From the NCBI GenBank assembly GCA_002269645.1, contig NIVC01000247.1, positions 372,001 to 436,000 of the forward strand: 64,000 nucleotides of DNA, written 5' to 3'. Position numbers and translations under genes: made by a program. Of this stretch, positions 1-64,000 are shown one piece after another. Each line of letters opens with the position of its first letter. Position 1 is the stretch's first letter. The notes under the pieces were generated by a model. That model was not told the DNA's origin and ran no database searches. It saw only the letters and a program-made list of their open reading frames with translations. The DNA is from Macrostomum lignano (Eukaryota).

Positions 1-460
1 ATTTTCCGCCTCATTATCCGCTATAAAATCCGCCAGTAAATACCCCCCTAATTTCGCTCGTAAATCAATCCCTAAATTCACCTGTTAATTCGCCCCTGAA
101 TCCGCGCCTAAATCAGCCCCTAAATCCACCCTAAATCCACCCCTAAATCCGTTCCTAAATCCATCCCGAAATCCGCCCTTAAATCCATCCTCTGCCCCCC
201 TAAAGCCGCCCCTAAATCCAACATCTGCCCCCCAAATGCATCTCCCTATATCCGTCCCCTAAATATATCTCTAAATCAGCCCTGAATCAGCCCTGAATCA
301 GCCCTTAATCTGCCCCTGAATCAGCCCTGAATCAGCCCTTAATCTGCCCCTGAATCAGCCCTGAATCAGCCCTGAATCAGCTCTGAATCAGCCCTTAATC
401 TGCCCCTAAATCAGCCCTAAATGCAGCCCTGAATCCATCCCTAAAACACGCCCCAAATCG
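1..460. repeat. Degenerate 11-12-bp satellite (TGAATCAGCCC / TAAATCCGCCCC) in CELF intron 2
   Basis: Directly visible, and most regular at about 273-440. Confidence 0.85.
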
Positions 461-481
461 CCACAAGCAGCCGCTGCTCAC

Positions 482-564
482 CCCGGGCAGGGTTCGCTTC
501 TCATGCAGGCCGCCCTGGCACCTGATGGCCGACTCTCTCTGCAGGTAGGTGAGGAATGCACAGC
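482..564 (-). CDS. CELF: CELF3-6 coding exon 2 (RNP1 of RRM1); gene continues beyond the left edge
   Basis: Acceptor TTTTCTCCATTGCAG|GC and donor GGG|GTGAGC. The 83-nt exon gives (G)[27 protein letters not shown], in phase with exon 1 and continuing the CELF RRM1 (KGCAFLTY...LHEQKTLPG). It is not in the supplied ORF track. Intron 1 spans 565-15509. Confidence 0.92.
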
Positions 565-1079
565 CTGCAATGGAGAAAAATAAACGAGACTTCAGACACT
601 TTCAATTGGATCTTCAGCAACTTGCTGAAACAAGGTAAAAAGCAGAAAAATTTCAAAGCAGAAACGCTATTTTGAATTTCCAGAGTCCCCCCGCACCGAT
701 CAATTGTTTTGCTTTTCCGAGACGTTTTTTTTCCTGAGACTGCAGCTGCATTGTTGCGCTACGGGCCTGGCTTGAAAGCGAAGTAGTTTTTTCATAGAAA
801 AATACCCGATCCGCTGGGGACTGCAGAGAGGATACACAAAGGGCCAAGGGAAATCGAAGAACAGCCTCTGAGGCTGACAAAGCAAATGAGAGAGGCAAAT
901 GCTTCGCTTTCATTATTTCTACTAATAGAAACCAATTGAAGCGTTGAAGCTCTAAATGGTGGGAGTGGGGCGAAATTCTGCTACTGACTGCACTGCCGCT
1001 TGCTGCCTCTGCTCCTGGAACAGACGATTTAACAACCGTAATGCAACTCTTGTTTGAACTGCTCACTCTAAATCTCTGT

Positions 1080-4000
1080 GCCACTCTCTCCCTTATCTCT
1101 TCACTCTCTCCATCTCACCCATCCATCTCACTCTCCCTCTCACTCAATCTCACTCTCCCTCTCACTCCATCTCACTCTCTCTCTCACTCTATCTCATTCT
1201 CCCTCTCACTCCATCTCACTCTCCCTCTCACTCCCTCTCACTCTCCGTCTCGCTCCATCTCACTCTCCCTCTCGCTCCATCTCACTCTCCCTCTCACTCC
1301 CTCTCACTCTTCCTCTCGCTCCATCTCACTCTCCCTCTCGCTCCATCTCAGTCTCCCTCTCACTCTATCTCATTCTCCCTCTCATTCCATCTCACTCTCC
1401 CTCTCACTCCCTCTCACTCTTCCTCTCACTCCATCTCACTCTCCCTCTCACTCCATCTCACTCTTCCTCTCACTCCCTCTCACTCTCCCTCTCGCTCCAT
1501 CTCACTCTCCCTCTCACTCCATCTCACTCTCCCTCTCACTCCATCTCACTCTCTCTCTCACTCTATCTCATTCTCCCTCTCACTCCATCTCACTCTCCCT
1601 CTCACTCCCTCTCACTCTTCCTCTCGCTCCATCTCACTCTCCCTCTCGCTCCATCTCAGTCTCCCTCTCACTCTATCTCATTCTCCCTCTTACTCCATCT
1701 CACTCTCTCTCTCACTCTATCTCATTCTCCCTCTCACTCCATCTCACTCTCCCTCTCACTCCCTCTCACTCTCCCTCTCGCTCCATCTCACTCTCCCTCT
1801 CGCTCCATCTCACTCTCCCTCTCGCTCCATCTCACTCTCCCTCTCACTCCATCTCACTCTCCCTCTCACTCCATCTCACTCTCCATCTCACCCATCCATC
1901 TCACTCTCCCTCTCACTCAATCTCACGCTCCTTCTCGCTCCATCTCACTCTCCCTCTCGCTCCCTCTCATTCTCCCTCTCACTCCATCTCACTCTCCCTC
2001 TCACTCCATCTCACTCTCCCTCTCACTCCCTCTCACTCTCGCTCTCGCTCCATCTCACTCTCCCTCTCGCTCCATCTCACTCTCCCTCTCACTCCCTCTC
2101 ACTCTTCCTCTCGCTCCATCTCATTCTCCCTCTCACTCCATCTCACTCTCCCTCTCACTCCCTCTCACTCTTCCTCTCGCTCCATCTCACTCTCCCTCTC
2201 GCTCCATCTCAGTCTCCCTCTCACTCTATCTCATTCTCCCTCTCATTCCATCTCACTCTCCCTCTCACTCCCTCTCACTCTTCCTCTCACTCCATCTCAC
2301 TCTCTCTCTCACTCTATCTCATTCTCCCTCTCACTCCATCTCACTCTCCCTCTCGCTCCATCTCAGTCTCCCTCTCACTCTATCTCATTCTCCCTCTCAT
2401 TCCATCTCACTCTCCCTCTCACTCCCTCTCACTCTTCCTCTCGCTCCATCTCACTCTCCCTCTCGCTCCATCTCACTCTCCCTCTCACTCCATCTCACTC
2501 TCCCTCTCACTCAATCTCACGCTCCTTCTCGCTCCATCTCACTCTCCCTCTCATTCCATCTCACTCTCCCTCTTGCTCCATCTCACTCTCCATCTCACTC
2601 CATCTCTCTCTCCCTCTCACTCAATCTCACTCTCCCTCTCGCTCCATCTCACTCTCCCTCCAACTCCATCTCACTCTCCCTCTCGCTCCATCTCACTCTC
2701 CCTCTCGCTCCATCTCACTCTCCATCTCACCCATCCATCTCACTCTCCCTCTCACTCAATCTCACGCTCCTTCTCGCTCCATCTCACTCTCCCTCTCACT
2801 CCATCTCACTCTCCCTCTCACTCAATCTCACGCTCCTTCTCGCTCCATCTCACTCTCCCTCTCATTCCATCTCACTCTTCCTCTCGCTCCATCTCACTCT
2901 CCCTCTCGCTCCATCTCTCTCTCCCTCTCACTCAATCTCACTCTCCCTCTCGCTCCATCTCACTCTCCCTCCAACTCCATCTCACTCTCCCTCTCGCTCC
3001 ATCTCACTCTCCCTCTCGCTCCATCTCACTCTCCATCTCACCCATCCATCTCACTCTCCCTCTCACTCAATCTCACGCTCCTTCTCGCTCCATCTCACTC
3101 TCCCTCTCGCTCCATCTCACTCTCCCTCTCACTCCATCTCACTCTCCCTCTCACTCCATCTCACTCTCCCTCTCACTCCCTCTCACTCTCCCTCTCGCTC
3201 CATCTCACTCTCCCTCTCGCTCCATCTCACTCTCCCTCTCACTCCATCTCACTCTCTCTCTCACTCTATCTCATTCTCCCTCTCACTCCATCTCACTCTC
3301 CCTCTCACTCCCTCTCACTCTTCCTCTCGCTCCATCTCACTCTCCCTCTCGCTCCATCTCAGTCTCCCTCTCACTCTATCTCATTCTCCCTCCCATTCCA
3401 TCTCACTCTCCCTCTCACTCCCTCTCACTCTTCCTCTCACTCCATCTCACTCTCCCTCTCACTCCCTCTCACTCTCCCTTTCGCTCCATCTCACTCTCCC
3501 TCTCACTCCATCTCACTCTCCCTCTCACTCCATCTCACTCTCCCTCTCACTCTATCTCATTCTCCCTCTCACTCCATCTCACTCTCCCTCTCACTCCCTC
3601 TCACTCTTCCTCTCGCTCCATCTCACTCTCCCTCTCGCTCCATCTCAGTCTCCCTCTCACTCTATCTCATTCTCCCTCTCATTCCATCTCACTCTCCCTC
3701 TCACTCCCTCTCACTCTTCCTCCCACTCCATCTCACTCTCTCTCTCACTCTATCTCATTCTCCCTCTCACTCAATCTCACTCTCCCTCTCGCTCCATCTC
3801 ACTCTCCCTCCAACTCCATTTCACTCTCCCTCTCGCTCCATCTCACTCTCCCTCTCGCTCCATCTCACTCTCCATCTCACCCATCCATCTCACTCTCCCT
3901 CTCACTCAATCTCACGCTCCTTCTCGCTCCATCTCACTCTCCCTCTCGCTCCATCTCACTCTCCCTCTCGCTCCATCTCACTCTCCCTCTCGCTCCATCT

Positions 4001-4242
4001 CACTCTCCCTCTCACTCTATCTCATTCTCCCTCTCACTCCATCTCACTCTCCCTCTCACTCCCTCTCACTCTTTCTCTCACTCCATCTCATTCTCTCTCT
4101 CTCACTCTATCTCATTCTCCCTCTCACTCCATCTCACTCTCCCTCTCACTCCCTCTCACTCTTCCTCTCACTCCATCTCACTCTCCCTCTCACTCCATCT
4201 CACTCTCCCTCTCACTCCATCTCACTCTCCCTCTCACTCCAT
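1080..4242. repeat. About 3.2-kb pyrimidine-rich 22-bp satellite (CTCCATCTCACTCTCCCTCTCA)
   Basis: Almost all C/T/A on the plus strand. It explains the artefactual Ser/Leu/His ORFs. Confidence 0.95.
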
Positions 4243-4548
4243 CACTCAGATGAAATGGCGCCGCACTCAGATGAAATGGCGCCGCACTCAGATGAAATGG
4301 CGCCCCACTCAAATGAAATGGCGCCCCACTCAAATGAAATGGCGCCCCACTCAAATGAAATGGCGCCCCACTCAAATGAAATGGCGCCCCAGTCAAATGA
4401 AATGGCGCCCCACTCAAATGAAATGGCGCCCCACTCAAATGAAATGGCGCCCCACTCAAATGAAATGGCGCTCCACTCAAATGAAAGGCGCCCCACTCAA
4501 ATGAAATGGTGCTCCACTCAAATGAAATGGCGCCCCACTCAGATGAAA
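4243..4548. repeat. 21-bp minisatellite CACTCAAATGAAATGGCGCCC, about 14 copies
   Basis: Directly visible. Confidence 0.95.
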
Positions 4549-5144
4549 GACCCTGGCTTCGCTCGGATATTTTGCCCCTTAATCTCCATGTTTTCATTGT
4601 CTGTGGACTTATTTTGCAGCTTTAAACCCAGCTTTATTGGGCAATTCCCCATCTCCCTCTCCTACTTCTCTACTCAGGGGAGGCAGCTGCAGAGCGGCAG
4701 TCCGCTACACCTCCTTCGCTGCTCCCGAACAAAAATCTATTTTTCAGCGCCAGATTTTTTTCAAAAGTGGAAATTTCATTTCCTGAACCGCTGGGAGAAG
4801 GCTCGACTCGACCTTCGAGGCCTCGAGATCCCAGCGGCACGAAATGGGACGAGGAGACAGATGAAGCAGATTAAGACTGATGAAGCTGCTAGCGGCGGCA
4901 GGATTCTGGGCCCGATGCCAGCTCTCTTCATCCTTTACTCTTCCTTCCCGTATTTTCCCAATTTTCCCCAGTGCCTCCCCTGTCGGGAGCGGGGTATACA
5001 TTTTAATTAATATTCAATTGGCGCTCAGCCCCAGTGTGATCAGGGTTTTCATCAAGCCTGGGAGAGACGCTAGGATGCAGCCTTCCTTTTTTGGTTATTT
5101 TAGTTGGCTTGCAGATTTTCTCCTATCTGATTTGAGCACTCGCT

Positions 5145-5293
5145 AATGAGCTGGCAAATGAGCTGGAAAATGAGCTGTCAAATGAGCTGTTAAATGAGCT
5201 ATTAAATGAGCTGTCAAATGAGCTGGCAAATGAGCTGTCAAATGAGCTGGCAAATGAGCTGTCAAATGAGCTGGCAAATGAGCTGGCAAATGA
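5145..5293. repeat. 12-bp repeat AATGAGCTG(G/T)CA, about 12 copies
   Basis: Directly visible. Confidence 0.95.
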
Positions 5294-5424
5294 TGGGTCT
5301 GAAAAACGATTTAATCCAACCACGACAGAGCAGTTAACAAACTCTAAATTGAGCATCTAGTTCTAGTTCTTAAATAATTTGGTTTAAATAAAACCATAGG
5401 TTAAAATACCTGTTTGAAGACACC

Positions 5425-8400
5425 GGTAAAAATTCCCGGTTCAAAACACACAGGTGAAAATACCCGGTTCAATATACACAGGTGAAAATACCCGGTTCAA
5501 AACACACAGGCGAAAATACCCGATTCAAAACACACAGGTGAAAATACCCGGTTCAAAACACACAGGTGAAAATACCCGGTTCAATATACACAGGTGAAAA
5601 TACCCGGTTCAATATACACAGGTGAAAATACCCGGTTCAATATACACAGGTGAAAATACCCGGTTCAATATACACAGGTGAAAATACCCGGTCCAAAACA
5701 CACAGGCGAAAATACCCGATTCAAAACACACAGGTGAAAATACCCGGTTCAAAACACACAGGTGAAAATACCCGGTTCAAAACACACAGGTGAAAATACC
5801 CGGTTCAATATACACAGGTGAAAATACCCGGTTCAATATACACAGGTGAAAATACCCGGTTCAAAACACACAGGCGAAAATACCCGATTCAAAACACACA
5901 GGTGAAAATACCCGGTTCAAAACACACAGGTGAAAATACCCGGTTCAAAACACACAGGCGAAAATACCCGGTTCAAAACACACAGGTGAAAATACCCGGT
6001 TCAATATACACAGGTGAAAATACCCGGTTCAATATACACAGGTGAAAATACCCGGTCCAAAACACACAGGCGAAAATACCCGGTTCAAAACACACAGGTG
6101 AAAATACCCGGTTCAAAACACACAGGTGAAAATACCCGGTTCAAAACACACAGGCGAAAATACCCGGTTCAAAACACACAGGTGAAAATACCCGGTTCAA
6201 TATACACAGGTGAAAATACCCGGTTCAATATACACAGGTGAAAATACCCGGTCCAAAACACACAGGCGAAAATACCCGGTTCAAAACACACAGGTGAAAA
6301 TACCCGGTTCAAAACACACAGGTGAAAATACCCGGTTCAAAACACACAGGCGAAAATACCCGGTTCAAAACACACAGGTGAAAATACCCGGTTCAATATA
6401 CACAGGTGAAAATACCCGGTTCAATATACACAGGTGAAAATACCCGGTCCAAAACACACAGGCGAAAATACCCGATTCAAAACACACAGGTGAAAATACC
6501 CGGTTCAAAACACACAGGTGAAAATACCCGGTTCAAAACACACAGGTGAAAATACCCGGTTCAAAACACACAGGTGAAAATACCCGGTTCAATATACACA
6601 GGTGAAAATTCCCGGTTAAAAACACACAGGTGAAAATACCCGGTTCAATATACACAGGTGAAAATACCCGGTTCACAACACACAGGTGAAAATACCCGGT
6701 TCACAACAAACAGGTGAAAATACCCGGTTCAAGACACACAGGTGAAAATACCCGGTTCAATATACACAGGTGAAAATACCCGGTTCACAACAAACAGGTG
6801 AAAATACCCGGTTCAAGACACACAGGTGAAAATACCCGGTTCACAACACACAGGTGAAAATACCCGGTTCACAACACACAGGTGAAAATACCCGGTTCAC
6901 AACACAAAGGTGAAAATACCCGGTTCACAACACACAGGTGAAAATACCCGATTCAAAACACACAGGTAAAAATACCCGGTTCAATATACACAGGTGAAAA
7001 TACCCGGTTCAATATACACAGGTGAAAATACCCGGTTCAAAACACACAGGCGAAAATACCCGATTCAAAACACACAGGTGAAAATACCCGGTTCAAAACA
7101 CACAGGTGAAAATACCCGGTTCAAAACACACAGGTGAAAATACCCGGTTCAAAACACACTGGTGAAAATACCCGGTTCAATATACACAGGTGAAAATACC
7201 CGGTTCAATATACACAGGTGAAAATACCCGGTCCAAAACACACAGGCGAAAATACCCGATTCAAAACACACAGGTGAAAATACCCGGTTCAAAACACACA
7301 GGTGAAAATACCCGGTTCAATATACACAGGTGAAAATACCCGGTTCACAACACACAGGTGAAAATACCCGGTTCAAAACACACAGGTGAAAATACCCGAT
7401 TCAAAATACACAGGTGAAAATACCCGGTTAAAAACACACAGGTGAAAATACCCGGTTCAATATACACAGGTGAAAATACCCGGTTCAAAACACACAGGTG
7501 AAAATACCCGGTTCAAAACACACAGGTGAAAATACCCGGTTCAAAACACACAGGCGAAAATACCCGATTCAAAATACACAGGTGAAAATACCCGGTTCAA
7601 AACACACAGGTGAAAATACCCGATTCAAAACACACAGGTGAAAATACCCGATTCAAAATACACAGGTGAAAATACCCGATTCAAAACACACAGGTGAAAA
7701 TACCCGGTTCAAAACACACAGGTGAAAATACCCGATTCAAAATACACAGGTGAAAATACCCGGTTCAATATACACAGGTGAAAATACCCGGTTCAAAACA
7801 CACAGGCGAAAATACCCGGTTCAAAACACACAGGTGAAAATACCCGGTTCAATATACACAGGTGAAAATACCCGGTTCAATATACACAGGTGAAAATACC
7901 CGGTCCAAAACACACAGGCGAAAATACCCGATTCAAAACACACAGGTGAAAATACCCGGTTCAAAACACACAGGTGAAAATACCCGGTTCAAAACACACA
8001 GGTGAAAATACCCGGTTCAAAACACACAGGTGAAAATACCCGGTTCAATATACACAGGTGAAAATTCCCGGTTAAAAACACACAGGTGAAAATACCCGGT
8101 TCAATATACACAGGTGAAAATACCCGGTTCACAACACACAGGTGAAAATACCCGGTTCACAACAAACAGGTGAAAATACCCGGTTCAAGACACACAGGTG
8201 AAAATACCCGGTTCAATATACACAGGTGAAAATACCCGGTTCACAACAAACAGGTGAAAATACCCGGTTCAAGACACACAGGTGAAAATACCCGGTTCAC
8301 AACACACAGGTGAAAATACCCGGTTCACAACACACAGGCGAAAATACCCGATTCAAAACACACAGGTGAAAATACCCGGTTCAAAACACACAGGTGAAAA

Positions 8401-9592
8401 TACCCGGTTCAAAACACACAGGTGAAAATACCCGGTTCAAAACACACAGGTGAAAATACCCGGTTCAATATACACAGGTGAAAATTCCCGGTTAAAAACA
8501 CACAGGTGAAAATACCCGGTTCAATATACACAGGTGAAAATACCCGGTTCACAACACACAGGTGAAAATACCCGGTTCACAACAAACAGGTGAAAATACC
8601 CGGTTCAAGACACACAGGTGAAAATACCCGGTTCAATATACACAGGTGAAAATACCCGGTTCACAACAAACAGGTGAAAATACCCGGTTCAAGACACACA
8701 GGTGAAAATACCCGGTTCACAACACACAGGTGAAAATACCCGGTTCACAACACACAGGTGAAAATACCCGGTTCACAACACAAAGGTGAAAATACCCGGT
8801 TCACAACACACAGGTGAAAATACCCGATTCAAAACACACAGGTGAAAATACCCGGTTCAATATACACAGGTGAAAATACCCGGTTCAATATACACAGGTG
8901 AAAATACCCGGTTCAAAACACACAGGCGAAAATACCCGATTCAAAACACACAGGTGAAAATACCCGGTTCAAAACACACAGGTGAAAATACCCGGTTCAA
9001 AACACACAGGTGAAAATACCCGGTTCAAAACACACTGGTGAAAATACCCGGTTCAATATACACAGGTGAAAATACCCGGTTCAATATACACAGGTGAAAA
9101 TACCCGGTCCAAAACACACAGGCGAAAATACCCGATTCAAAACACACAGGTGAAAATACCCGGTTCAAAACACACAGGTGAAAATACCCGGTTCAATATA
9201 CACAGGTGAAAATACCCGGTTCACAACACACAGGTGAAAATACCCGGTTCAAAACACACAGGTGAAAATACCCGATTCAAAATACACAGGTGAAAATACC
9301 CGGTTAAAAACACACAGGTGAAAATACCCGGTTCAATATACACAGGTGAAAATACCCGGTTCAAAACACACAGGTGAAAATACCCGGTTCAAAACACACA
9401 GGTGAAAATACCCGGTTCAAAACACACAGGTGAAAATACCCGGTTCAATATACACAGGTGAAAATTCCCGGTTAAAAACACACAGGTGAAAATACCCGGT
9501 TCAAAACACACAGACGAAAATACCCGGTTCAATATACACAGGTGAAAATACCCGGTTCACAACAAACAGGTGAAAATACCCGGTTCAAAACA
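5425..9592. repeat. 28-bp satellite ACACACAGGTGAAAATACCCGGTTCAAA, about 148 copies, with higher-order structure
   Basis: Contiguous units with no unique spacers; variant units recur at 196-, 420- and 1876-bp offsets. Confidence 0.97.
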
Positions 9593-10665
9593 CCGGTTTG
9601 AAAGGCAGATTAAATCTGCGACGTTATGACAGGTTGTTAAAAAAGAATTCGTGGCTAGAGAGATTGCCAAACAGAGCTTAATAAACAAGATGGCAGATTT
9701 AATCAATAATTTTCAGACACGTCTCAACAAACCAGAGCCGGGGCAGTCGCAGGAATGCTAATGAAGCACCTGTTGCCGCTTGCTGTGAGGATTTGCGACT
9801 GCTAACAATCACAAGCAGGCTTTAATCCCATCTCACCCGCTGACAGCCCAGCCATCTGTGCTGGGAATTGCAAACGAGTTCATTTATTCTCTGCCATAAA
9901 TATATTTAAGTCACGGATAATATTCGGCATGACTCGATGAGCCTCTTGTTTAGGGATTTCTCCCTTATTTCCAGGTGATAAAAGACGCACGAGAGACAGG
10001 GGGGACGCAGTTCGTGTCCCGGATTGAATTTGGCCACTTGCTCTCTGTCTCCATCCTGCCGAGTAGGAAACGTGTGAAATACTCACTGTCAGCCCTGAGA
10101 AATAAAAAAGTTTTTAAGCTACGATTTTCCAGCCTCAGCAATATCTCCCTGGGCTAGCTGCTCCGCTCAGTCTGAGCTGTCCTCAGCAGCTCCCAGTCAG
10201 AAGATGCATTAGGGACCCCCCTGTGACCCCCATTGGCAAATATTTGCCCTGCCCCATCTTCCACTTTAGTCTGGGAAAAAGAAAAACTCCTCTGACTTCG
10301 TTTTGGCTGCTGGTGAAACTGCGGAAGGCTCTCAGTCATATTCTGTCCGCCCCATCAGTGCTGCTCAGAGCTTCTGCGGCTTCAGGGGCCGTCTGCCGGC
10401 TAGTTCTCACAGCTGCCTCTGCAAGATTATCTGGCAAATCAACCTTTAGTTGAAAGCGATAAGAAATCCGCCAGGATGCCAGGTGAATTTCGACAGCTGC
10501 TGAAATTTAGCACTGCACAGCTCTGAGGCAGCTGGGGCTTCCGGCATCTCAACAGCTGCGGAGTCCGGGGATGCTCTTGAACTCGGATTTATAGCCCTCT
10601 GGTCTGCTCAAAACACCTGCTAGTGATAACTTGTACCTTAGCACCATTGTCGCGGTTCCTATCCG

Positions 10666-11150
10666 TCCCCTCTCTCCCCTCTCCCCTCTCCCCTCTCGCC
10701 TCTTACCTTTCCCCTCTCCCCTCTCGCCTTTTACCTTTCCCCTCTCCCCTCTCCCCTCTTACCTTTCCCCTCTCCACTCTCCCCTCTCCACTCTCCCCTC
10801 TCCCCTCTTACCTTTCCCCTCTCCCCTCTCCCCTCTCCCCTCTCCCCTCTTTCCTTTCCCCTCTCCCCTCTCCCCTCTTACCTTTCCCCTCTCCCCTCTC
10901 CCCTCTCCCCTCTTACCTTTCCCCTCTCCCCTCTCCCCTCTTACCTTTCCCCTCTCCCCTCTCCCCTCTTACCTTTCCCCTCTCCCCTCTCCCCTCTCCC
11001 CTCTTACCTTTCCCCTCTCCCCTCTCGCCTCTTACCTTTCCCCTCTCTCCTCTCCCCTCTCCCCTCTTACCTTTCCCCTCTCCCCTCTCCCCTCTTACCT
11101 TTCCCCTTTCATCTCTCCCCTCACCCCTCTCCCCTCTCCCCCTATCTCTC
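10666..11150. repeat. CCCCTCT / CCCCTCTTACCTTT pyrimidine repeat
   Basis: Directly visible. Confidence 0.9.
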
Positions 11151-11679
11151 CTTTCTCTCGCCTCGCTCCAACTCTTCCTCTCTACTCACTCGCAGCCTCT
11201 TTTTTACCTCTTCTTCAACTCTAGTAATATCGACCATGTCCTCATCGCATTCACCAATATTTTGCCAATTCACTAAATTAATTTCATAAGAAAAAAGCAT
11301 CTTTGACATTCTAAGAAAACCCCAGCTAATTATTTTAATTAACAAATTTTCTCTAATCACGCTAAAACGCGCAGCAATCATTCTTACATTGTCAGATGCT
11401 TACATTGTCAGATGGAACAAAAAATTTATTACTCAAGATTGAATTGCGAGAATTCTAGCTGGGAGCCCTGTTTCAGTATCTGTGATGGTAGATTAAATTG
11501 ATTTTTTTCACTTTTCTCGATTAGGAAAACTGCCACGCCCAGAGCAGGGAATTTGATGAAAGCCTAAATTAATGAATTGTAACTGCATGTCATGACCACG
11601 ATACAAGACATTGCAGCTCAAGCATAACGGCCTTGTTCCATTTAATTTTTTGCTTGCAGCGACAAAGCAATTACGTGAA

Positions 11680-12127
11680 TCTTAGATCCCAGATCCTAGA
11701 TCCCAGATCCTAGATCCCAGATCCTAGATCCCAGATCCTAGATCCCAGATCCTAGATCCCAGATCCTAGATCCCAGATCCTAGATCCCAGATCCTAGATC
11801 CCAGATCCTAGATCCCAGATCCTAGATCCCAGATCCTAGATCCCAGATCCTAGATCCCAGATCCTAGATCCCAGATCCTAGATCCCAGATCCTAGATCCC
11901 AGATCCTAGATCCCAGATCCTAGATCCCAGATCCTAGATCCCAGATCCTAGATCCCAGATCCTAGATCCCAGATCCTAGATCCCAGATCCTAGATTCCAG
12001 ATCCTAGATCCCAGATCCTAGATCCCAGATCCTAGATCCCAGATCCTAGATCCCAGATCCTAGATCCCAGATCCTAGATCCCAGATCCTAGATCCCAGAT
12101 CCTAGATCCCAGATCCTAGATCCCAGA
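11680..12127. repeat. Near-perfect 14-bp repeat TCCCAGATCCTAGA, about 32 copies
   Basis: Made of alternating 7-mers, with one variant near 11995. Confidence 0.97.
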
Positions 12128-12391
12128 TTTTAGACTGGTAATATCTCCTTATCTTTTTCGTTGATTAATAAGTAAAGAAGTTGGTTTGCCAGATTTCAGT
12201 GCTCTCTCTAGCTGCTTTTGTAGCAGCCAGTGGCTTTAATTTTTATAGAAAAGCTCATTTCCTGTTTTTTTACTGGGTCTCCTTTTATAAGAAATTATTA
12301 GGTCAAAAAATGAGGCTGGTAAGATGCGTACGCACCTGTAGGTTTGGGTATGCATTCAACTAATACAGGGTCACCTGAGACAGTACGTCTG

Positions 12392-12614
<223 letters not shown>

Positions 12615-13679
12615 TATCAGGACTGTAGGTGTAATATACTCGTACAGGACCGAGAATTAGATATATCTAGGATGAAGGAAGAGAGAATCTGAGATGAAGG
12701 AAGAGACTCTGGGAGAAGACAGGACAGAATAGAACACCGGAAGGAATCCGAGATGCAAGCAGAGACAATGAAGGCCGCAAGCAGGACTCAGTAAAACCAG
12801 GAAGCCATTGCTAGACACGGAAGAGGTATTAATTTTACAATGAGATTAAAGCAGGCTCCCCCAAGGTGACTCGGATGGCAATTTCTGCTTGGCAAAGCTG
12901 AAACGAGAAGCAGAATTTGTTTGAATCCTTTTGAAACCCAAGCCAGCCAGGATCCCCTCTGCCTTAAAAAAGCCGCCAGCCCACTTTATCCAGTGCGCAG
13001 CGTCAGGTGCCCAAAACGAGCATCGGAGAAGACAGAAATACATCATCAGGCGAGGCTCATTGCGCTGAATTTCAGCTTCTGACGGCTGACTCGCCTGCCT
13101 GACTCGGTCGGGGCCGGCTCCGGGGGAACTGATTGAGACCCGATCTGCAGGCAGGTGAAAGCTGAGCAGCATTCTGCTTTCTGCTCAGCACTGCCCTCCC
13201 CCTTTCCAGCCTCCCAAGGCGCATTAATTTTAATTTCCTACTGAAAAGCTCGCGTCTCGGCTGCTGCAGTCTTCATTTTCCACTCTGCCTGTCGTTTTGT
13301 TCTCGCTGGTCTTTCTGGTTCAAAGGGTCAATAATAATAATAATAATAGTAGTAATAATCATATTAATTGCAGGAGGACAGTTGGAACCATGGCGCAACA
13401 TCTCCGGCGAAATCCTCCAACAACCAACGCTCATTCTGCTGATCCTCACGGCTCTGAATCACAAGAAAAACCTCTGACCGATTTCCGTGCACACAAGCCT
13501 CAACTTAATCTGGCCTCTCACGGGATCAGGGGTCGTGTGGAGCAAGAGTCGGGCGCCTTTACCGCCAAAGCTGCTCTGCCAAAGGCTTCTGATGAATGTT
13601 TTGTTGCTATGTGAGTTTGTTTTCTTTTTTCTTGGGTTCTGCTTCGTGCTTATAATTTCAGCCCTATTTCAGCTATTTT

Positions 13680-14015
13680 CTCCACCTTTTCTTCCCTCTC
13701 TTCTCAACTCACTCCTCTCTCCTCCCCTCTTCTCTCCTCCCTACTCTCAGTTTCTCCTCTCCTCTCTCCTCCCCACTCTCCTCTCTCCTTTCCTCTCTGC
13801 TCCCCTCTCTCCCCTCTCTTCTCAACTCTCTTATCAACTCTCTCCTCTCTCCTCTCCTTTCTCCTCCCCTCTCTCCTCCTCTCTCTTCTCCCCTCTCTCC
13901 CCTCTCTTTTCAACTCTCTCCTCTCTCCTCTCCTTTCTCCTCTCCTCTCCCCTCCCCTCTCTTCTCCCCTCTCTTCTCTCTTTTTCTCTCTCTCCTCTCC
14001 CCTCCTCTCCTCCCC
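13680..14015. repeat. CT-rich low-complexity tract
   Basis: Directly visible. Confidence 0.85.
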
Positions 14016-14589
14016 TTTATCAATCTTATCCCTCAACAATTGGAACAAAACATTCCGTTTCTGAAGTCAAGACGGCACACCGAGTTCTAAGCCAGTTTCA
14101 CCTGTAGTTCACTTTTTTGATGTCTATATCGAATCGCATTTTTCAAAAATTATTCCACTCACATCAACCTGCCAAGTTGCATTACGGGCGATGCATTGAC
14201 AAAAATGATTTGGAATTTATTCACCAACACAGATAGATAAAGAAAGTAGACAGGGAGGCTGAGAATGGCAGTGAGGGATGGCCTCATCCGCTGAGCTCAC
14301 CGCGCCCCTCTCCCCGTGACCGTCCTGTAGGCAGCCGCAGCGGAAGTCACCCGTCAGAGGCTTTAAGAGAGGAACTGCGGGGAGAGGATCTGCCCGAGCT
14401 CATCCACCCAGCTCCCTGGCCGGCTGGGTGAGTCCAGTCTGTGTGTGTTTGTGTGCTTCTACTGTCATCGGGGCCGGCTGGGTTGCCTCTTCTTTGAACT
14501 CTCTGATATTTTATTACCTTTTGCTGCCACCTTTGCTTGTTTGAAGCAAAGAAAATTGAATTCGGCTTGAAGTGAAACACTGGCTGGTC

Positions 14590-15003
14590 TGTGAAACAGG
14601 TGACACACTAGACAAACAGGTGAGACTTCTGTCTAGCAGGTAAGACTTCTGTCTAACAGGTGAGACTTCTGTCTAACAGGTGAGACTTCTGTCTAACAGG
14701 TGAGACTTCTGTCTAACAGGTGAGACTCCTGTCTAACAGCTGACACACTAGTCTAACAGGTTAGACTTCTGTCTAACAGTTGAGACTTCTATCTAACAGG
14801 TGAGACTTCTGTCTAACAGGTGAGGCTTCTGTCTAACAGGTGAGACTTCTGTCTAACAGGTGAGACTTCTCTCTAACAGGTGAGGCTTCTGTCTAACAGG
14901 TGAGACTTCTGTCTAACAGGTGAGACTTCAATCTTACAGGTGGGACTTCTGTCTAACAGATGAGACTTCTGTCTAACAGGTAACACACTAATTTAACAGG
15001 TGA
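14590..15003. repeat. 20-bp minisatellite GTCTAACAGGTGAGACTTCT, about 20 copies
   Basis: Directly visible. Confidence 0.95.
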
Positions 15004-15224
15004 TATACTACACTGTATTCAGCTTTAAACAACCAGTTTAAGTAACATTTTGAAAGAGAAAGCATGACAAAGCGCTCAGCCCTCCGGATTAGGTGCTGCA
15101 AAAACAGCTCATGTTTTTCACACCTATAAAAGCCTATGAGTAAAAAAACGTTGCTTTTTCAAATTCACAAAAGCATGCTGGCATCAAATTCGATGCACTT
15201 TGAGTACTCAGGCATAATCTCTAT

Positions 15225-15417
15225 GGGCCGTATGCAGAAAGCTCTGTCTAGGGTAGTCCGGTCTTGAAAAGCTAGTCTAGACTTGGATTTGGTATGCAGA
15301 AACACAGAGTTAGACCAGTCTACTATAGCACAACTAGGCTAGCTAGACCATAGACTATAGACTGAACTACCCAAGTCCGGACTAGCTAATCTGGACTAAG
15401 CTTTCTGCATACGGCCC
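15225..15417. mobile_element. 193-bp MITE, PIF/Harbinger-like
   Basis: Perfect 19-bp TIR GGGCCGTATGCAGAAAGCT / AGCTTTCTGCATACGGCCC flanked by a 3-bp direct repeat TAT. The superfamily is inferred from the GGGCC terminus and 3-bp TSD. Confidence 0.75.
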
Positions 15418-15509
15418 TATGTCTAGCATGCATTCATGAGAACACTGATACAGAGAAACAAAAATAGATACTGGTTTACGATTTCGAATTAAGAACTTCG
15501 ACAACTCAC

Positions 15510-15720
15510 CTTTGTGAACGCCAGTGAACTTGTCCTTGAGCACGGTCAGCTCCAGGATCGCGCCGAACTCCTCAAACAGCGGTCGCAGATCGTCCTCCTC
15601 CATGGACCGGGGGATCTGGCCGACGAACAGCTTGATGCGTTCCCCCGACTTGCCGCCTCCCGTGGCGGCGGAGGCCACCGCGAGTTCCTGTCCGTTCGAT
15701 GTGCTCACCCCGCTTACCAT
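15510..15720 (-). CDS. CELF: CELF3-6 (Bruno-like/UNC-75-type) RNA-binding protein, coding exon 1 (N-terminal half of RRM1)
   Basis: Translates [10 protein letters not shown]...[42 protein letters not shown](G), which carries RNP2 and matches the CELF3-6 subfamily rather than CELF1/2. It ends at donor AAAG|GTGAGT in phase 1. An upstream in-frame extension is possible. Confidence 0.92.
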
Positions 15721-17678
15721 GGCTGGATGTCGTGAGTCAGTCGGAATCCGGGTGCGATATCGGCAGGTGCAACGAGGTACTGCTGCTGCTGGTGCAGTGC
15801 TGAATAAGCTTCCACTTGTGCCGGCCAACTGAATTGCGACCAACCCGACAGAGCAATGACTGCTGATTGGCGATGGAGCTGAATTTTCGAAAGGATTTTA
15901 TTAAACCGGTTTGCTAAGCGAGTACTTGACCGACCAGCTGGTTGTAGCGAGGCTTAGCTTGGAGCGATAGGCTTAAGGCCGCCTTGAAACAACAGTTTAT
16001 TGTCGTCTGAGACGCCACCGGGTGAGCTCTCAGAATTGATCTGTCCTGATTGGATGCTGAGGTTCTCGGCAAGCGAATGGAAAGGATGAGGAGCTGAGGA
16101 GAGGCCTCTGATTATGATCATCCCACTCCATGCCCACAGCCTCACCGCCCCATCAGCAGCAGGTTTTTCTCCGATTTGCGTGTCAGTCCCTCACATCGAC
16201 TGCGATAGTCAGTCGTTAGTCAATACAAACCAATCTGACAGTGTTTCAATGTTAAATTAATTTGCTAATCTGAACCTTGGATGGCCGTCACCACGAAGGT
16301 CTCTCGTATCTTTTTTGCCATTCTTTTATCCAAAAAGACGTCTTATCAAATCTTTAATATCTCAAAAATCTTTCATAGTATCTCTGACAGTTTGTCACTA
16401 TTCAGGTTGACGAGAAAAGGAAACGGATATGTTAATTCAGATGGAAAAAAGCAAAAACTGCAGTTTATTTTGTGAAAATAATTATTAACAATAATTTGCC
16501 TGCTTATAGCGCTTGTCTGTGCACATGTTTCATAGAAGTATTTTTTTGTTTGAAAATTAAAAAAGCAAATCCTAATTAAGGCAAACAAACGATATGGGAA
16601 AATCAGCCTGTTTGGAACTCGTAAAACTCTCATGCAAAAAACCTCTGAAAAAGGGATATGAAATAGTAGAAACGTTCATCTATTACAAAAAGGGCCGAGT
16701 CAGAACTATCAGAAAAAAATCAATCGTGTCTTGATAATTCGAGTCTTTTAGTAAGAGTTTCATTGATCATGTCCTGCCTTGATTAGCTACCAACAGGAAA
16801 ATCTAGGAGTAGGGAACACACAGAAGTTTCACTCTCGCAGTTAAAAATCCTCTCTATATCTTGGTCACTACGAAAAACTGACTTTTGAAAAGCAAACAAC
16901 ATGGCTTGAAATCGTATAGAACGGAGCACAGGCTTTCTAAAAGACGTATTTTCAACATAGAGAGAAAAATAGATTTTGTTTTGTTTTAATTTCTGTCTGA
17001 TTATAAATTTGTTCCGCTTGAACGCGTCTGCAGGCGCTGGGGGGCATCAGGCGGCGTACGAGTCCTGAGGCCGCCAGACCTCCTTTGACTTGCCACCCGG
17101 TTTGGCCAGAGCCGGCTCGCGCTTTGAGTACCTGAAATTTTGGGCAGCTGCTCGTTACGGATTTCTGTTATCTGCTCAAAAAGCGCCGCGGTTAATTGGG
17201 GAAGATTCTTTTTGATCCAGACAGAGCCTTGGGTGCAGAATGTTGCTACGGAGCAACCTATGCAATATTTCAAGATTAGTAATCACTTGCCACACCTACG
17301 AAGATTTTGTATAATTATAGTTGATAAGGTCCAATTGGGGACAAATTTATTCTTGCAGCTTTTTTGCCTGTTTGATCTGCAGGCCGATGTCGCCAGGTGC
17401 CGGCAGCTCAGACGTTGGTCTGATTGTTCTAATTAGCCACGTGGGCTGGAAGATTTTCGGCTGCAGAGGAAAAGACACCCGCTTCAATTTTTTTGCTTCG
17501 ATGCGAAAATTGCTATCAAAATTGCTCCGACGATTTTTTGGGAGCATCCCTTGATTCAAAAACGTATATGCCACTTGGAAAGCTTACCATATGCTTTTTT
17601 AGCTATCGAAAATTGCGTTTGCCATGCAAAGGTGGAAAACGGAGATTTAAACTTGCAATTTATAGACTTTACACTCAT

Positions 17679-18049
17679 GCGCAACCTTGGGAATCACTCG
17701 GCCGTTTCTATTGGCAACACACATGTAAGTCGCTATTGGACGGAATAGTGACTGCTCTTGGCCAATAGCGACTTACATGTGTGTGTTGCCAATAGAAACG
17801 GCCGAGTGATTCCCAAGGTTGGAAACGGCCTTGGGATTCCCAAGGGGAATATCCCAAAAAAATTCCCAAAAAAATCCCAAAAAAAAATCCTTGGGATTCC
17901 CAAGGATAGAAACGGCCGTTCCTATTGGCAACACACACATGTAAGTCGCTATTTGGACGGAATAGTAGTCACGTGACTACTCTTGGCCAATAGCGACTTA
18001 CATGTGTGTGTTGCCAATAGGAACGGCCGGGTGAATCCGTAGGTTGCGC
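17679..18049. mobile_element. Foldback-like element with two homologous long hairpins
   Basis: Hairpin 1 spans 17683-17820 (about 57-bp stem) and hairpin 2 spans 17913-18029 (about 41-bp stem). Two CCTTGGGATTCCCAAGG palindromes lie between them, and the outer inverted repeat is GCGCAACCT/AGGTTGCGC. Confidence 0.6.
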
Positions 18050-18474
18050 CCAAGCATGTAGACTTAAACAAGTTTAAACAATCAGGGACTTCTATGTAAA
18101 CTTAAGCTCATGAAGTGGAGTCCCTAATTGTCCCCTTGCCTGTTCTCTGCTATCCCAGGTCCAGTTTTTGTTACTTTTTTTGCCAAATCCAGCTTCCGTA
18201 GCCAATCTACCGAGGGGTGTCCCAAAAGTTCCCGGAATGTTTGCTCTAGCTCCGATCGGTACCTTGACCAATTTTTATGTTTTATGTGTCAAACTAAAGA
18301 TAATTTTGCAACGAAAAAACTTGTACCAGTGTTAGACAATCTCGAATGTCTGTAGTGTCATTTTTCCGTCATCAATTTTTGGAATTAGAACCAGTAAAAT
18401 TGCTGGTCAGATCTAGTGGTGTCAGAGCTTGCTTAGTCCATACTAAATGCTTGCTTTCGGCTAAAGATTATAAG

Positions 18475-18682
18475 ATGATTCCTCTCTACATCCTTGAGAG
18501 TCAGCGGAGTCAAGTTTTCGCCCTGTGGTCTGCAGGATGGAGTGGAGCCAAAATTGCTAATCATCTTTTCTCAATCCATGGTGAGAAAAGCATTAAGAAA
18601 AAAAGCTATTTACAAATGAATCCAACAGTTCAAGGATGGCCAGTCCACTTTGAATGACCAGCAGCCACGCTCTCGCCGCCTC
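18475..18682 (+). pseudogene. Mariner-type transposase N-terminal HTH remnant
   Basis: With one frameshift in an A-run and a TGG>TGA stop it reads QRSQVFALWSAGWSGAKIANHLFSIHGEKSIKKKAIYK*IQQFKDGQSTLNDQQPRSRR, matching the mariner pattern YGxxxLxxxxVYxWxxxFKxGxxSLxDxPRSGRP. Confidence 0.65.
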
Positions 18683-18904
18683 GACATGGGCGGTCTATTA
18701 ACTTTCATTTCAACGATCGGTACGCGTCAAAATATTTTACTATCTTGTGCTGGCGTTAAAAAATGGGATCTTAGATTGCATCTCAGCAGTGCATCGATCT
18801 TGAGGGTGCCACACCTGACGTCAGCTTGCAGAGGGTTTTCCGTATTTCTATTTTGTCGATTTCTTATCCAATGGATAAAGTCATTGGTTTTAAAACAATC
18901 GCTC

Positions 18905-19279
18905 TTACTTCAATTTAGCTCCAGTTTTCGCCTTCTTGTCCGAATTCTTGCCGCCTTTGGCTCCGGCAGCCGCCTTTGCTGGCTTCTGTTGTTGCTGCTG
19001 TTGCTCCTTCTGCTTCGGCTCCTTCTCTTGCCGGGACGTCTTGGCTCCTGCCACGGGTTTCGCCTCAAGCTTCTTCTCAGCCAGGGCCTGCGGCTGCTCC
19101 TCAGGCTGACACTGGGCTTGCTCATGATGGTGACCGTGCAGGTGAGACTCCGATGACTCGGCGTCCTCAATCACGAGGCGGTCGACCCGTTTCGGTCGGT
19201 CGGGATCCTCCGCAATTGGTGGCAGGTGCAAATCCTCGCGAATGTTGGTGGGCTGGAAGACCTCGCCAGTGGGGTCCGC
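18905..19279 (-). CDS. TBATA: TBATA/SPATIAL-like protein, terminal exon 4 (low-complexity Q/K/A tail)
   Basis: Phase-0 acceptor CCCCTCCACTCAG|GCG at 19279; a weaker in-frame alternative lies at 19321. The frame is open to TAA at 18905-18907. Confidence 0.65.
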   Translation of the reverse strand, partial: ADPTGEVFQPTNIREDLHLPPIAEDPDRPKRVDRLVIEDAESSESHLHGHHHEQAQCQPEEQPQALAEKKLEAKPVAGAKTSRQEKEPKQKEQQQQQQKPAKAAAGAKGGKNSDKKAKTGAKLK

Positions 19280-19792
19280 CTGAGTGGAGGGGCCGACAGG
19301 TTTGGTGGGTCTTGAGACGTGCTCAGATAAATTAGTACAGAGAAGCAGGTTGCATATAGGACACAAATGTAGCTCAGTCAACAGTAGCTCTTGAGCGATG
19401 CATCACGTGACAGAATCGAGGCCATAGATTGGTTGAGCTACTGATAACTGCTAGCTGCTAAGCTTCGTGAAATCGGCCCCTGGCGGGTCATAGCAGACAT
19501 ATCAGTTGGTAGAGTTTAGGCAGCATAAACAGACACGTGAATTCTACTAGTTGTTGAGTGGCATCACACTTAGAGAGCCCCAAAAACTCATAAACAAAGC
19601 TACATGCAAAATACAGTTTACTAGAATCGTGTGATCACAAAACTTTTCGTCTCGTTTCCCTAGTAGCTTCGCGAGTCCAAGATTGCTCAAATCAATTTAG
19701 CTCGTACAGATGGTTCAGACCCATTATAAAATTGATTTGAGCAATCTTTGAACTACAGAGCTACTGGTGGTAACATAGCAGCCGGTCCTCAC

Positions 19793-20145
19793 CTCGTAGT
19801 ACGCAGCTTTGTTAGCCACAGCAGATCGGATAACGTCCATGACGAGCGCCTTCTCTCGATCGGAGGCGCTCACCAGCCAAGCCTGGACGGCGTTGAAATC
19901 CTCGGTCTGTAGAATCTGGCAGAGCATGCTGAACACCGCGGACTCGAGGTCCGGTGCGGCGCTGATGTGCTCGTAGTTGGACAGCACGTGGGCCGGCGTG
20001 GAACGACGGGATGAGCGCAGCGGACGACGCGACATTGCGCGTGACGGTGGCGGAATCAGCCGCCCGGTCTGTCGACTGTACATCGGCCTGGCCGTCTGTG
20101 ATTGCTCCGGCTGCTGCTGGCGGGCTGGGTCAGGATAGGTGGCCT
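19793..20145 (-). CDS. TBATA: TBATA/SPATIAL-like protein, exon 3
   Basis: Acceptor CCCGCAG|AG (phase 1) and donor GAG|GTGAGG (phase 0). It encodes YSRQTGRLIPPPSRA and MLCQILQTEDFNAVQAWLVSASDREKALV, matching TBATA blocks (YSxxTGRLIP; LCQILQTDSxxAIQxWL). Confidence 0.82.
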
Positions 20146-20339
20146 CTGCGGGTTGGTGAAGTTGTTGGGTGCACGAATGAAGGTTTAGTGAGTTTTTAGC
20201 CCTGGCGAAATGAGTAGATAGGCAAAGTTGACCGATAACATTAATGTAGATGGTTAAACTAATATTTACACATTGGTTGGATCCGCATTGTCGATGCTGT
20301 TAAGAGTTTTATTGGTGGAGTCCCATTGGTAGATATTGG

Positions 20340-20520
20340 TAGATTTACTTTGTTAGAGTTCTATTGGTAGAGTTCTATTGGTAGGGAATGGTAGAGTTCT
20401 ATTGGTAGAGAATGGTAAAGTCCCGTTGGTAGAGTTCTATTGGTAGAGAATGGTAAATTCCCGTTGGTAGAGTTCTATTGGTAGAGAATGGTAGACTCCG
20501 GTTGGTAGAATTCTATTGTT
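20340..20520. repeat. Degenerate GGTAGAGTTCTATT-containing tandem repeat in TBATA intron 2
   Basis: Directly visible; several imperfect copies. Confidence 0.7.
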
Positions 20521-21041
20521 AAAGTCCTAGAGCCCGTTCTATAAAGCCATCGTAAGATAAGATCGTTCTTAGCTCCCATCTCCGCAGTGTAAAAGTTCTG
20601 GCGTACGATCCAACTTACGCTACGACAGCTTTATAGTACGACCCGCTAGTTACTTCATTTGAGAGACTTCTATTGGTAGAGTTTCATTGGCAGAACTCCA
20701 TTGACAGAACTGGCCAAACTGTTGGAAGATCTATCGACTACATCTTAAGAATTTTACATTTATATCAACATCATACGAAGTAACACGCGTTTGAAATTAA
20801 ATGATGCTTAAAGTTACTGCTCTCCTTCCAATGATGCTACTTTAGTAGTGTTTAGAAATTTTTCGTCTAAATTCTAAATCGACTACCAACTGCAAAGCTG
20901 GCTTAGAAGCCAGTAAAAAGTCAGACAGCGCACGTTTTAGTAATTGAACAAAATATATTTAGACGATAACAAACAAAGCATACAAATATATTGTAAACGA
21001 TTGTGATAATTTTGAAAACAATATTTCTCTGCAGTCACTCC

Positions 21042-22067
21042 TCAATAGCGCTTCTTCCGACTGCCGTAGCCGTTGTCGCTGTACTTATAGTTGCCATACT
21101 TGTCCTTAGGCGCCTTGTACAACAGCTTGCGCTTGCCGCCCTTCGGGCTCTCCAGGTAGTGACTAACCACGCGAGGCTTGCCGTACTTGTCGAGCTCTTC
21201 TTCGATCACCTCGTCGTAGTCGTAGTCGCCGCCATAGAAACTGTCGTAGTAGTCGTCGAATCCGTAGTCGTCGAAAAGATCGAGCAGGTCCAGATAATCT
21301 TCGCCGCTGTAGTCGTCAGCGTAGTCGTCGTCATAATAATTTAACTTATCGTAGCCCTTGGCGTAGCTGGGTTCATAGCCCTTGCCATAGCCATCGTCCT
21401 TGCCGTAGCCCTTGCCATAGCCATCGTCCTTGCCGTAGCTCTTGCCGTAGCTCTCGCGGTAGCTCTCGCGGTAGCCCTTGTCGTAGTCATCGTCCTTGCC
21501 GTAGCGCTTGCCGTAGCCCTTGTCGTAGTCATCGTCCTTGCTGTAACGCTTTCCGTAGCCCTTGTCATAGTCATCGTCCTTGCCGTAGCTCTTGCCGTAG
21601 CTCTCGCGGTAGCTCTTGCCGTAGCCCTTGTCGTAGTCATCGTCCTTGCCGTAGCGCTTGCCGTAGCCCTTGTCGTAGTCATCGTCCTTGCTGTAACGCT
21701 TGCCGTAGCCCTTGTCATAGACATCGTTCTTGCCGTAGCTCTTGCCGTAGCCCTTGTAGTCATCGTCCTTGCTGTAACGCTTGCCGTAGCCCTTGTCATA
21801 GCCATCGTCCTTGCCGTAGCTCTTGCCATACCCATCGTTCCTGTCGTAGCTCCGATCATAGGCCTTTTCATAGCCGTCGTCCTTGTCGTAGCCCTTGGCA
21901 TAGCGATCATCCTTGCCCTTACCGTAGCTCACACCCGAGCTGTAAGGTTGCTGATATCCATCGTAGGTGTTGGTGCCTCTGGCAATGCCATGATCTCCGT
22001 GCGACTCAACCAGGCCTAGCCCGCAAGCAAAGGCTAGCAGAGCCAGCCAATTTAAGCTAGTTCTCAT
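21042..22067 (-). CDS. Secreted Tyr/Gly/Asp/Lys-rich repeat protein (341 aa), eggshell/DOPA structural-protein-like; intronless and nested in TBATA intron 2
   Basis: Signal-peptide-like N-terminus MRTSLNWLALLAFACGLGLVES, then tandem YGKDDDYDKG/YGKRYSK repeats, an acidic Tyr/Asp segment and a basic C-terminus. Codon usage is coding-like (C/G third positions) and a TATA box lies upstream. Confidence 0.85.
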   Translation of the reverse strand: MRTSLNWLALLAFACGLGLVESHGDHGIARGTNTYDGYQQPYSSGVSYGKGKDDRYAKGYDKDDGYEKAYDRSYDRNDGYGKSYGKDDGYDKGYGKRYSKDDDYKGYGKSYGKNDVYDKGYGKRYSKDDDYDKGYGKRYGKDDDYDKGYGKSYRESYGKSYGKDDDYDKGYGKRYSKDDDYDKGYGKRYGKDDDYDKGYRESYRESYGKSYGKDDGYGKGYGKDDGYGKGYEPSYAKGYDKLNYYDDDYADDYSGEDYLDLLDLFDDYGFDDYYDSFYGGDYDYDEVIEEELDKYGKPRVVSHYLESPKGGKRKLLYKAPKDKYGNYKYSDNGYGSRKKRY

Positions 22068-22145
22068 ATTGTTCCAAGTGCTGCTCAAAATGATCAAAAT
22101 GGTAGACGTGAGCAACAGTCCCGAAAACCATTAGACTTCAGACCA

Positions 22146-22152
22146 TTTTATA
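22146..22152 (-). promoter_or_regulatory. TATA box (TATAAAA) of the nested Tyr-rich gene
   Basis: TATAAAA on the minus strand about 80 nt upstream of the ATG at 22067; a CCAAT motif lies near 22383. Confidence 0.5.
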
Positions 22153-23163
22153 GGATCAGAGTTAGGCTTTATAAATTATACTAGCTAAAGATTACGTTTC
22201 ACACACTGTGCTACGCTTAGGGGTTGGGGGTCACGCCAGTGGCTGCAATTGGCTGACTGAGCAGTCCGACCACCCCCCTCACTGCAGCCCCGTTCCCTTC
22301 CCGCGTTCAAAGTCAACCCATCGCACCACCCTTGGCTGGGGGGGGGGTAGAAAAAACTGTCAGGCAGCGTATCGGCTCTCAGCCAATCAGATCGCGCCAC
22401 TTAACCACAGACGCTGATTTTAGATGACTCACAGCGTACGCACTCTATTGGATATGTTAGTAAAAATATTTGGAAGGTTAGAAATACGCTTTTTGTTGAT
22501 AAGCTAAAACAAACATATTTGGTTAAAATGCATTTTGACACTTAAGAGCAAACTTCTACAAAAAAAGAAAAAAATAAACGCTTATTCTACTCTCTGATTC
22601 TGATTTCTCCAATTGGTGTTCATTAAATATGCTGGCGTGTGTCCAAAAAAGAAATTGATATTAATAGCTCATAATTCTCCTATATACTCAGCAACATTGA
22701 AAAGTCGCCACTCTATGCGCCCAGTGAGCAATTTCTCTGGGACTATTCTGAAATTTAAAAGACACGAGAAAATAGATCGGAGTAGCTTTAATCCCTCCAA
22801 CCCTCGCACACCGCTCCCCCAGTTCATTCCTCAACTCAAGGCTGCCGCGGCGGAGCTGAGTTGCGTCACTGGCAAAAATTGAGATGAGACTTTACCTGCG
22901 CTCTCAAAAGTGGCGACCACAGACGGAATCTTCTGTGATGGCGAATTTACAATGTTGCTAAGTACATATATTTTTGTATCGACAATGAACTGCCGGTGCG
23001 TCATGAACTATATAAAGTCGTACTTTTGTGCAAGCTAAAAAAGTAGCGCCACAGACATCAAAGTAGCGCCTCAGACATCAAAAAAGCGCCACAGACATCA
23101 AAGTACATGGTAGCGCAAGAGACATCAAAGTAGGCCACCTACTAACTGTTTGCAGTTACTCAC

Positions 23164-23483
23164 CACGCCGCAGGTTCATGTCGCCGCGTCCGTCTGCAGC
23201 CGGAGCCGGAGCCACTGGCTGCTCAGGATGGAATGTCTGGTCAGTGAGGCTTCTCAGCTGCTCTCTCCAGCTCTCCGTTACCGGAACTAGACCGAGTCTT
23301 GGTACGGCCTTCTCCTTGAATGAATAGTTTCTCAAGTTGGTGAAATACTGCAGTCCATTCACCGTGTCCAGCGGGTGCTTGTGCGAGTTGAGATGGATGG
23401 CGTTGACCGGCAGCAGGAGCCTCTGGCTGGCCAGCTTCTCGTCGTTGTGCCCGTTCGGAGGGAAGCACAGGTGCGTTTCGTAG
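23164..23483 (-). CDS. TBATA: TBATA/SPATIAL-like protein, exon 2
   Basis: Acceptor ACGCAG|C (phase 2) and donor CGTG|GTGAGT (phase 1), 320 nt. It contains GLVPVTESWREQLRSL, similar to the TBATA WREEL block. Confidence 0.78.
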
Positions 23484-23554
23484 CTGCGTTGTTTTTTATT
23501 GCGGGGTTTAGTGCTTGAGGGGCATTGTTGCAGTGTCCTCATTTGTGGCGCCAA

Positions 23555-24536
23555 ACGGGAGTGGGTTATAGATGTGGCGCCAAAAGGGTGTAGGTCCTAG
23601 ATGTGGCGCCAAAAGGGTGTGGATTATAGATGTGGTACTAAAGGGTGTGTGTTCTAGATGTGGTACTAAAGGGTGTGGGTTCTAGATGTGGTACTAAAGG
23701 GTGTGGGTTCTAGATGTGGTACTAAAGGATGTGGGTTTCAGATGTGGTACTAAAGGGTGTGGGTTCTAGATGTGGTACTAAAGGGTGTGGGTTCTAGATG
23801 TGGTACTAAAGGGTGTGGGTTCTAGATGTGGTACTAAAGGGTGTGGGTTCTAGATGTGGTACTAAAGGGTGTGGGTTCTAGATGTGGCGCCAAAAGGGAA
23901 GGGTGTGGGTTCTATATGTGGCGCCAAAAGGGCGTGGATTATAGATGTGGTGCCAAAAAGCTGTGGGTTCTAGATGTGGTACTAAAGGGTGTGGGTCCTA
24001 GATGTGGCGCCAAAAGGGTGTGGATTCTAGATGTGGCGTCAAAAAGCTGTGGGTTCTAGATGTGGTACTAAAGGGTGTGGTTTCTAGATGTGGCGCCAAA
24101 AGGGTGTGGGTTCTAGATGTGGCATCAAAAAGCTGTGGGTTCTAGATGTGGTACTAAAGGGTGTGGGTTCTAGATGTGGCGCCAAAAGGGAAGGGTGTGG
24201 GTTCTATATGTGGCGCCAAAAGGGCGTGGATTATAGATGTGGTGCCAAAAAGCTGTGGGTTCTAGATGTGGTACTAAAGGGTGTGGGTCCTAGATGTGGC
24301 GCCAAAAGGGTGTGGATTCTAGATGTGGCGTCAAAAAGCTGTGGGTTCTAGATGTGGTACTAAAGGGTGTGGTTTCTAGATGTGGCGCCAAAAGGGTGTG
24401 GGTTCTAGATGTGGCATCAAAAAGCTGTGGGTTCTAGATGTGGTACTAAAGGGTGTGGTTTCTAGATGTGGCGCCAAAAAGCTGTGGGTTCTAGATGTGG
24501 CGCCAAAAAGCTGTGGTTTCTAGATGTGGCGCCAAA
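23555..24536. repeat. 28-29-bp minisatellite TCTAGATGTGG(TACT/CGCC)AAAGGGTGTGGGT filling TBATA intron 1
   Basis: About 34 units, including a duplicated block of about 290 bp (identical ORFs at 23841 and within 24088-24351). Confidence 0.95.
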
Positions 24537-24679
24537 GGTAAAGGGGCTATTTAAGACTTCACAGAGGACTCCAAGTTTTTCTGTGTGGGTGTAGTCTAAA
24601 TGAACCTCTCGAAGCCACATTAAGAAAGTAACATCAAAGGTTGCTCTAAAAATGGTTTACAAATCAATCTGACCCTCAC

Positions 24680-24891
24680 CTGCTATCATCGCAGTCATCG
24701 ACCACCACGGGAATGGGCAGGCCCAGCAGTCCTTTGATGTGAACGCACCTGTGAGGGTGCGGGTTATGCCTGGCAAAGAAGGAACTCTTGGACAGCTGGC
24801 CGAACCTGTAGCCTGACTGCGTCGATGGCCGGCTTGGAGTCGAGTTGGACGGCTCGGGCTTCTTCACCGGCTGAAGTTCCACGGTGGCCAT
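24680..24891 (-). CDS. TBATA: TBATA/SPATIAL-like protein, exon 1
   Basis: The ATG is preceded by an in-frame TAA. It encodes RFGQLSKSSFFARHNPHPHRCVHIKGLLGLPIPVVVD, matching the TBATA N-terminal block (RFGxLSxxSFFxRHxPHPxxVxHI). Donor AG|GTGAGG is phase 2. Confidence 0.8.
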
Positions 24892-27800
24892 CGCTTTTTA
24901 TTGAGCTGATCGAATCTGGGCGAGTGCAGCGCGCTAACTTGCTTCTACGGCAGCTGCACTTGCTGCTGCTGCGTCCCTTATAATACAGAGGCCAGTCTGT
25001 CTCTCGCCCACTCCCCCTGACTGTCTCTCTCGCTGTCGGTCTCTGTGGCAACCGCAAGCCAATTGGAAGCTAAGCGACAAAAATTGAAGCAGAGCAGAGT
25101 CTTTTGAAGCCTATAGTTTGTTCTCTCTCTCTCTCTCTTCCTGTGCGGCAGCTGAGGGTGCTAATTTTCTCTCTACGTGTTTCTCTTTTATTGCAATAGC
25201 CGCAGCTGTGCGAGTGTGTAGTGGCTGCTTGGGACCCGCTGGCGAAGTGGCTCCTATGCAACTCGTCTGTGTCTTCTGATGTCTACTTGGCGTGTCTCTC
25301 TCTGCTCTGGTCTCTCTTTTGTTTGCGAGTATGGTTCAACTCTTGAGAAGGTGCACACACTCCGCCTCGCTGTTTTCAGTACGGCGCCAGGTGCTTGTGG
25401 GGCAGTAAATTAAAGACTGTCGTTTTAGTTTGTAGACAACTGAACACCCAACCCCCCCATGTTTTATCGTGGAGAATAATCTTGAGCGCCATCTCTCTCA
25501 CTCTCTCTCTCTCTCTCTGCTCAGACCCTGACTGTAGGCAGCAGATTGGTTGCTGCAATTTTTTATTCGTCATGTACTCAAGAGTCTGAGCAGGTTTCCG
25601 CGGCAGGGTTCTTGAGCACGCAACCAGCTTTAGTATCGACATACGAGAATATCGCCTTAAGATCTATTGGCCTTAACCTGTTACTGTAATCATTTTTCAG
25701 AATATATCTTTTTTAATGTAACCTTTCCTAGGTTCGTCATTCAGGTTTCTCCTCTGCTTATTTCTTTTTCTTCCACTGTCTCATCTCTTACCCTACCTGT
25801 CGGATTGCTTGCAGGTGTGGCTGAGGTCCACTGACCCCTGAGAACTTACACTGATAAGTACACAGGCGCACAGGATGAACAGCGGCCCAGTCTTTATCAG
25901 CGTCGGGTATGTACACTCACTACGCCTTGGGGGTTGACCTCCGTGTGCCAGAACTACGCTAGCAGCAGTTAATGTGGCTGCACACGGAGTCAAACCACAG
26001 GTCCAACCTCTCATCAACTTTCCTTTACTTTTATCTACCCTCACTGACCTTTATTCGTTAATAAGTTAATGAATTATGAATATGCAGGCATTACAGTGCG
26101 ACAAACAAAAGATTCATAGAGAACTCTCTGTTGGATAAACACAATAGTTCTTGACGCCAAGCAGAACTGTATCAAGCAAGGTATATTTCTAAAAAAGACC
26201 TGTCTTTAGGCTGAGCCACTTCAAATGACAGGCACCCAACTGCCAACTCTGGCAGAAGATACGGAGAGAGAATTCCACTAGCCATTGTTGAGCCAGTGTG
26301 TGTGCTGTCTGCCTGAGACTGCCAGACTATGAGCTGATGCGGTACAAGCAGGGTCTGCGCGCTTCGGATAAGGCTGCCTCTCTCGCACCCCTCAGTACTC
26401 TGATCCATAACCATTGAGCAATAAGCTTGGCTCTTTCTTTGTCGGTTTTTTCGTTTATCTTTAAGACGTCGTCCAAGTCAGCTTGAGACGTAACCTAACC
26501 TAACGTGTACAGGTAAATATTAGGCTATAATATACTTAGGCATAGCCGGCCTAGGTAATACTCTGCACAGCATAGAAAGTGCCAAATGAACTGTTTACAG
26601 TAGTTAAATGTTGACTATACTAAGCAAGGCCAATTAAAACTAACTTCAAAGCAAACTTTGATATGGAGATGGTTTGAGTATGAAAAAGAGAGACTGAGCG
26701 AAAAGGACTTCGACGTATGATTGAACATGCTGCTCTCAGCCATGCATGCTTTTTCTCATATTTCCTTGCTAAAACATGCATATCGGGCTATGTCTGGAAT
26801 AACCTTGCACCATAGTCAAGTCAGATGAAGCCATTTTAAGAGTTACAGCAGCTCAGTAACTGTGAGCATCAATTCGACATGGAAAAATGAAAATGTAACA
26901 AAAAGAAATGTTTATGGTTTTGATTTCAATCGTATTTTCGCTTGCGCTGGTATAGTTAGAAACACGTTTTTAGATTAAAGTACAGCAAACTACAAGATGT
27001 CCAAAGCTTTATAATGTTGAGCATGAATACTTTAACAAATATATATTGTATTATGTAAAAAGCAGATAAAAATAAATATAGCATTTTCCAGATTAGGCTT
27101 TGGACAAGCAACTTAATCCTTAGTGGGAGAATGAAGACTTGCTTTCCATTGTCTATGGCCGAACTTAGATCGTTTAGTGGGAAAATGAAGCTGTTAAAGA
27201 TTTGCTTTTCATTGTCTATGACTCTAACCTGAATCCTTAGTGGGGGAATGACGCTATCAAAGACTTCTTTTTCATTGTCTATGGACCAGCCTTAATCCTT
27301 AGTAGTGGGAGAGCCAAGCTATTTAAGTCTTGCTTTTCAATGTCTATGGCCCTATAGGGGGTCTGTGGAGCAGTGTGGAACAGATTTGATTCTTTCCACA
27401 AACGTGCAAGCTTTGGACCATAGACAATAAAACAAACATTAGCAGCTTCTTTGGCCTAAATTCCATTCACAAGAAATCCTCAATAATTCCATGGATCTTC
27501 CAAAACAAGTTTATTTAAAATAATAAGAAATCATATCAACGTTGATAATTTGGTACCTTGGCAGCTTTTTGAACAAAAAAAATTGACAAATTTTCAGTGC
27601 TTTTGACGGATTGCTTTGCATGCGCCCTGAAAATTAGAACTGACGCAAGTTGTCAAGACCACGTAGAGCGAATTTTTTAGCATTTCCAACTTTGATGACT
27701 TTATAGCTTTGCAGTCATTCTTTGCATCTGCAGCTGCAGAACAATAGCAGAGCTTGCAGTCTGTCAAAGGCAAACATTTGCTAAACTCAGGCAAAGTTCC

Positions 27801-28344
27801 GTCCCGTTAAAAAAAGCCCAACATCCGGCATGTCTGCGTCTGATTTTTGGCTGCAGTCTATAGAACAAGCCAAACACCTTTTTTCAGTTCACTTTCACTC
27901 AACTTTTGTTTTAATAGACATGTTCCTTGATTTAAAATAGGCTACTTACAATAGTCTGACAGAGTATGTTTTCTGTCATACTGCACCACCTGTTGCGGGA
28001 TTTTCAATTATTAATCATGAGATTTGGTTTATCATTATTTGAGATTGCAGATTGCTTTCTGCTTTCTGAAGTCTTATAGCTGAAGAGATTGTAAGTAGTT
28101 GCATAATGCTCATATAATCCTATTATTTCGTGAACGTTGACCTACTTTATTCTGTGGACTTCGATGAGAACAAGAGGACACTTAAAGAACCCCTTCAATC
28201 CTAAGAATTGAATGGGTAAAAGGTTACCTGTCAATCTTCTTTACCCTAAAAACCCACCCGTGATCCAGGAACAATGGAATCATCAGAAAAAACCTGATTG
28301 GCTCAATGGCCCTTCTAGAACAGATACTACAGGGTTTGTGTTTC

Positions 28345-28895
28345 GGTCAATGACTCAAAGGAAATCGCTCCTTATTGCTAAATGACTCAAACGGAATCGC
28401 TCATTATTGGTCCATGACTCAAAGGAAATTGTTCAATGGTCAATGACTCAAAGGGAATCGCTCACTATTGGTCAATGGCTCAAACGGAATCGCTCATTAT
28501 TGGTCAATGACTCAAAGGGAATCCCTCATTATTGGTCAATGACTCAAAGGGAATCCCTCATTATTGGTCAATGACTCAAAGGAAATCGCTCATTATTGGT
28601 CAATGACTCAAAGGGAATCGCTCATTATTGGTCAATGACTCAAAGGGAATCCCTCATTATTGGTCAATGACTCAAAGGGAATCCCTCATTATTGGTCAAT
28701 GACTCAAAGGAAATCGCTCATTATTGGTCAATGACTCAAAGGAAATCGCTCACTATTGGTCAATGACTCAAAGGGAATCGCTCACTATTGGTCAATGGCT
28801 CAAACTGAAAAGCTCATTATTGGTCAATGACTCAAAGTAAATTGTTCATTTGGTCAATGACTCAAAGGAAACCGCTTCTTTCGCCAGTGACTCAG
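28345..28895. repeat. 32-bp minisatellite ATTATTGGTCAATGACTCAAAGGGAATCGCTC carrying TGACTCA (AP-1) and ATTGG (reverse CCAAT)
   Basis: I count 16 TGACTCA heptamers at about 32-bp spacing. Confidence 0.92.
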
Positions 28896-29562
28896 AGGAA
28901 ATGGCTCATTCGGCCAAAGACTCTAAAGCAAGGATCGCTAAAAATCGTTTTTATGACCAATGGCTCAAAGGCAATTGGGATCTGCGCAGTTTAAAAGTTT
29001 TAAAATCAGAATACATTTTATACTCATTGAAGCATGGTCAACACTTGTGCTTTTTACGACAAAGCTTAACTAAAGTGCCAGTCTGCATTCGTGCTGCCAA
29101 TGAGTCTACTCGCACTCTAACGCATAGTTAAAAAGGATTCAATAGAGAAGAATTTCTTTGGTCCAAAAAATGTCGGCAAAATTTCCGGGAGAGACGCATT
29201 AAGTCGGACTTTTGTTAGCGACCTTTTTGAAGTGTTTCTTTATTGTTTCCCTCAAGCACACGTCTCTAAACGGCTTCTTCTGTGGATACGGGGGGGGGGC
29301 TTCGGTCTCTCGGTGGGATTTGGCAAAGATCCGCAACTGCGACTCTCCCCAAGCCAGGCTTTGACTGCAGCAGGGCCGCAATGACTACCGCTACTTCCTC
29401 TCTCCTCTGACAGACCCCCGCAAGCTGTCAGCGCTTGGCCCCTCGCGCTCATTTCCCAGTTCAGCTCCCTGCAGCAGAAGTATCGATCGATCGATTGGAA
29501 AATTTCTTTCCCGATCGTGATCGCTTCGGTTGGGGCAGGAGCGGTAGACTGTTGTTGGCTCA

Positions 29563-29564
<2 letters not shown>

Positions 29565-29606
<42 letters not shown>
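29565..29606. repeat. (CT)n microsatellite about 225 bp upstream of the RASEF ATG
   Basis: Directly visible; similar (CT)n tracts at about 25120 and 25495 lie upstream of TBATA. Confidence 0.9.
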
Positions 29607-29608
<2 letters not shown>

Positions 29609-29831
29609 GCTCGACTTGCTCGCCAAGCCTCGAAGATTAAAATGCAAGTCCTTGGCTCACAAAGCGATTGGCTTTAGCTGTTACAGGGTTTCCCGCTTCA
29701 ATTTAATCTCCCATTCTAGCTGGCTCTCTCTCTCCAACACTCTAGTGGATTTTTTGCCCTCTCAGACACAAGAGGCTCTGTGATGTAGTGCCGCCTGAGC
29801 ACCTACCTACGTACCTATCTCGCTGAGCACA

Positions 29832-31745
29832 ATGACGCAGGAACAATTCGGCTCGAGTCTGGCCGAATCGCAACGAGCTGCGTCTCTGTTCAGCCTCCTG
29901 GACACTGACGGATCCGGCTTCATCACCGAGTCGGACCTCGCTCGCTGCTGCGACGGTGATCTTAGGCCAGATGAGGTCCGACAGATCTTCGCCCAGTTGG
30001 ACGAAGACGGCGACGGCCGGGTTGACGCGGCCGACTTTCAGGCCGGTTTCAGGGCCATCGGCCTGTCCTTGGCCTCCCGCGAGTTGCACAACCAGCATCA
30101 GCATCATCACCAGCAGTTGGCAGCTGGCCAGGCTGGCAGCTCTCTGAGCATGAAGGCCTTCTCCCAGGAGCGGCTACTAGACGTTGACGAGCCCCAAGAG
30201 CTGCGACAGCCGCCGCAGCAGCGTAGCGGTGCCAGCGGAGCAGACCTCGAACACCAGCTGACAGAGGGACTTCAGCAGCTCAGCTGTCAAGAGAAAGTCT
30301 GCGAGCTGCACTGCCTGTTGCAGCGCCAATACCCCCAGCTTGTAGACAGCTTCGAGTCCATTATTGTCAGTGCAGCCAAGGAGGTCGGAGCTCAACGTCG
30401 CGAACGTCAACGACTCGAGGAGGCCTTTGCCAGAGCCAAGGCGGCCAACGAGAGCCACGTGCGCCAACTGGAGGAGGAGATGGAGATCCAGATGACCAAG
30501 TTGGAGCAGCGAGCGAGAGCGCAGGAAAGACGCCGGCTGGCCGAGCAATACCAGGACCTGCTGGACAGAAAGCAGGCCGAAATCGACGAGCTGCAGACGA
30601 TGATCGACGAACTGCAGCGTCGACGAAGCCGACAGGATGCCGCGGATGCCACTTCAGAGGTCGGGTTACGACGCAGCGTCGAAGAAACCAGGGAGCGAAA
30701 CCAGAGTCTCTTAGCGGACATGCAGAGGCTGGAGACGGCGCTAGCGGTAAGCCGCAGCGAGCTCGCTCGAATGCGCCAGGACCAGGAAGGCCGGACCCGG
30801 GAGCTGCTGGTCGAGAGAAGAAATCTTCAGACCTACCAGCGCGATCAGGAGCAGCTGGCACTACAGCTGCGGCTGCTACAGCAGGCCAACCGGAGTCTAA
30901 GCGACACCAACGACAGTCTGCGCTGCGCTCTTGAGCGCCAATACAGCGGCGTCAGCAGCGGTGGTGGCGGAGGTGGCGCTGTCACGCCGTCGTCCGGGCG
31001 AGGCAGCTTCTGTCGCCCCGTGAGCAGCGTTGGCACCGCCGCGGCCGCGGAGGAATTTTGCGAAGACGGGGTGGAGAGAAGAGTGGGTCTGAGCACCGAG
31101 CTAGATGAGGATGACGAGGAGGTTGACAGCGGAATGTCGACCTGTCGCGACGATCAGCGACAGTCCATGGCTTCTGCCGCCGACTTCCCGGATCACTTTG
31201 TAATCCCTTTTGGCGGCGGCGGCGGCGGCGGCAAAGGCTTTGGGTACGATTTTACCGACGAAGAAGTAGAAGAGGATGAAGAAGGTCTTCACTCCACCCG
31301 AGAGACTCTGGTCGATTGTGGAGCTCGGGAGCGGAGCTCGGCGACCGCTCAACAGCTGGACGATTGCTATATGTACTCCGAAGCGCAGGAGGACGGAGAA
31401 GTCATCCGTCGTCGCCAGCCGTTGCGCAGCAGTCGAAGGCATCGGCAGCTCCGTCGGTGTCCTCAGCCTCATCAGATGGGATATCCGGAGGAAGAGGAGG
31501 AGGGCACTGAAGTGGATCAGGCAGAGTCAATTGCTGAGTCGGTTGCCATGTCGCCACCCGAGCGCATGTTCAAGGTGGTGTTGGCAGGCGACGCGGCAGT
31601 GGGCAAGAGCAGCTTCATTGGACGATTTTGCGATGGTCGATTCTCTGCCAACACGACGGCCACGCTGGGCGTAGACTTCAAGACTCGGACGCTGGTAGTG
31701 GACGGTCGAGTTGTGGCCGTACAGCTTTGGGACACGGCCGGCCAG
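29832..31745 (+). CDS. RASEF: RASEF/Rab45 (EF-hand + coiled coil + Rab GTPase), exon 1
   Basis: Two EF-hands (DTDGSGFITESDL; DEDGDGRVDAADF), a long coiled coil, then Rab G1 GDAAVGKS, switch I TLGVDF and G3 WDTAGQ. Donor CAG|GTTAGA is phase 0. Confidence 0.92.
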
Positions 31746-31830
31746 GTTAGAAAAAACTTCCCTAACTAATTGTCCGCATATTTTCTGTCGAACGGCCTTT
31801 GCATTCTCCAGTTTCTTGTAGCCATTGTCA

Positions 31831-32840
31831 AACTCAAAAGTCACTCTCCAGTCTTAACTCGAGAGTCACTCTCCAGTACCAACTCTAGAGTCACTCTCCA
31901 GTCCCAACTCGAGAGTCACTCTCCAGTCCCAACTCGAGAGTCACTCTCCAGTACCAACTCTAGAGTCACTCTCCAGTCTTAACTCGAGAGTCACTCTCCA
32001 GTCCCAACTCGAGAGTCACTTTCCAGTACCAACTCTAGAGTCACTCTCCAGTCCCAACTCGAGAGTCACTCTCCAGTACCAACTCTAGAGTCACTCTCCA
32101 GTCCCAACTCGAGAGTCACTCTCCAGTACCAACTCTAGAGTCACTCTCCAGTCCCAACTCTAGAGTCACTCTCCAGTACCAACTCTAGAGTCACTCTCCA
32201 GTACCAACTCGAGAGTCACTCTCCAGTCCCAACTCGAGAGTCACTTTCCAGTCCCAACTCGAGAGTCACTCTCCAGTCTTAACTCGAGAGTCACTCTCCA
32301 GTACCAACTCGAGAGTCACTCTCCAGTCCCAACTCTAGAGTCACTCTCCAGTCCCAACTCGAGAGTCACTCTCCAGTCTTAACTCGAGAGTCACTCTCCA
32401 GTCCCAACTCGAGAGTCACTTTCCAGTACCAACTCTAGAGTCACTCTCCAGTCCCAACTCGAGAGTCACTCTCCAGTACCAACTCTAGAGTCACTCTCCA
32501 GTCCCAACTCGAGAGTCACTCTCCAGTACCAACTCTAGAGTCACTCTCCAGTCCCAACTCCAGAGTCACTCTCCAGTCCCAACTCTAGAGTCACTCTCCA
32601 GTCCCAACTCGAGAGTCACTCTCCAGTACCAACTCGAGAGTCACTCTCCAGTCCCAACTCGAGAGTCACTCTCCAGTCCCAATTCGAGAGTAACTCTCCA
32701 GTCCCAATTCGAGAGTCACTCTCCAGTCCCAATTCGAGAGTCACTCTCCAGTCTCAACCCGAGAGTCACTCTCCAATCTTAACTGGAGAGTAACTCTCCA
32801 GTCTCAAACCTAGAGTCACTCCACAGTCTCAACTCTAGAG
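31831..32840. repeat. 25-bp minisatellite CTCGAGAGTCACTCTCCAGTCCCAA, about 40 copies, in the RASEF intron
   Basis: Directly visible; begins about 85 nt after the donor. Confidence 0.95.
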
Positions 32841-33649
32841 CTAATCTCGTTATCCTTATTTAACTCAACTCGCAATTAAACTCGCACAGCTCAAAATAAA
32901 GTTGAGATCACGCTAATTCTCAGATCACGCTAATTTTTAACAATAGACAGTAAACAATTACTTAAGACAGACTATATATTATGGAAATTAAATATGAGCA
33001 GACAGTTTGACTCAAAAACAAAGTCATAAATCAAGCGTACTGACGGCATAAAATACAAGTCTACATATCGTCACCGCGTGAGTCAGTGAATGTCCAAATA
33101 TGGAAACTACACCCGCGGGGCTATGGAACTGTCTACGTCAAACAATTTTCAGTACCTCAATTGAAAACCCGTATAATTTTGAGCACTTCAACTCCTTACT
33201 CTTTGTATTGTACTACCCTCAATCGCGCTACTCAAAGTCTAACATACTAGCCCCGCCTGAAGCCAAGTCAGTCACAGTCCGCTAGCTTTGTGGAAATACG
33301 ATATTTGGCAATTAATTTTGCTCAACTCCAACAGTCGCTGAAGTCGATTGGGAAAGAGAGAGGGGAGGAGAGAGGGCGAGAGTCTAGCAGAAAAGTTCAG
33401 GTCACGATCAGAGTCCAGTAAAAAAACTACCAGTGAAGCTCTTACACTTGGCAATAGATAGAGGGCAGAGCTCTAAGAATGCTAAGAAAGCATTCGAGGC
33501 GTCGCGAAAACTATAAATTTTATTTTAAGACAGCTAGACTGACGATTTCCTCTCAATGTCATCTGATATATACTGAATTTGACGAGAAATCTTGCAGAAG
33601 TCACATAATAATCTTTCGTTGAGTATTGTCTAAATCCTACCGAAAAAAT

Positions 33650-34410
33650 CTTCCACCTGAATCTAACTTGAATCTCCCTCTGAATCTGTTATGAATCTCA
33701 CAATATCTTATAATTCTCACCTGAATCTCACCTGAACCTCATCAAATTTCACAGGAATTTCATGCAATCTCATCTGAATCTCACCGGAATCTCACCTGAA
33801 TATCATCAAATCTCACCTGAATCCCACTTGAACCTCATCCAATCTCACCTGAACCTCATTCAAGCCCACATGAACCCCATCTAATCTCATATGAACTCCA
33901 TCCAATCTCACCGGATATCTTCCAATCTCACCTGAATCTCACCTGAATCTCATCCAATCTCATTTAAATCTCACCAAAATATCTTCTCATCTCACCTAAA
34001 TCTCATCTGAACCTTATCCAATCTCACCTGAACGTCATCTAATCTCACCTGAATCTTACCTGAATCTCACCTGAATATCATCAAATCTCACCTGAATCCC
34101 ACTTGAACCTCATCCAATCTCACCTGAACCTCATTCAAGCCCACATGAACCCCATCTAATCTCACATGAACTCCATCCAATCTCACCGGATATCTTCCAA
34201 TCTCACCTGAATCTCACCTGAATCTCATCCAATCTCATTTTAATCTCACCAAAATATCTTCTCATCTCACCTAAATCTCATCTAAACCTTATCCAATCTC
34301 ACCTGAACGTCATCTAATCTCACCTGAATCTTACCTGAATCTCACCCAATCTCACCTAAATCTCACCGAAAAATCGTCTATTCCATCTACTAAAAATTCT
34401 CACCTGAATC
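33650..34410. repeat. Degenerate 11-bp repeat AATCTCACCTG with an internal duplication of about 275 bp, in the RASEF intron
   Basis: Directly visible; the marker CCCACTTG occurs at 33823 and 34098. The array runs up to the exon 2 acceptor. Confidence 0.9.
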
Positions 34411-34425
34411 TCGAACCATCGCCAG

Positions 34426-34851
34426 GAGCGCTTCCGCAGCATTGCCAAGTCCTACTTCCGTCGCGCAGACGGCGTGATCCTCATGTACGACTGCACCCAC
34501 GAACGTTCGTTCCTGAGCGCTCGCGACTGGATGGAGTCGATCCGGGATTGCGCCGAGCCCGGCATCCCCGTTGTGCTGGCCGGCAACAAGGCCGACCTTC
34601 GCGGTGGAGGCGGCACCGGGCGAGGCGTCGACGCATCGGAAGGCGCCCGCCTTGCCGAGTCGCTGGAGGCGGCGATGTTTGTGGAGACGAGCGCCGCGTC
34701 GGGCCTGGCCGTCAGCTCGACGGTGGAGCAGCTCTGCCGGTTGCTATGGGAACGAGAGGACGCAGAGTTGATGCGAGGCGGCGGTGGCGACAGCTCCGGC
34801 AGTGTTCAGCTGAAAGATGGCGCAGGAAAGAAACTGGGCTCCTGTTGCTGA
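34426..34851 (+). CDS. RASEF: RASEF/Rab45, exon 2 (rest of Rab domain, CC prenylation end)
   Basis: Acceptor GCCAG|GAG gives ERFRSIAKSYFRRADGVILMYD...GNKADL...ETSA...GSCC*. The total protein is about 779 aa. Confidence 0.92.
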   Translation, partial: ERFRSIAKSYFRRADGVILMYDCTHERSFLSARDWMESIRDCAEPGIPVVLAGNKADLRGGGGTGRGVDASEGARLAESLEAAMFVETSAASGLAVSSTVEQLCRLLWEREDAELMRGGGGDSSGSVQLKDGAGKKLGSCC

Positions 34852-36782
34852 GAAGGATGAGGTGAAATCTCCAGTTAAATGCTTGGGATTAATTATTTAA
34901 ATCAGAGCCAAGCTCAACGAGTTTCACCGGCAATGACGCTGTGTGCTCCGATTTGAATCGCTTTGACCTCTCGATTCACATCTAGTTGAATAAACCAATG
35001 CATTGGGGCATTCATTGCATTCCATATGTGGAATAGAACTGCTTGTGACAGTCAATCAAGGGCAAAAGGCAAAAAAGAAATGAATTTCTCAGGTTTGACG
35101 TTACGAAGAATGGAAGTGATATGATTTGCCCTTCTTATATAGGTCTATTGATAATCATAGGTACGCTCGTACATGTACATAGGTTCGCACATGTCCTGTT
35201 CCTAAAAATCGTAAAAATGGTGCTAGGAATGATGAAAAAGCTGTGCCATCTTTACGTTTTTTAGGCACAGGGGCATCTACTTAGAATATAAAATTAACAT
35301 AGAATCCTGATTTTCCAAACAGACAGTTTTAAGAATACCAACAAACCCATGAGTATAAGACCGGCAAGTCATATCAAAAGACGAACTTCGGGTCTGCCTG
35401 CTATCAAAAGCATTAAAAACAATTTTTTTGCTGAAAAACTTTAAAAACCTCCAAGCGTCCACAAACGGAATTGAATCGCCGGTGGTTGAGACTAGCAGGA
35501 AAGGCGACAATGTTTCTGGTACCCGTTCGCTTGTAAAAAATCCAAAGTTTATTTAACAATGAAGTTCTCATTCGGAATCCGTCTAATGTAATTTGCTTCC
35601 ACTCTGGTTAAGCAGTTTTGTCTATCGTTATTCTAGCACTTATTCTAACAAAGTTTATTAACCCAGTAATGGAATGCACACGTATCGGTCGTCAGTTGAG
35701 CCTAGCCACGTGACACTTTGCGAAATCGATTTGATTGTTTTAGAGTTGATAACGATCTCCCTCCACCAGCCATGAGAGCAAACATGGCACTACTGTTGCC
35801 TGCGAATATTTAATTATTTACTATTCAAATAATACCATATAATTTTTATATAGATCCTTGTTATATTTTGCTTTTTCTGTCAAAACTGTCCCAACAATTT
35901 TTGTTCTTTTGGCTTGCGCTGGCGCTCTAAATTATTGATTTTTGTATTGTGAATTTAAACTTTATTCAAACTACCTTAGCAGGATTCGTTCGATTCCTAA
36001 CAGTAGTATGTGGCGATAATTCATAGTTACTCTGAGTGGACTTACTCAGACTGAGGGACTCAGCCTTGTTTCGAGTTACTGCAATTTTCGCCAACATTTC
36101 CACAAAGCGCCATTTTAGATGAGATGAAAGCAGAAATATTTCGAGATGTATTTTTTTGTCTTCATTGTATACTTTTCGTCATGGATTTTTTACACTCTCG
36201 TTCTCGCGACACCAGTGCGCTACAATGTCAGTCATCAGTCTTCCATTCACTTTGGTGCAAGGTTTACTTCTAACAGGCATATGAATTAAATACACAAACG
36301 TAATATACAAATGCTTTTTGAAGAAGAGAGCATTTTATTTAGTTACCACTGCTAAAATTAGCAAGTTTTTTTCTGGGTATTTACTAATTGTTTTGTGTCC
36401 GGGACCTAGCAATTGGGGATGCAGTGTAACTCTATGAGTAGGGGGTTCGAGTCCAGGACCTGAGTTAGAATTTGTGGCCTGAATAGTCAGGATTGAATTT
36501 CAATACAATATTGCAAGTAACCCAAGGCATCCTATCGCACAAGTGTAACTTTGCTCTTTTTTACGGTTTTCCCCAAGTACGATTTCAATGGGCGGAACAT
36601 TCAATGTTGACTTAAGTGACAAAGAAAATAGGAATGTTAACAGAATAAATCTAATTAAATAATTTTATTACACCTATATAAGTATTCGATTCAAGTAGTC
36701 TACATGTATATAAAATTGCATTAAACTATAAAATGTTATCAAAATATAATCTATCCAACCCTCTTGACACCCACTTGGATCA

Positions 36783-37482
36783 ATGGGGGGGGGGCGCCAA
36801 GCCTGCTAGAAGGGGGAGAGGGGGCGCCAAGCCTGCTGGAGAGGGGGCGCCAAGCCTGCTGGAGGGGGGCGCCAAGTCTGCTGGAGGGGGGGGCGCCAAG
36901 CCTGCTGGAGAGGGGGCGCCAAGCCTGCTGGAGGGGGGGGGCGCCAAGCCTGCTAGAAGGGGGAGAGGGGGCGCCAAGCCTGCTGGAGAGGGGGCGCCAA
37001 GCCTGCTGGAGGGGGGCGCCAAGTCTGCTGGAGGGGGGGCGCCAAGCCTGCTGGAGAGGGGGCGCCAAGCCTGCTGGAGGGGGGGGGGCGCCAAGCCTGC
37101 TGTAATTGGGGCGCCAAGCCTGCTGGAGGGGGGCGCCAAGCCTGCTGGAGTGGGGCGGCGCCAAGCCTGCTGGAAGGGGGCGCCAAGCCTGCTGGAGGGG
37201 GGCGCCAAGCCTGCTGGAGGGGGGGGCGCCAAGCCTGCTGGAAGTGGGGGGGGGGGGCGCCAAGCCTGCTGGAAGGGGGGGGCGCCAAGCCTGCTGGAAG
37301 TGGGGGGGGGCGCCAAGCCTGCTGGAAGGGGGAGGGGGGGCGCCAAGCCTGCTGGAGTGGGGGGGGGCGCCAAGCCTGCTGGAAGGGGGGGCGCCAAGCC
37401 TGCTGGAAGTGGGGGGGCGCCAAGCCTGCTGGAAGGGGGAGGGGGGGGCGCCAAGCCTGCTGAAACGGGGGGGACGCCAAGG
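36783..37482. repeat. G-rich minisatellite G(n)GCGCCAAGCCTGCTGGA, about 30 copies
   Basis: Directly visible, with variable G-runs. Confidence 0.95.
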
Positions 37483-37649
37483 TTTTGGTGCAGTCAATGA
37501 TTATTTTGCGCAACAGTGAAAAATTTAGAAAAATTCTAGAAATACATGCGTATAATTAATTAAATACGGCAATTTGGAAATTAAAATAGATAAAAATGCT
37601 GCAGCACAAATCATTTTTTTCATTTTTTAACAACAAAAACAACAACAAC

Positions 37650-37885
37650 ACTGGTCAAATGGAGCAAGGGGCCAGGCACGGAAGAAAGACACATGGTGCC
37701 AGCTGGAAAGTGGTGTAGCTCGTGCACTGCGGAGCTGACGGCGCTGGAAGAGGCCTGCAGCTGGCTCTGCAGGCAGGAAAGAGTTGGGCATTCAGACTCT
37801 TGGTGACTGGTGGACGGAGGAGAAGGCGGCGCACGCCTTCTGGAAGTGGTTGAAGAGGAATGGCATAGGCACAGCTTGATCCGGC

Positions 37886-37920
<35 letters not shown>

Positions 37921-37935
37921 AAAAACAACAACAAA
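37650..37935 (+). mobile_element. Possible 5'-truncated non-LTR retrotransposon with (CAA)n tail
   Basis: RKELGIQTLGDWWTEEKAAHAFWKWLKRNGIGTA* resembles LINE ORF2 ends and is followed at once by (CAA)n. A near-identical AACAACAAAAACAACAACAA occurs on both sides. Confidence 0.35.
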
Positions 37936-39035
37936 GTACGCAGCCCCGCATGCACAGTCACAGTTAGAGCAGGGTGCGTCAGATGGCGCGCCGCAGAGCC
38001 TGAGGGTGGACGAAGTCTGCTCCGTTGACAGTGTCGGGCGCCCCGGCGTCACGCGTAGGAGGCTATACATTTTTTACTATATTAGAGAAGGCTTTTATGA
38101 GTACAATAATTGGTACTAAAGACGCAGCTCTACTCAAGTTTATCACGGGTCCGTACACAACTGATTCACTTGTTTTTACCTCTTATATCCACTACGAAGA
38201 TGCCAGCGTATTGAAAAGCATCCAATTTTCAAGCATAAATACCAAAATGTGGACAAGTTCGTATCGAAATACCTGACAGGTGTCATTGTTACTCACTCTT
38301 CTCGGTAATAACAGCCTTTCCCATCCTTTGTTTGCTCACGCTCCTTAACAATGTTTTCCCACGTTTTCTTGTGTGTATTTCCCCAGCGTTTGCCTTAGTG
38401 ACAATTATCTGAGGCAGAGAGGACAGAAAACTCCCAGTCTCTTCCCAGCAGAAACTGGGAAACCATCCTGCAGCTCGGAGCCAATCGCCAATCCTCCCAG
38501 AAAGGTGGGATTGCTTTTAGGGTAAGTTTCTTTACAGGCCAATAGCAAGGTAGGGTGGCTCTTCAGATTATATTTCGGCAGAGAAAGAAAATTGAAGTAC
38601 AAGCTGAGTACGAGACTCAATGTTTACAATTGAAAGCTGGGATAAATACAGGCAGACTTCCCCCTGGTGGATAAAGCTTCCTTGCTGTTGAGAGAAGCGA
38701 TAATACGAGCGTGAAGTTTGACAGCTAAAATTATCTGTCTCTTGAGTGGACTGTCATTAAAAGTCGCTTAGTTCACCCACCGATATATACGACTGTACAA
38801 GTGCTCACCCCATCTGGAACTATTCCCCTGTTATCCTCAAACTGCTTCCTCCCATCCCAAATTCTGCTCTGCTCGTGGACAAAAAAGCAGACCCGGCTTT
38901 CAAACCCACACTGTCCTATCACGCTCTGGTGAGGGACAGACAGGAAACGCAGCACGGGAGAGTGAGAGAGCAACTGGTGCACGAGTCTGGCCAGACAATA
39001 AAACTGTTTCTCCCCAGCGGCCTTCCCAGCTCAAC

Positions 39036-39188
39036 ATGTCAACTTCCTCAGCGGCTGTCCGAGGCTCCACAGCCGCAAGCAGTAAGCACCGACACCATCA
39101 CCACCGACATCATCACCACAGCTCGCAGCAGAAGGCACCAATGTCTCTCGCAGACTACATAGGCATGCGGAGGGGCGTCCAGAAACAG
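39036..39188 (+). CDS. Putative first coding exon of the uncharacterised repeat protein (His-rich N-terminus)
   Basis: Strong acceptor TTTCTCCCCAG| at 39017, AAC-ATG at 39036, translation MSTSSAAVRGSTAASSKHRHHHHRHHHHSSQQKAPMSLADYIGMRRGVQKQ, and donor CAG|GTAGGC in phase 0, compatible with the exon at 40567. Confidence 0.5.
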
Positions 39189-40029
39189 GTAGGCATAATT
39201 TTAGTATAATCAATAATTTGGAGAAATGTAAAATTTATTCAAATCAACATAGCATTTGAAATTCATTTCTTTGAGACAACGGTTTACCCAGAAAGCATCG
39301 TCTGCATGAAATTTCTGCTGCAGAAAAATTTCTTAAGCCCCCTTTCCATTTCTTCCAACTGTACTTGTTCTCTCTTTGCTTCTCTCATCCCGCGCCTCTC
39401 TTCCCCTCTCGCAGTTTCCTGGTATTTCAGCCCTGGTTCAGGCGGGGAGAATTGGCAGGTTAAACAGTGGGGGGGGGGGGGGACGGCAGCACCCGGCGAG
39501 GCCGGCCCGGCTTGGTAAAGAACAATGGCGGGGTGGCAAGAGCTGGCGGACTCCCCCCATCCGGGAGGTTGGCGGCCCTGAACTACGCACCTGAGCGTGG
39601 CAGGATGCAGCAAACTGTTTTTTTTCTGCTTGCCTTGGCAACCCGCTCTTTATGCCCGTGGAGTCGATGCATGTTGAAGCTGCACTATCCGCTGTTGGCT
39701 GCGAGAGAAAACGCTATGCATAATGGAAGGCTTTGATGAAGTGGAGAGACTGGGAAAACTGCTCTGGAAAGTAGACAAGAAAAAAGTCCAGCTTTTTTGT
39801 TTCATTTGTTTTTTGTGAAAATCGATAGAGTAAAAATACATTTTGAGCTTGGACTTTTATTTTGTAACAAAAGCTTACAAAAAAATGCTCCAAAAAGCCA
39901 ATAGCAGCAACAGTAAACGCTTTAAATTTGTTTTCTGTACGAGCGTAAAAAAGCAGAATCAAAACGAACGGGATTTGTGTGTTCTTTGATAGCGCAATGA
40001 AAATGACTTTTCTATTCGTAACATTTGAT

Positions 40030-40500
40030 CCAAAATATTCCAGCTAGGGTGGTCCGTAGGGTGGTCCGTAGACACAGCGGGGAGGGAGGCCAGGGTTGCC
40101 CATTCCGCTAGCCCCTGAAAGCCCGCAGACAGGCAGATGCGGGGGGCGGTCAGGGTGGTCCGCCGGTCCATCCCTTAGCGTGATCTTCCATAGGGAAGAA
40201 AGTGGCTCGTCTTGTCGCCCGGAGGAACTGGATGAGCCGTGGGGATGCTGTCGGACTTGCAGACCTCGTAAATAGACGGGTTTGGCCCGAGGTAGCGTAG
40301 CCGGTCTCTGCAGTAAAGAAAGGGCAGTGACAAACAAAATGCTGAGCATCTTCATTGTAATACTCGCATAAAGGGCAAAGTTCACTCTCGAGGTCGCCTC
40401 GAATGAAGTAGTGTCTGGCGAGGTAGCCATGGCCTGTAACCTCATGACACGGGCTCGAATATCCTTCCGATTTCGGTTCAGGACCTTCAAATTGTCTACC
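40030..40500 (-). mobile_element. 3' end of a LINE (RNase H-clade-type C-terminal CCHC zinc finger), frameshifted
   Basis: Across frames it reads LNRNRKDIR...TGHGYLARHYFIRGDLESELCPLCEYYNEDAQHFVCHCPFF...RLIQFLRATRR, the typical TGH-CxxC-ExxxH-xxxC LINE terminus. Confidence 0.75.
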
Positions 40501-40566
40501 AAATTTTCTTGTCACACTTTTACCTTTGTCTACCAAATTTCTACCGATTTGCACCCCACTCAGCAG

Positions 40567-42888
40567 GTGGAAGCCAAGCCCAACGTGAAAAAGATGCGAC
40601 TGGGCGGCACCTGGGCGGAGATCGAGCGAGCCGAGCGAGAAGCGGCTCAGGCTGAGTCACAACAAACGGTTGGCAGCAAGAAGACCATGCGCATCGGAAA
40701 CGAGAGCTGGCACGAGAAACAGGCCAGTAGTGAGAAACAGGCCGCGGTTGTTGAAGAGGAACGCGTAGGAACGAAGAAGGTCATGCGGGTTGGCAGCGAA
40801 AACTGGCACGAAAAGCAGGCGGTCGCTGCTAACAATGACGTGGTGGAGGAGAAGACTGGCACTAAAAAGGTCATGCGGGTTGGCAGTGAGAACTGGCACG
40901 AGAAGCAGAAGACAGTTGTTCAAGCAAACACGCTCGCAACTCGGGTTGGCACCCGAAAAAAGATGCGCATTGGAAACGAGAACTGGCACGAGAACCAACC
41001 GACGGCCACTCAAGAAGCTGTCATTAAGGAAGAGAAAGAAGAGAAAGTCGGAACTAGGAAGAGCATGAGGATCGGCAGTGAGAACTGGCACGAGAAACAG
41101 ACGGTAGTTGCCGCTCTTGCGGTTCAAGAGAAGGAAGAAGATAAGGTCGGAACCAGGAAGAGCATGAGGATCGGCAGTGAGAACTGGCACGAGAAGCAGG
41201 AGGCTGTTGTCGAGCAGAGAAACGAGCGTCTGTCCCCACGAGGAAGGAAGATCATTCTAGAACCAGTGGAGCAGACATCTGAGGTTGTGCTGGAAACCCA
41301 GAAAGCAGAGAAGGTGAAACAGGAGGACAAGCGAGTCGCTGAAAAGGCTCAAGCCAGAGACGCTACTGTAATTCAAGTCACAGAGAAGGCTGAGCAGCGA
41401 AAGCATCTTGAACCGATTGTCCAACAGAAGACGGGAACAGTTATTCAGGTTCAGGAAGAAAAGAAAATTGTTCTGCAACAAGAACGAAAAGAGCCTTCCC
41501 AAGTTGAGGTAAAGGCAGAAGCAAAGGCTGAAGTGAAGCAAATGGAGAAAGAGAAAGTCGTTTCCAAGGTTGAAGACAAGACCGAAGCTAAGGAGAAGCA
41601 GAAAATTGAGGTTAAAGCCGAGGTTAAAGCCAAGGAGAAGCAAAATTTTGACAATAAAGGCGTCGTTGTCGCTGCAGCAGTAGCACCAAAGGTTGAGGTT
41701 AAAGCCGAGGACAAAACGAAAGCTGAGGTCAAGGTTGAGGCAAAGCAAAAAGCCGAGGTCAAGGCCGAGGTCAAGGCTGAGGAGAAAAAGAAAGTTGAGG
41801 TCAAAGCCGAAGAAAAGCAGAAAAATGAAAGTAAGGGTTTTGCTTTGGCCGTTGGTGTCTCAGCAAACAAGGCTGAAGAAAAGGTCGAAGAAAAAAAGAA
41901 GGCTGAAGTCAAAGCCGAGGTCAAGGCCGAGGAGAAAAAGAAGGCTGAGGTCAAGGCCGAAGTGAAAGCCAAAGACAAGCAGAAGGTTGAAAACAAGGGC
42001 TTTGCTTTGGCAGTCGGTGTGTCAGCAAACAAAACTGAAGAAAAAAAGAAGGCCGAGGTCAAGGCCGAGGTCAAGGCTGAAGAGAAGCAGAAAGTTGAAA
42101 GCAAGGATTTGGCTTTGGCGGTCGGTGTCTCAGCGAACAAGGCTGAGGCAAAAGTAGAAGACAAAAGTAAATCAGAGATCAAGGCTGAAGTCAAGGCAGA
42201 AGAGAAAAAGGAGTCTGACAGCAAGGATCTATCAGTAGGTGTCGGCATTTCCGCAAGCAAGACGGAAGCAAAGGTTGAAGAGAAGAGCAAAGCAGAGATT
42301 AAGGTTGAAGCGAAGAATGAGGACGTAAAAAAGACAGAAGAAAACGCTATGGCTATTTCTGTAGCCGCAAGCAAAGCTGAGAGCAAGATTGAGGAGCAGG
42401 TCAAGGCTGAAGTCAAGGCTGAAGAGATATCTGCCAAGGTCGAGACTAGCTCGGAAGAGAAAACTGAGACGGAAGAGAAGACAGATGTAAAAGTTGAGGA
42501 GAAATCTGAAGCTGCATCGGTAAGCGTAACTGCAGACGTCAGTAGCAAGTCCGACACCAAGTCTGAGACCAAATCTGAGAAGCAATCGAAATCGTCATCG
42601 AAATCGGTGAGCAAGTCGGAAAGTCAGTCAGTGAGTCGCACTCGCACAGAAGCCACGGATGAGCTTGGAGGCCTGATAAAGATGCTGGACAGTCAGGTGG
42701 ACCGTCAGCTAAACAGCATCAACGGTCCATCGGAGCCGCCAGCCCCTGACCCGAAAGTGGACGCCGCCATGCAGAAGATTTTGCACAAAGATTTTCAAAG
42801 CAAAGTTGACGCGTTCATTAGCAGCAGCGAGTACGACGCCAATGGAGGCTTTTTTGAGTCGTGCAAAAAACTCGCTAAAGAGATCTGA
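40567..42888 (+). CDS. Uncharacterised repeat protein, main exon (MRxGxExWHEKQ repeats, Lys/Glu/Ala/Val-rich region, short C-terminal domain)
   Basis: A 2.3-kb open frame with synonymous divergence between peptide repeats. A tandem CAG-CAG acceptor lies at 40563/40566. The ORF-track start at 40411 lies in a LINE remnant/intron. Confidence 0.85.
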   Translation: MEAKPNVKKMRLGGTWAEIERAEREAAQAESQQTVGSKKTMRIGNESWHEKQASSEKQAAVVEEERVGTKKVMRVGSENWHEKQAVAANNDVVEEKTGTKKVMRVGSENWHEKQKTVVQANTLATRVGTRKKMRIGNENWHENQPTATQEAVIKEEKEEKVGTRKSMRIGSENWHEKQTVVAALAVQEKEEDKVGTRKSMRIGSENWHEKQEAVVEQRNERLSPRGRKIILEPVEQTSEVVLETQKAEKVKQEDKRVAEKAQARDATVIQVTEKAEQRKHLEPIVQQKTGTVIQVQEEKKIVLQQERKEPSQVEVKAEAKAEVKQMEKEKVVSKVEDKTEAKEKQKIEVKAEVKAKEKQNFDNKGVVVAAAVAPKVEVKAEDKTKAEVKVEAKQKAEVKAEVKAEEKKKVEVKAEEKQKNESKGFALAVGVSANKAEEKVEEKKKAEVKAEVKAEEKKKAEVKAEVKAKDKQKVENKGFALAVGVSANKTEEKKKAEVKAEVKAEEKQKVESKDLALAVGVSANKAEAKVEDKSKSEIKAEVKAEEKKESDSKDLSVGVGISASKTEAKVEEKSKAEIKVEAKNEDVKKTEENAMAISVAASKAESKIEEQVKAEVKAEEISAKVETSSEEKTETEEKTDVKVEEKSEAASVSVTADVSSKSDTKSETKSEKQSKSSSKSVSKSESQSVSRTRTEATDELGGLIKMLDSQVDRQLNSINGPSEPPAPDPKVDAAMQKILHKDFQSKVDAFISSSEYDANGGFFESCKKLAKEI

Positions 42889-44157
42889 CTTTGCTGAGAC
42901 TTTCTTCTCACGAAGAATTCGGTGAAGTTACCTGCATGTAGATCTATCACTTTTGTAACTATTGTAACAACATGCATACTGATACTTTCTATATCCGGGT
43001 CATCTGGAAATTGCTTTATTTTATTTCTTGGCTTCGTTTGTTTATACCTCTGCATGGCTGTTTCCGTGTGTTTTCCTTTATCTTATTAATAACCTTCAGA
43101 CTTCAGAATCTGGTAGAGAAATTTTGTGACCTTTTCGAACGAGTTTCATTGCACAATTCACAAGTCGTTGGGTTTTTGCTCTACAAATCAAGCCTTGCTG
43201 GGAGCTGCGTTGCTGCATCAGGCTAATTACAGCCCAGACATATTTCCTTTTGTGATATTTTTATTCCTAACGAACTTTTTATCAAACAAAAAGTTCTTCA
43301 AGTAAGAATACAGGTAGTTGAAAAAGGGGATCATTGGGATTTTGTCATCCGAAAGTGACATTAATGTTATTTTTTAAACTCCTGCTTTTCTCGAGCTTTA
43401 ACTATTTGATGCTTTTGTGAAGATGAATATGGAAGGTGAGATTTTAGGAAATGTTTTTGTTTTGGTCGCTTGAAAGTCGCTTTATCGTATACGGTAATTT
43501 TTCAGATGTACTTTACTGTATATGTTCTCACCGACGTTTAATATTACTCTGTTTTCTGAGTCACTACGATCGCTCTCTACCCGTATAGCATGACGACGTT
43601 CGATCCCGACCTTTATCGATGTCTATGACAGAAAGTACCGTACTTTACATTTCGCCGACGTTCGCCCCGACGTATGTGACGTCGTTATTCGTCTATGTAA
43701 TGCAAAAGCACATACATGTATTTTAATCATCGCGACGTCGAATTATTGCTGTAACGGCTTACTGGTACAAATTACATGTACAATTAAATGCTGCTACCTG
43801 CGATTTTGTGGATGTACAAAAAATTTGTTGTACAAACTCTCAACTCGTACATGTTTATATGTAGATCAAAAATACATCCAGAAAGCTATACATTTAACTC
43901 TTTTGTAGCAATAAATACTATACTATGAACGTCAAATAATCGTATTGTACTTTTTTATCATCTTGTTTCCTTTTTTGTTGCGATCCCTTGATCTATAACG
44001 ATTGCAGTTTCGAATCAAGAAAAGGGCGTGCGGAGCATGCAGCAGTTATATGGTATTGGCAAATTTTCAAAAAGATAAGAGCATGCAGATATGCATTCAA
44101 GGTACGAGTGGATCAGCCGAGCGGATCAGCCGAGCGGATCAGCCCACGGCCTATAGG

Positions 44158-44630
44158 CAGGGGTCGGCAAACTTTTTAGTTCAATGGCCATATACAAAGA
44201 AGCTAGATCGTTGCTGCGGGCCAGATGGACCGTGGAAACAGATAGAGAATGGGAAGAGAGAAGAATAAAGCGAGAAGAGATTAGACACGATGAGAGAAGA
44301 GATGAGAGAGAATATAGGAGATAAGACGAGAGTAAAAAGGAATATATGAGAGGGGAAGAGATGCGAGAAGATATAGGAGATAAAGAAAGAATATGAGAGG
44401 AGAGACTAGGAGCCAAGAGAAGAGAGAAGAGAGAAGGGAGATGAGAGGAGAGAGAGAAGATGACATGTGAGATGAGTGGAGTGAGTAGAGAAAATAGAGA
44501 GAGCTAAGAAGAGACAAACCTTGAGTACGTGGGAAGGATTGCCATTGTAAGGTTTCAAATAACCCGAGAACCAGATAGAGAGACTTCGCGGGCCGCATTT
44601 GGCCCGCGGGCCGAAGTTTGCCGACCTAAG
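44158..44630 (+). mobile_element. hAT (Charlie-like) MITE with GA-rich interior
   Basis: Left end CAGGGGTCGGCAAACT, right end AGTTTGCCGACC with a GCGGGCCGCATTTGGCCCGCGGGCCG subterminal motif. The TSD is not preserved. Confidence 0.7.
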
Positions 44631-46294
44631 AGCTCTGGCCTCGAGTTCATGGGTACTATAATTACAAGCAGACTTCAAAAAATTGTTATTGGCATTCGGG
44701 GGGATACATCTCAATCTGTCTGTCTACGCCCCTGTTGCGAAGGTACCAGCCTTTTTTAAACTAATTATAAACAAGTTAATATTTGCAAATGTACCTTATC
44801 TGAAAAAAGCTATTTTAAACAAAATTTGTTATACCTCTTTTAAAACTCAATATACTCTTTTTCTTAGAAATCAGCCAATGATTCGGCAATATAGCGTCGC
44901 GTCGAACATGCTAGAGTTAACCTGGATTATTAATGGATAATTGATATCCTAGTAATCGCGATATGCCCAATGCTTTATATAATTATAGCCTAAATTATGC
45001 ACAAAATCGTTTTTTGTAGAATTAGTAGTCATAGAAGACAGTAATTGATTGCTTAAATTTAAACATAGGCCTAGCTTTTTGGCTGAATTCAATTTTGCTT
45101 GGTTCTACAAAATTAGTTTAAAAAATACTTTTGGCCACAAAAAACTATAGCGATTAAAAATTTTCCTCCGAATCTTTCTTTCAGGATATGTCATGCACCT
45201 TAGCAGTTGTAATTACAAAATTCTTTTGAAAAAAATAGGTAAGCCTTATATCTTATGACTTATATCCTATGATTCCTCTCTATTAAACTATTATTGTATT
45301 ATTGATACCTTTTTGGTCTCATTTGTCACTATTTGAAGTATAGGGCGTAATTAAATAATATATAAGATTAATTGGACTTTCTAAATCATTTTATTAGTCT
45401 TTGCTTTATTTGCTTTTATTTTAACTTTATCAAATTTTGGTTAGAATCCAATTGTGATTGGCAAAGACTATTAATTAGTATTAATAGGCCCTAATACAAA
45501 GAAGGGCTGCCCCAGGCCAAAGGTAGTGTTACTTTCATTTATATCTCTCATTCTAATGTTTATATTTATTTACATTTATATTTTAATGTCAACTCTCCTT
45601 ATTATATTAACTTTGGCATCACTAAAAAAATAATAGAAACAAAAGTTATTTTAAGTTAAGAACAAAAATAAAGCAGGAGCTCAACCATAGACTTACAAGC
45701 CTATATAGTAAGTCAACAGTCTAGTAAAAAGTAGTAAAAGTAACAAAAATAGCAAAAACAAAAGGCTAGTGTGCCAAGTAACTCTAAAAATGACTAAATA
45801 AGTAGTTGGATTATTAAATTGTTTGCTCCAAAGCCTATGGTTTTGACCATAGAATACTGAAAAATCTATCTTTTAGCATTGGGTTTCCCTATTTATTAAT
45901 TAATGGCTTGAGCTTGTACTATCAAATGGCTTGCAAAAAGCTGTACTAAGCTAATTAAGCTAATTGGTATTCATTTTTTGCAATATATACTTCATGATTT
46001 TTGTATAATAATATGTTTTAAAATTGAGGTCAATGAGAACATAAAGCATTTTAAACACCAATAACTAATATAGCTATATTTTTATATAAAAACAAGCTGT
46101 TGAAACCCGCGGATTTTGAACCCGGGGAATTTCAATCCCTGGAACTATTTTGCATGTACTCATATTCTAAAATCTGAGGTCAAACTCAAACAAAAACTCG
46201 TTAATAGTTAGGTAAGAATTAATCATAAAATAGAGTACATTCGTAAAAAAATTAGGATTTGAGGCAAACATTTATATTGTTGGCTGGGGTGCTC

Positions 46295-47806
46295 CGAACA
46301 GGCAAACTCTGGCCTCTGCCTCTCCTTATGTCCCTTGGATCCTTAGAAACTTTGACCTTCTCTTCTGTTTCCTCTCCTCTCTCTCGTCTCTGTCTCTTCT
46401 CTCTCTCTCCTCTATCCCCTATTCTCTCGTCTATTCTCTCTCCCTTCTATTCTTTTATCCCTCCTCTCTACTCTCTCCTCTCTCTCCTCTCATCTCTTCT
46501 CTTCTTTCCTCTCTCCTCTCTCCTCTCTTCTATCGTCTCTTCCCTCACTTTTCTTCTCTCTCGTCTTTGCTCTCTTATCTATCTCTTCTTTCTCTTCTTT
46601 TATCTTTTCTCTCTTCTCTTTTCTCATTCTTTCTGCATGTTCTCTCCTCTCTCTTTCCCTCTCTCTCTCCTCTCTCTCTCCTCTTATCTCTCTGCTCTCT
46701 CCTGTCCCATATCTCTTTCTCCTCTAATCTCTCCCCTGTTTCATCTCCTCTCTCGTCCTTTCTACTCTTTCCCCTGTCCTCTCGTTTCTCTCCCCTCCCC
46801 TCCTCTCTCCTCACTCACTTCTCTCTCCCTTTGTCTTACCTCTCATCTCTTATTTCTATCCTTTTTTCTCTCCACTCTCCCATCTCTCGTCTGTTCACTC
46901 TCGTCTCTGGTCTCTCATCTCCCCTCTCTCATCTGCCATCTTTACTCTCTTATACTCGTATGTTTTCTCACCTCTCTCATCTGTACTCTTCTTTTTCCCC
47001 TCTTTTGACTCCTCTCTTTCCTTCTCCTTTTTCCCTTCTCTTCTCTTCCCTCTTCTATTCTCTCCCTCTCTTGTCTTCTCTCTTCTCTCTTCGCTCTCCT
47101 CTCTCCTCTCATATATCGCGTTCACTCTCATCTTTGCTCTCTACCCCCTCTCTCTTCTGTCATCTTTACTCTCCACTCTCCTGTGTACTCTTCTCTTTCC
47201 CCTCTACTGAATCCTCTCTTCTTACTCCTCTTCTCTTCCCTCTTCTATACTCTTCTCTTGTCTCTTTGCACTCTGCTCTCTCTTCCTTCATCTCTCATCT
47301 CTACTCTCTCGTCTCCACAATCTCATCTCTTTCCTCTCTCCTCTTCTTCCCTTTACTCTATCATCTCTCCTTTCTCCTCTCTTCTTTCTCAACTCTCTCT
47401 CTCTCTCTCATCTCTTATCTCCTCTCTTCTCACTCCTCTCTCCCTCTCTCTCCCCTCCTATCTCCTCTCTGTTCTCTATTCTCTATTCTCTTCTCACTCT
47501 TCTCTACTCTCCTCTCTCATCGATCCTCTGTCTCATCTCTCCCCTCTTCTCTCTTCCTCTTCTCACCTCTACTCTTTCCTCTCCCTCCTGTCTCCCCTCC
47601 TCTCGCTTCCTCCTCCCATATTCTCTGCTCTCTCCTCGTCCTCACCCCACTCGTCTTTCCTGTTATCTTATATCTTTTCTCTTACCCCCTCTCACCCTTC
47701 CTCTCTTTCTAATAGTCTATTCCTTTTCTTTTTTACTCTCATCTGGCCCGCAGCCATGAGCTGGATTCTTTATCTGGCCTTTGAGTTAAAAATCTACCGA
47801 TCCCTG
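46295..47806 (-). mobile_element. Second, inverted copy of the same hAT MITE with an expanded (about 1.4 kb) CT-rich interior
   Basis: 47741-47806 is a diverged reverse complement of 44158-44226, and GGCAAACTCTGGCC at 46301 corresponds to the other end. Confidence 0.6.
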
Positions 47807-48419
47807 CTTTGAAAGCCAGTTTGTGGGACGTAGTACTATCATGGTTATCATTTCTTATGCTTTAAACACGTCACCTTTCTGGCCAATTAGCAGCCCTGAG
47901 AGGAATTTGTGTATCTCCAGCTCCACCACCACAGTCTGCACTCTGCAGCAGTCTAACAACCAAGGAAATGCGCATTTCTTAGGAGTCATTTAAATTTTAA
48001 AGTTACTCTATGCGAAAATTAATGTTAAAAGCTTCATGGTGTAACTAATTTAGTAGGATTGCATTGTAATAAGTTATTCATTAATTTTTCGCTATTTTTA
48101 TAAACCATCCCACATCGCCTTGATTTGCCATCCTTGTTTAACTGCTGCGACTTGTCTATACAGAGGACAGTAGTTTGAATCTCTCGCTAAACTTTCTCCT
48201 CTCCACGCCTCTCCACTCGCGGGGGTACAGAGACGGCTATTAAAAAGTTATTCCAAAACACTGTACATTTGCTATGTACATTCAGTCCTATCGCCTGACC
48301 CTTCGTCTGGCTCTGGGGGAATGAGTGAGTGAGTGGCACAAACAACAGAAAAAGCAGACAAACTTTACATGCTTACAGTTTCTTTTTCGGTTGAGTTACA
48401 GAGTTGAAACTTTACATTT

Positions 48420-48953
48420 AGATAGAGAATGAGTCAATGAAGAATTGTGTCAAGTTTGAAGTCAATCGCTTTACGTGGAGCAAACATGGCAGCTGAAAGT
48501 TAGTCAATTTTGAAACCCTTTTACACATCTGGGCCCAGATCGGTAACGGGAAAGAGAGGCAGGCGGGCGGAGGTTGGGGTGGTTGCTACGCTGAAAAAAA
48601 CAGCCTAACTTTAAAAGTGCACAGCACCGCTCAGGATTAACTTTGAGACTCGAAATTTTACACAATTGTGCCAAAATAGTTAAAGATTATCTGTGTCAAA
48701 TTTGAAGAGAATCGGTAGAAGTGGAGCGGCGCTATGGAGGATTAAGTGAAAAAATCGCACATTTTGAGCAGTTTTTTGTACTTTTAGGTAGGAAGACTCA
48801 AATTTAGGAAATTAAAAGGTAGCCTAAGACATTCTCCGTAGTAAGTTTAGGGTGGGTGTAAAGTTTGGTGTAATTTGGTTGAGCGGTTTGGGAGTCCATA
48901 GCGAAGTAATTTGTCCACAGACAGACAGAGTTTTGATTTTTATAGGTAGAGAT
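48420..48953 (+). mobile_element. Helitron/Helentron-like non-autonomous element (DINE-1/Lep1-type 3' end); 5' boundary uncertain
   Basis: The terminus ...AATTTGGTTGAGCGGTTTGGGAG...ACAGACAGACAGAG...TTTTTATAGGTAGAGAT and internal CAAATTTGAAG..AATCG motifs resemble that family. Confidence 0.4.
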
Positions 48954-49194
48954 ACCATTGACTAAGTCTATTGCTATTTTACAAATCACTATTAGATTAA
49001 TATATTTTTATTCATGCCAAAGGTAAGCTAGACTTTATCAAAGATTGCACATTAACTTGAATCATTTAATTCTGCTAATATCATATCAATTCATATTCAA
49101 ATTTTGTTATCACAAAACAATAACAGGTCCGATTCCAGCACTCTCCAGTTGCATTAGACGCTTAGCTAAGTCAGCCAGTCTCCCAAGCAGATCA

Positions 49195-49428
49195 ATGTCT
49201 TCAACAGTCTCAGTTGGTGCAGCTGCTAGTGCTAAAACTGCCATTGAGTCGCAGCTGCTCAAGTCAACTCGCCTGTTTGTTCGTCACGCTGAAGAGTTCA
49301 AATTGCACCTGAGCTTGGCTTATCCGCAGCCATTGGCGTCTGGCCAGCAGCAGCCACTGCAGCCTCATCCGTTTAATTTTAATCGGGCCAAAGAAGAAAT
49401 TGCCAGCGTCACCTTGGCCCGCATTCAG
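49195..49428 (+). CDS. PDE12: 2',5'-phosphodiesterase 12, exon 1 (true start may lie upstream)
   Basis: RHAEEFKLHLSLAY...FNFNRAKEEIASVTLARIQ resembles the PDE12 N-terminal region. Donor CAG|GTGAGA is phase 0. Confidence 0.7.
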
Positions 49429-49449
49429 GTGAGACATTGTGGACTTCGA

Positions 49450-50522
49450 TAATCACCCCCTCAGACACCTTGATAATCGCCCCTCAGATACCTTGATAAT
49501 CGCCCCTCAGGCACCTTGATGATCGCCCCCCCCCTCAGACACCTTGATAATCACCCCTCAGATACCTTGATAATCGCCCTCAGACACCTTGATAATCGCC
49601 CCTCAGACACCTTGATAATCGCCCCTCAGACACCTTGATAATCGCCCCTCAGATACCTTGATAATCGCCCTCAGACACCTTGATAATCGCCCCTCAGACA
49701 CCTTGATAATCGCCCCTCAGATACCTTGATAATCGCCCTCAGACACCTTGATAATCGCCCCTCAGACACCTTGATAATCGCCCCTCAGACACCTTGATAA
49801 TCGCCCCCTCAGACACCTTGATAATCGCCCCTCAGACACCTTGATAATCGCCCCTTAGAAACCTTGATAATCACCCCTCAGATACTTTGACAATCACCCC
49901 CTCAGACACCTTGATAATCGCCCCTCAGATACCTTGATAATCGCCCTCAGACACCTTGATAATCACCCCTCAGACACCTTGATAATCGCCCCCTCAGACA
50001 CCTTGATAATCGCCCCCCGCAGACACTTTGATAATCGCCCTCTTAGACACCTTGATAATCGCCCCATTCAGACACCTTAATAATCGCCCCCTCAGACACT
50101 TTGATAATCGCCCCTTTCAGACACCTTGATAATCGCCCCCTCAGACACCTTGATAATCGCCCCCTCAGACGCCTTGATAATTGCCCCCTCAGACACTTTG
50201 ATAATCGCCCCTTTCAGACACCTTGATAATCGCCCCCCTCAGACACCTTGACAATCGCCCCCTCAGATACCTTGATAATCACCCCTCAGACACCTTGATA
50301 ATCACCCCTCAGACACCTTGATAATCGCCCCCTCAGACACCTTGATAATCGCCCCCCCCCTCACACACCTTGATGATCGCCCCCCCCCCCTCAGACACCT
50401 TGATAATCGCTCCTCAAACTCAAACACCTTAATAATCGCCCCAGACACTTTAATAATCGCCCTCTCAGACACCTTGATAATCGCCCCATTCAGACACCTT
50501 AAAAATCGCCCCTCAGACACAT
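49450..50522. repeat. 22-26-bp minisatellite CAGACACCTTGATAATCGCCCCT, about 45 copies, in PDE12 intron 1
   Basis: Directly visible. Confidence 0.95.
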
Positions 50523-50624
50523 TGACTGTTAAAAATATTTAGAGTATCATACTACTTACTATTCTTATATGATAGTAGAATAATTGGCCTATGCAAAGCA
50601 ACCATTTACAAAAATCATTGCTAG

Positions 50625-51316
50625 GCCAGCATCAACAATCACCTGGAGTCGCGCATGCGATCCAAGTTAAAACGGAAACAACGGAGACAGCAAGACAAAG
50701 AGCCGCGCGATTCTTCTGAGCAGTCTGATGAGCAAAATAATGGTGCCAACTCAGAACTGAGCTCTCATCCCTGCTATGTTAGGGATTTGGCTATTCTAGA
50801 TTCGGCTGGCAACCCCTTGGATACCAATACTGCTCTGTGCGGCGATGCCTTCTGCAGCGGGCACACCCTCAGTTTGAACTCGGGTTTAATCACCTACCAA
50901 ATGCTTGTAGACCCGTGCCTGATTTTGTGCTGCAAGCTCACCAGCCAGTTGCTAAGCGGATTTCCTCTCCACTGCGATCTACAGTTGGAGTCCTGCTCAG
51001 AATGTGAACGAATCTGGGAGCTTTCAAGCAGCCTGACTAAACCGAACTGGACTGAGTTCAGCCGGTCCAGGTGTCCGACTTTACCTGTTGATTCCGCTGA
51101 TTGCTTTGTCCGGTTAACTGCGGTGCCACCAGATGGAGGACTGCAGTTCCAGCAGACATTCGGGCCAGTGGCCAATGCTCTGAACAGTTACGTGTCCACC
51201 AGGCACGCTTTCACCCCGGCTGTGACCGCTTCGGACACTGTCCGAGTTGTGTCCTACAATCTACTGGCTAATCTCTATGCCGACTCTGACTATTCCAGAA
51301 ATCAGCTGTTTCCATG
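50625..51316 (+). CDS. PDE12: PDE12 exon 2
   Basis: Acceptor CTAG|GCC; ends with VRVVSYNLLANLYADSDYSRNQLFP(W). Donor TG|GTGCGT is phase 2. Confidence 0.9.
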
Positions 51317-51344
51317 GTGCGTAGCTGGCTGTTGCCCACTTGCA

Positions 51345-51792
51345 GCAATCTGATTAGTTGAGGGGGGAATTGGCTAAAGAATCTGATTGGCTGATAGGGG
51401 AATTAGCCAAAGAATCTGATTGGTTGGGGGCGGAAATGGCCAATGAATCTTATTGGTTCAGAGGGGAATGGGCCAGTGAATCTGATTGGTTGAGAGAGGG
51501 AAATCGACCAAAGAATCTGATTGGTTGAGCCAGGAAGTTGGCCAAAGAATCTGATTGGTTGGGGGGGGGGGTGGCCAATGAATCTGATTGGTTGAGAGAG
51601 GGAAATTGACCAAAGAATCTGATTGGTTGAGCCAGGAAGTTGGCCAAAGAACCTGATTGGTTGGGGGGAATTGAGCGAATAATCTGATTGGTTGAGCCAG
51701 GAAGTTGTCCAAAGAATCTGATTGATTGGGGGGAATTGAGCGAAAAATCTGATTGGTTGAGCCGAGAAGTTGGCCAAAGAATCTGATTGGGC
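51345..51792. repeat. 31-34-bp minisatellite with AATCTGATTGGTT core in PDE12 intron 2
   Basis: Directly visible; about 14 units. Confidence 0.92.
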
Positions 51793-51837
51793 AATAGTGA
51801 ACCCATCAACAAAGGCAACCCATGCACGGCGCCGCAG

Positions 51838-52512
51838 GTGCGACCCCAACTACCTGTCCATGTCCTACCGGAAGTGCCTGATATTTCGCGAGCTCAGCGG
51901 CTACAACGCCGATCTGGTGGCCTTGCAAGAGGTGGACGAGCCGCTGTTCCGGTCTGGCGGGCTGGCCGAGTTCCTTGAGCACGAGTGCGGCCTGTCCGGT
52001 CTCAGCCAGATGAAACTCGGACAGGACGGCAAGCCGGCCCAAGAGGGCCTGGCGCTGTTCTATCGTACCAGCCGGTTTGACTTGGCCGAGGACCGGTCTC
52101 TGCCGTCGCTAAATCAGTATCTGGACTCGACGGAGTCCCTGGCGCCGCTGTCCTCGGCAGTCAAAGCGAACGAGAAGTTCTTAGAAACCTGGCAGGCTCG
52201 GGGCCAGTGCGCTCAGGTGCTGATACTGCGGTGCAGGGACTCGCCTGGCCGCTACCTGTGCGCCTGCACCACTCACCTGTTTTGGTATCCGTCGGCTAAT
52301 CTCGTCAGGCTGCTGCAGACTCACCTGGTGCTGCATCATCTGGATCAGATCAAGAGAGAGTACTCGGCTAGGGGTGACCAGCTGGCCATTGTGCTGGCTG
52401 GCGATTTCAACAGCATGCCGGACAGGGGTCCCTACTGGCTGACCACCAGGGGACATCTGGCCGCTGAGCATGCCGACTGGTTCAGCCCTGGGCGGGAGGC
52501 CATGATTGACAG
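51838..52512 (+). CDS. PDE12: PDE12 exon 3 (EEP nuclease core)
   Basis: Acceptor CCGCAG|G. It carries YNADLVALQEVD, THLFW and LAGDFNS motifs. Donor AG|GTGAGA is phase 2. Confidence 0.92.
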
Positions 52513-52547
52513 GTGAGAGAACCGGGACGCTTCTGAGTCCCTAGTAG

Positions 52548-52915
52548 CTTGTCGCTGAGTCTGGGGAGCTGGTAGCTGAGTCTGGGGAGCTGGTAGCTGA
52601 GTCTGGGGAGCTGGTAGCTCAGTCTCGGGAGCTGGTAGCTCAGTCTCGGGAGCTGGTAGCTGAGTCTCGGGAGCTGGTAGCTCAATCTCGGGAGCTGGTA
52701 GCTCAGTCTCGGGAGCTGGTAGCTCAGTCTCGGGAGCTGGTAGCTGAGTCTCGGGAGCTGGTAGCTCAATCTCGGGAGCTGGTAGCTCAGTCTTGATGTG
52801 GTAGCTGAACTCAAGAGCTGGTAGTTGAATTCAAGGGCTGGTAGCTGAACTCAAGAGCTGGTAGCTGAACTACTAGATCTGGTAGCTGAACTCAAGAGCT
52901 GGTAGCTAAGCCCCA
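52548..52915. repeat. 21-bp minisatellite GCTGAGTCTCGGGAGCTGGTA, about 17 copies, in PDE12 intron 3
   Basis: Directly visible. Confidence 0.93.
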
Positions 52916-52956
52916 AGAGCCGGCAGCTGAGCCAGATGGCATCTCAACCCCCGCAG

Positions 52957-53194
52957 GCAGCAGCTCAGCCACAGTCTGTCCCTGGCCGCAGCCTACGAAC
53001 CGCAGCCCTTCACAAACTACACCGGAGGCTTCAGCGGCCATCTCGATCACATCTTCTTTGACACCGAGCTGCTCAAACTGCAGGGCACGGTGCCCCTGCC
53101 AAGGCTGGAGGACATCCACCCGCTCACCGCTCTGCCAAATCGTTGCTATCCAAGCGATCATCTCGCCCTCATCGCTGACCTGATGTGGCTGTAG
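52957..53194 (+). CDS. PDE12: PDE12 exon 4
   Basis: Acceptor CCCCCGCAG|G; translation FTNYTGGFSGHLDHIFF...ALPNRCYPSDHLALIADLMWL*. The joined CDS is 1839 nt (612 aa). Confidence 0.92.
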
Positions 53195-53569
53195 CCTCAT
53201 TGGTGCGCCTCCTGCTTTTTCTAGCTGTTTATGAATTATTAACTTGAATTTTAGCTGATAAAAAACTATTTTGTGTGAAAGATTTATACTACTCAAAATA
53301 GTATAATTTAGTTAAGAAATATATATAATCAAAGTTGTAGTTTTTGGTCCATTGTTATTTTTATTTTTTTTGCAAAAATATTTCGCTTGATTATTAACAG
53401 TGTCCTGTATTTTCTAACGGATATGGAGGGCTTGCAGAAAATATCTAATCTTGCATACTAGATGTAAGTTCTAAAATTGCTGTCTAAATCTGCGGGATTC
53501 TGTGCAGTTGAAAGTGCAAAAAATCTTAGCAAATTAATGTATGAACTTATGAGGATGTATAGCCATTCT

Positions 53570-54770
53570 CTCAAATCCTCAATCAGTATGTGCAGTCACT
53601 CACAGATCCTCAATCAAGATGTACAGTCACTCTCCCAGATCATCAATCAGTATTGGCAGTCACTCTCCCAGATCATCAATCAGTATTGGCAGTCACTCTC
53701 CCAGATCCTCAATCAAGATGTACAGTCACTTTCCCAGATCCTCAATCAGTATTGGCAGTCACTTTCTTAGATCCTCAATCAAGATGTACAGTCACTTTCC
53801 CAGATCCTCAATCAAGATGTACAGTCACTCTCCCAGATCCTCAATCAAGATGTACAGTCACTCTCCCAGATCCTCAATCAAGTTGTACAGTCACTTTCCC
53901 ATATCCTCAATCAAGATGTACAGTCACTCTCCCAGATCCTCAATCAAGATGTACAGTCACTCTCCCAGATCCTCAATCAAGTTGTACAGTAACTTTCCCA
54001 GTTCCTCAATCAAGATGTACAGTAACTTTCCCAGATCCTCAATCAGTATTGGCAGTCACTTTCCCAGATCCTCAATCAAGATGTACAGTAACTTTCCCAG
54101 ATCCTCAATCAAGATGTACAGTAACTTTCCCAGATCCTCAATCAAGATGTACAGTCACTTTCCCAGATCCTCAATCAGTATTGGCAGTCACTTTCCCAGT
54201 TCCTCAATCAAGATGTACAGTCACTTTCCCAGATCCTCAATCAAGATGTACAGTCACTTTCCCAGATCCTCAATCAAGATGTACAGTCACTTTCCCAGAT
54301 CCTCAATCAAGATGTACAGTCACTCTCCCAGATCCTCAATCAGTATTGGCAGTCACTTTCCCAGATCCTCAATCAAGATGTACAGTAACTTTCCCAGATC
54401 CTCAAACAGTATTGGCAGTCACTTTCCCAGATCCTCAATCAAGATGTACAGTCACTTTCCTAGATCCTCAATCAAGATGTACAGTCACTTTCCCAGATCC
54501 TCAATCAAGATGTACAGTAACTTTCCCAGATCCTCAATCAAGATGTACAGTCACTCTCCCAGATCCTCAATCAGTATTGGCAGTCACTTTCCCAGATCCT
54601 CAATCAGTATTGGCAGTCATTTTCCCAGATCCTCAATCAAGATGTACAGTCACTCTCCCAGATCCTCAATCAAGTTGTACAGTCACTCTCAGATCCTCAA
54701 TCAAGTTGTACAGTCACTCTCACAGATCCTCAATCAAGATGTACAGTCACTTTCCCAGATCCTCCATCAG
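53570..54770. repeat. 33-bp minisatellite AGATCCTCAATCAAGATGTACAGTCACTTTCCC, about 36 copies, between convergent genes
   Basis: Directly visible; the period is divisible by 3, which explains the artefactual 11-aa-repeat ORFs. Confidence 0.95.
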
Positions 54771-54969
54771 GCTTAAAAAGTGATCAAAAGTTGGATGATT
54801 GTCTTGAAAATGTTACTGCCGTGCCAAAGTTGACATAAAAGTGATATTATGCTGCTATCGCTGCCGGCCTGCAGAAGATTTCTCGCTAATAGGGCGCTAA
54901 GCTGGTATGGTATCACGAGTTAAGCGAGGGCTTTATATGTAGAAATTTCGTGCCGCTGTGCAGCTGCAG

Positions 54970-55139
54970 TCAGGCTTTAGCACGAAAAGCCATTGTCAGA
55001 GCGACTTGCTCTGTACCAGCTGACGTTTTCGACTCTGTCTTGTCCTCTCCAGAGCTCTGCTGCTCCTGATGCTCCGCTGTGCGAATGAAATTGACCAGAG
55101 AGCAGCCAAAGTCACCGTCTAGGCTCCAGAAGCAAAGAT
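54970..55139 (-). CDS. Uncharacterised MGCxxS-motif protein, exon 4
   Basis: Acceptor CACCAG|AT (phase 1) after a 90-nt intron; DLCFWSLDGDFGCSLVNFIR...AKA*. The joined CDS is 774 nt (257 aa). Confidence 0.5.
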
Positions 55140-55229
55140 CTGGTGGAATGTTTTTTAAAGAGAGCGATCGAACAAACAAACAAGTTGTGCTCAAAAAGAT
55201 TTTGAGAAGTTAACCAACCGCGCAATTAC

Positions 55230-55328
55230 CTGCTTTGGCAGCAGCCACGTGTTCTTTGTTGCTATCCGTTATATCTTCTTCACTCTTTGACTTGATCTCC
55301 GTCATCAGATTAGTCAGATAAAGCGGCA
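55230..55328 (-). CDS. Uncharacterised MGCxxS-motif protein, exon 3
   Basis: Acceptor TTTCAG|TG and donor G|GTAATT; 99 nt, phase 1-1, open (PLYLTNLMTEIKSKSEED...). Confidence 0.55.
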
Positions 55329-55889
55329 CTGAAATTTAAATGCTTTTTTCCAGCTTTGCGATTCAAACAATTCAGTTCACAATTCAAGAATGTTGAACAT
55401 TCGCTTTCGATAAAGAAACGTCGACAGTGTTGAAGAAAGGTTCAATTTGGAGAGCTGGAGGACCAATACATTCAGTGAGAGCTAAGCATTTGTCTTCCAA
55501 AAAGGAAATATTTTGAAGGCCAAAAGAAGTCATGGCTATCACTGGTCTAGATATCTTGTCCAGTTTGCTATTGTAAAGTTTGAAGGACTACGAATTGGCT
55601 TCGCGGATCAGAATTTGCCGACCCCTGATCTACCGCATAACAATGGCCAGATGAGATGAGATGATGAAGGAAATAGAGGAAAAAAGAAGAGAGGAGTTTA
55701 GATAGAAGAGAGCTGAGAATACGTATGCGTATACAGACCTTGAGCAGGCCGGATTGCTATTGTGGAGTTACAATGGGCCCTGAGGGCCGGATAGAGCGGC
55801 TTCATGGACAGAATTTAGTCCGCGGAAGTGTTCCTAATCAAGTCAAGCTTAATTAAACATTCTTCCCATTGAATTCGCGAGCAGCTCAC

Positions 55890-56202
55890 GGTTTTGTCTC
55901 TCTTGCACGCTTAGAATCCTTGTCAATACTCGGAACGCCTCCTCGTTGTTTGAAGACTTCTTCTCTGCAGAGTCCTTGTCTACCGACGCCGCAGCCGATG
56001 CAGCGTCCTTGGCAACGCGACAAGCCTCGTCGTGCAGCTTCAAGGGAGTGTCGCTAATTTGCTTTGAGAAAACCTCCTTTCGCTGACGATTCAATTCCTT
56101 CAGTAGCTGCTCCTCAGGGCTCGCTGACGGACTGCTAGACTCTGACACTGCTGCTTGCTGTTGTCGAATTTTGTTTAACTGTTGTTCGTTCTGATCGTGA
56201 AC
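55890..56202 (-). CDS. Uncharacterised MGCxxS-motif protein, exon 2
   Basis: Acceptor CCACAG|GTT, helical Q/E/K-rich translation, donor C|GTGAGC (phase 1). Unspliced read-through would stop at 55849. Confidence 0.6.
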
Positions 56203-56374
56203 CTGTGGTTTGAATTGTATCCAGCTAGACACATAAGTCAACAAAGGCGCCTCGGAAATTTCGCACATCATTTAAAAGATGAGGAAGTATACCTTTGTTA
56301 ATATAGACGAACTAAAGAAGCTACTAGAAATTTTAGTTCAAACAGTCTCAGCAAGCCCATGTACAGTTTAAATA

Positions 56375-56945
56375 TAGAATGCATGGGTGCACTTTAGAGA
56401 TAGAATGCATGGGTGCACTTTAGAGATAGAATGCATGGGTGCAGTTTAGAGATAGAATGCACAGGTGCAGTTTAAAGATAGAATGCACAGGTGCAGTTTA
56501 AAGATAGAATGCATTGGTGCAGTGTAGAGATAGAATGCACAGGTGCACTTTAGAGATAGAATGCATGGGTGCAGTTTAGAGATAGAATGCATGGGTGCAG
56601 TTTAGAGATAGAATGCATGGGTGCACTTTAGAGATAGAATGCATGGGTGCACTTTAGAGATAGAATGCATGGGTGCACTTTAGAGATAGAATGCATGGGT
56701 GCAGTTTAGAGATAGAATGCATGGGTGCAGTTTAGAGATAGAATGCATGGGTGCAGTTTAGAGATAGAATGCATGGGTGCACTTTAGAGATAGAATGCAT
56801 GGGTGCAGTTTAGAGATAGAATGCATGGGTGCAGTTTAGAGATAGAATGCATGGGTGCAGTTTAAAGATAGAATGCATTGGTGCAGTGTAGAGATAGAAT
56901 GCACAGGTGCAGTTTAAAGATAGAATGGGGTGCAGTTTAGATAGA
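56375..56945. repeat. 26-bp minisatellite TTTAGAGATAGAATGCATGGGTGCAG, about 22 copies, in intron 1 of the MGCxxS gene
   Basis: Directly visible. Confidence 0.95.
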
Positions 56946-57042
56946 ATGGACAGTTTAGTGACAGAACGGGTAACTACTCTGCCCTGGACTAGCCATAACT
57001 CCCAGTGTGAACATAATTCAGAGTCGAAATGACGTACAGTAC

Positions 57043-57234
57043 CTGCAAATAGTGACCGGAGCCCCCTCGGGTCTGCTGGCCCCAGCTGCCTGACTGAAAC
57101 CGCTGGCTAGCGTTCGGACTGGCGTTCCGGCTGTTCAGCGGCCGCGGCTCCCGGCGCACTGGCCGGCTGGACCGCGGCCTGCTGCTGGCCGGCCGTTGTT
57201 CGCCAGCCGTTTGAGTCGACGCTCCGCAACCCAT
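57043..57234 (-). CDS. Uncharacterised MGCxxS-motif protein, exon 1
   Basis: Starts MGCGAST (myristoylation/palmitoylation consensus). Donor CAG|GTACTG is phase 0. Confidence 0.65.
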
Positions 57235-58581
57235 CGTCTCTGCTGTTTTCGGCTTTGATCTGTAGAGATTGACCTTCTTTGATGTTGAGCTTTGCTGTCT
57301 GTCGTGTTCAGCTGGTCAGTTAACCGCGGCTTTTGTACTGGGGAAAAATCCTCAGGGAAGTGAAACTAGAGTCGGAGATGAGGTTGATGCAGATGGGGTT
57401 GCTATTGACAACCAAAGCGAAGCTTGTTTGATGCCTATGAGGCCTTGCTTGAGAGGCTTACAGCCGTCCTCACCTGTGCGTCAACCGCATGGAATCCGTG
57501 CAACTTGATAGCCGCATCATTGGCTCTAAGCTAAGCTCCGCTGATTCCCCTGTGCTCTCTATAGACTAAACTGATTTTTCATGGGAACTCCGCTTGTCCG
57601 CAGTTTAAGTTGCTGCTAATTCAACCGAGTCAAATACATGCTGGGCCGTTTTACTTCAAGCAGAGATCATTTTAATGTGAAACTTTGGAGTCATTGAAAA
57701 AATACGGAGAGTGGAATGGCTGTGCATATACTGTGCATGTACCCCTGCAACCAATGACGCAGATTTGGTATATATTTAGCCATTGAGGACAATGCATAAG
57801 AGGGTATTTCGTGACTTTTACTGTTAGGTATAGTCTGTTGCAACAGAAGCCTTCATTTCCAGATCAATGCGGGTCTCCCACGAAAGGATTTAGCTATAGA
57901 GCTGATTCTTTTGCTCTTAGCCAGCGAATCGAGTTTCATCATCTCTGTTCGGGGCTTACAAAGTGAATCTGCAGGGGCTTGACATGCGACCCGATGTTAT
58001 ACTTATAGTGGCTTTTTTGTGCAGAGTTCAGCCCTCTCGTCAGCTCTATGCATGTATAGCTTCGATCGTGTTACTGGGAAAATATCTTGCATAAGACGAT
58101 CTTCTTCCATAAGAGATGCTTGAATTAACCCTATTGAAGTAAATACTGCATTCATTAGTTGTTTCTCCATGAGTGCTCAATAGACGTCTGTTGTGTATCT
58201 GACTTAAATCTCACATCGTGTCGTCAAATGTGTATCTGCTTCAGGTCTGACATTGTGTGGTCAAATTTATCTACATCAGATCTGACATCGTGTACTCAAG
58301 TTCATATGCATCAGGTCTTGACATCGTATGCTCAAATATATTCTGTATCTTATCTCAGACCTGACACCGAAAGCTCATACACTGTATAATGTGCATACAA
58401 TAACGGGAGTGCCCATGCAGTCACAGCCAAATGTAATAATTATGCTGCTGCATAAATGGTTTGAGCACTCCAATAAAAGCCAATACCAGTCAGTCCACGT
58501 ACACTTAGATTTTGTCCGCACCTCCCAGTTTTTCCGCAAATTTCATGATGTGCCTGGAACGTGTCGCCAGCAAAATAATTG

Positions 58582-58938
58582 GTCTCTTGGTGGCGCCCCT
58601 GTCTCTTGGTGGGCGCCCCTGTCTCTTGGTGTGGGCGCCCCTGTCTCTTTCTGGGCGCCCCTGTCTCTTGGTGGGCGCCCCTGTCTCTTTCTGGGCGCCC
58701 CTGTCTCTTGGTGGGCGCCCCTGTCTCTTGGTGGGCGCCCCTGACTCTTGGTGGGCGCCCCTGTCTCTTGGTGGGCGGCTCTGTCTCTTGGTGGGCGCCC
58801 CTGTCTCTTGGTGGGCGCCCCTGACTCTTGGTGGGCGCCCCTGTCTCTTGGTGGGCGCCCCTGACTCTTGGTGGGCGCCCCTGACTCTTGGGGGCGCCCC
58901 TGACTCTTGGGGGCGCCCCTGTCTCTTGGTGGGCGACA
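58582..58938. repeat. 20-bp minisatellite GTGGGCGCCCCTG(T/A)CTCTTG, about 17 copies
   Basis: Directly visible; bracketed by a short inverted repeat TGTCGCC/GGCGACA. Confidence 0.93.
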
Positions 58939-59660
58939 AGCTCGTAATCTTAAGCGATCCCAAAACTAGATGATAAATTAATTAGCTAAACAAATTATAT
59001 GTGAATTGATATCATCCAATTGCCTGAAAATAACTCAGAAAAGTTGTTTTAGTCTATGATAAATGTGTCAATTCTACTTGAAATGCAATGATGAGAACAT
59101 CGCACCATCCCGTTCGTAACAATCTACCATGAGCTGCAATTTTTCACTGACAACAGCTAAAGCTGTCCATCCATGCCTGGACTCAGTCTGCTACAAATAA
59201 TACCAATTGCTGTCTTTATTCTTATCGCTGCAGAAGGAGGTTAGTGCAAATGTTTAATTTGCTCTTTACTTAAATGCTTTGCAAACCAATCATTTACCTT
59301 TAAAACTTGAACCATGCACTTCTTTGACTTGCAATTGGCAATTTTAGTGCTCAGTCAGAAATTTTATCTCGACTACTGTTTAGCGAATGGTGAATTGTGC
59401 GGCAATTCTGAGCACCATTGCTGCAGTCAGGTGTGTCGCAGATGGTTTCTCGGGTTATTCGGGACCTGCTCTGACTGATATGCGATAATTCGCACGGCTT
59501 TTGGAATTAGATTTAATTTTTTTAAACTTTAAATCAACAAACTTATAATTTCAAGTTTAAAATATACTTGTACACACAGCGCTGGCCATCATAAGAAATA
59601 TTTGCATTTCGATCCTTTGTTTTAATATCTTAAGTGAGTACGCCTCAAAGCAATTACATG

Positions 59661-59909
59661 CAGGGGCCGTCGCCAACGGCCTGGGGTACAGAGTGAATAT
59701 TTATATATCTGCGGCGCCGAAATGAGAGTGCCTGTGGCGCCAAATACATGTAAGTGCCTGCGGCGCCGAAATGAGCGCTTCCAACACAGATTCTGAAAAT
59801 AATGTACAATAGAATTAATTAGTCGTGTGCTTTGTATGTACACTGTACATGTAGAATGTAGGCTTCGTCCCCCCACAATAAAATCCATGGCGACTCGATG
59901 CCGGCACTG
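59661..59909. mobile_element. 249-bp hAT-type MITE with perfect 8-bp TSD ATTACATG
   Basis: CAGGGGCCG...CCGGCACTG termini; ATTACATG at 59653-59660 and 59910-59917. Confidence 0.72.
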
Positions 59910-60999
59910 ATTACATGTACATTAGGCCATTTAATAGCAGAGATCTTTAATACTATACGGCTGCACATGTACATGTAATTCTACGTACATGCACGTACGC
60001 GCCCGAGCACTACAGCGCGAGCAATGCGCAGCTAAATTTCCCTTCGGTATATACTCTCTTGAAATTCTGGACATTAAGGACAATTCTATAGATCTTACGT
60101 AAAAGGAAGATACAGTATCAAATCATGTCATATCATGCATGCATTTTCTGTCCGGTTTTCATTTTTTACTTTTCCAAGAGCGCCTCGATGTACAGATTGA
60201 TCATTGATTGCACATGTAGCCGCGTCGCCACCGGGGGGGGCAGGGAGACATGTCCCCCAAGTAAGGGGACATGCCATGCTTTGTCCTCCACATCCCACCA
60301 TATTATGATTGTTACCCGTTGTGAAAATCAATGATTTTTTCCTTAGTGTACGAGAAATACATGTATACACGTATATTAGAGACTACGGCGCCAAAATGAG
60401 TGCCTGCGCGCCAAAATGAGAACTGTCAATACCGATTTTCAATAAAATATTTTTACAGGAATTATTTTAAGTCATACATATGTCTGCATAATACACAAAT
60501 AATGTGGTCGAATTCTTAACTTAGCAGTTGTCCCATCATAAAATCTATGGTGCTCCCTATAGCCCTAAATTATCCCACTGCCGGATTACTAACGCAGGTC
60601 GCAGCACCGCAAAGTATGATTCTATACTTGCCAAAATGACTAGCAGAATTGACTGCCTTCGTTCACGATGTCTTCAGATGGACTAATATGTATAAAGTAC
60701 TTTTTAATAATTTTTTTCTTGTTTTAATTTTGGACATATGTAATATTATTTTCCTTATTTTTTTGTTTTTACCCAGTAAACGTTTTTGCTTTTGTTATGC
60801 AGATTAATTTTTTGTCTACTATTTAAACATTGTAAATATTCTATGAACCTCAGAATTTTTTTCCAGCAGGTGAGCTTTGATGTTTATATTTCCAGGCGTT
60901 TACAGCTTTCTAAGTGCTCAAATTATTTATTATCAATATTTCCTACTAACCAATTAGGAAAGACTTTACCGAACGGGAGCTGGAAGTAAGGAATTCGCG

Positions 61000-61501
61000 A
61001 TGTCTTTCGCTTTGCTTCGCCCAGGAATCCTTCGTTCTTGTTCTCTGGGCTTTACGCAGCCTCGATGTGCTCTTCAACTGAAATCCAAGGGTATTCAATA
61101 CTACTGGTTGGATCACCCCTATGAAAAGCTTCACGCAAAACCAAGTTTCTACGATCGCCCACAGTACCACTTGAATGAAAACAGTAGATCAATTACTGTC
61201 GAGGGCAATATCGCTGTTGGCAAGGGAACTTTTGCGCGCCATCTCGCCGACGTTTTGTACCTGAAGTACATCCCAGGCGTAAATGATGACAACTTCTTTA
61301 TTGACAGAAATTTTGAACCTGGGCTTGACTACAGGGACTACAACAAAGTGTTGCCTAAACGACTTCAGTTTTACACAACTGAGATGCTCTACACAGATAA
61401 AGATCCTATTAAAGATGGAAAGCCATTGTACCTCCAGCAAAACTACTATATGTACCGATGTCTAGACTATTGGAAAGGTTGTGGACATCTGTTTAACACA
61501 G
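61000..61501 (+). CDS. NDUFA10: NADH dehydrogenase 1 alpha subcomplex subunit 10 (dNK-fold), exon 1
   Basis: Mitochondrial presequence-like start, then ITVEGNIAVGKGTFA (P-loop) and LYLQQNYY...HLFNTG. Donor G|GTATTA is phase 1. Confidence 0.88.
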
Positions 61502-62241
61502 GTATTATTTAAGTGCATCGATTTTTGCTAGTAAATTATAATTATGACCCTTTCAAGCCTTTGTAAAATAAAGCATAGATTAAACTATTCAAACCTAATA
61601 GCCTGTATGACTTATGCTAGTATTATGAACATTTTGTAGACTAAGCCTATGTTATATAGATTTTGTTTTAGATTTGTCTTATTTAATAATTTTGATTATT
61701 TAACAATGAAGTCTCTTCTTAACTCTTAAGCCAATATTAAGTGTTCTCTAATGCCAATGGCTCTAACCAAAGTTGTCATATTCTTTATTGAATTATCTAT
61801 GGGTTATAAAGAAAACAAATAGTTTGCTGGACAATTTTACTAAATTGTCATATTGTGTTGCATTGGTTATGCAAGGATCTTCAACTCATAGTGGCAACCT
61901 TCCACTTAGATTTCTATAACTATTATTAGTTAAATTGTTTATACACTAGTATAACTGAATAATCAAGGTCAAAATATGAATTAAAGATTGCAGTATAACA
62001 TTTTGAAAATTCTATAATTTGAAGCAAATACATATTTTTAAACTTTGGTCAAGATAATAATTAGTAGCTAATATGATTCTATAATCATATCATCTGTATA
62101 CTCAAAGTCTTGAATGACAACTCTTGACTAACATTCTTTATGCAATGTTATATACTTGTCATGCTTTTGGCACTGCCACCTTTCAATGGCAATATAACAT
62201 GTAGTACTGCCCTGCTCTTCAACTTTATAACATAATATGAC

Positions 62242-62512
62242 CAGGGGCGTAGCGGGGGGGGGGTATCGGTATATCGGCCGATACCCCCAAATTTCCAAAG
62301 CAACATTTTTTTCCTTTTTTTAGTTGCAATTGTGACCAAAGAGAAAGGAAGAGAAAGGTATCCAAATCAAAAGAATAACAATTAACAAACAAATAGAGTA
62401 ATTATATGTATTATGCACTAGAAATACATTAAGGGGATATGTAGATCTCAAGCCCTTGCTTTCTGATAACAGCTAACCGATACCCCCCAAAAAAATCCTG
62501 GCTACGCCCCTG
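62242..62512. mobile_element. 271-bp hAT-type MITE in the NDUFA10 intron
   Basis: Perfect 12-bp TIR CAGGGGCGTAGC/GCTACGCCCCTG and an 8-bp TSD AATATGAC/AATGTGAC (7 of 8 match). Confidence 0.8.
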
Positions 62513-63761
62513 AATGTGACATTTTAAATTTTGAAAATGTGACAGATAGCTAGCCATCTGCTATTTGTTAAATTATTCTAATATAGATTTTCAAGTTGCA
62601 TCCAATGAGCAGAAACAAGGCTGTATATATGCTTAGTTTGAGTAAGGTACAAATTTATATATTTATGATATGCAAAAAGGTAGCAATTATACTACAAATT
62701 GATATAACCAAAGTATATTAGGTTTTTTGCTGGCATTAAAATGCAAAATTGTATCCAAGGCCCAATTTAAGAATGCAATCTGGAAAGTCAAGATAATACA
62801 TGATATCCCCAATGCACAAAAAATAAAATTAAATACATAGGCTTTAAACCATTGTTGAAGTTATGTTCTAGGGGTAAATGTTCTATCTTGAAAAAGAATC
62901 CCAAAAATCTATCATCAAGTTGTACTAGGGTTTTTTGCTTCTACCCTTAAAAAACTTTTACCCAAATTTGTACCAATGGTTCTAATGTAGTCTAGTAGCA
63001 TTTTCATGTATTTTGGTTTTTATTGATACATTTTGTTTGAACTGCTTGAGATTTAGTTCACAAAACAAGTTAGTTTGATGGTTTTGTTTAACAAAAAATC
63101 CGCCTATGTATAGTTGTTTTCTCCCAAATGTTTATAACAAAAAAGTAATTCCCCAAAATATTTTGTGTTTTTTTTGCATTTTAAAACAAGTTTTGATTTT
63201 TTTTAAACAAAAAATATTTAGCCTCTTGCATAAGTTCAATTTAGTACAAATAATTTTGTTTTTTAATACAATAGTTGAATAGCACTACCTTAATCAATAT
63301 ACCAAAGAAAAAAGAGCAATTAGATTATAAGCCACATATCAATGCTAGTGAAGTTTTGGGCTAGTAAACAATTTAAAATTTTTTATCTTTTAAAAGGGGC
63401 CTATTTAGGTTTAGGTATATCTAGAACTCATTCTTCATGTTTTCTGATATTAGACTGTCTTTTTAGATTGTTTTTTAGTCTATGCTTGTAAGTTATCAAT
63501 CTGTACCACTTTTTTTCAAGGCTCTTTGATTTTTAAAGTCAACTGTGTTTTAGTGATTACATCAAATATACCAACATCCTTTAAACTGCTAAGCCTTTCT
63601 GATCCCCAGATGTTTTAGATGTCTGCAGATTCAATGTTAACAGATTACTTAAATTAAAAAATTGAGTGTAAAGCGTGAATCAAAATTGATATATCATGAC
63701 ACATGGTATGACACAAACCCATCTGACTTCAATGCTGATCATTTTTGCCCCCCCCCATCAG

Positions 63762-64000
63762 GCCAAGGCTTTGTGATGAACCGCAGTCCATTCGCCACGT
63801 ACGTTTTTGCCCGAGCCATGGCCGAGTGCGGCCTTCTGTCCAGCGATGCCCGAGACTGGCTGCAGTACTATGACAAGCACGTGAGCTCTGTACTGTTCCG
63901 GCCGCACCTGATTGTCTACCTGCGCTCCCCAGTTTCACTCAGTAGGCGCAATCTGGATAAGCGTGCCGTGCCCTGGGAGTCTGGCATCACTGACAAGTTC
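63762..64000 (+). CDS. NDUFA10: NDUFA10 exon 2 (runs off the right edge)
   Basis: Acceptor CCCCATCAG|GC gives (G)QGFVMNRSPFATYVFARAM...PHLIVYLRSPV, matching NDUFA10 TGQGVVLERS...PHLVIY. It is not in the ORF track. Confidence 0.88.

Follow-up and report, generated by a model that had tools for sequence, protein, structure and literature searches.

A tyrosine-rich repeat gene nested in intron 2 of a TBATA/SPATIAL gene of Macrostomum lignano: a candidate precursor of cross-linked extracellular material

Introduction

An open reading frame for a tyrosine-rich repeat protein lies inside an intron of a TBATA/SPATIAL gene in Macrostomum lignano, on the same strand as its host. This locus raises the question of whether the frame is a gene of its own, what its product would do and whether its position within the host matters. 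An earlier note, made from the DNA alone, had proposed that a female-function eggshell gene sits here inside a male-function gene of a hermaphroditic flatworm; M. lignano is indeed both a flatworm and a simultaneous hermaphrodite. We analysed the window, the whole 64,000-nt stretch of contig NIVC01000247.1 (372001-436000) that contains the locus, and positions are counted from its first letter. The reading that we prefer, and to which we give about an even chance, is that of an independent nested gene whose secreted, disordered product is a precursor of Tyr-cross-linked extracellular material, with eggshell or cement foremost.

Results

The nested frame lies wholly within intron 2 of the host

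The host gene was rebuilt on the minus strand from four exons: exon 1 (24680..24891, with its ATG at 24891, at which the GenBank CDS of the paralogue also starts), exon 2 (23164..23483), exon 3 (19793..20145, coding for the C-terminal half of the SPATIAL domain) and exon 4 with the stop codon (18905..19279), for whose acceptor the phase, the pyrimidine tract and the spacing in comparison with a homologue were decisive. The 419-aa product matched the Pfam SPATIAL profile (PF15256) from end to end (1-201/201, E 9.4e-39) in one stretch across all three junctions, with 134.3 bits against a gathering cut-off of 27, and exon 3 by itself scored 84.8 bits against the same profile. In addition, the product carries the motifs common to vertebrate TBATA, SFFARHNPHPHR and LCQILQT..VQAWL. 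Because the spliced host matches SPATIAL end to end, the intron that contains the nested gene is intron 2 (20146..23163, minus strand; 3,018 nt, GTGAGT...CAG, phase 1). Its donor, G/GTGAGT, has its first intron base at 23163, its acceptor, CCCGCAG, has its last base at 20146, and the junction is in frame. The whole nested CDS lies inside this one intron in the same orientation, so the nesting was as the earlier note had described it, and the intron bounds 20146-23163 were exact.

The literature search found no paper joining TBATA with flatworms, and the supplements of PMC5816591 contain no TBATA/SPATIAL entry. Codon bias, poly-Q/H runs and GTGAGT donors in the window would suit a fly or mosquito, but such an origin was rejected on matches of 99-100% to M. 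lignano contigs in GenBank (99% for a Rasef-like ORF, 100% for L002). Rfam and tRNA scans of the whole window were empty.

From every AG acceptor between 22200 and the nested ATG, the host frame runs into a stop within 7 codons, and the nested ORF as a cassette exon of the host was ruled out on frame. Splicing of the ORF in frame into TBATA mRNA, which the earlier note had named as a possible objection, is thus not available, as no upstream acceptor joins the host frame to the ORF. Judged from these reading frames, the nested ORF is not an in-frame host exon.

The nested frame has an annotated counterpart at the homeologous locus

The nested CDS (22067..21042, minus strand), read from the sequence and from its GenBank paralogue, is an intronless and uninterrupted run of 341 codons with its stop at 21042-21044; the length of 341 aa agrees with that given in the earlier note. 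Both the nested gene and its host are unannotated in GenBank on the window's own contig, NIVC01000247.1. At the homeologous locus (NIVC01000085.1), GenBank has a 441-aa SPATIAL gene and, inside it, a separate same-strand CDS of 393 aa, which begins at the ATG orthologous to that of the nested gene, is 79% identical to it and carries an in-frame repeat expansion of 52 aa (393 = 341 + 52). The ORF stays open across 328 codons in this diverged paralogue of different repeat number, and same-strand nesting is retained in all three copies over the parts that are readable. On these paired gene calls, the nested gene is a real protein-coding gene, probably an independent unit, and its nesting pre-dates the genome duplication. 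A gene pair can thus be left uncalled on one contig and called at the homeologous locus, which is a lesson for annotation.

The predicted product is a disordered repeat protein

By eye, residues 1-23 (MRTSLNWLALLAFACGLGLVESH; 21999..22067, minus strand) resemble a signal peptide: in the N-terminus MRTSLNWLALLAFACGLGLVES/HG, a single basic residue goes with a hydrophobic core about 16 residues long, and positions -3 and -1 are occupied by small amino acids. The only Cys of the protein lies within this segment. Three further zones follow on the minus strand, namely a charge-balanced repeat zone of (X-Tyr-Gly/Asp-Lys) units (residues 48-228; 21384..21926; pI 7.7), an acidic Tyr-rich block (residues 229-288; 21204..21383; 20 D/E, 14 Y, pI 4.05) and a basic C-terminal tail (residues 289-341; 21045..21203; pI 9.8). 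The repeats are of the types YGK and DDDYDKG, with a base period of 12 nt and higher-order units of 42, 78 and 150 nt. In-frame expansion of a 12-nt unit coding for X-Tyr-Gly/Asp-Lys would have built the protein, ahead of the acidic Tyr block and then the basic tail.

The AF2 model has a mean pLDDT of 45, with 279 of the 341 residues below 50, and on this model the nested protein is most likely an intrinsically disordered polyampholyte. The full-length model gave a hint of beta structure at 285-321, with pLDDT 74-85 at ~281-330; this C-terminal beta sheet was absent from the AF2 model of a 92-residue fragment. A multi-copy neuropeptide precursor was also considered and rejected because the dibasic sites vary among repeats: Gly-Lys is followed by R, S, D, G or N at equivalent repeat positions, so that KR is one variant of several.

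Composition suggests a possible cross-linked secretion

The nested protein would enter the secretory pathway. It consists of 18.8% Y, 18.2% D, 16.1% G and 14.1% K, is net negative (pI 5.1), and has Gly after 25 of its 64 tyrosines. The likeness to trematode eggshell precursors that the earlier note had drawn was borne out for Y, G, K and Tyr-Gly pairs, and it is this composition that suggests an eggshell role. Schistosoma p48 contains 26% Y and 15% G; in trematode eggshell precursors Tyr often precedes Gly, and Lys enters DOPA-quinone cross-links (PMC3499410, PMC2758302). By the same kind of chemistry, the tyrosines of the nested protein would most likely be oxidised and coupled to its plentiful Lys, giving a quinone-tanned or di-tyrosine material. 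Macrostomum has no vitellaria, so shell material comes from the oocyte or from shell glands, and the leading sites for the nested protein would be the eggshell granules of oocytes and the shell/cement-gland secretion round the female antrum. Shell and cement glands surround the antrum, and eggshell granules are deposited by Macrostomum oocytes (PMC4490696).

The nested-gene sequence leaves the tissue unspecified, and the product may instead be another gland secretion (prostate seminal fluid, rhabdite or mucus, pharyngeal gland, or adhesive accessory), acidic and possibly Tyr-sulphated. An Asp content of 18% together with a net negative charge is atypical of Tyr-rich cross-linking proteins and would likewise fit a secreted protein that is Tyr-sulphated or binds cations. 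DDDY and DDY are the classical acidic context of tyrosine sulphation, and basic DOPA adhesives contrast with the acidic nested protein; both points count for another secretion. Moreover, M. lignano has many lineage-restricted secreted reproductive proteins (PMC5977470, PMC7336406). Against such a role, six strings from the nested gene found no match in the seminal-fluid supplements of PMC5977470, files that may or may not contain transcript sequences. The adhesive variant is further opposed by the macrostomid temporary adhesive itself, which is described as two giant proteins, and by flatworm adhesive footprints, in which DOPA was not found (PMC9229212). Finally, the Y/G/K composition and the Tyr-Gly pairs suit cross-linking precursors. 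We regard another gland secretion as possible but rather unlikely.

Searches for homologues were of little help in this choice. Pfam, PDB sequences and Foldseek gave no match to the nested protein, and exact-sequence look-ups gave none for the window protein, the guessed 393-aa paralogue or the 419-aa host model. A word-indexed protein search with the nested protein returned 0 matches, and an exhaustive phmmer search returned 9, each of them a periodic repeat without relation to it (for example of DYDTSFGRVQVKFT units); both missed the annotated paralogue. No eggshell protein was among the matches in 5.8 and 1.84 billion proteins, and these negatives are weak because the 79%-identical paralogue escaped the same searches. 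Profile searches with composition filters can thus miss even so close a relative of a low-complexity protein. The one shell/cement-gland transcript of published sequence, RNA815_13, is a different gene of 16 kb, and the literature search for nested-protein motifs gave no match.

Promoter-like elements precede the nested gene

The earlier note had credited the nested gene with its own TATA box, and this was confirmed. The proximal box, TATAAAA (22146..22152, minus strand), lies 79-85 nt upstream of the ATG and is identical in both paralogous copies, and a second TATAAA is found at 22168..22173 (minus strand). The background of TATAAA in the window is 0.36 per kb per strand, a rate that predicts ~0.04 for the 110 nt before the ATG, where 2 were found. 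Furthermore, a CCAAT box (TCAGCCAAT) is present on the gene strand at 22248..22252 (minus) and another in the opposite orientation at 22383..22387 (TCAGCCAATCAG on the plus strand). The copies compared were L001, whose sequence stops at the proximal TATA box, and L003; L002 is a 100% match to the window. The TATA and CCAAT boxes are intact in both L001 and L003, and L003 also retains the ATG and the acceptor described below. Promoter identity was 99.8% with L001 and ~97% with L003, the latter inside the background. Promoter conservation as a sign of function was therefore dropped, and only the intactness of individual elements is claimed. Transcription would most likely start ~30 nt 3' of the conserved TATAAAA, near 22120, and the transcript would most likely end near 20935-20970, soon past two AATATA hexamers (20992-20987 and 20959-20954, minus strand), the only motifs just past the stop that resemble a poly(A) signal.

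A different origin of the nested mRNA, one that the earlier note had not considered, would be the host pre-mRNA itself, from which it could be cut by SL trans-splicing before the ATG and by intronic polyadenylation, in an operon-like arrangement with a shared promoter; the two mRNAs would then be rivals for every primary transcript. The candidate 3' splice or SL trans-splice acceptor ccattttgatcattttgagcag (22080..22103, minus strand; first exon base 22080) has a good pyrimidine tract and a CAG, is conserved in L003 and sits 13 nt before the nested ATG, with an alternative acceptor position at 22083. However, the conserved pair of TATA boxes and the two CCAAT boxes lie at promoter-like distances, and it is unlikely that a predicted secreted structural protein is required in the same cells as cytoplasmic TBATA. 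The spliced leader of M. lignano ends in AUG; joined at 22080 or 22083, that codon would not be in frame with the nested ORF and would open a short upstream ORF that runs across the true start codon. On the other side, trans-splicing reaches 38.8% of the genes of M. lignano, polycistronic precursors make up ~7% of its transcriptional units, and the published annotation pipeline uses peaks of trans-splicing and of polyadenylation to divide units on one strand (PMC5730564). We consider that an SL-derived nested mRNA is improbable, and a promoter of its own is preferred for the nested gene.

Possible interference between host and nested gene

The nested promoter, acceptor or poly(A) site might also act on the host. 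Host and nested gene would then be expressed in mutually exclusive cells; the earlier note had proposed such exclusive expression. Transcription of the host would occlude the nested promoter, and the signals of the nested gene, where used, would cause premature polyadenylation or forced exonisation of host transcripts. The acceptor 13 nt before the ATG has roughly the pyrimidine content of the host's own acceptor, and host exon 2 cis-spliced to 22080 would read ...RR-ALGTI-stop, which would end TBATA after exon 2 with loss of the C-terminal half of SPATIAL. In human cells, nested genes cause host exonisation, intron retention and cryptic polyadenylation; studies of human nested pairs conflict on anticorrelated expression (PMC3192792). 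The maintenance of same-strand nesting in the readable parts of three copies could be taken in favour of interference, but whole-genome duplication alone predicts an arrangement kept across homeologues. No AATAAA or ATTAAA occurs within 640 nt after the nested stop; the absence of AATAAA stood as the earlier note had reported it, but not the special meaning of a weak site given to it there, because AATAAA is also missing from two of three further putative gene ends of the window. We hold interference to be a small chance overall.

Bolder still is the proposal of a cis-coupled pair that yields one mRNA per transcript or cell and forms a hard-wired male/female switch kept through genome duplication. 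The coupling may come from promoter occlusion, from splicing to the cryptic acceptor at 22080 or from polyadenylation within the intron; such a switch is very improbable in our judgement. Its male half depends on mammalian data. There TBATA partners KIF17b in the manchette and tail of spermatids and acts in the thymic stromal Nedd8 pathway (PMC12123824, PMC2964569). The male-function label given to the host was extrapolated from mouse and is weakened, as mammalian TBATA acts also in thymus and brain (PMC2964569). The old nesting is probably a passive result of the site at which the gene arose, and a regulatory role is less likely. Retroposition as the origin was rejected, with no poly(A) tract found after the nested gene.

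Coding constraint and the repeat array

Between the window and L003, the alignable parts of the CDS differ by 6 synonymous and 8 non-synonymous changes (pN/pS ~0.32), and the probability of at least 6 synonymous changes among 14 under neutrality is 0.037. In the first 47 codons, 4 of the 5 differences are non-synonymous, and by these counts the constraint on the nested CDS is moderate only. The codon use of the ORF (GC3 0.78; AAG 48/48; GGC 47/55) is strongly biased and fits high expression. All TRF periods within the nested CDS (12, 18, 30, 42, 54, 78, 81 and 150) are multiples of 3, as are those of the paralogue (12, 42, 66, 108 and 138), compared with 3 of the 13 TRF period rows outside the CDS in the 15-30 kb part of the window.

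That, in a genome rich in tandem arrays with long spurious ORFs, the ORF is a transcribed minisatellite whose repeat unit is stop-free by accident, and not a functional coding gene, would fit the window's arrays with ORFs of >1,000 aa open in three frames, the second frame of the nested repeat, itself open for 189 aa, and the lack of a synonymous excess among higher-order repeat copies (4 non-synonymous and 1 synonymous change, 5 differences that leave dN/dS uninformative), but it is very nearly dismissed by the ~160 non-repeat codons that continue without a stop on both sides of the repeats together (chance ~3e-4), by the signal peptide that begins, by eye, exactly at the first ATG, by the start and frame preserved in the annotated diverged copy and by the periods, pN/pS and codon bias given above.

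Discussion

Should the nested protein be an eggshell or cement precursor, it would offer the first molecular access to how the shell forms in an archoophoran flatworm, in which the oocyte makes the shell granules, and such shells could then be set beside those that vitellocytes make in parasitic flatworms. Because M. lignano is open to transgenesis and RNAi, the nested pair would also lend itself to a practical test of whether competition between host and guest results from same-strand nesting, cryptic acceptors and trans-splicing.

The trematode eggshell precursors (Schistosoma p14, p19 and p48; Fasciola vitelline proteins) are secreted, repetitive and Tyr/Gly/Lys-rich, with Tyr-Gly pairs, and the nested protein shares these features, with its secretion predicted. 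The likeness is one of composition, and the nested protein differs from them in its high Asp, its acidic net charge and its division into an acidic block and a basic tail. The DOPA proteins of mussel feet and tubeworm cement are disordered, secreted and built of Tyr/Lys/Gly-rich repeats on which tyrosinases act, a build that the predicted nested protein resembles, and they have no homology to it. They are strongly basic, or acidic via phosphoserine. For the TBATA/SPATIAL family, the likeness concerns the host gene only, and the mammalian roles may not transfer to flatworms.

The earlier note had stated that most nested genes are antisense to their hosts, which is true of 63% in humans, but about a third are on the same strand (PMC3192792), so that same-strand nesting is not rare and such genes are an ordinary kind of genome arrangement. 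The nested gene resembles the intronic nested genes described by Kaer et al. (2011; PMC3192792) in having a single-exon CDS with promoter-like elements inside one host intron, and in having a cryptic upstream acceptor that could force exonisation and premature polyadenylation of the host. Compared with other animal nested genes, the pair in M. lignano sits in a genome that also has SL trans-splicing and polycistronic units, which offer a second possible route to the inner mRNA.

A full-length host model places the inner gene in TBATA intron 2

For TBATA/SPATIAL, the host of the intronless inner gene, we built a four-exon model on the minus strand (24891-24680, 23483-23164, 20145-19793 and 19279-18905) from the upstream exon that bears the hallmark SFFARHNPHPHR motif. 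The spliced 419-aa product matched the SPATIAL profile over positions 1-201 of 201 in one stretch (134 bits, E = 9.4e-39); because this match is full-length and unbroken, the model is right over all three junctions, and the containing intron is thus intron 2. The exon downstream of this intron matched Pfam SPATIAL (PF15256) on its own at 1.4e-23. The interval 20146-23163, which the earlier note had read as TBATA intron 2, is exactly one intron, with a donor (G/GTGAGT, first base 23163), an acceptor (CCCGCAG/, last base 20146), phase 1, and flanking exons that join in frame.

Tandem arrays lie in host introns 1 and 2. A 20/27-nt AAAGTAGCGCCACAGACATC minisatellite starts ~30 nt into intron 2, adjoining the donor (23040-23130), with ~3 copies in the window, ~35 in the homeologous locus L003 (NIVC01000085.1; 1961-2767) and ~93, or 2.3 kb, in the homeologous locus L001 (NIVC01003317.1; 1048-3359), so that the intron bearing the nested gene differs by more than 2 kb among homeologues. 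Most of intron 1 (23552-24538) is occupied by a 29-nt array, whose copy number is 34 in the window, 56 in L003 (3221-4829) and 43 in L001 (3844-5065).

The nested gene encodes a Tyr-rich repeat protein

The uninterrupted 341-aa reading frame reported earlier is present, running on the minus strand from the ATG at 22067 to the stop at 21044-21042. Its N-terminus, MRTSLNWLALLAFACGLGLVES/HG, combines a single basic residue with a hydrophobic core of ~16 residues, and positions -3 and -1 carry small residues; read by eye, this is the pattern of a putative cleavable signal peptide, within which the sole Cys lies. Residues 48-228 form a charge-balanced zone of YGK(R/S)Y(S/G)KDDDYDKG variants (pI 7.7), followed by an acidic Tyr-rich block (229-288, pI 4.05) and a basic tail (289-341, pI 9.8). 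Overall, the protein contains 18.8% Tyr, 18.2% Asp, 16.1% Gly and 14.1% Lys. Tandem Repeats Finder gave a 12-nt base unit, AGC TAC GGC AAG (Ser-Tyr-Gly-Lys), and higher-order units that span 42, 78 and 150 nt. Within the coding sequence, each of the eight repeat periods is a multiple of three; outside it, in the 15-30 kb stretch, this is true of 3 of 13 period rows. Codon bias was strong (AAG 48/48, GGC 47/55, GC3 0.78).

AlphaFold predicted little order (mean pLDDT 45; 279 of 341 residues below 50). In the full-length AF2 model, residues 281-330 (window about 21078-21227) reached pLDDT 74-85 with three beta strands, and this sheet was absent from the model of an isolated 92-residue fragment. 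A small folded or oligomerising module at the C-terminus is possible.

Searches with the nested protein in Pfam, the PDB sequence search and Foldseek returned nothing, and two large HMMER searches found only unrelated periodic proteins. Since these also missed the annotated, 79%-identical paralogue, their silence is no proof that the gene is an orphan. Likewise, an HMMER-based search with host exon 3 missed the M. lignano SPATIAL protein; for queries that are of low complexity or as short as an exon, HMMER negatives should not be taken to mean absence.

Homeologous copies retain the nested arrangement

Two homeologous copies, L003 and L001, were compared; L001 stops at the TATA box and covers only the region upstream of the nested gene. 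In L003, the GenBank annotation holds a 441-aa SPATIAL gene whose CDS starts at the exon-1 ATG of our host model, and a separate 393-aa gene on the same strand whose CDS starts at the nested ATG. This nested copy is open over the 328 codons within the locus and shares 79% identity with the window protein, the chief difference being 52 additional in-frame repeat residues (341 + 52 = 393), and all its repeat periods are multiples of three. The alignable nested coding sequences differ by 6 synonymous and 8 non-synonymous changes (pN/pS ~0.32; the probability of at least 6 of 14 synonymous under neutrality is 0.037), and host exons 1-2 by 3 synonymous and 0 non-synonymous changes. Both genes are unannotated in the examined locus of the window's own contig, NIVC01000247.1 of assembly GCA_002269645.1, which matched window 19832-44851 at 100% (record coordinate = window coordinate + 372000), and in the examined part of NIVC01003317.1. 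From these comparisons, we conclude that the nested gene is genuine and that its nested arrangement predates the duplication of the region. Homeologues share this arrangement, part of which already appears in public annotation.

Large C/T-rich or other tandem arrays in the window (1041-5010, 10623-11276, 46259-47812 and 53590-54783) yield spurious ORFs, open in several frames and as long as 1,310 aa, which serve well as a negative control in judging the nested gene.

Among the other genes, a Rasef-like gene (29832-34851, plus strand; EF-hands, coiled coil and Rab domain; 779 aa, BOX15_Mlig002364g1) has an EF-hand/Rab ORF 99% identical to an M. lignano protein and an intronic array with a 25-nt period (~31831-32840); it lies head to head with TBATA, ~4.9 kb apart. 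An 825-aa gene (40411-42888, plus strand) with MRIGSENWHEKQ and KAEVKAEEK repeats had no Pfam match and is annotated in 3 of 3 homeologous loci. Weak Pfam matches marked exons at 61000-61512 (plus; deoxynucleoside-kinase fold, NDUFA10-like by eye), 51770-52516 (plus; Exo_endo_phos) and 15382-15843 (minus; RRM_1).

Candidate promoter and 3'-end signals of the nested gene

For the TATA box noted earlier there are two motifs, TATAAAA (22152-22146) and TATAAA (22173-22168), both on the minus strand, 79-106 nt before the nested ATG, where 0.04 would be expected (background 0.36 per kb per strand). CCAAT boxes lie upstream in both orientations (22252 and 22383-22387), and the ATG has A at -3. All of these elements are intact in L003, and the TATA and CCAAT boxes in L001 too. 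The upstream 500 nt are 99.8% identical to L001 and ~97% to L003; since the latter value is within background, extra conservation is not claimed.

Neither AATAAA nor ATTAAA occurs over 640 nt past the nested stop, where poly(A)-like motifs are limited to AATATA at 20992 and 20959. The missing AATAAA had been taken to fit a weak site that the host can read through. The absence holds, but it gives no ground for assuming a deliberately weak site, because AATAAA is also absent within 500 nt of the host's last exon and of the 825-aa gene. Further downstream lies a 38-nt tandem repeat with a 14-nt sub-unit (20298-20518 and 20640-20720), whose units on the gene strand, ACCAATAGAACTCT, give a run of CCAAT motifs. 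The segment that splits it (20535-20640) has 37-nt imperfect inverted arms and is possibly a small inserted element.

Splicing of the host around the nested gene

The nested ATG is preceded, at a distance of 13 nt, by a candidate acceptor (pyrimidine tract plus CAG; first exon base 22080, minus strand) whose pyrimidine richness is similar to that of the true host acceptor. If host exon 2 were joined to 22080, the host product would gain ALGTI-stop and lose the C-terminal half of the SPATIAL domain, which is conserved; this outcome is known as 'forced exonisation' for human nested genes (PMC3192792). In that splice form, the host TGA would overlap the nested ATG (ATGA, within 22065-22080, minus strand), probably by coincidence. 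Alternatively, the acceptor could take a spliced leader; of all M. lignano genes, 38.8% undergo trans-splicing, and polycistronic precursors make up ~7% of transcriptional units (PMC5730564). Incorporation of the nested ORF into TBATA mRNA as a coding cassette exon, which would have undone the nested-gene reading, is ruled out by frame, because from every AG acceptor between 22200 and the nested ATG the host-frame read stops within seven codons.

Likely function and comparison with known systems

The earlier note's observation of a same-strand nested gene is accurate; its account of a female-function gene inside a male-function gene stacks two extrapolations and is possible at low probability. 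M. lignano is described as a free-living, simultaneously hermaphroditic flatworm and hidden polyploid, so the hermaphroditism that the note invoked applies. In mouse, KIF17b is the partner of TBATA/Spatial in the manchette and the tail of the sperm (PMC12123824), but TBATA is also active in thymic stroma (PMC2964569). In the literature searched, no paper joined TBATA with any flatworm. Among human nested genes, 41% are single-exon and most are indeed antisense (~63%), yet with roughly a third in sense a same-strand gene is not exceptional. Nested genes have been described to cause interference (PMC3192792), an effect that would be hypothetical at the TBATA locus. As a hypothesis, the account of function and regulation is plausible, and it would be cheap to test in M. 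lignano as a model animal.

In Macrostomum, eggshell granules are deposited by the oocytes themselves, and shell or cement glands surround the antrum (PMC4490696). With this context and the protein's composition remaining, the best-supported reading is that the nested gene encodes a putative Tyr-cross-linked extracellular precursor, with eggshell or cement as leading destinations. High Asp and an acidic net charge, which the protein shows, would be atypical for Tyr-rich families of the eggshell type, so that it may instead be a different gland product, for example a secretion rich in sulpho-tyrosine. The protein is unlikely to be a neuropeptide precursor, since its Gly-Lys-Arg sites alternate freely with Gly-Lys-Ser/Asp/Gly/Asn.

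For a cross-linked precursor, the comparison is with trematode eggshell precursors, which are rich in Tyr and Gly (26% and 15%, respectively, in p48; PMC3499410), often have Tyr followed by Gly, and are cross-linked between tyrosinase-made DOPA-quinone and Lys (PMC2758302). The nested protein resembles them in composition, with high Tyr and Gly, Tyr followed by Gly in 25 of 64 cases, and 14% Lys. The nested locus joins known kinds on both counts, as a Tyr-rich repeat protein that is putatively secreted and lineage-restricted, and as a sense-strand intronic nested gene.

What the first reader, a model, noticed from the sequence alone, without database searches (positions are those of the whole stretch)
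39036..42888. Unrecognised ~824-aa protein built from two novel repeat modules
Seen: a His-rich N-terminus; six copies of GT(K/R)KxMR(I/V)G(S/N)E(N/S)WHE(K/N)Q about 26-30 aa apart plus a degenerate KKMRLGGTW; a long KAEVKAEEK charged region punctuated by about six hydrophobic K(G/D)(F/L)ALAVGVSANK-type motifs; a Ser/Lys/Thr stretch; and a roughly 75-aa non-repetitive helical C-terminus. The peptide repeats are conserved despite synonymous DNA changes, indicating protein-level selection. There is no signal peptide or transmembrane segment. Inference: an intracellular multivalent scaffold (cytoskeletal, sperm or muscle) with an undescribed Trp/His short linear motif.
Basis: partly seen in the sequence, partly recalled or inferred. 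Interest (0 to 1): 0.7.

Follow-up and report, generated by a model that had tools for sequence, protein, structure and literature searches.

The report
Orphan disordered repeat protein gene
This is a real two-exon animal gene for a 91-kDa, mostly unstructured protein built from two kinds of selected peptide repeats; it matches no described family, and its function can only be inferred.

Summary
Exon 1 (39036-39188) joins exon 2 (40564-42888) through good splice sites to give an 825-aa protein. It has these parts:
- an N-terminal His tract;
- seven evenly spaced 18-aa motifs of the type VGT(K/R)KxMR(I/V)G(S/N)ENWHEKQ, one of them degenerate;
- a 337-aa Lys/Glu/Ala/Val region carrying seven small hydrophobic patches;
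- a Ser/Lys/Thr stretch;
- a three-helix C-terminus.

Both repeat types are under purifying selection (motif cores pS 0.74, pN 0.12), and every repeat spacing is a multiple of three.

I found no relative in Pfam, PDB sequences, Foldseek/PDB, a motif profile against 1.84 billion proteins, word-indexed searches, metagenome scans or literature strings. A control search with a conserved neighbouring gene also found nothing in the word-indexed database, so that particular absence is weak evidence.

The central region is newly characterised here. Polar and non-polar residues alternate strictly, opposite charges sit at i+2 and like charges at i+4, and kappa is about 0.03. That excludes a single alpha-helix (SAH) and matches RADA16/EAK16-type self-complementary strands or an expanded coil.

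The best reading is a cytoplasmic multivalent tether or scaffold. Its partner, tissue and expression are untested. Interest is moderate to low.

The parts
39036..39188 (+). Exon 1: 51 codons, from the ATG to the donor CAG|GTAGGC. Encodes MSTSS...HRHHHHRHHHH...MSLADYIGMRRGVQKQ.
39087..39119 (+). His tract HRHHHHRHHHH (aa 18-28), written by a 15-nt imperfect tandem repeat.
39189..40563 (+). Intron of 1375 nt, GT...AG. It holds a retroelement-like ORF remnant on the minus strand at 40150-40554.
40564..42888 (+). Exon 2: 774 codons plus the stop. The frame has no stops, against 11-66 in the other five frames.
40576..40629 (+). Motif copy 1, degenerate: KPNVKKMRLGGTWAEIER (aa 56-73).
40669..40722 (+). 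Motif copy 2: VGSKKTMRIGNESWHEKQ (aa 87-104).
40765..40818 (+). Motif copy 3: VGTKKVMRVGSENWHEKQ (aa 119-136).
40855..40908 (+). Motif copy 4: TGTKKVMRVGSENWHEKQ (aa 149-166).
40945..40998 (+). Motif copy 5: VGTRKKMRIGNENWHENQ (aa 179-196).
41047..41100 (+). Motif copy 6: VGTRKSMRIGSENWHEKQ (aa 213-230).
41146..41199 (+). Motif copy 7: VGTRKSMRIGSENWHEKQ (aa 246-263).
41200..41499 (+). Non-repetitive charged linker (aa 264-363). One long helix is predicted at aa 289-333.
41500..42510 (+). Central polyampholyte (aa 364-700): 82 K+R and 81 D+E. It contains 14 runs of strict polar/non-polar alternation, mostly (K-A/V-E-V/A)n, in roughly 36-40-aa modules.
41659..41685 (+). Hydrophobic patch 1: GVVVAAAVA (aa 417-425).
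41836..41871 (+). Hydrophobic patch 2: GFALAVGVSANK (aa 476-487).
41998..42033 (+). Hydrophobic patch 3: GFALAVGVSANK (aa 530-541).
42106..42141 (+). Hydrophobic patch 4: DLALAVGVSANK (aa 566-577).
42226..42261 (+). Hydrophobic patch 5: DLSVGVGISASK (aa 606-617).
42343..42375 (+). Hydrophobic patch 6: NAMAISVAASK (aa 645-655).
42511..42654 (+). Ser/Lys/Thr-rich stretch (aa 701-748). It opens with hydrophobic patch 7, AASVSVTA.
42655..42885 (+). Acidic (pI 4.75), non-repetitive C-terminal module (aa 749-825). Three helices are predicted at about aa 745-770, 781-805 and 813-824.

Best explanation
This is a genuine two-exon gene of an invertebrate-type animal genome. It encodes a 91.5-kDa, largely disordered, probably cytoplasmic protein with no detectable relatives.

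Shown:
- The coding frame and both repeat types are kept by selection on the protein.
- The chain has a modular layout.
- The central region has a strict two-residue amphipathic and charge alternation.

Inferred mechanism: the protein acts as a multivalent tether.
- Seven evenly spaced 18-aa basic/aromatic motifs (net +2 each, invariant K, M, R, G, W, E) are separated by acidic Ala/Val spacers (mostly net -2). They dock several copies of one partner at once. The partner is most plausibly the repeating subunits of a polymer such as a cytoskeletal filament.
- The 337-aa perfectly mixed polyampholyte acts as an extended, non-collapsing spacer. Its seven Ala/Val/Gly/Ser patches and its (K-A-E-V)n runs could pair as beta strands between chains.
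- The Ser/Lys stretch is a likely phosphorylation switch.
- The acidic three-helix C-terminus anchors the protein or dimerises it.
For: The gene is real:
- Zero stops in 774 codons, against 11-66 in the other frames.
- Canonical splice sites in phase 0.
- All repeat spacings are multiples of 3.
- Motif cores give pS 0.74 and pN 0.12. Central modules 1-4 give pS 0.58-0.97 and pN 0.06-0.27, with 7 different spellings of AEVK.
- GC3 of 0.57-0.64 lies within the 0.46-0.78 range of neighbouring exons.
- No flanking terminal repeats and no paralogue in the window.

Multivalent array in a disordered chain:
- Motif spacing of 30-34 aa; six columns are invariant across all seven copies.
- Cores are net +2 or +3, and five of the six spacers are net -2.
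- 578 of 774 exon-2 residues have pLDDT below 50, and the whole motif array is predicted as coil.

Extended spacer:
- Fraction of charged residues 0.48, net charge +1.
- Kappa about 0.03, against 0.16 for shuffled sequences on the same scale.
- Uniformly mixed charges give expanded chains (PMC7503639, read).

Beta-type stickers:
- The hydrophobicity periodicity peaks at 180 degrees (z 10.7) and dips at 100 degrees (z -4).
- Opposite charges at i+2 give z 12.6.
- The same binary pattern is found in EAK16 and RADA16, which assemble into cross-beta fibres (PMC7889856, read).

C-terminal module: three helices, the first with pLDDT 91-95.
Against: - No partner, tissue, transcript or orthologue was available, so every functional step is inference from sequence.
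- AlphaFold2 predicts helices, not strands, for two central stretches (aa 490-524 and 636-676, pLDDT 50-80).
- The motif array is nearly neutral overall (pI 9.3). Known microtubule-binding repeat regions are strongly basic (my own knowledge).
- No homology to known filament-binding repeats: Pfam found nothing, and hhalign against MAP2/MAP4 repeats gave probability 0.3%.
- The frame is open upstream of the ATG, so further 5' exons are possible.
Confidence: 0.4

Rival explanations
1. It is a self-assembling structural material. The (K-A-E-V)n runs and the Ala/Val/Gly/Ser patches form cross-beta sheets, giving a fibre or hydrogel. This could be intracellular, or secreted if an upstream signal-peptide exon was missed. 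The His tract would provide metal cross-links.
For: - The two-residue periodicity has z 10.7, with 14 strictly alternating runs of 7-13 aa.
- Charges alternate + - + - along one face, as in RADA16-I and EAK16, which form cross-beta nanofibres (PMC7889856).
- Like charges at i+4 (z 8.0) disfavour a helix.
- The frame is open upstream of the ATG, with acceptor-like sites.
- His-rich ends and Ala/Gly/Ser/Val beta blocks occur in byssal and silk-type proteins (my own knowledge).
Against: - No signal peptide in the model, and only one unconvincing candidate exon in the 4.2 kb upstream.
- AlphaFold2 shows no strand anywhere.
- The alternating runs are short and broken by EEKKK/KEKQK blocks.
- Very well mixed polyampholytes tend to stay soluble and expanded (PMC7503639).
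- This reading does not explain the most strongly conserved part, the Trp/His motif array.
Confidence: 0.2
2. It is a nucleic-acid or chromatin-associated protein. The basic/aromatic motifs (Lys/Arg plus Trp/His) would contact RNA or DNA, and the Lys-rich and Ser/Lys-rich regions would add non-specific affinity.
For: - Each core has four Lys/Arg plus one Trp and one His.
- The N-terminal 51 aa have pI 11.8, and the Ser/Lys stretch has pI 9.6.
Against: - The protein as a whole has balanced charge (168 K+R against 154 D+E).
- No known nucleic-acid-binding domain or motif in Pfam.
- Every motif carries two conserved Glu.
Confidence: 0.1
3. It is a hydrophilic stress protectant of the LEA or tardigrade CAHS type: an abundant disordered Lys/Glu/Ala-rich protein that gains structure or gels when water is lost.
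For: - GRAVY of -1.0, Lys/Glu/Ala/Val making up 55% of residues, and predicted disorder.
Against: - No LEA-family hit in Pfam.
- The periodicity is 2 residues, not the helical 11-mer typical of LEA proteins, and the 100-degree signal is depleted.
- It does not account for a conserved Trp/His motif array.
Confidence: 0.07
4. It is not a functional protein but a repeat-expanded open frame, either untranscribed or a decaying or very young gene.
For: - No transcript evidence could be obtained.
- No homologue was found anywhere.
- The window is about one quarter minisatellite, and some of these also give long spurious ORFs.
Against: - pN/pS is about 0.16 between motif copies whose synonymous sites are near saturation.
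- The non-repetitive linker and C-terminus, about 180 codons together, are also open.
- Only one of the six frames is open, whereas the satellite ORFs at 1041-5010 are open in several frames.
- The splice sites fit in phase.
Confidence: 0.07

Closest known systems
Tau/MAP2/MAP4 tubulin-binding repeats (Pfam PF00418)
   Same: - A tandem array of 18-aa cores at a period of about 31 aa in a disordered chain.
- A basic-x-Gly-Ser tetrapeptide (R-I/V-G-S/N) followed by Asn and His.
- A long charged 'projection' region elsewhere in the protein.
   Different: - There is no PGGG ending.
- The spacing between Ser, Asn and His is shorter.
- Trp and two Glu are conserved.
- The array is N-terminal and nearly neutral.
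- Pfam gives no hit.
- Profile-profile comparison aligns only 4 columns, at probability 0.3%.

This is an analogy of layout only, not membership.
Ionic self-complementary peptides EAK16 (from yeast zuotin) and RADA16-I
   Same: - Strict alternation of a small hydrophobic residue with a charged one.
- Charges alternate + and - along the polar face: (K-A-E-V)n against (R-A-D-A)n (PMC7889856).
   Different: - Here the runs are 7-13 aa long and embedded in an 825-aa protein.
- They are interrupted by EEKKK-type blocks and flanked by uncharged patches.
- Assembly into beta sheets is untested, and AlphaFold2 does not predict it.
ER/K single alpha-helix (SAH) spacers
   Same: A long Glu/Lys-rich region lying between functional ends.
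   Different: SAH domains need opposite charges at i+4 (my own knowledge). Here i+4 is enriched for like charges (78 against 39 expected, z 8.0), and the opposite charges sit at i+2.
Titin PEVK and neurofilament or MAP side-arm regions
   Same: A low-complexity Glu/Val/Lys-rich segment, probably an extended entropic spacer. The tetrapeptide AEVK resembles PEVK.
   Different: - Only 1 Pro in 337 aa.
- No Ig or Fn3 domains, no rod domain and no KSP repeats.
- No Pfam hit.

Membership tests
Tau/MAP2/MAP4 tubulin-binding repeat family | Match to the family profile (Pfam PF00418). | tested here: not met
   No hit at E <= 10 for the whole protein or for the repeat segment alone.
Tau/MAP2/MAP4 tubulin-binding repeat family | Each repeat core ends in Pro-Gly-Gly-Gly. 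| tested here: not met
   No PGGG anywhere in the protein; the cores end in WHEKQ.
Tau/MAP2/MAP4 tubulin-binding repeat family | Tandem repeats with a period of 31-32 aa and a K-x-G-S tetrapeptide. | tested here: inconclusive
   The period is 30-34 aa. The tetrapeptide is R-(I/V/L)-G-(S/N/G), with Arg in place of Lys and Ser in only 4 of 7 copies.
Ionic self-complementary beta-sheet peptides (EAK16/RADA16 class) | Strict alternation of hydrophobic and charged residues, with alternating charge signs. | tested here: met
   There are 14 alternating runs of 7-13 aa. The 180-degree periodicity has z 10.7. Opposite charges at i+2 number 103 against 39 expected.
Ionic self-complementary beta-sheet peptides (EAK16/RADA16 class) | Forms stable beta-sheet fibres in solution. 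| not testable with these tools
   Needs CD, FTIR, thioflavin-T or electron microscopy on the recombinant region. AlphaFold2 without an alignment shows coil and helix only.
ER/K single alpha-helix (SAH) domain | Enrichment of oppositely charged pairs at i+4, and at i+3. | tested here: not met
   At i+4 there are 34 opposite pairs (39 expected) and 78 like pairs (z 8.0). At i+3 there are 46 opposite pairs (z 1.4).
Titin-type PEVK region | Proline-rich 26-28-aa PPAK repeats set within an Ig/Fn3 giant protein. | tested here: not met
   1 Pro in aa 364-700 and no Ig or Fn3 domains.
Actin-binding short repeats (nebulin, Xin, calponin-type) | Match to the respective Pfam repeat profiles. | tested here: not met
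   No Pfam family at E <= 10 for the whole protein. The repeat segment gave only two unrelated sub-threshold hits.
LEA group 3 proteins | Match to LEA profiles and an amphipathic-helix 11-mer periodicity. | tested here: not met
   No Pfam hit. The helical 100-degree periodicity is depleted, z -4.
Secreted silk, cement or byssus-type structural proteins | N-terminal signal peptide. | tested here: inconclusive
   None in the model. An upstream scan found one weak candidate only. The frame is open upstream of the ATG, so a missed exon cannot be excluded.

The most novel reading that the evidence does not exclude
Two things would be new together. First, the 18-aa Trp/His motif array would be a previously undescribed class of filament- or lattice-binding repeat. 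Second, the central region would be a natural, selected counterpart of the designer RADA16 peptide: a protein whose (K-A-E-V)n strands and Ala/Val/Gly/Ser patches let tethered chains zip reversibly into a cross-beta gel or fibre inside cells.
Probability: 0.1. Interest if true: 0.7.

Novelty: new variant of a known kind. Interest (0 to 1): 0.35.

Why it matters
If the gene is expressed, it adds a family-less protein whose two repeat types are clearly kept by selection. One is a Trp/His-containing short motif presented seven times at a fixed pitch. It can be tested directly as a new docking motif with peptide pull-downs and Trp-to-Ala controls.

The other is a natural sequence with the binary pattern that materials scientists designed into self-assembling peptides. 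It could show how cells use or restrain such sequences.

Lineage-restricted repetitive disordered proteins are common in animal genomes, and nothing here links this one to an open question. The practical value is that it is a well-delimited, testable orphan rather than a surprise.

Tried and rejected
- **Pfam.** The whole protein gave 0 families. Five separate segments gave only sub-threshold noise: Phage_tail_fib at 0.078, Phasin at 0.011, and others, all far below their cut-offs.
- **PDB by sequence.** The N-terminal query matched only His-tags. The motif profile gave 0 hits. The C-terminus gave E > 1 noise.
- **Foldseek against the PDB** with the C-terminal model: 0 matches.
- **Word-indexed protein collection.** The N-terminal 295 aa and the C-terminal 90 aa both gave nothing. 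The control with the NDUFA10-like neighbour also gave nothing, so I discount this negative.
- **Motif profile against 1.84 billion representative proteins:** 0 hits at E <= 0.001.
- **Back-translated motif scans of metagenome contigs,** for the motif pair and for the C-terminus: 475 and 412 pattern matches, none confirmed by tblastn.
- **Literature strings** for six target peptides: 0 papers.
- **Tau/MAP homology** is rejected.
- **A third repeat in the linker** (LEPxxQ...TVIQV) is rejected: 54 of 500 shuffles reach the same score.
- **Transposable-element origin** is rejected: no flanking direct or inverted repeats. The retroelement remnant lies in the intron on the other strand.
- **Paralogues in the window:** none.
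- **RNA genes in the window:** Rfam and tRNA scans found nothing.
- **Source organism.** It could not be identified. The neighbours indicate an animal, and the NDUFA10 exon scores best against PDB entries 8esw and 8b9z. I recall those as insect complex I.


Full report
**What is there**

The window is animal nuclear DNA. It has spliced genes, many 20-35-nt minisatellites, and neighbours that include an EF-hand/Rab GTPase, an RRM exon, a PDE12-like nuclease and an NDUFA10 exon.

At the reported site, an ATG at 39036 opens a 51-codon exon that ends at a CAG|GTAGGC donor. A 1375-nt intron follows. It carries a retroelement-like ORF remnant on the opposite strand, at 40150-40554. The intron ends in a pyrimidine-rich tract and ...cactcag|CAG at 40563/40564. 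Both junctions are in phase 0. Exon 2 then runs 774 codons to the stop at 42886-42888.

The product is 825 aa and 91.5 kDa. Lys, Glu, Ala and Val make up 55% of its residues.

**Check of the observation**

- The His tract is at aa 18-28.
- Six near-identical 18-aa motifs have cores starting at aa 87, 119, 149, 179, 213 and 246. A degenerate seventh starts at aa 56.
- Across all seven copies, K, M, R, G, W and E are invariant.
- The Lys/Glu-rich centre holds three canonical hydrophobic motifs, (G/D)(F/L)ALAVGVSANK, and four degenerate ones.
- A Ser/Lys/Thr stretch covers aa 701-748.
- The last 77 aa are non-repetitive.
- No hydrophobic run exceeds 10 aa, so the model has no signal peptide or membrane segment.

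**Is it a real coding sequence?**

The reading frame has no stop in 774 codons. The other five frames have 24, 66, 11, 12 and 37. The nearby satellite ORFs behave differently: they are open in several frames at once.

All repeat spacings in exon 2 are multiples of three: 96, 90, 90, 102 and 99 nt, and 12, 30, 42, 108 and 120 nt.

Between the six good motif cores, synonymous sites are close to saturation (pS 0.74) while non-synonymous sites are not (pN 0.12, ratio 0.16). Their DNA is only 70-81% identical.

The four best central modules give pS 0.58-0.97 against pN 0.06-0.27. The 13 AEVK tetrapeptides are encoded by 7 different 12-mers.

GC3 and codon choices lie within the range of neighbouring exons.

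The 'expanded non-coding repeat' reading is unlikely.

Two points remain open:
- No transcript data could be reached.
- The frame stays open for at least 60 codons upstream of the ATG, with acceptor-like AG sites at 39017 and 39030. An extra 5' exon is therefore possible. A crude scan of the 4.2 kb back to the upstream gene found no convincing signal-peptide exon.

**Relatives**

I found none.
- Pfam gave no family for the whole protein and only sub-threshold noise for five separate segments.
- PDB sequence searches returned His-tags or nothing.
- Foldseek against the PDB with the C-terminal model returned nothing.
- A profile of the seven motif units, searched with HMMER against 1.84 billion representative proteins, gave no hit at E <= 0.001.
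- Word-indexed searches with the N-terminal 295 aa and the C-terminal 90 aa gave nothing.
- Two back-translated scans of metagenome contigs gave pattern matches but no confirmed relative.
- Peptide strings are absent from the paper library.

One caveat matters. The same word-indexed search run as a control with the conserved NDUFA10-like exon next door also found nothing. That collection therefore reaches this organism's lineage poorly, and its silence says little.

The exhaustive profile search and Pfam are the stronger negatives. I could not run a control for the former. The fair statement is 'matches no described family', not 'unique to this lineage'.

**Anatomy and physics**

AlphaFold2 without an alignment leaves 578 of 774 exon-2 residues below pLDDT 50, and the whole motif array is coil. 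It predicts helices at these places:
- aa 68-81, and a short one at aa 261-270;
- aa 289-333;
- aa 490-524 and aa 636-676;
- three in the C-terminus, at about aa 745-770, 781-805 and 813-824. The first reaches pLDDT 91-95.

In the motif array, each core is net +2 (+3 for the degenerate copy). Five of the six spacers are Ala/Val-rich and net -2, so the array is close to neutral (pI 9.3).

The central region (aa 364-700) has 82 basic and 81 acidic residues.
- Its hydrophobicity oscillates with a period of two residues. The signal at 180 degrees has z 10.7 against shuffles, while the helical 100-degree signal is depleted (z -4).
- There are 14 runs of 7-13 residues with strict polar/non-polar alternation, such as KAEVKAEVKAE.
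- Opposite charges are enriched at i+2 (103 against 39 expected, z 12.6).
- Like charges are enriched at i+4 (78 against 39 expected, z 8.0).
- A kappa-type segregation index is about 0.03.

Three consequences follow.
- This is not an ER/K single alpha-helix, which needs opposite charges at i+4 (my own knowledge).
- Chains with uniformly mixed charges are expanded (PMC7503639).
- The binary pattern (K-A-E-V)n is that of RADA16-I, (R-A-D-A)n, and resembles EAK16 from yeast zuotin. Both assemble into cross-beta nanofibres (PMC7889856).

The patches (F/L)ALAVGVSA also alternate, with larger and smaller non-polar residues.

**Most likely mechanism**

I commit to a multivalent tether, at about 0.4 confidence.
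- The evenly pitched basic/aromatic motifs engage several copies of one partner at once. The partner is most plausibly successive subunits of a polymer such as a cytoskeletal filament.
- The polyampholyte keeps the ends apart as an expanded spacer. It can associate weakly with neighbouring chains through its strand-like runs and hydrophobic patches.
- The Ser/Lys stretch is a plausible phosphorylation site cluster.
- The acidic helical C-terminus anchors the protein or dimerises it.

Only the layout, the selection and the sequence physics are shown. Binding, extension and assembly are inferred.

Rivals, with rough weights:
- a self-assembling cross-beta material, secreted if an exon is missing (0.2);
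- a nucleic-acid-associated protein (0.1);
- a hydrophilic stress protectant (0.07);
- a non-functional open frame (0.07).

**Comparison with known families**

The layout recalls tau/MAP2/MAP4: 18-aa cores at a pitch of about 31 aa, a basic-x-Gly-Ser tetrapeptide followed by Asn and His, and a long charged region. Membership fails on every test.
- There is no Pfam hit.
- There is no PGGG.

Nebulin, Xin, calponin and LEA profiles are likewise silent. A PEVK-type region is excluded by one proline in 337 residues. The EAK16/RADA16 resemblance meets the sequence criteria, but assembly itself cannot be tested here.

**Verdict**

The cytoskeletal, sperm or muscle role is untested.

It is a new variant of a familiar kind, a lineage-restricted repetitive disordered protein. 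Interest is 0.35. The most novel reading still open combines a new lattice-binding motif with a natural RADA-type self-assembling spacer. I give it about 0.1.

Noticed in passing
window 21042-22067 (-): A 341-aa ORF with a signal-peptide-like start (MRTSLNWLALLAFACGLGLVES) and Tyr/Gly/Lys/Asp repeats (GYGKRYSKDDDYDK, 150-nt period). All 48 Lys codons are AAG. It looks like a secreted adhesive, cuticle or matrix-type protein. It had no Pfam family, no exact record in the collection and no paper strings.
   Followed up: partly
window 29832-31769 and 34423-34731 (+): A large Rab GTPase gene: EF-hand pair, coiled coil and Rab domain, similar in layout to CRACR2A/Rab44. Its 645-codon first exon is unusual. 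The Rab domain is split by an intron that holds a 25-nt minisatellite at 31831-32840.
   Followed up: partly
window 40150-40554 (-): A retroelement-like ORF remnant containing CPLCEYYNEDAQHFVCHCPFF, inside the target gene's intron. It abuts the acceptor and accounts for the open frame upstream of 40564. It had no Pfam hit.
   Followed up: partly
window 50655-52516 (+): A PDE12-like (2',5'-phosphodiesterase 12) endonuclease/exonuclease/phosphatase gene, with E 1.6e-29 to PDB 4z0v. A 33-nt minisatellite sits in its intron at 51347-51790.
   Followed up: partly
window 61000-61512 (+): The first exon of an NDUFA10 (complex I 42-kDa subunit) gene. Its best PDB matches are 8esw and 8b9z (E about 1e-9), ahead of the mammalian chains (about 5e-6). 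The word-indexed protein search found no relative at all, which shows how poorly that collection covers this lineage.
   Followed up: partly
window 1108-4243, 5390-9593, 23552-24538, 31831-32840, 36788-37481, 49448-50525, 53554-54769 and others: Minisatellites with 20-35-nt units and up to 150 copies fill roughly a quarter of the window. Several create long spurious ORFs in more than one frame.
   Followed up: no
window 15382-15843 (-) and 55849-56271 (-): An RRM-containing exon of CELF/Bruno type ([23 protein letters not shown]) and a weak PEX14-like central-domain exon (E 0.0011, below the cut-off).
   Followed up: no
window 37810-38070: A CAG/CTG trinucleotide tract, which reads as poly-Gln on one strand and poly-Leu on the other. 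It lies about 1 kb upstream of the target's ATG, just after the G-rich minisatellite at 36788-37481.
   Followed up: no
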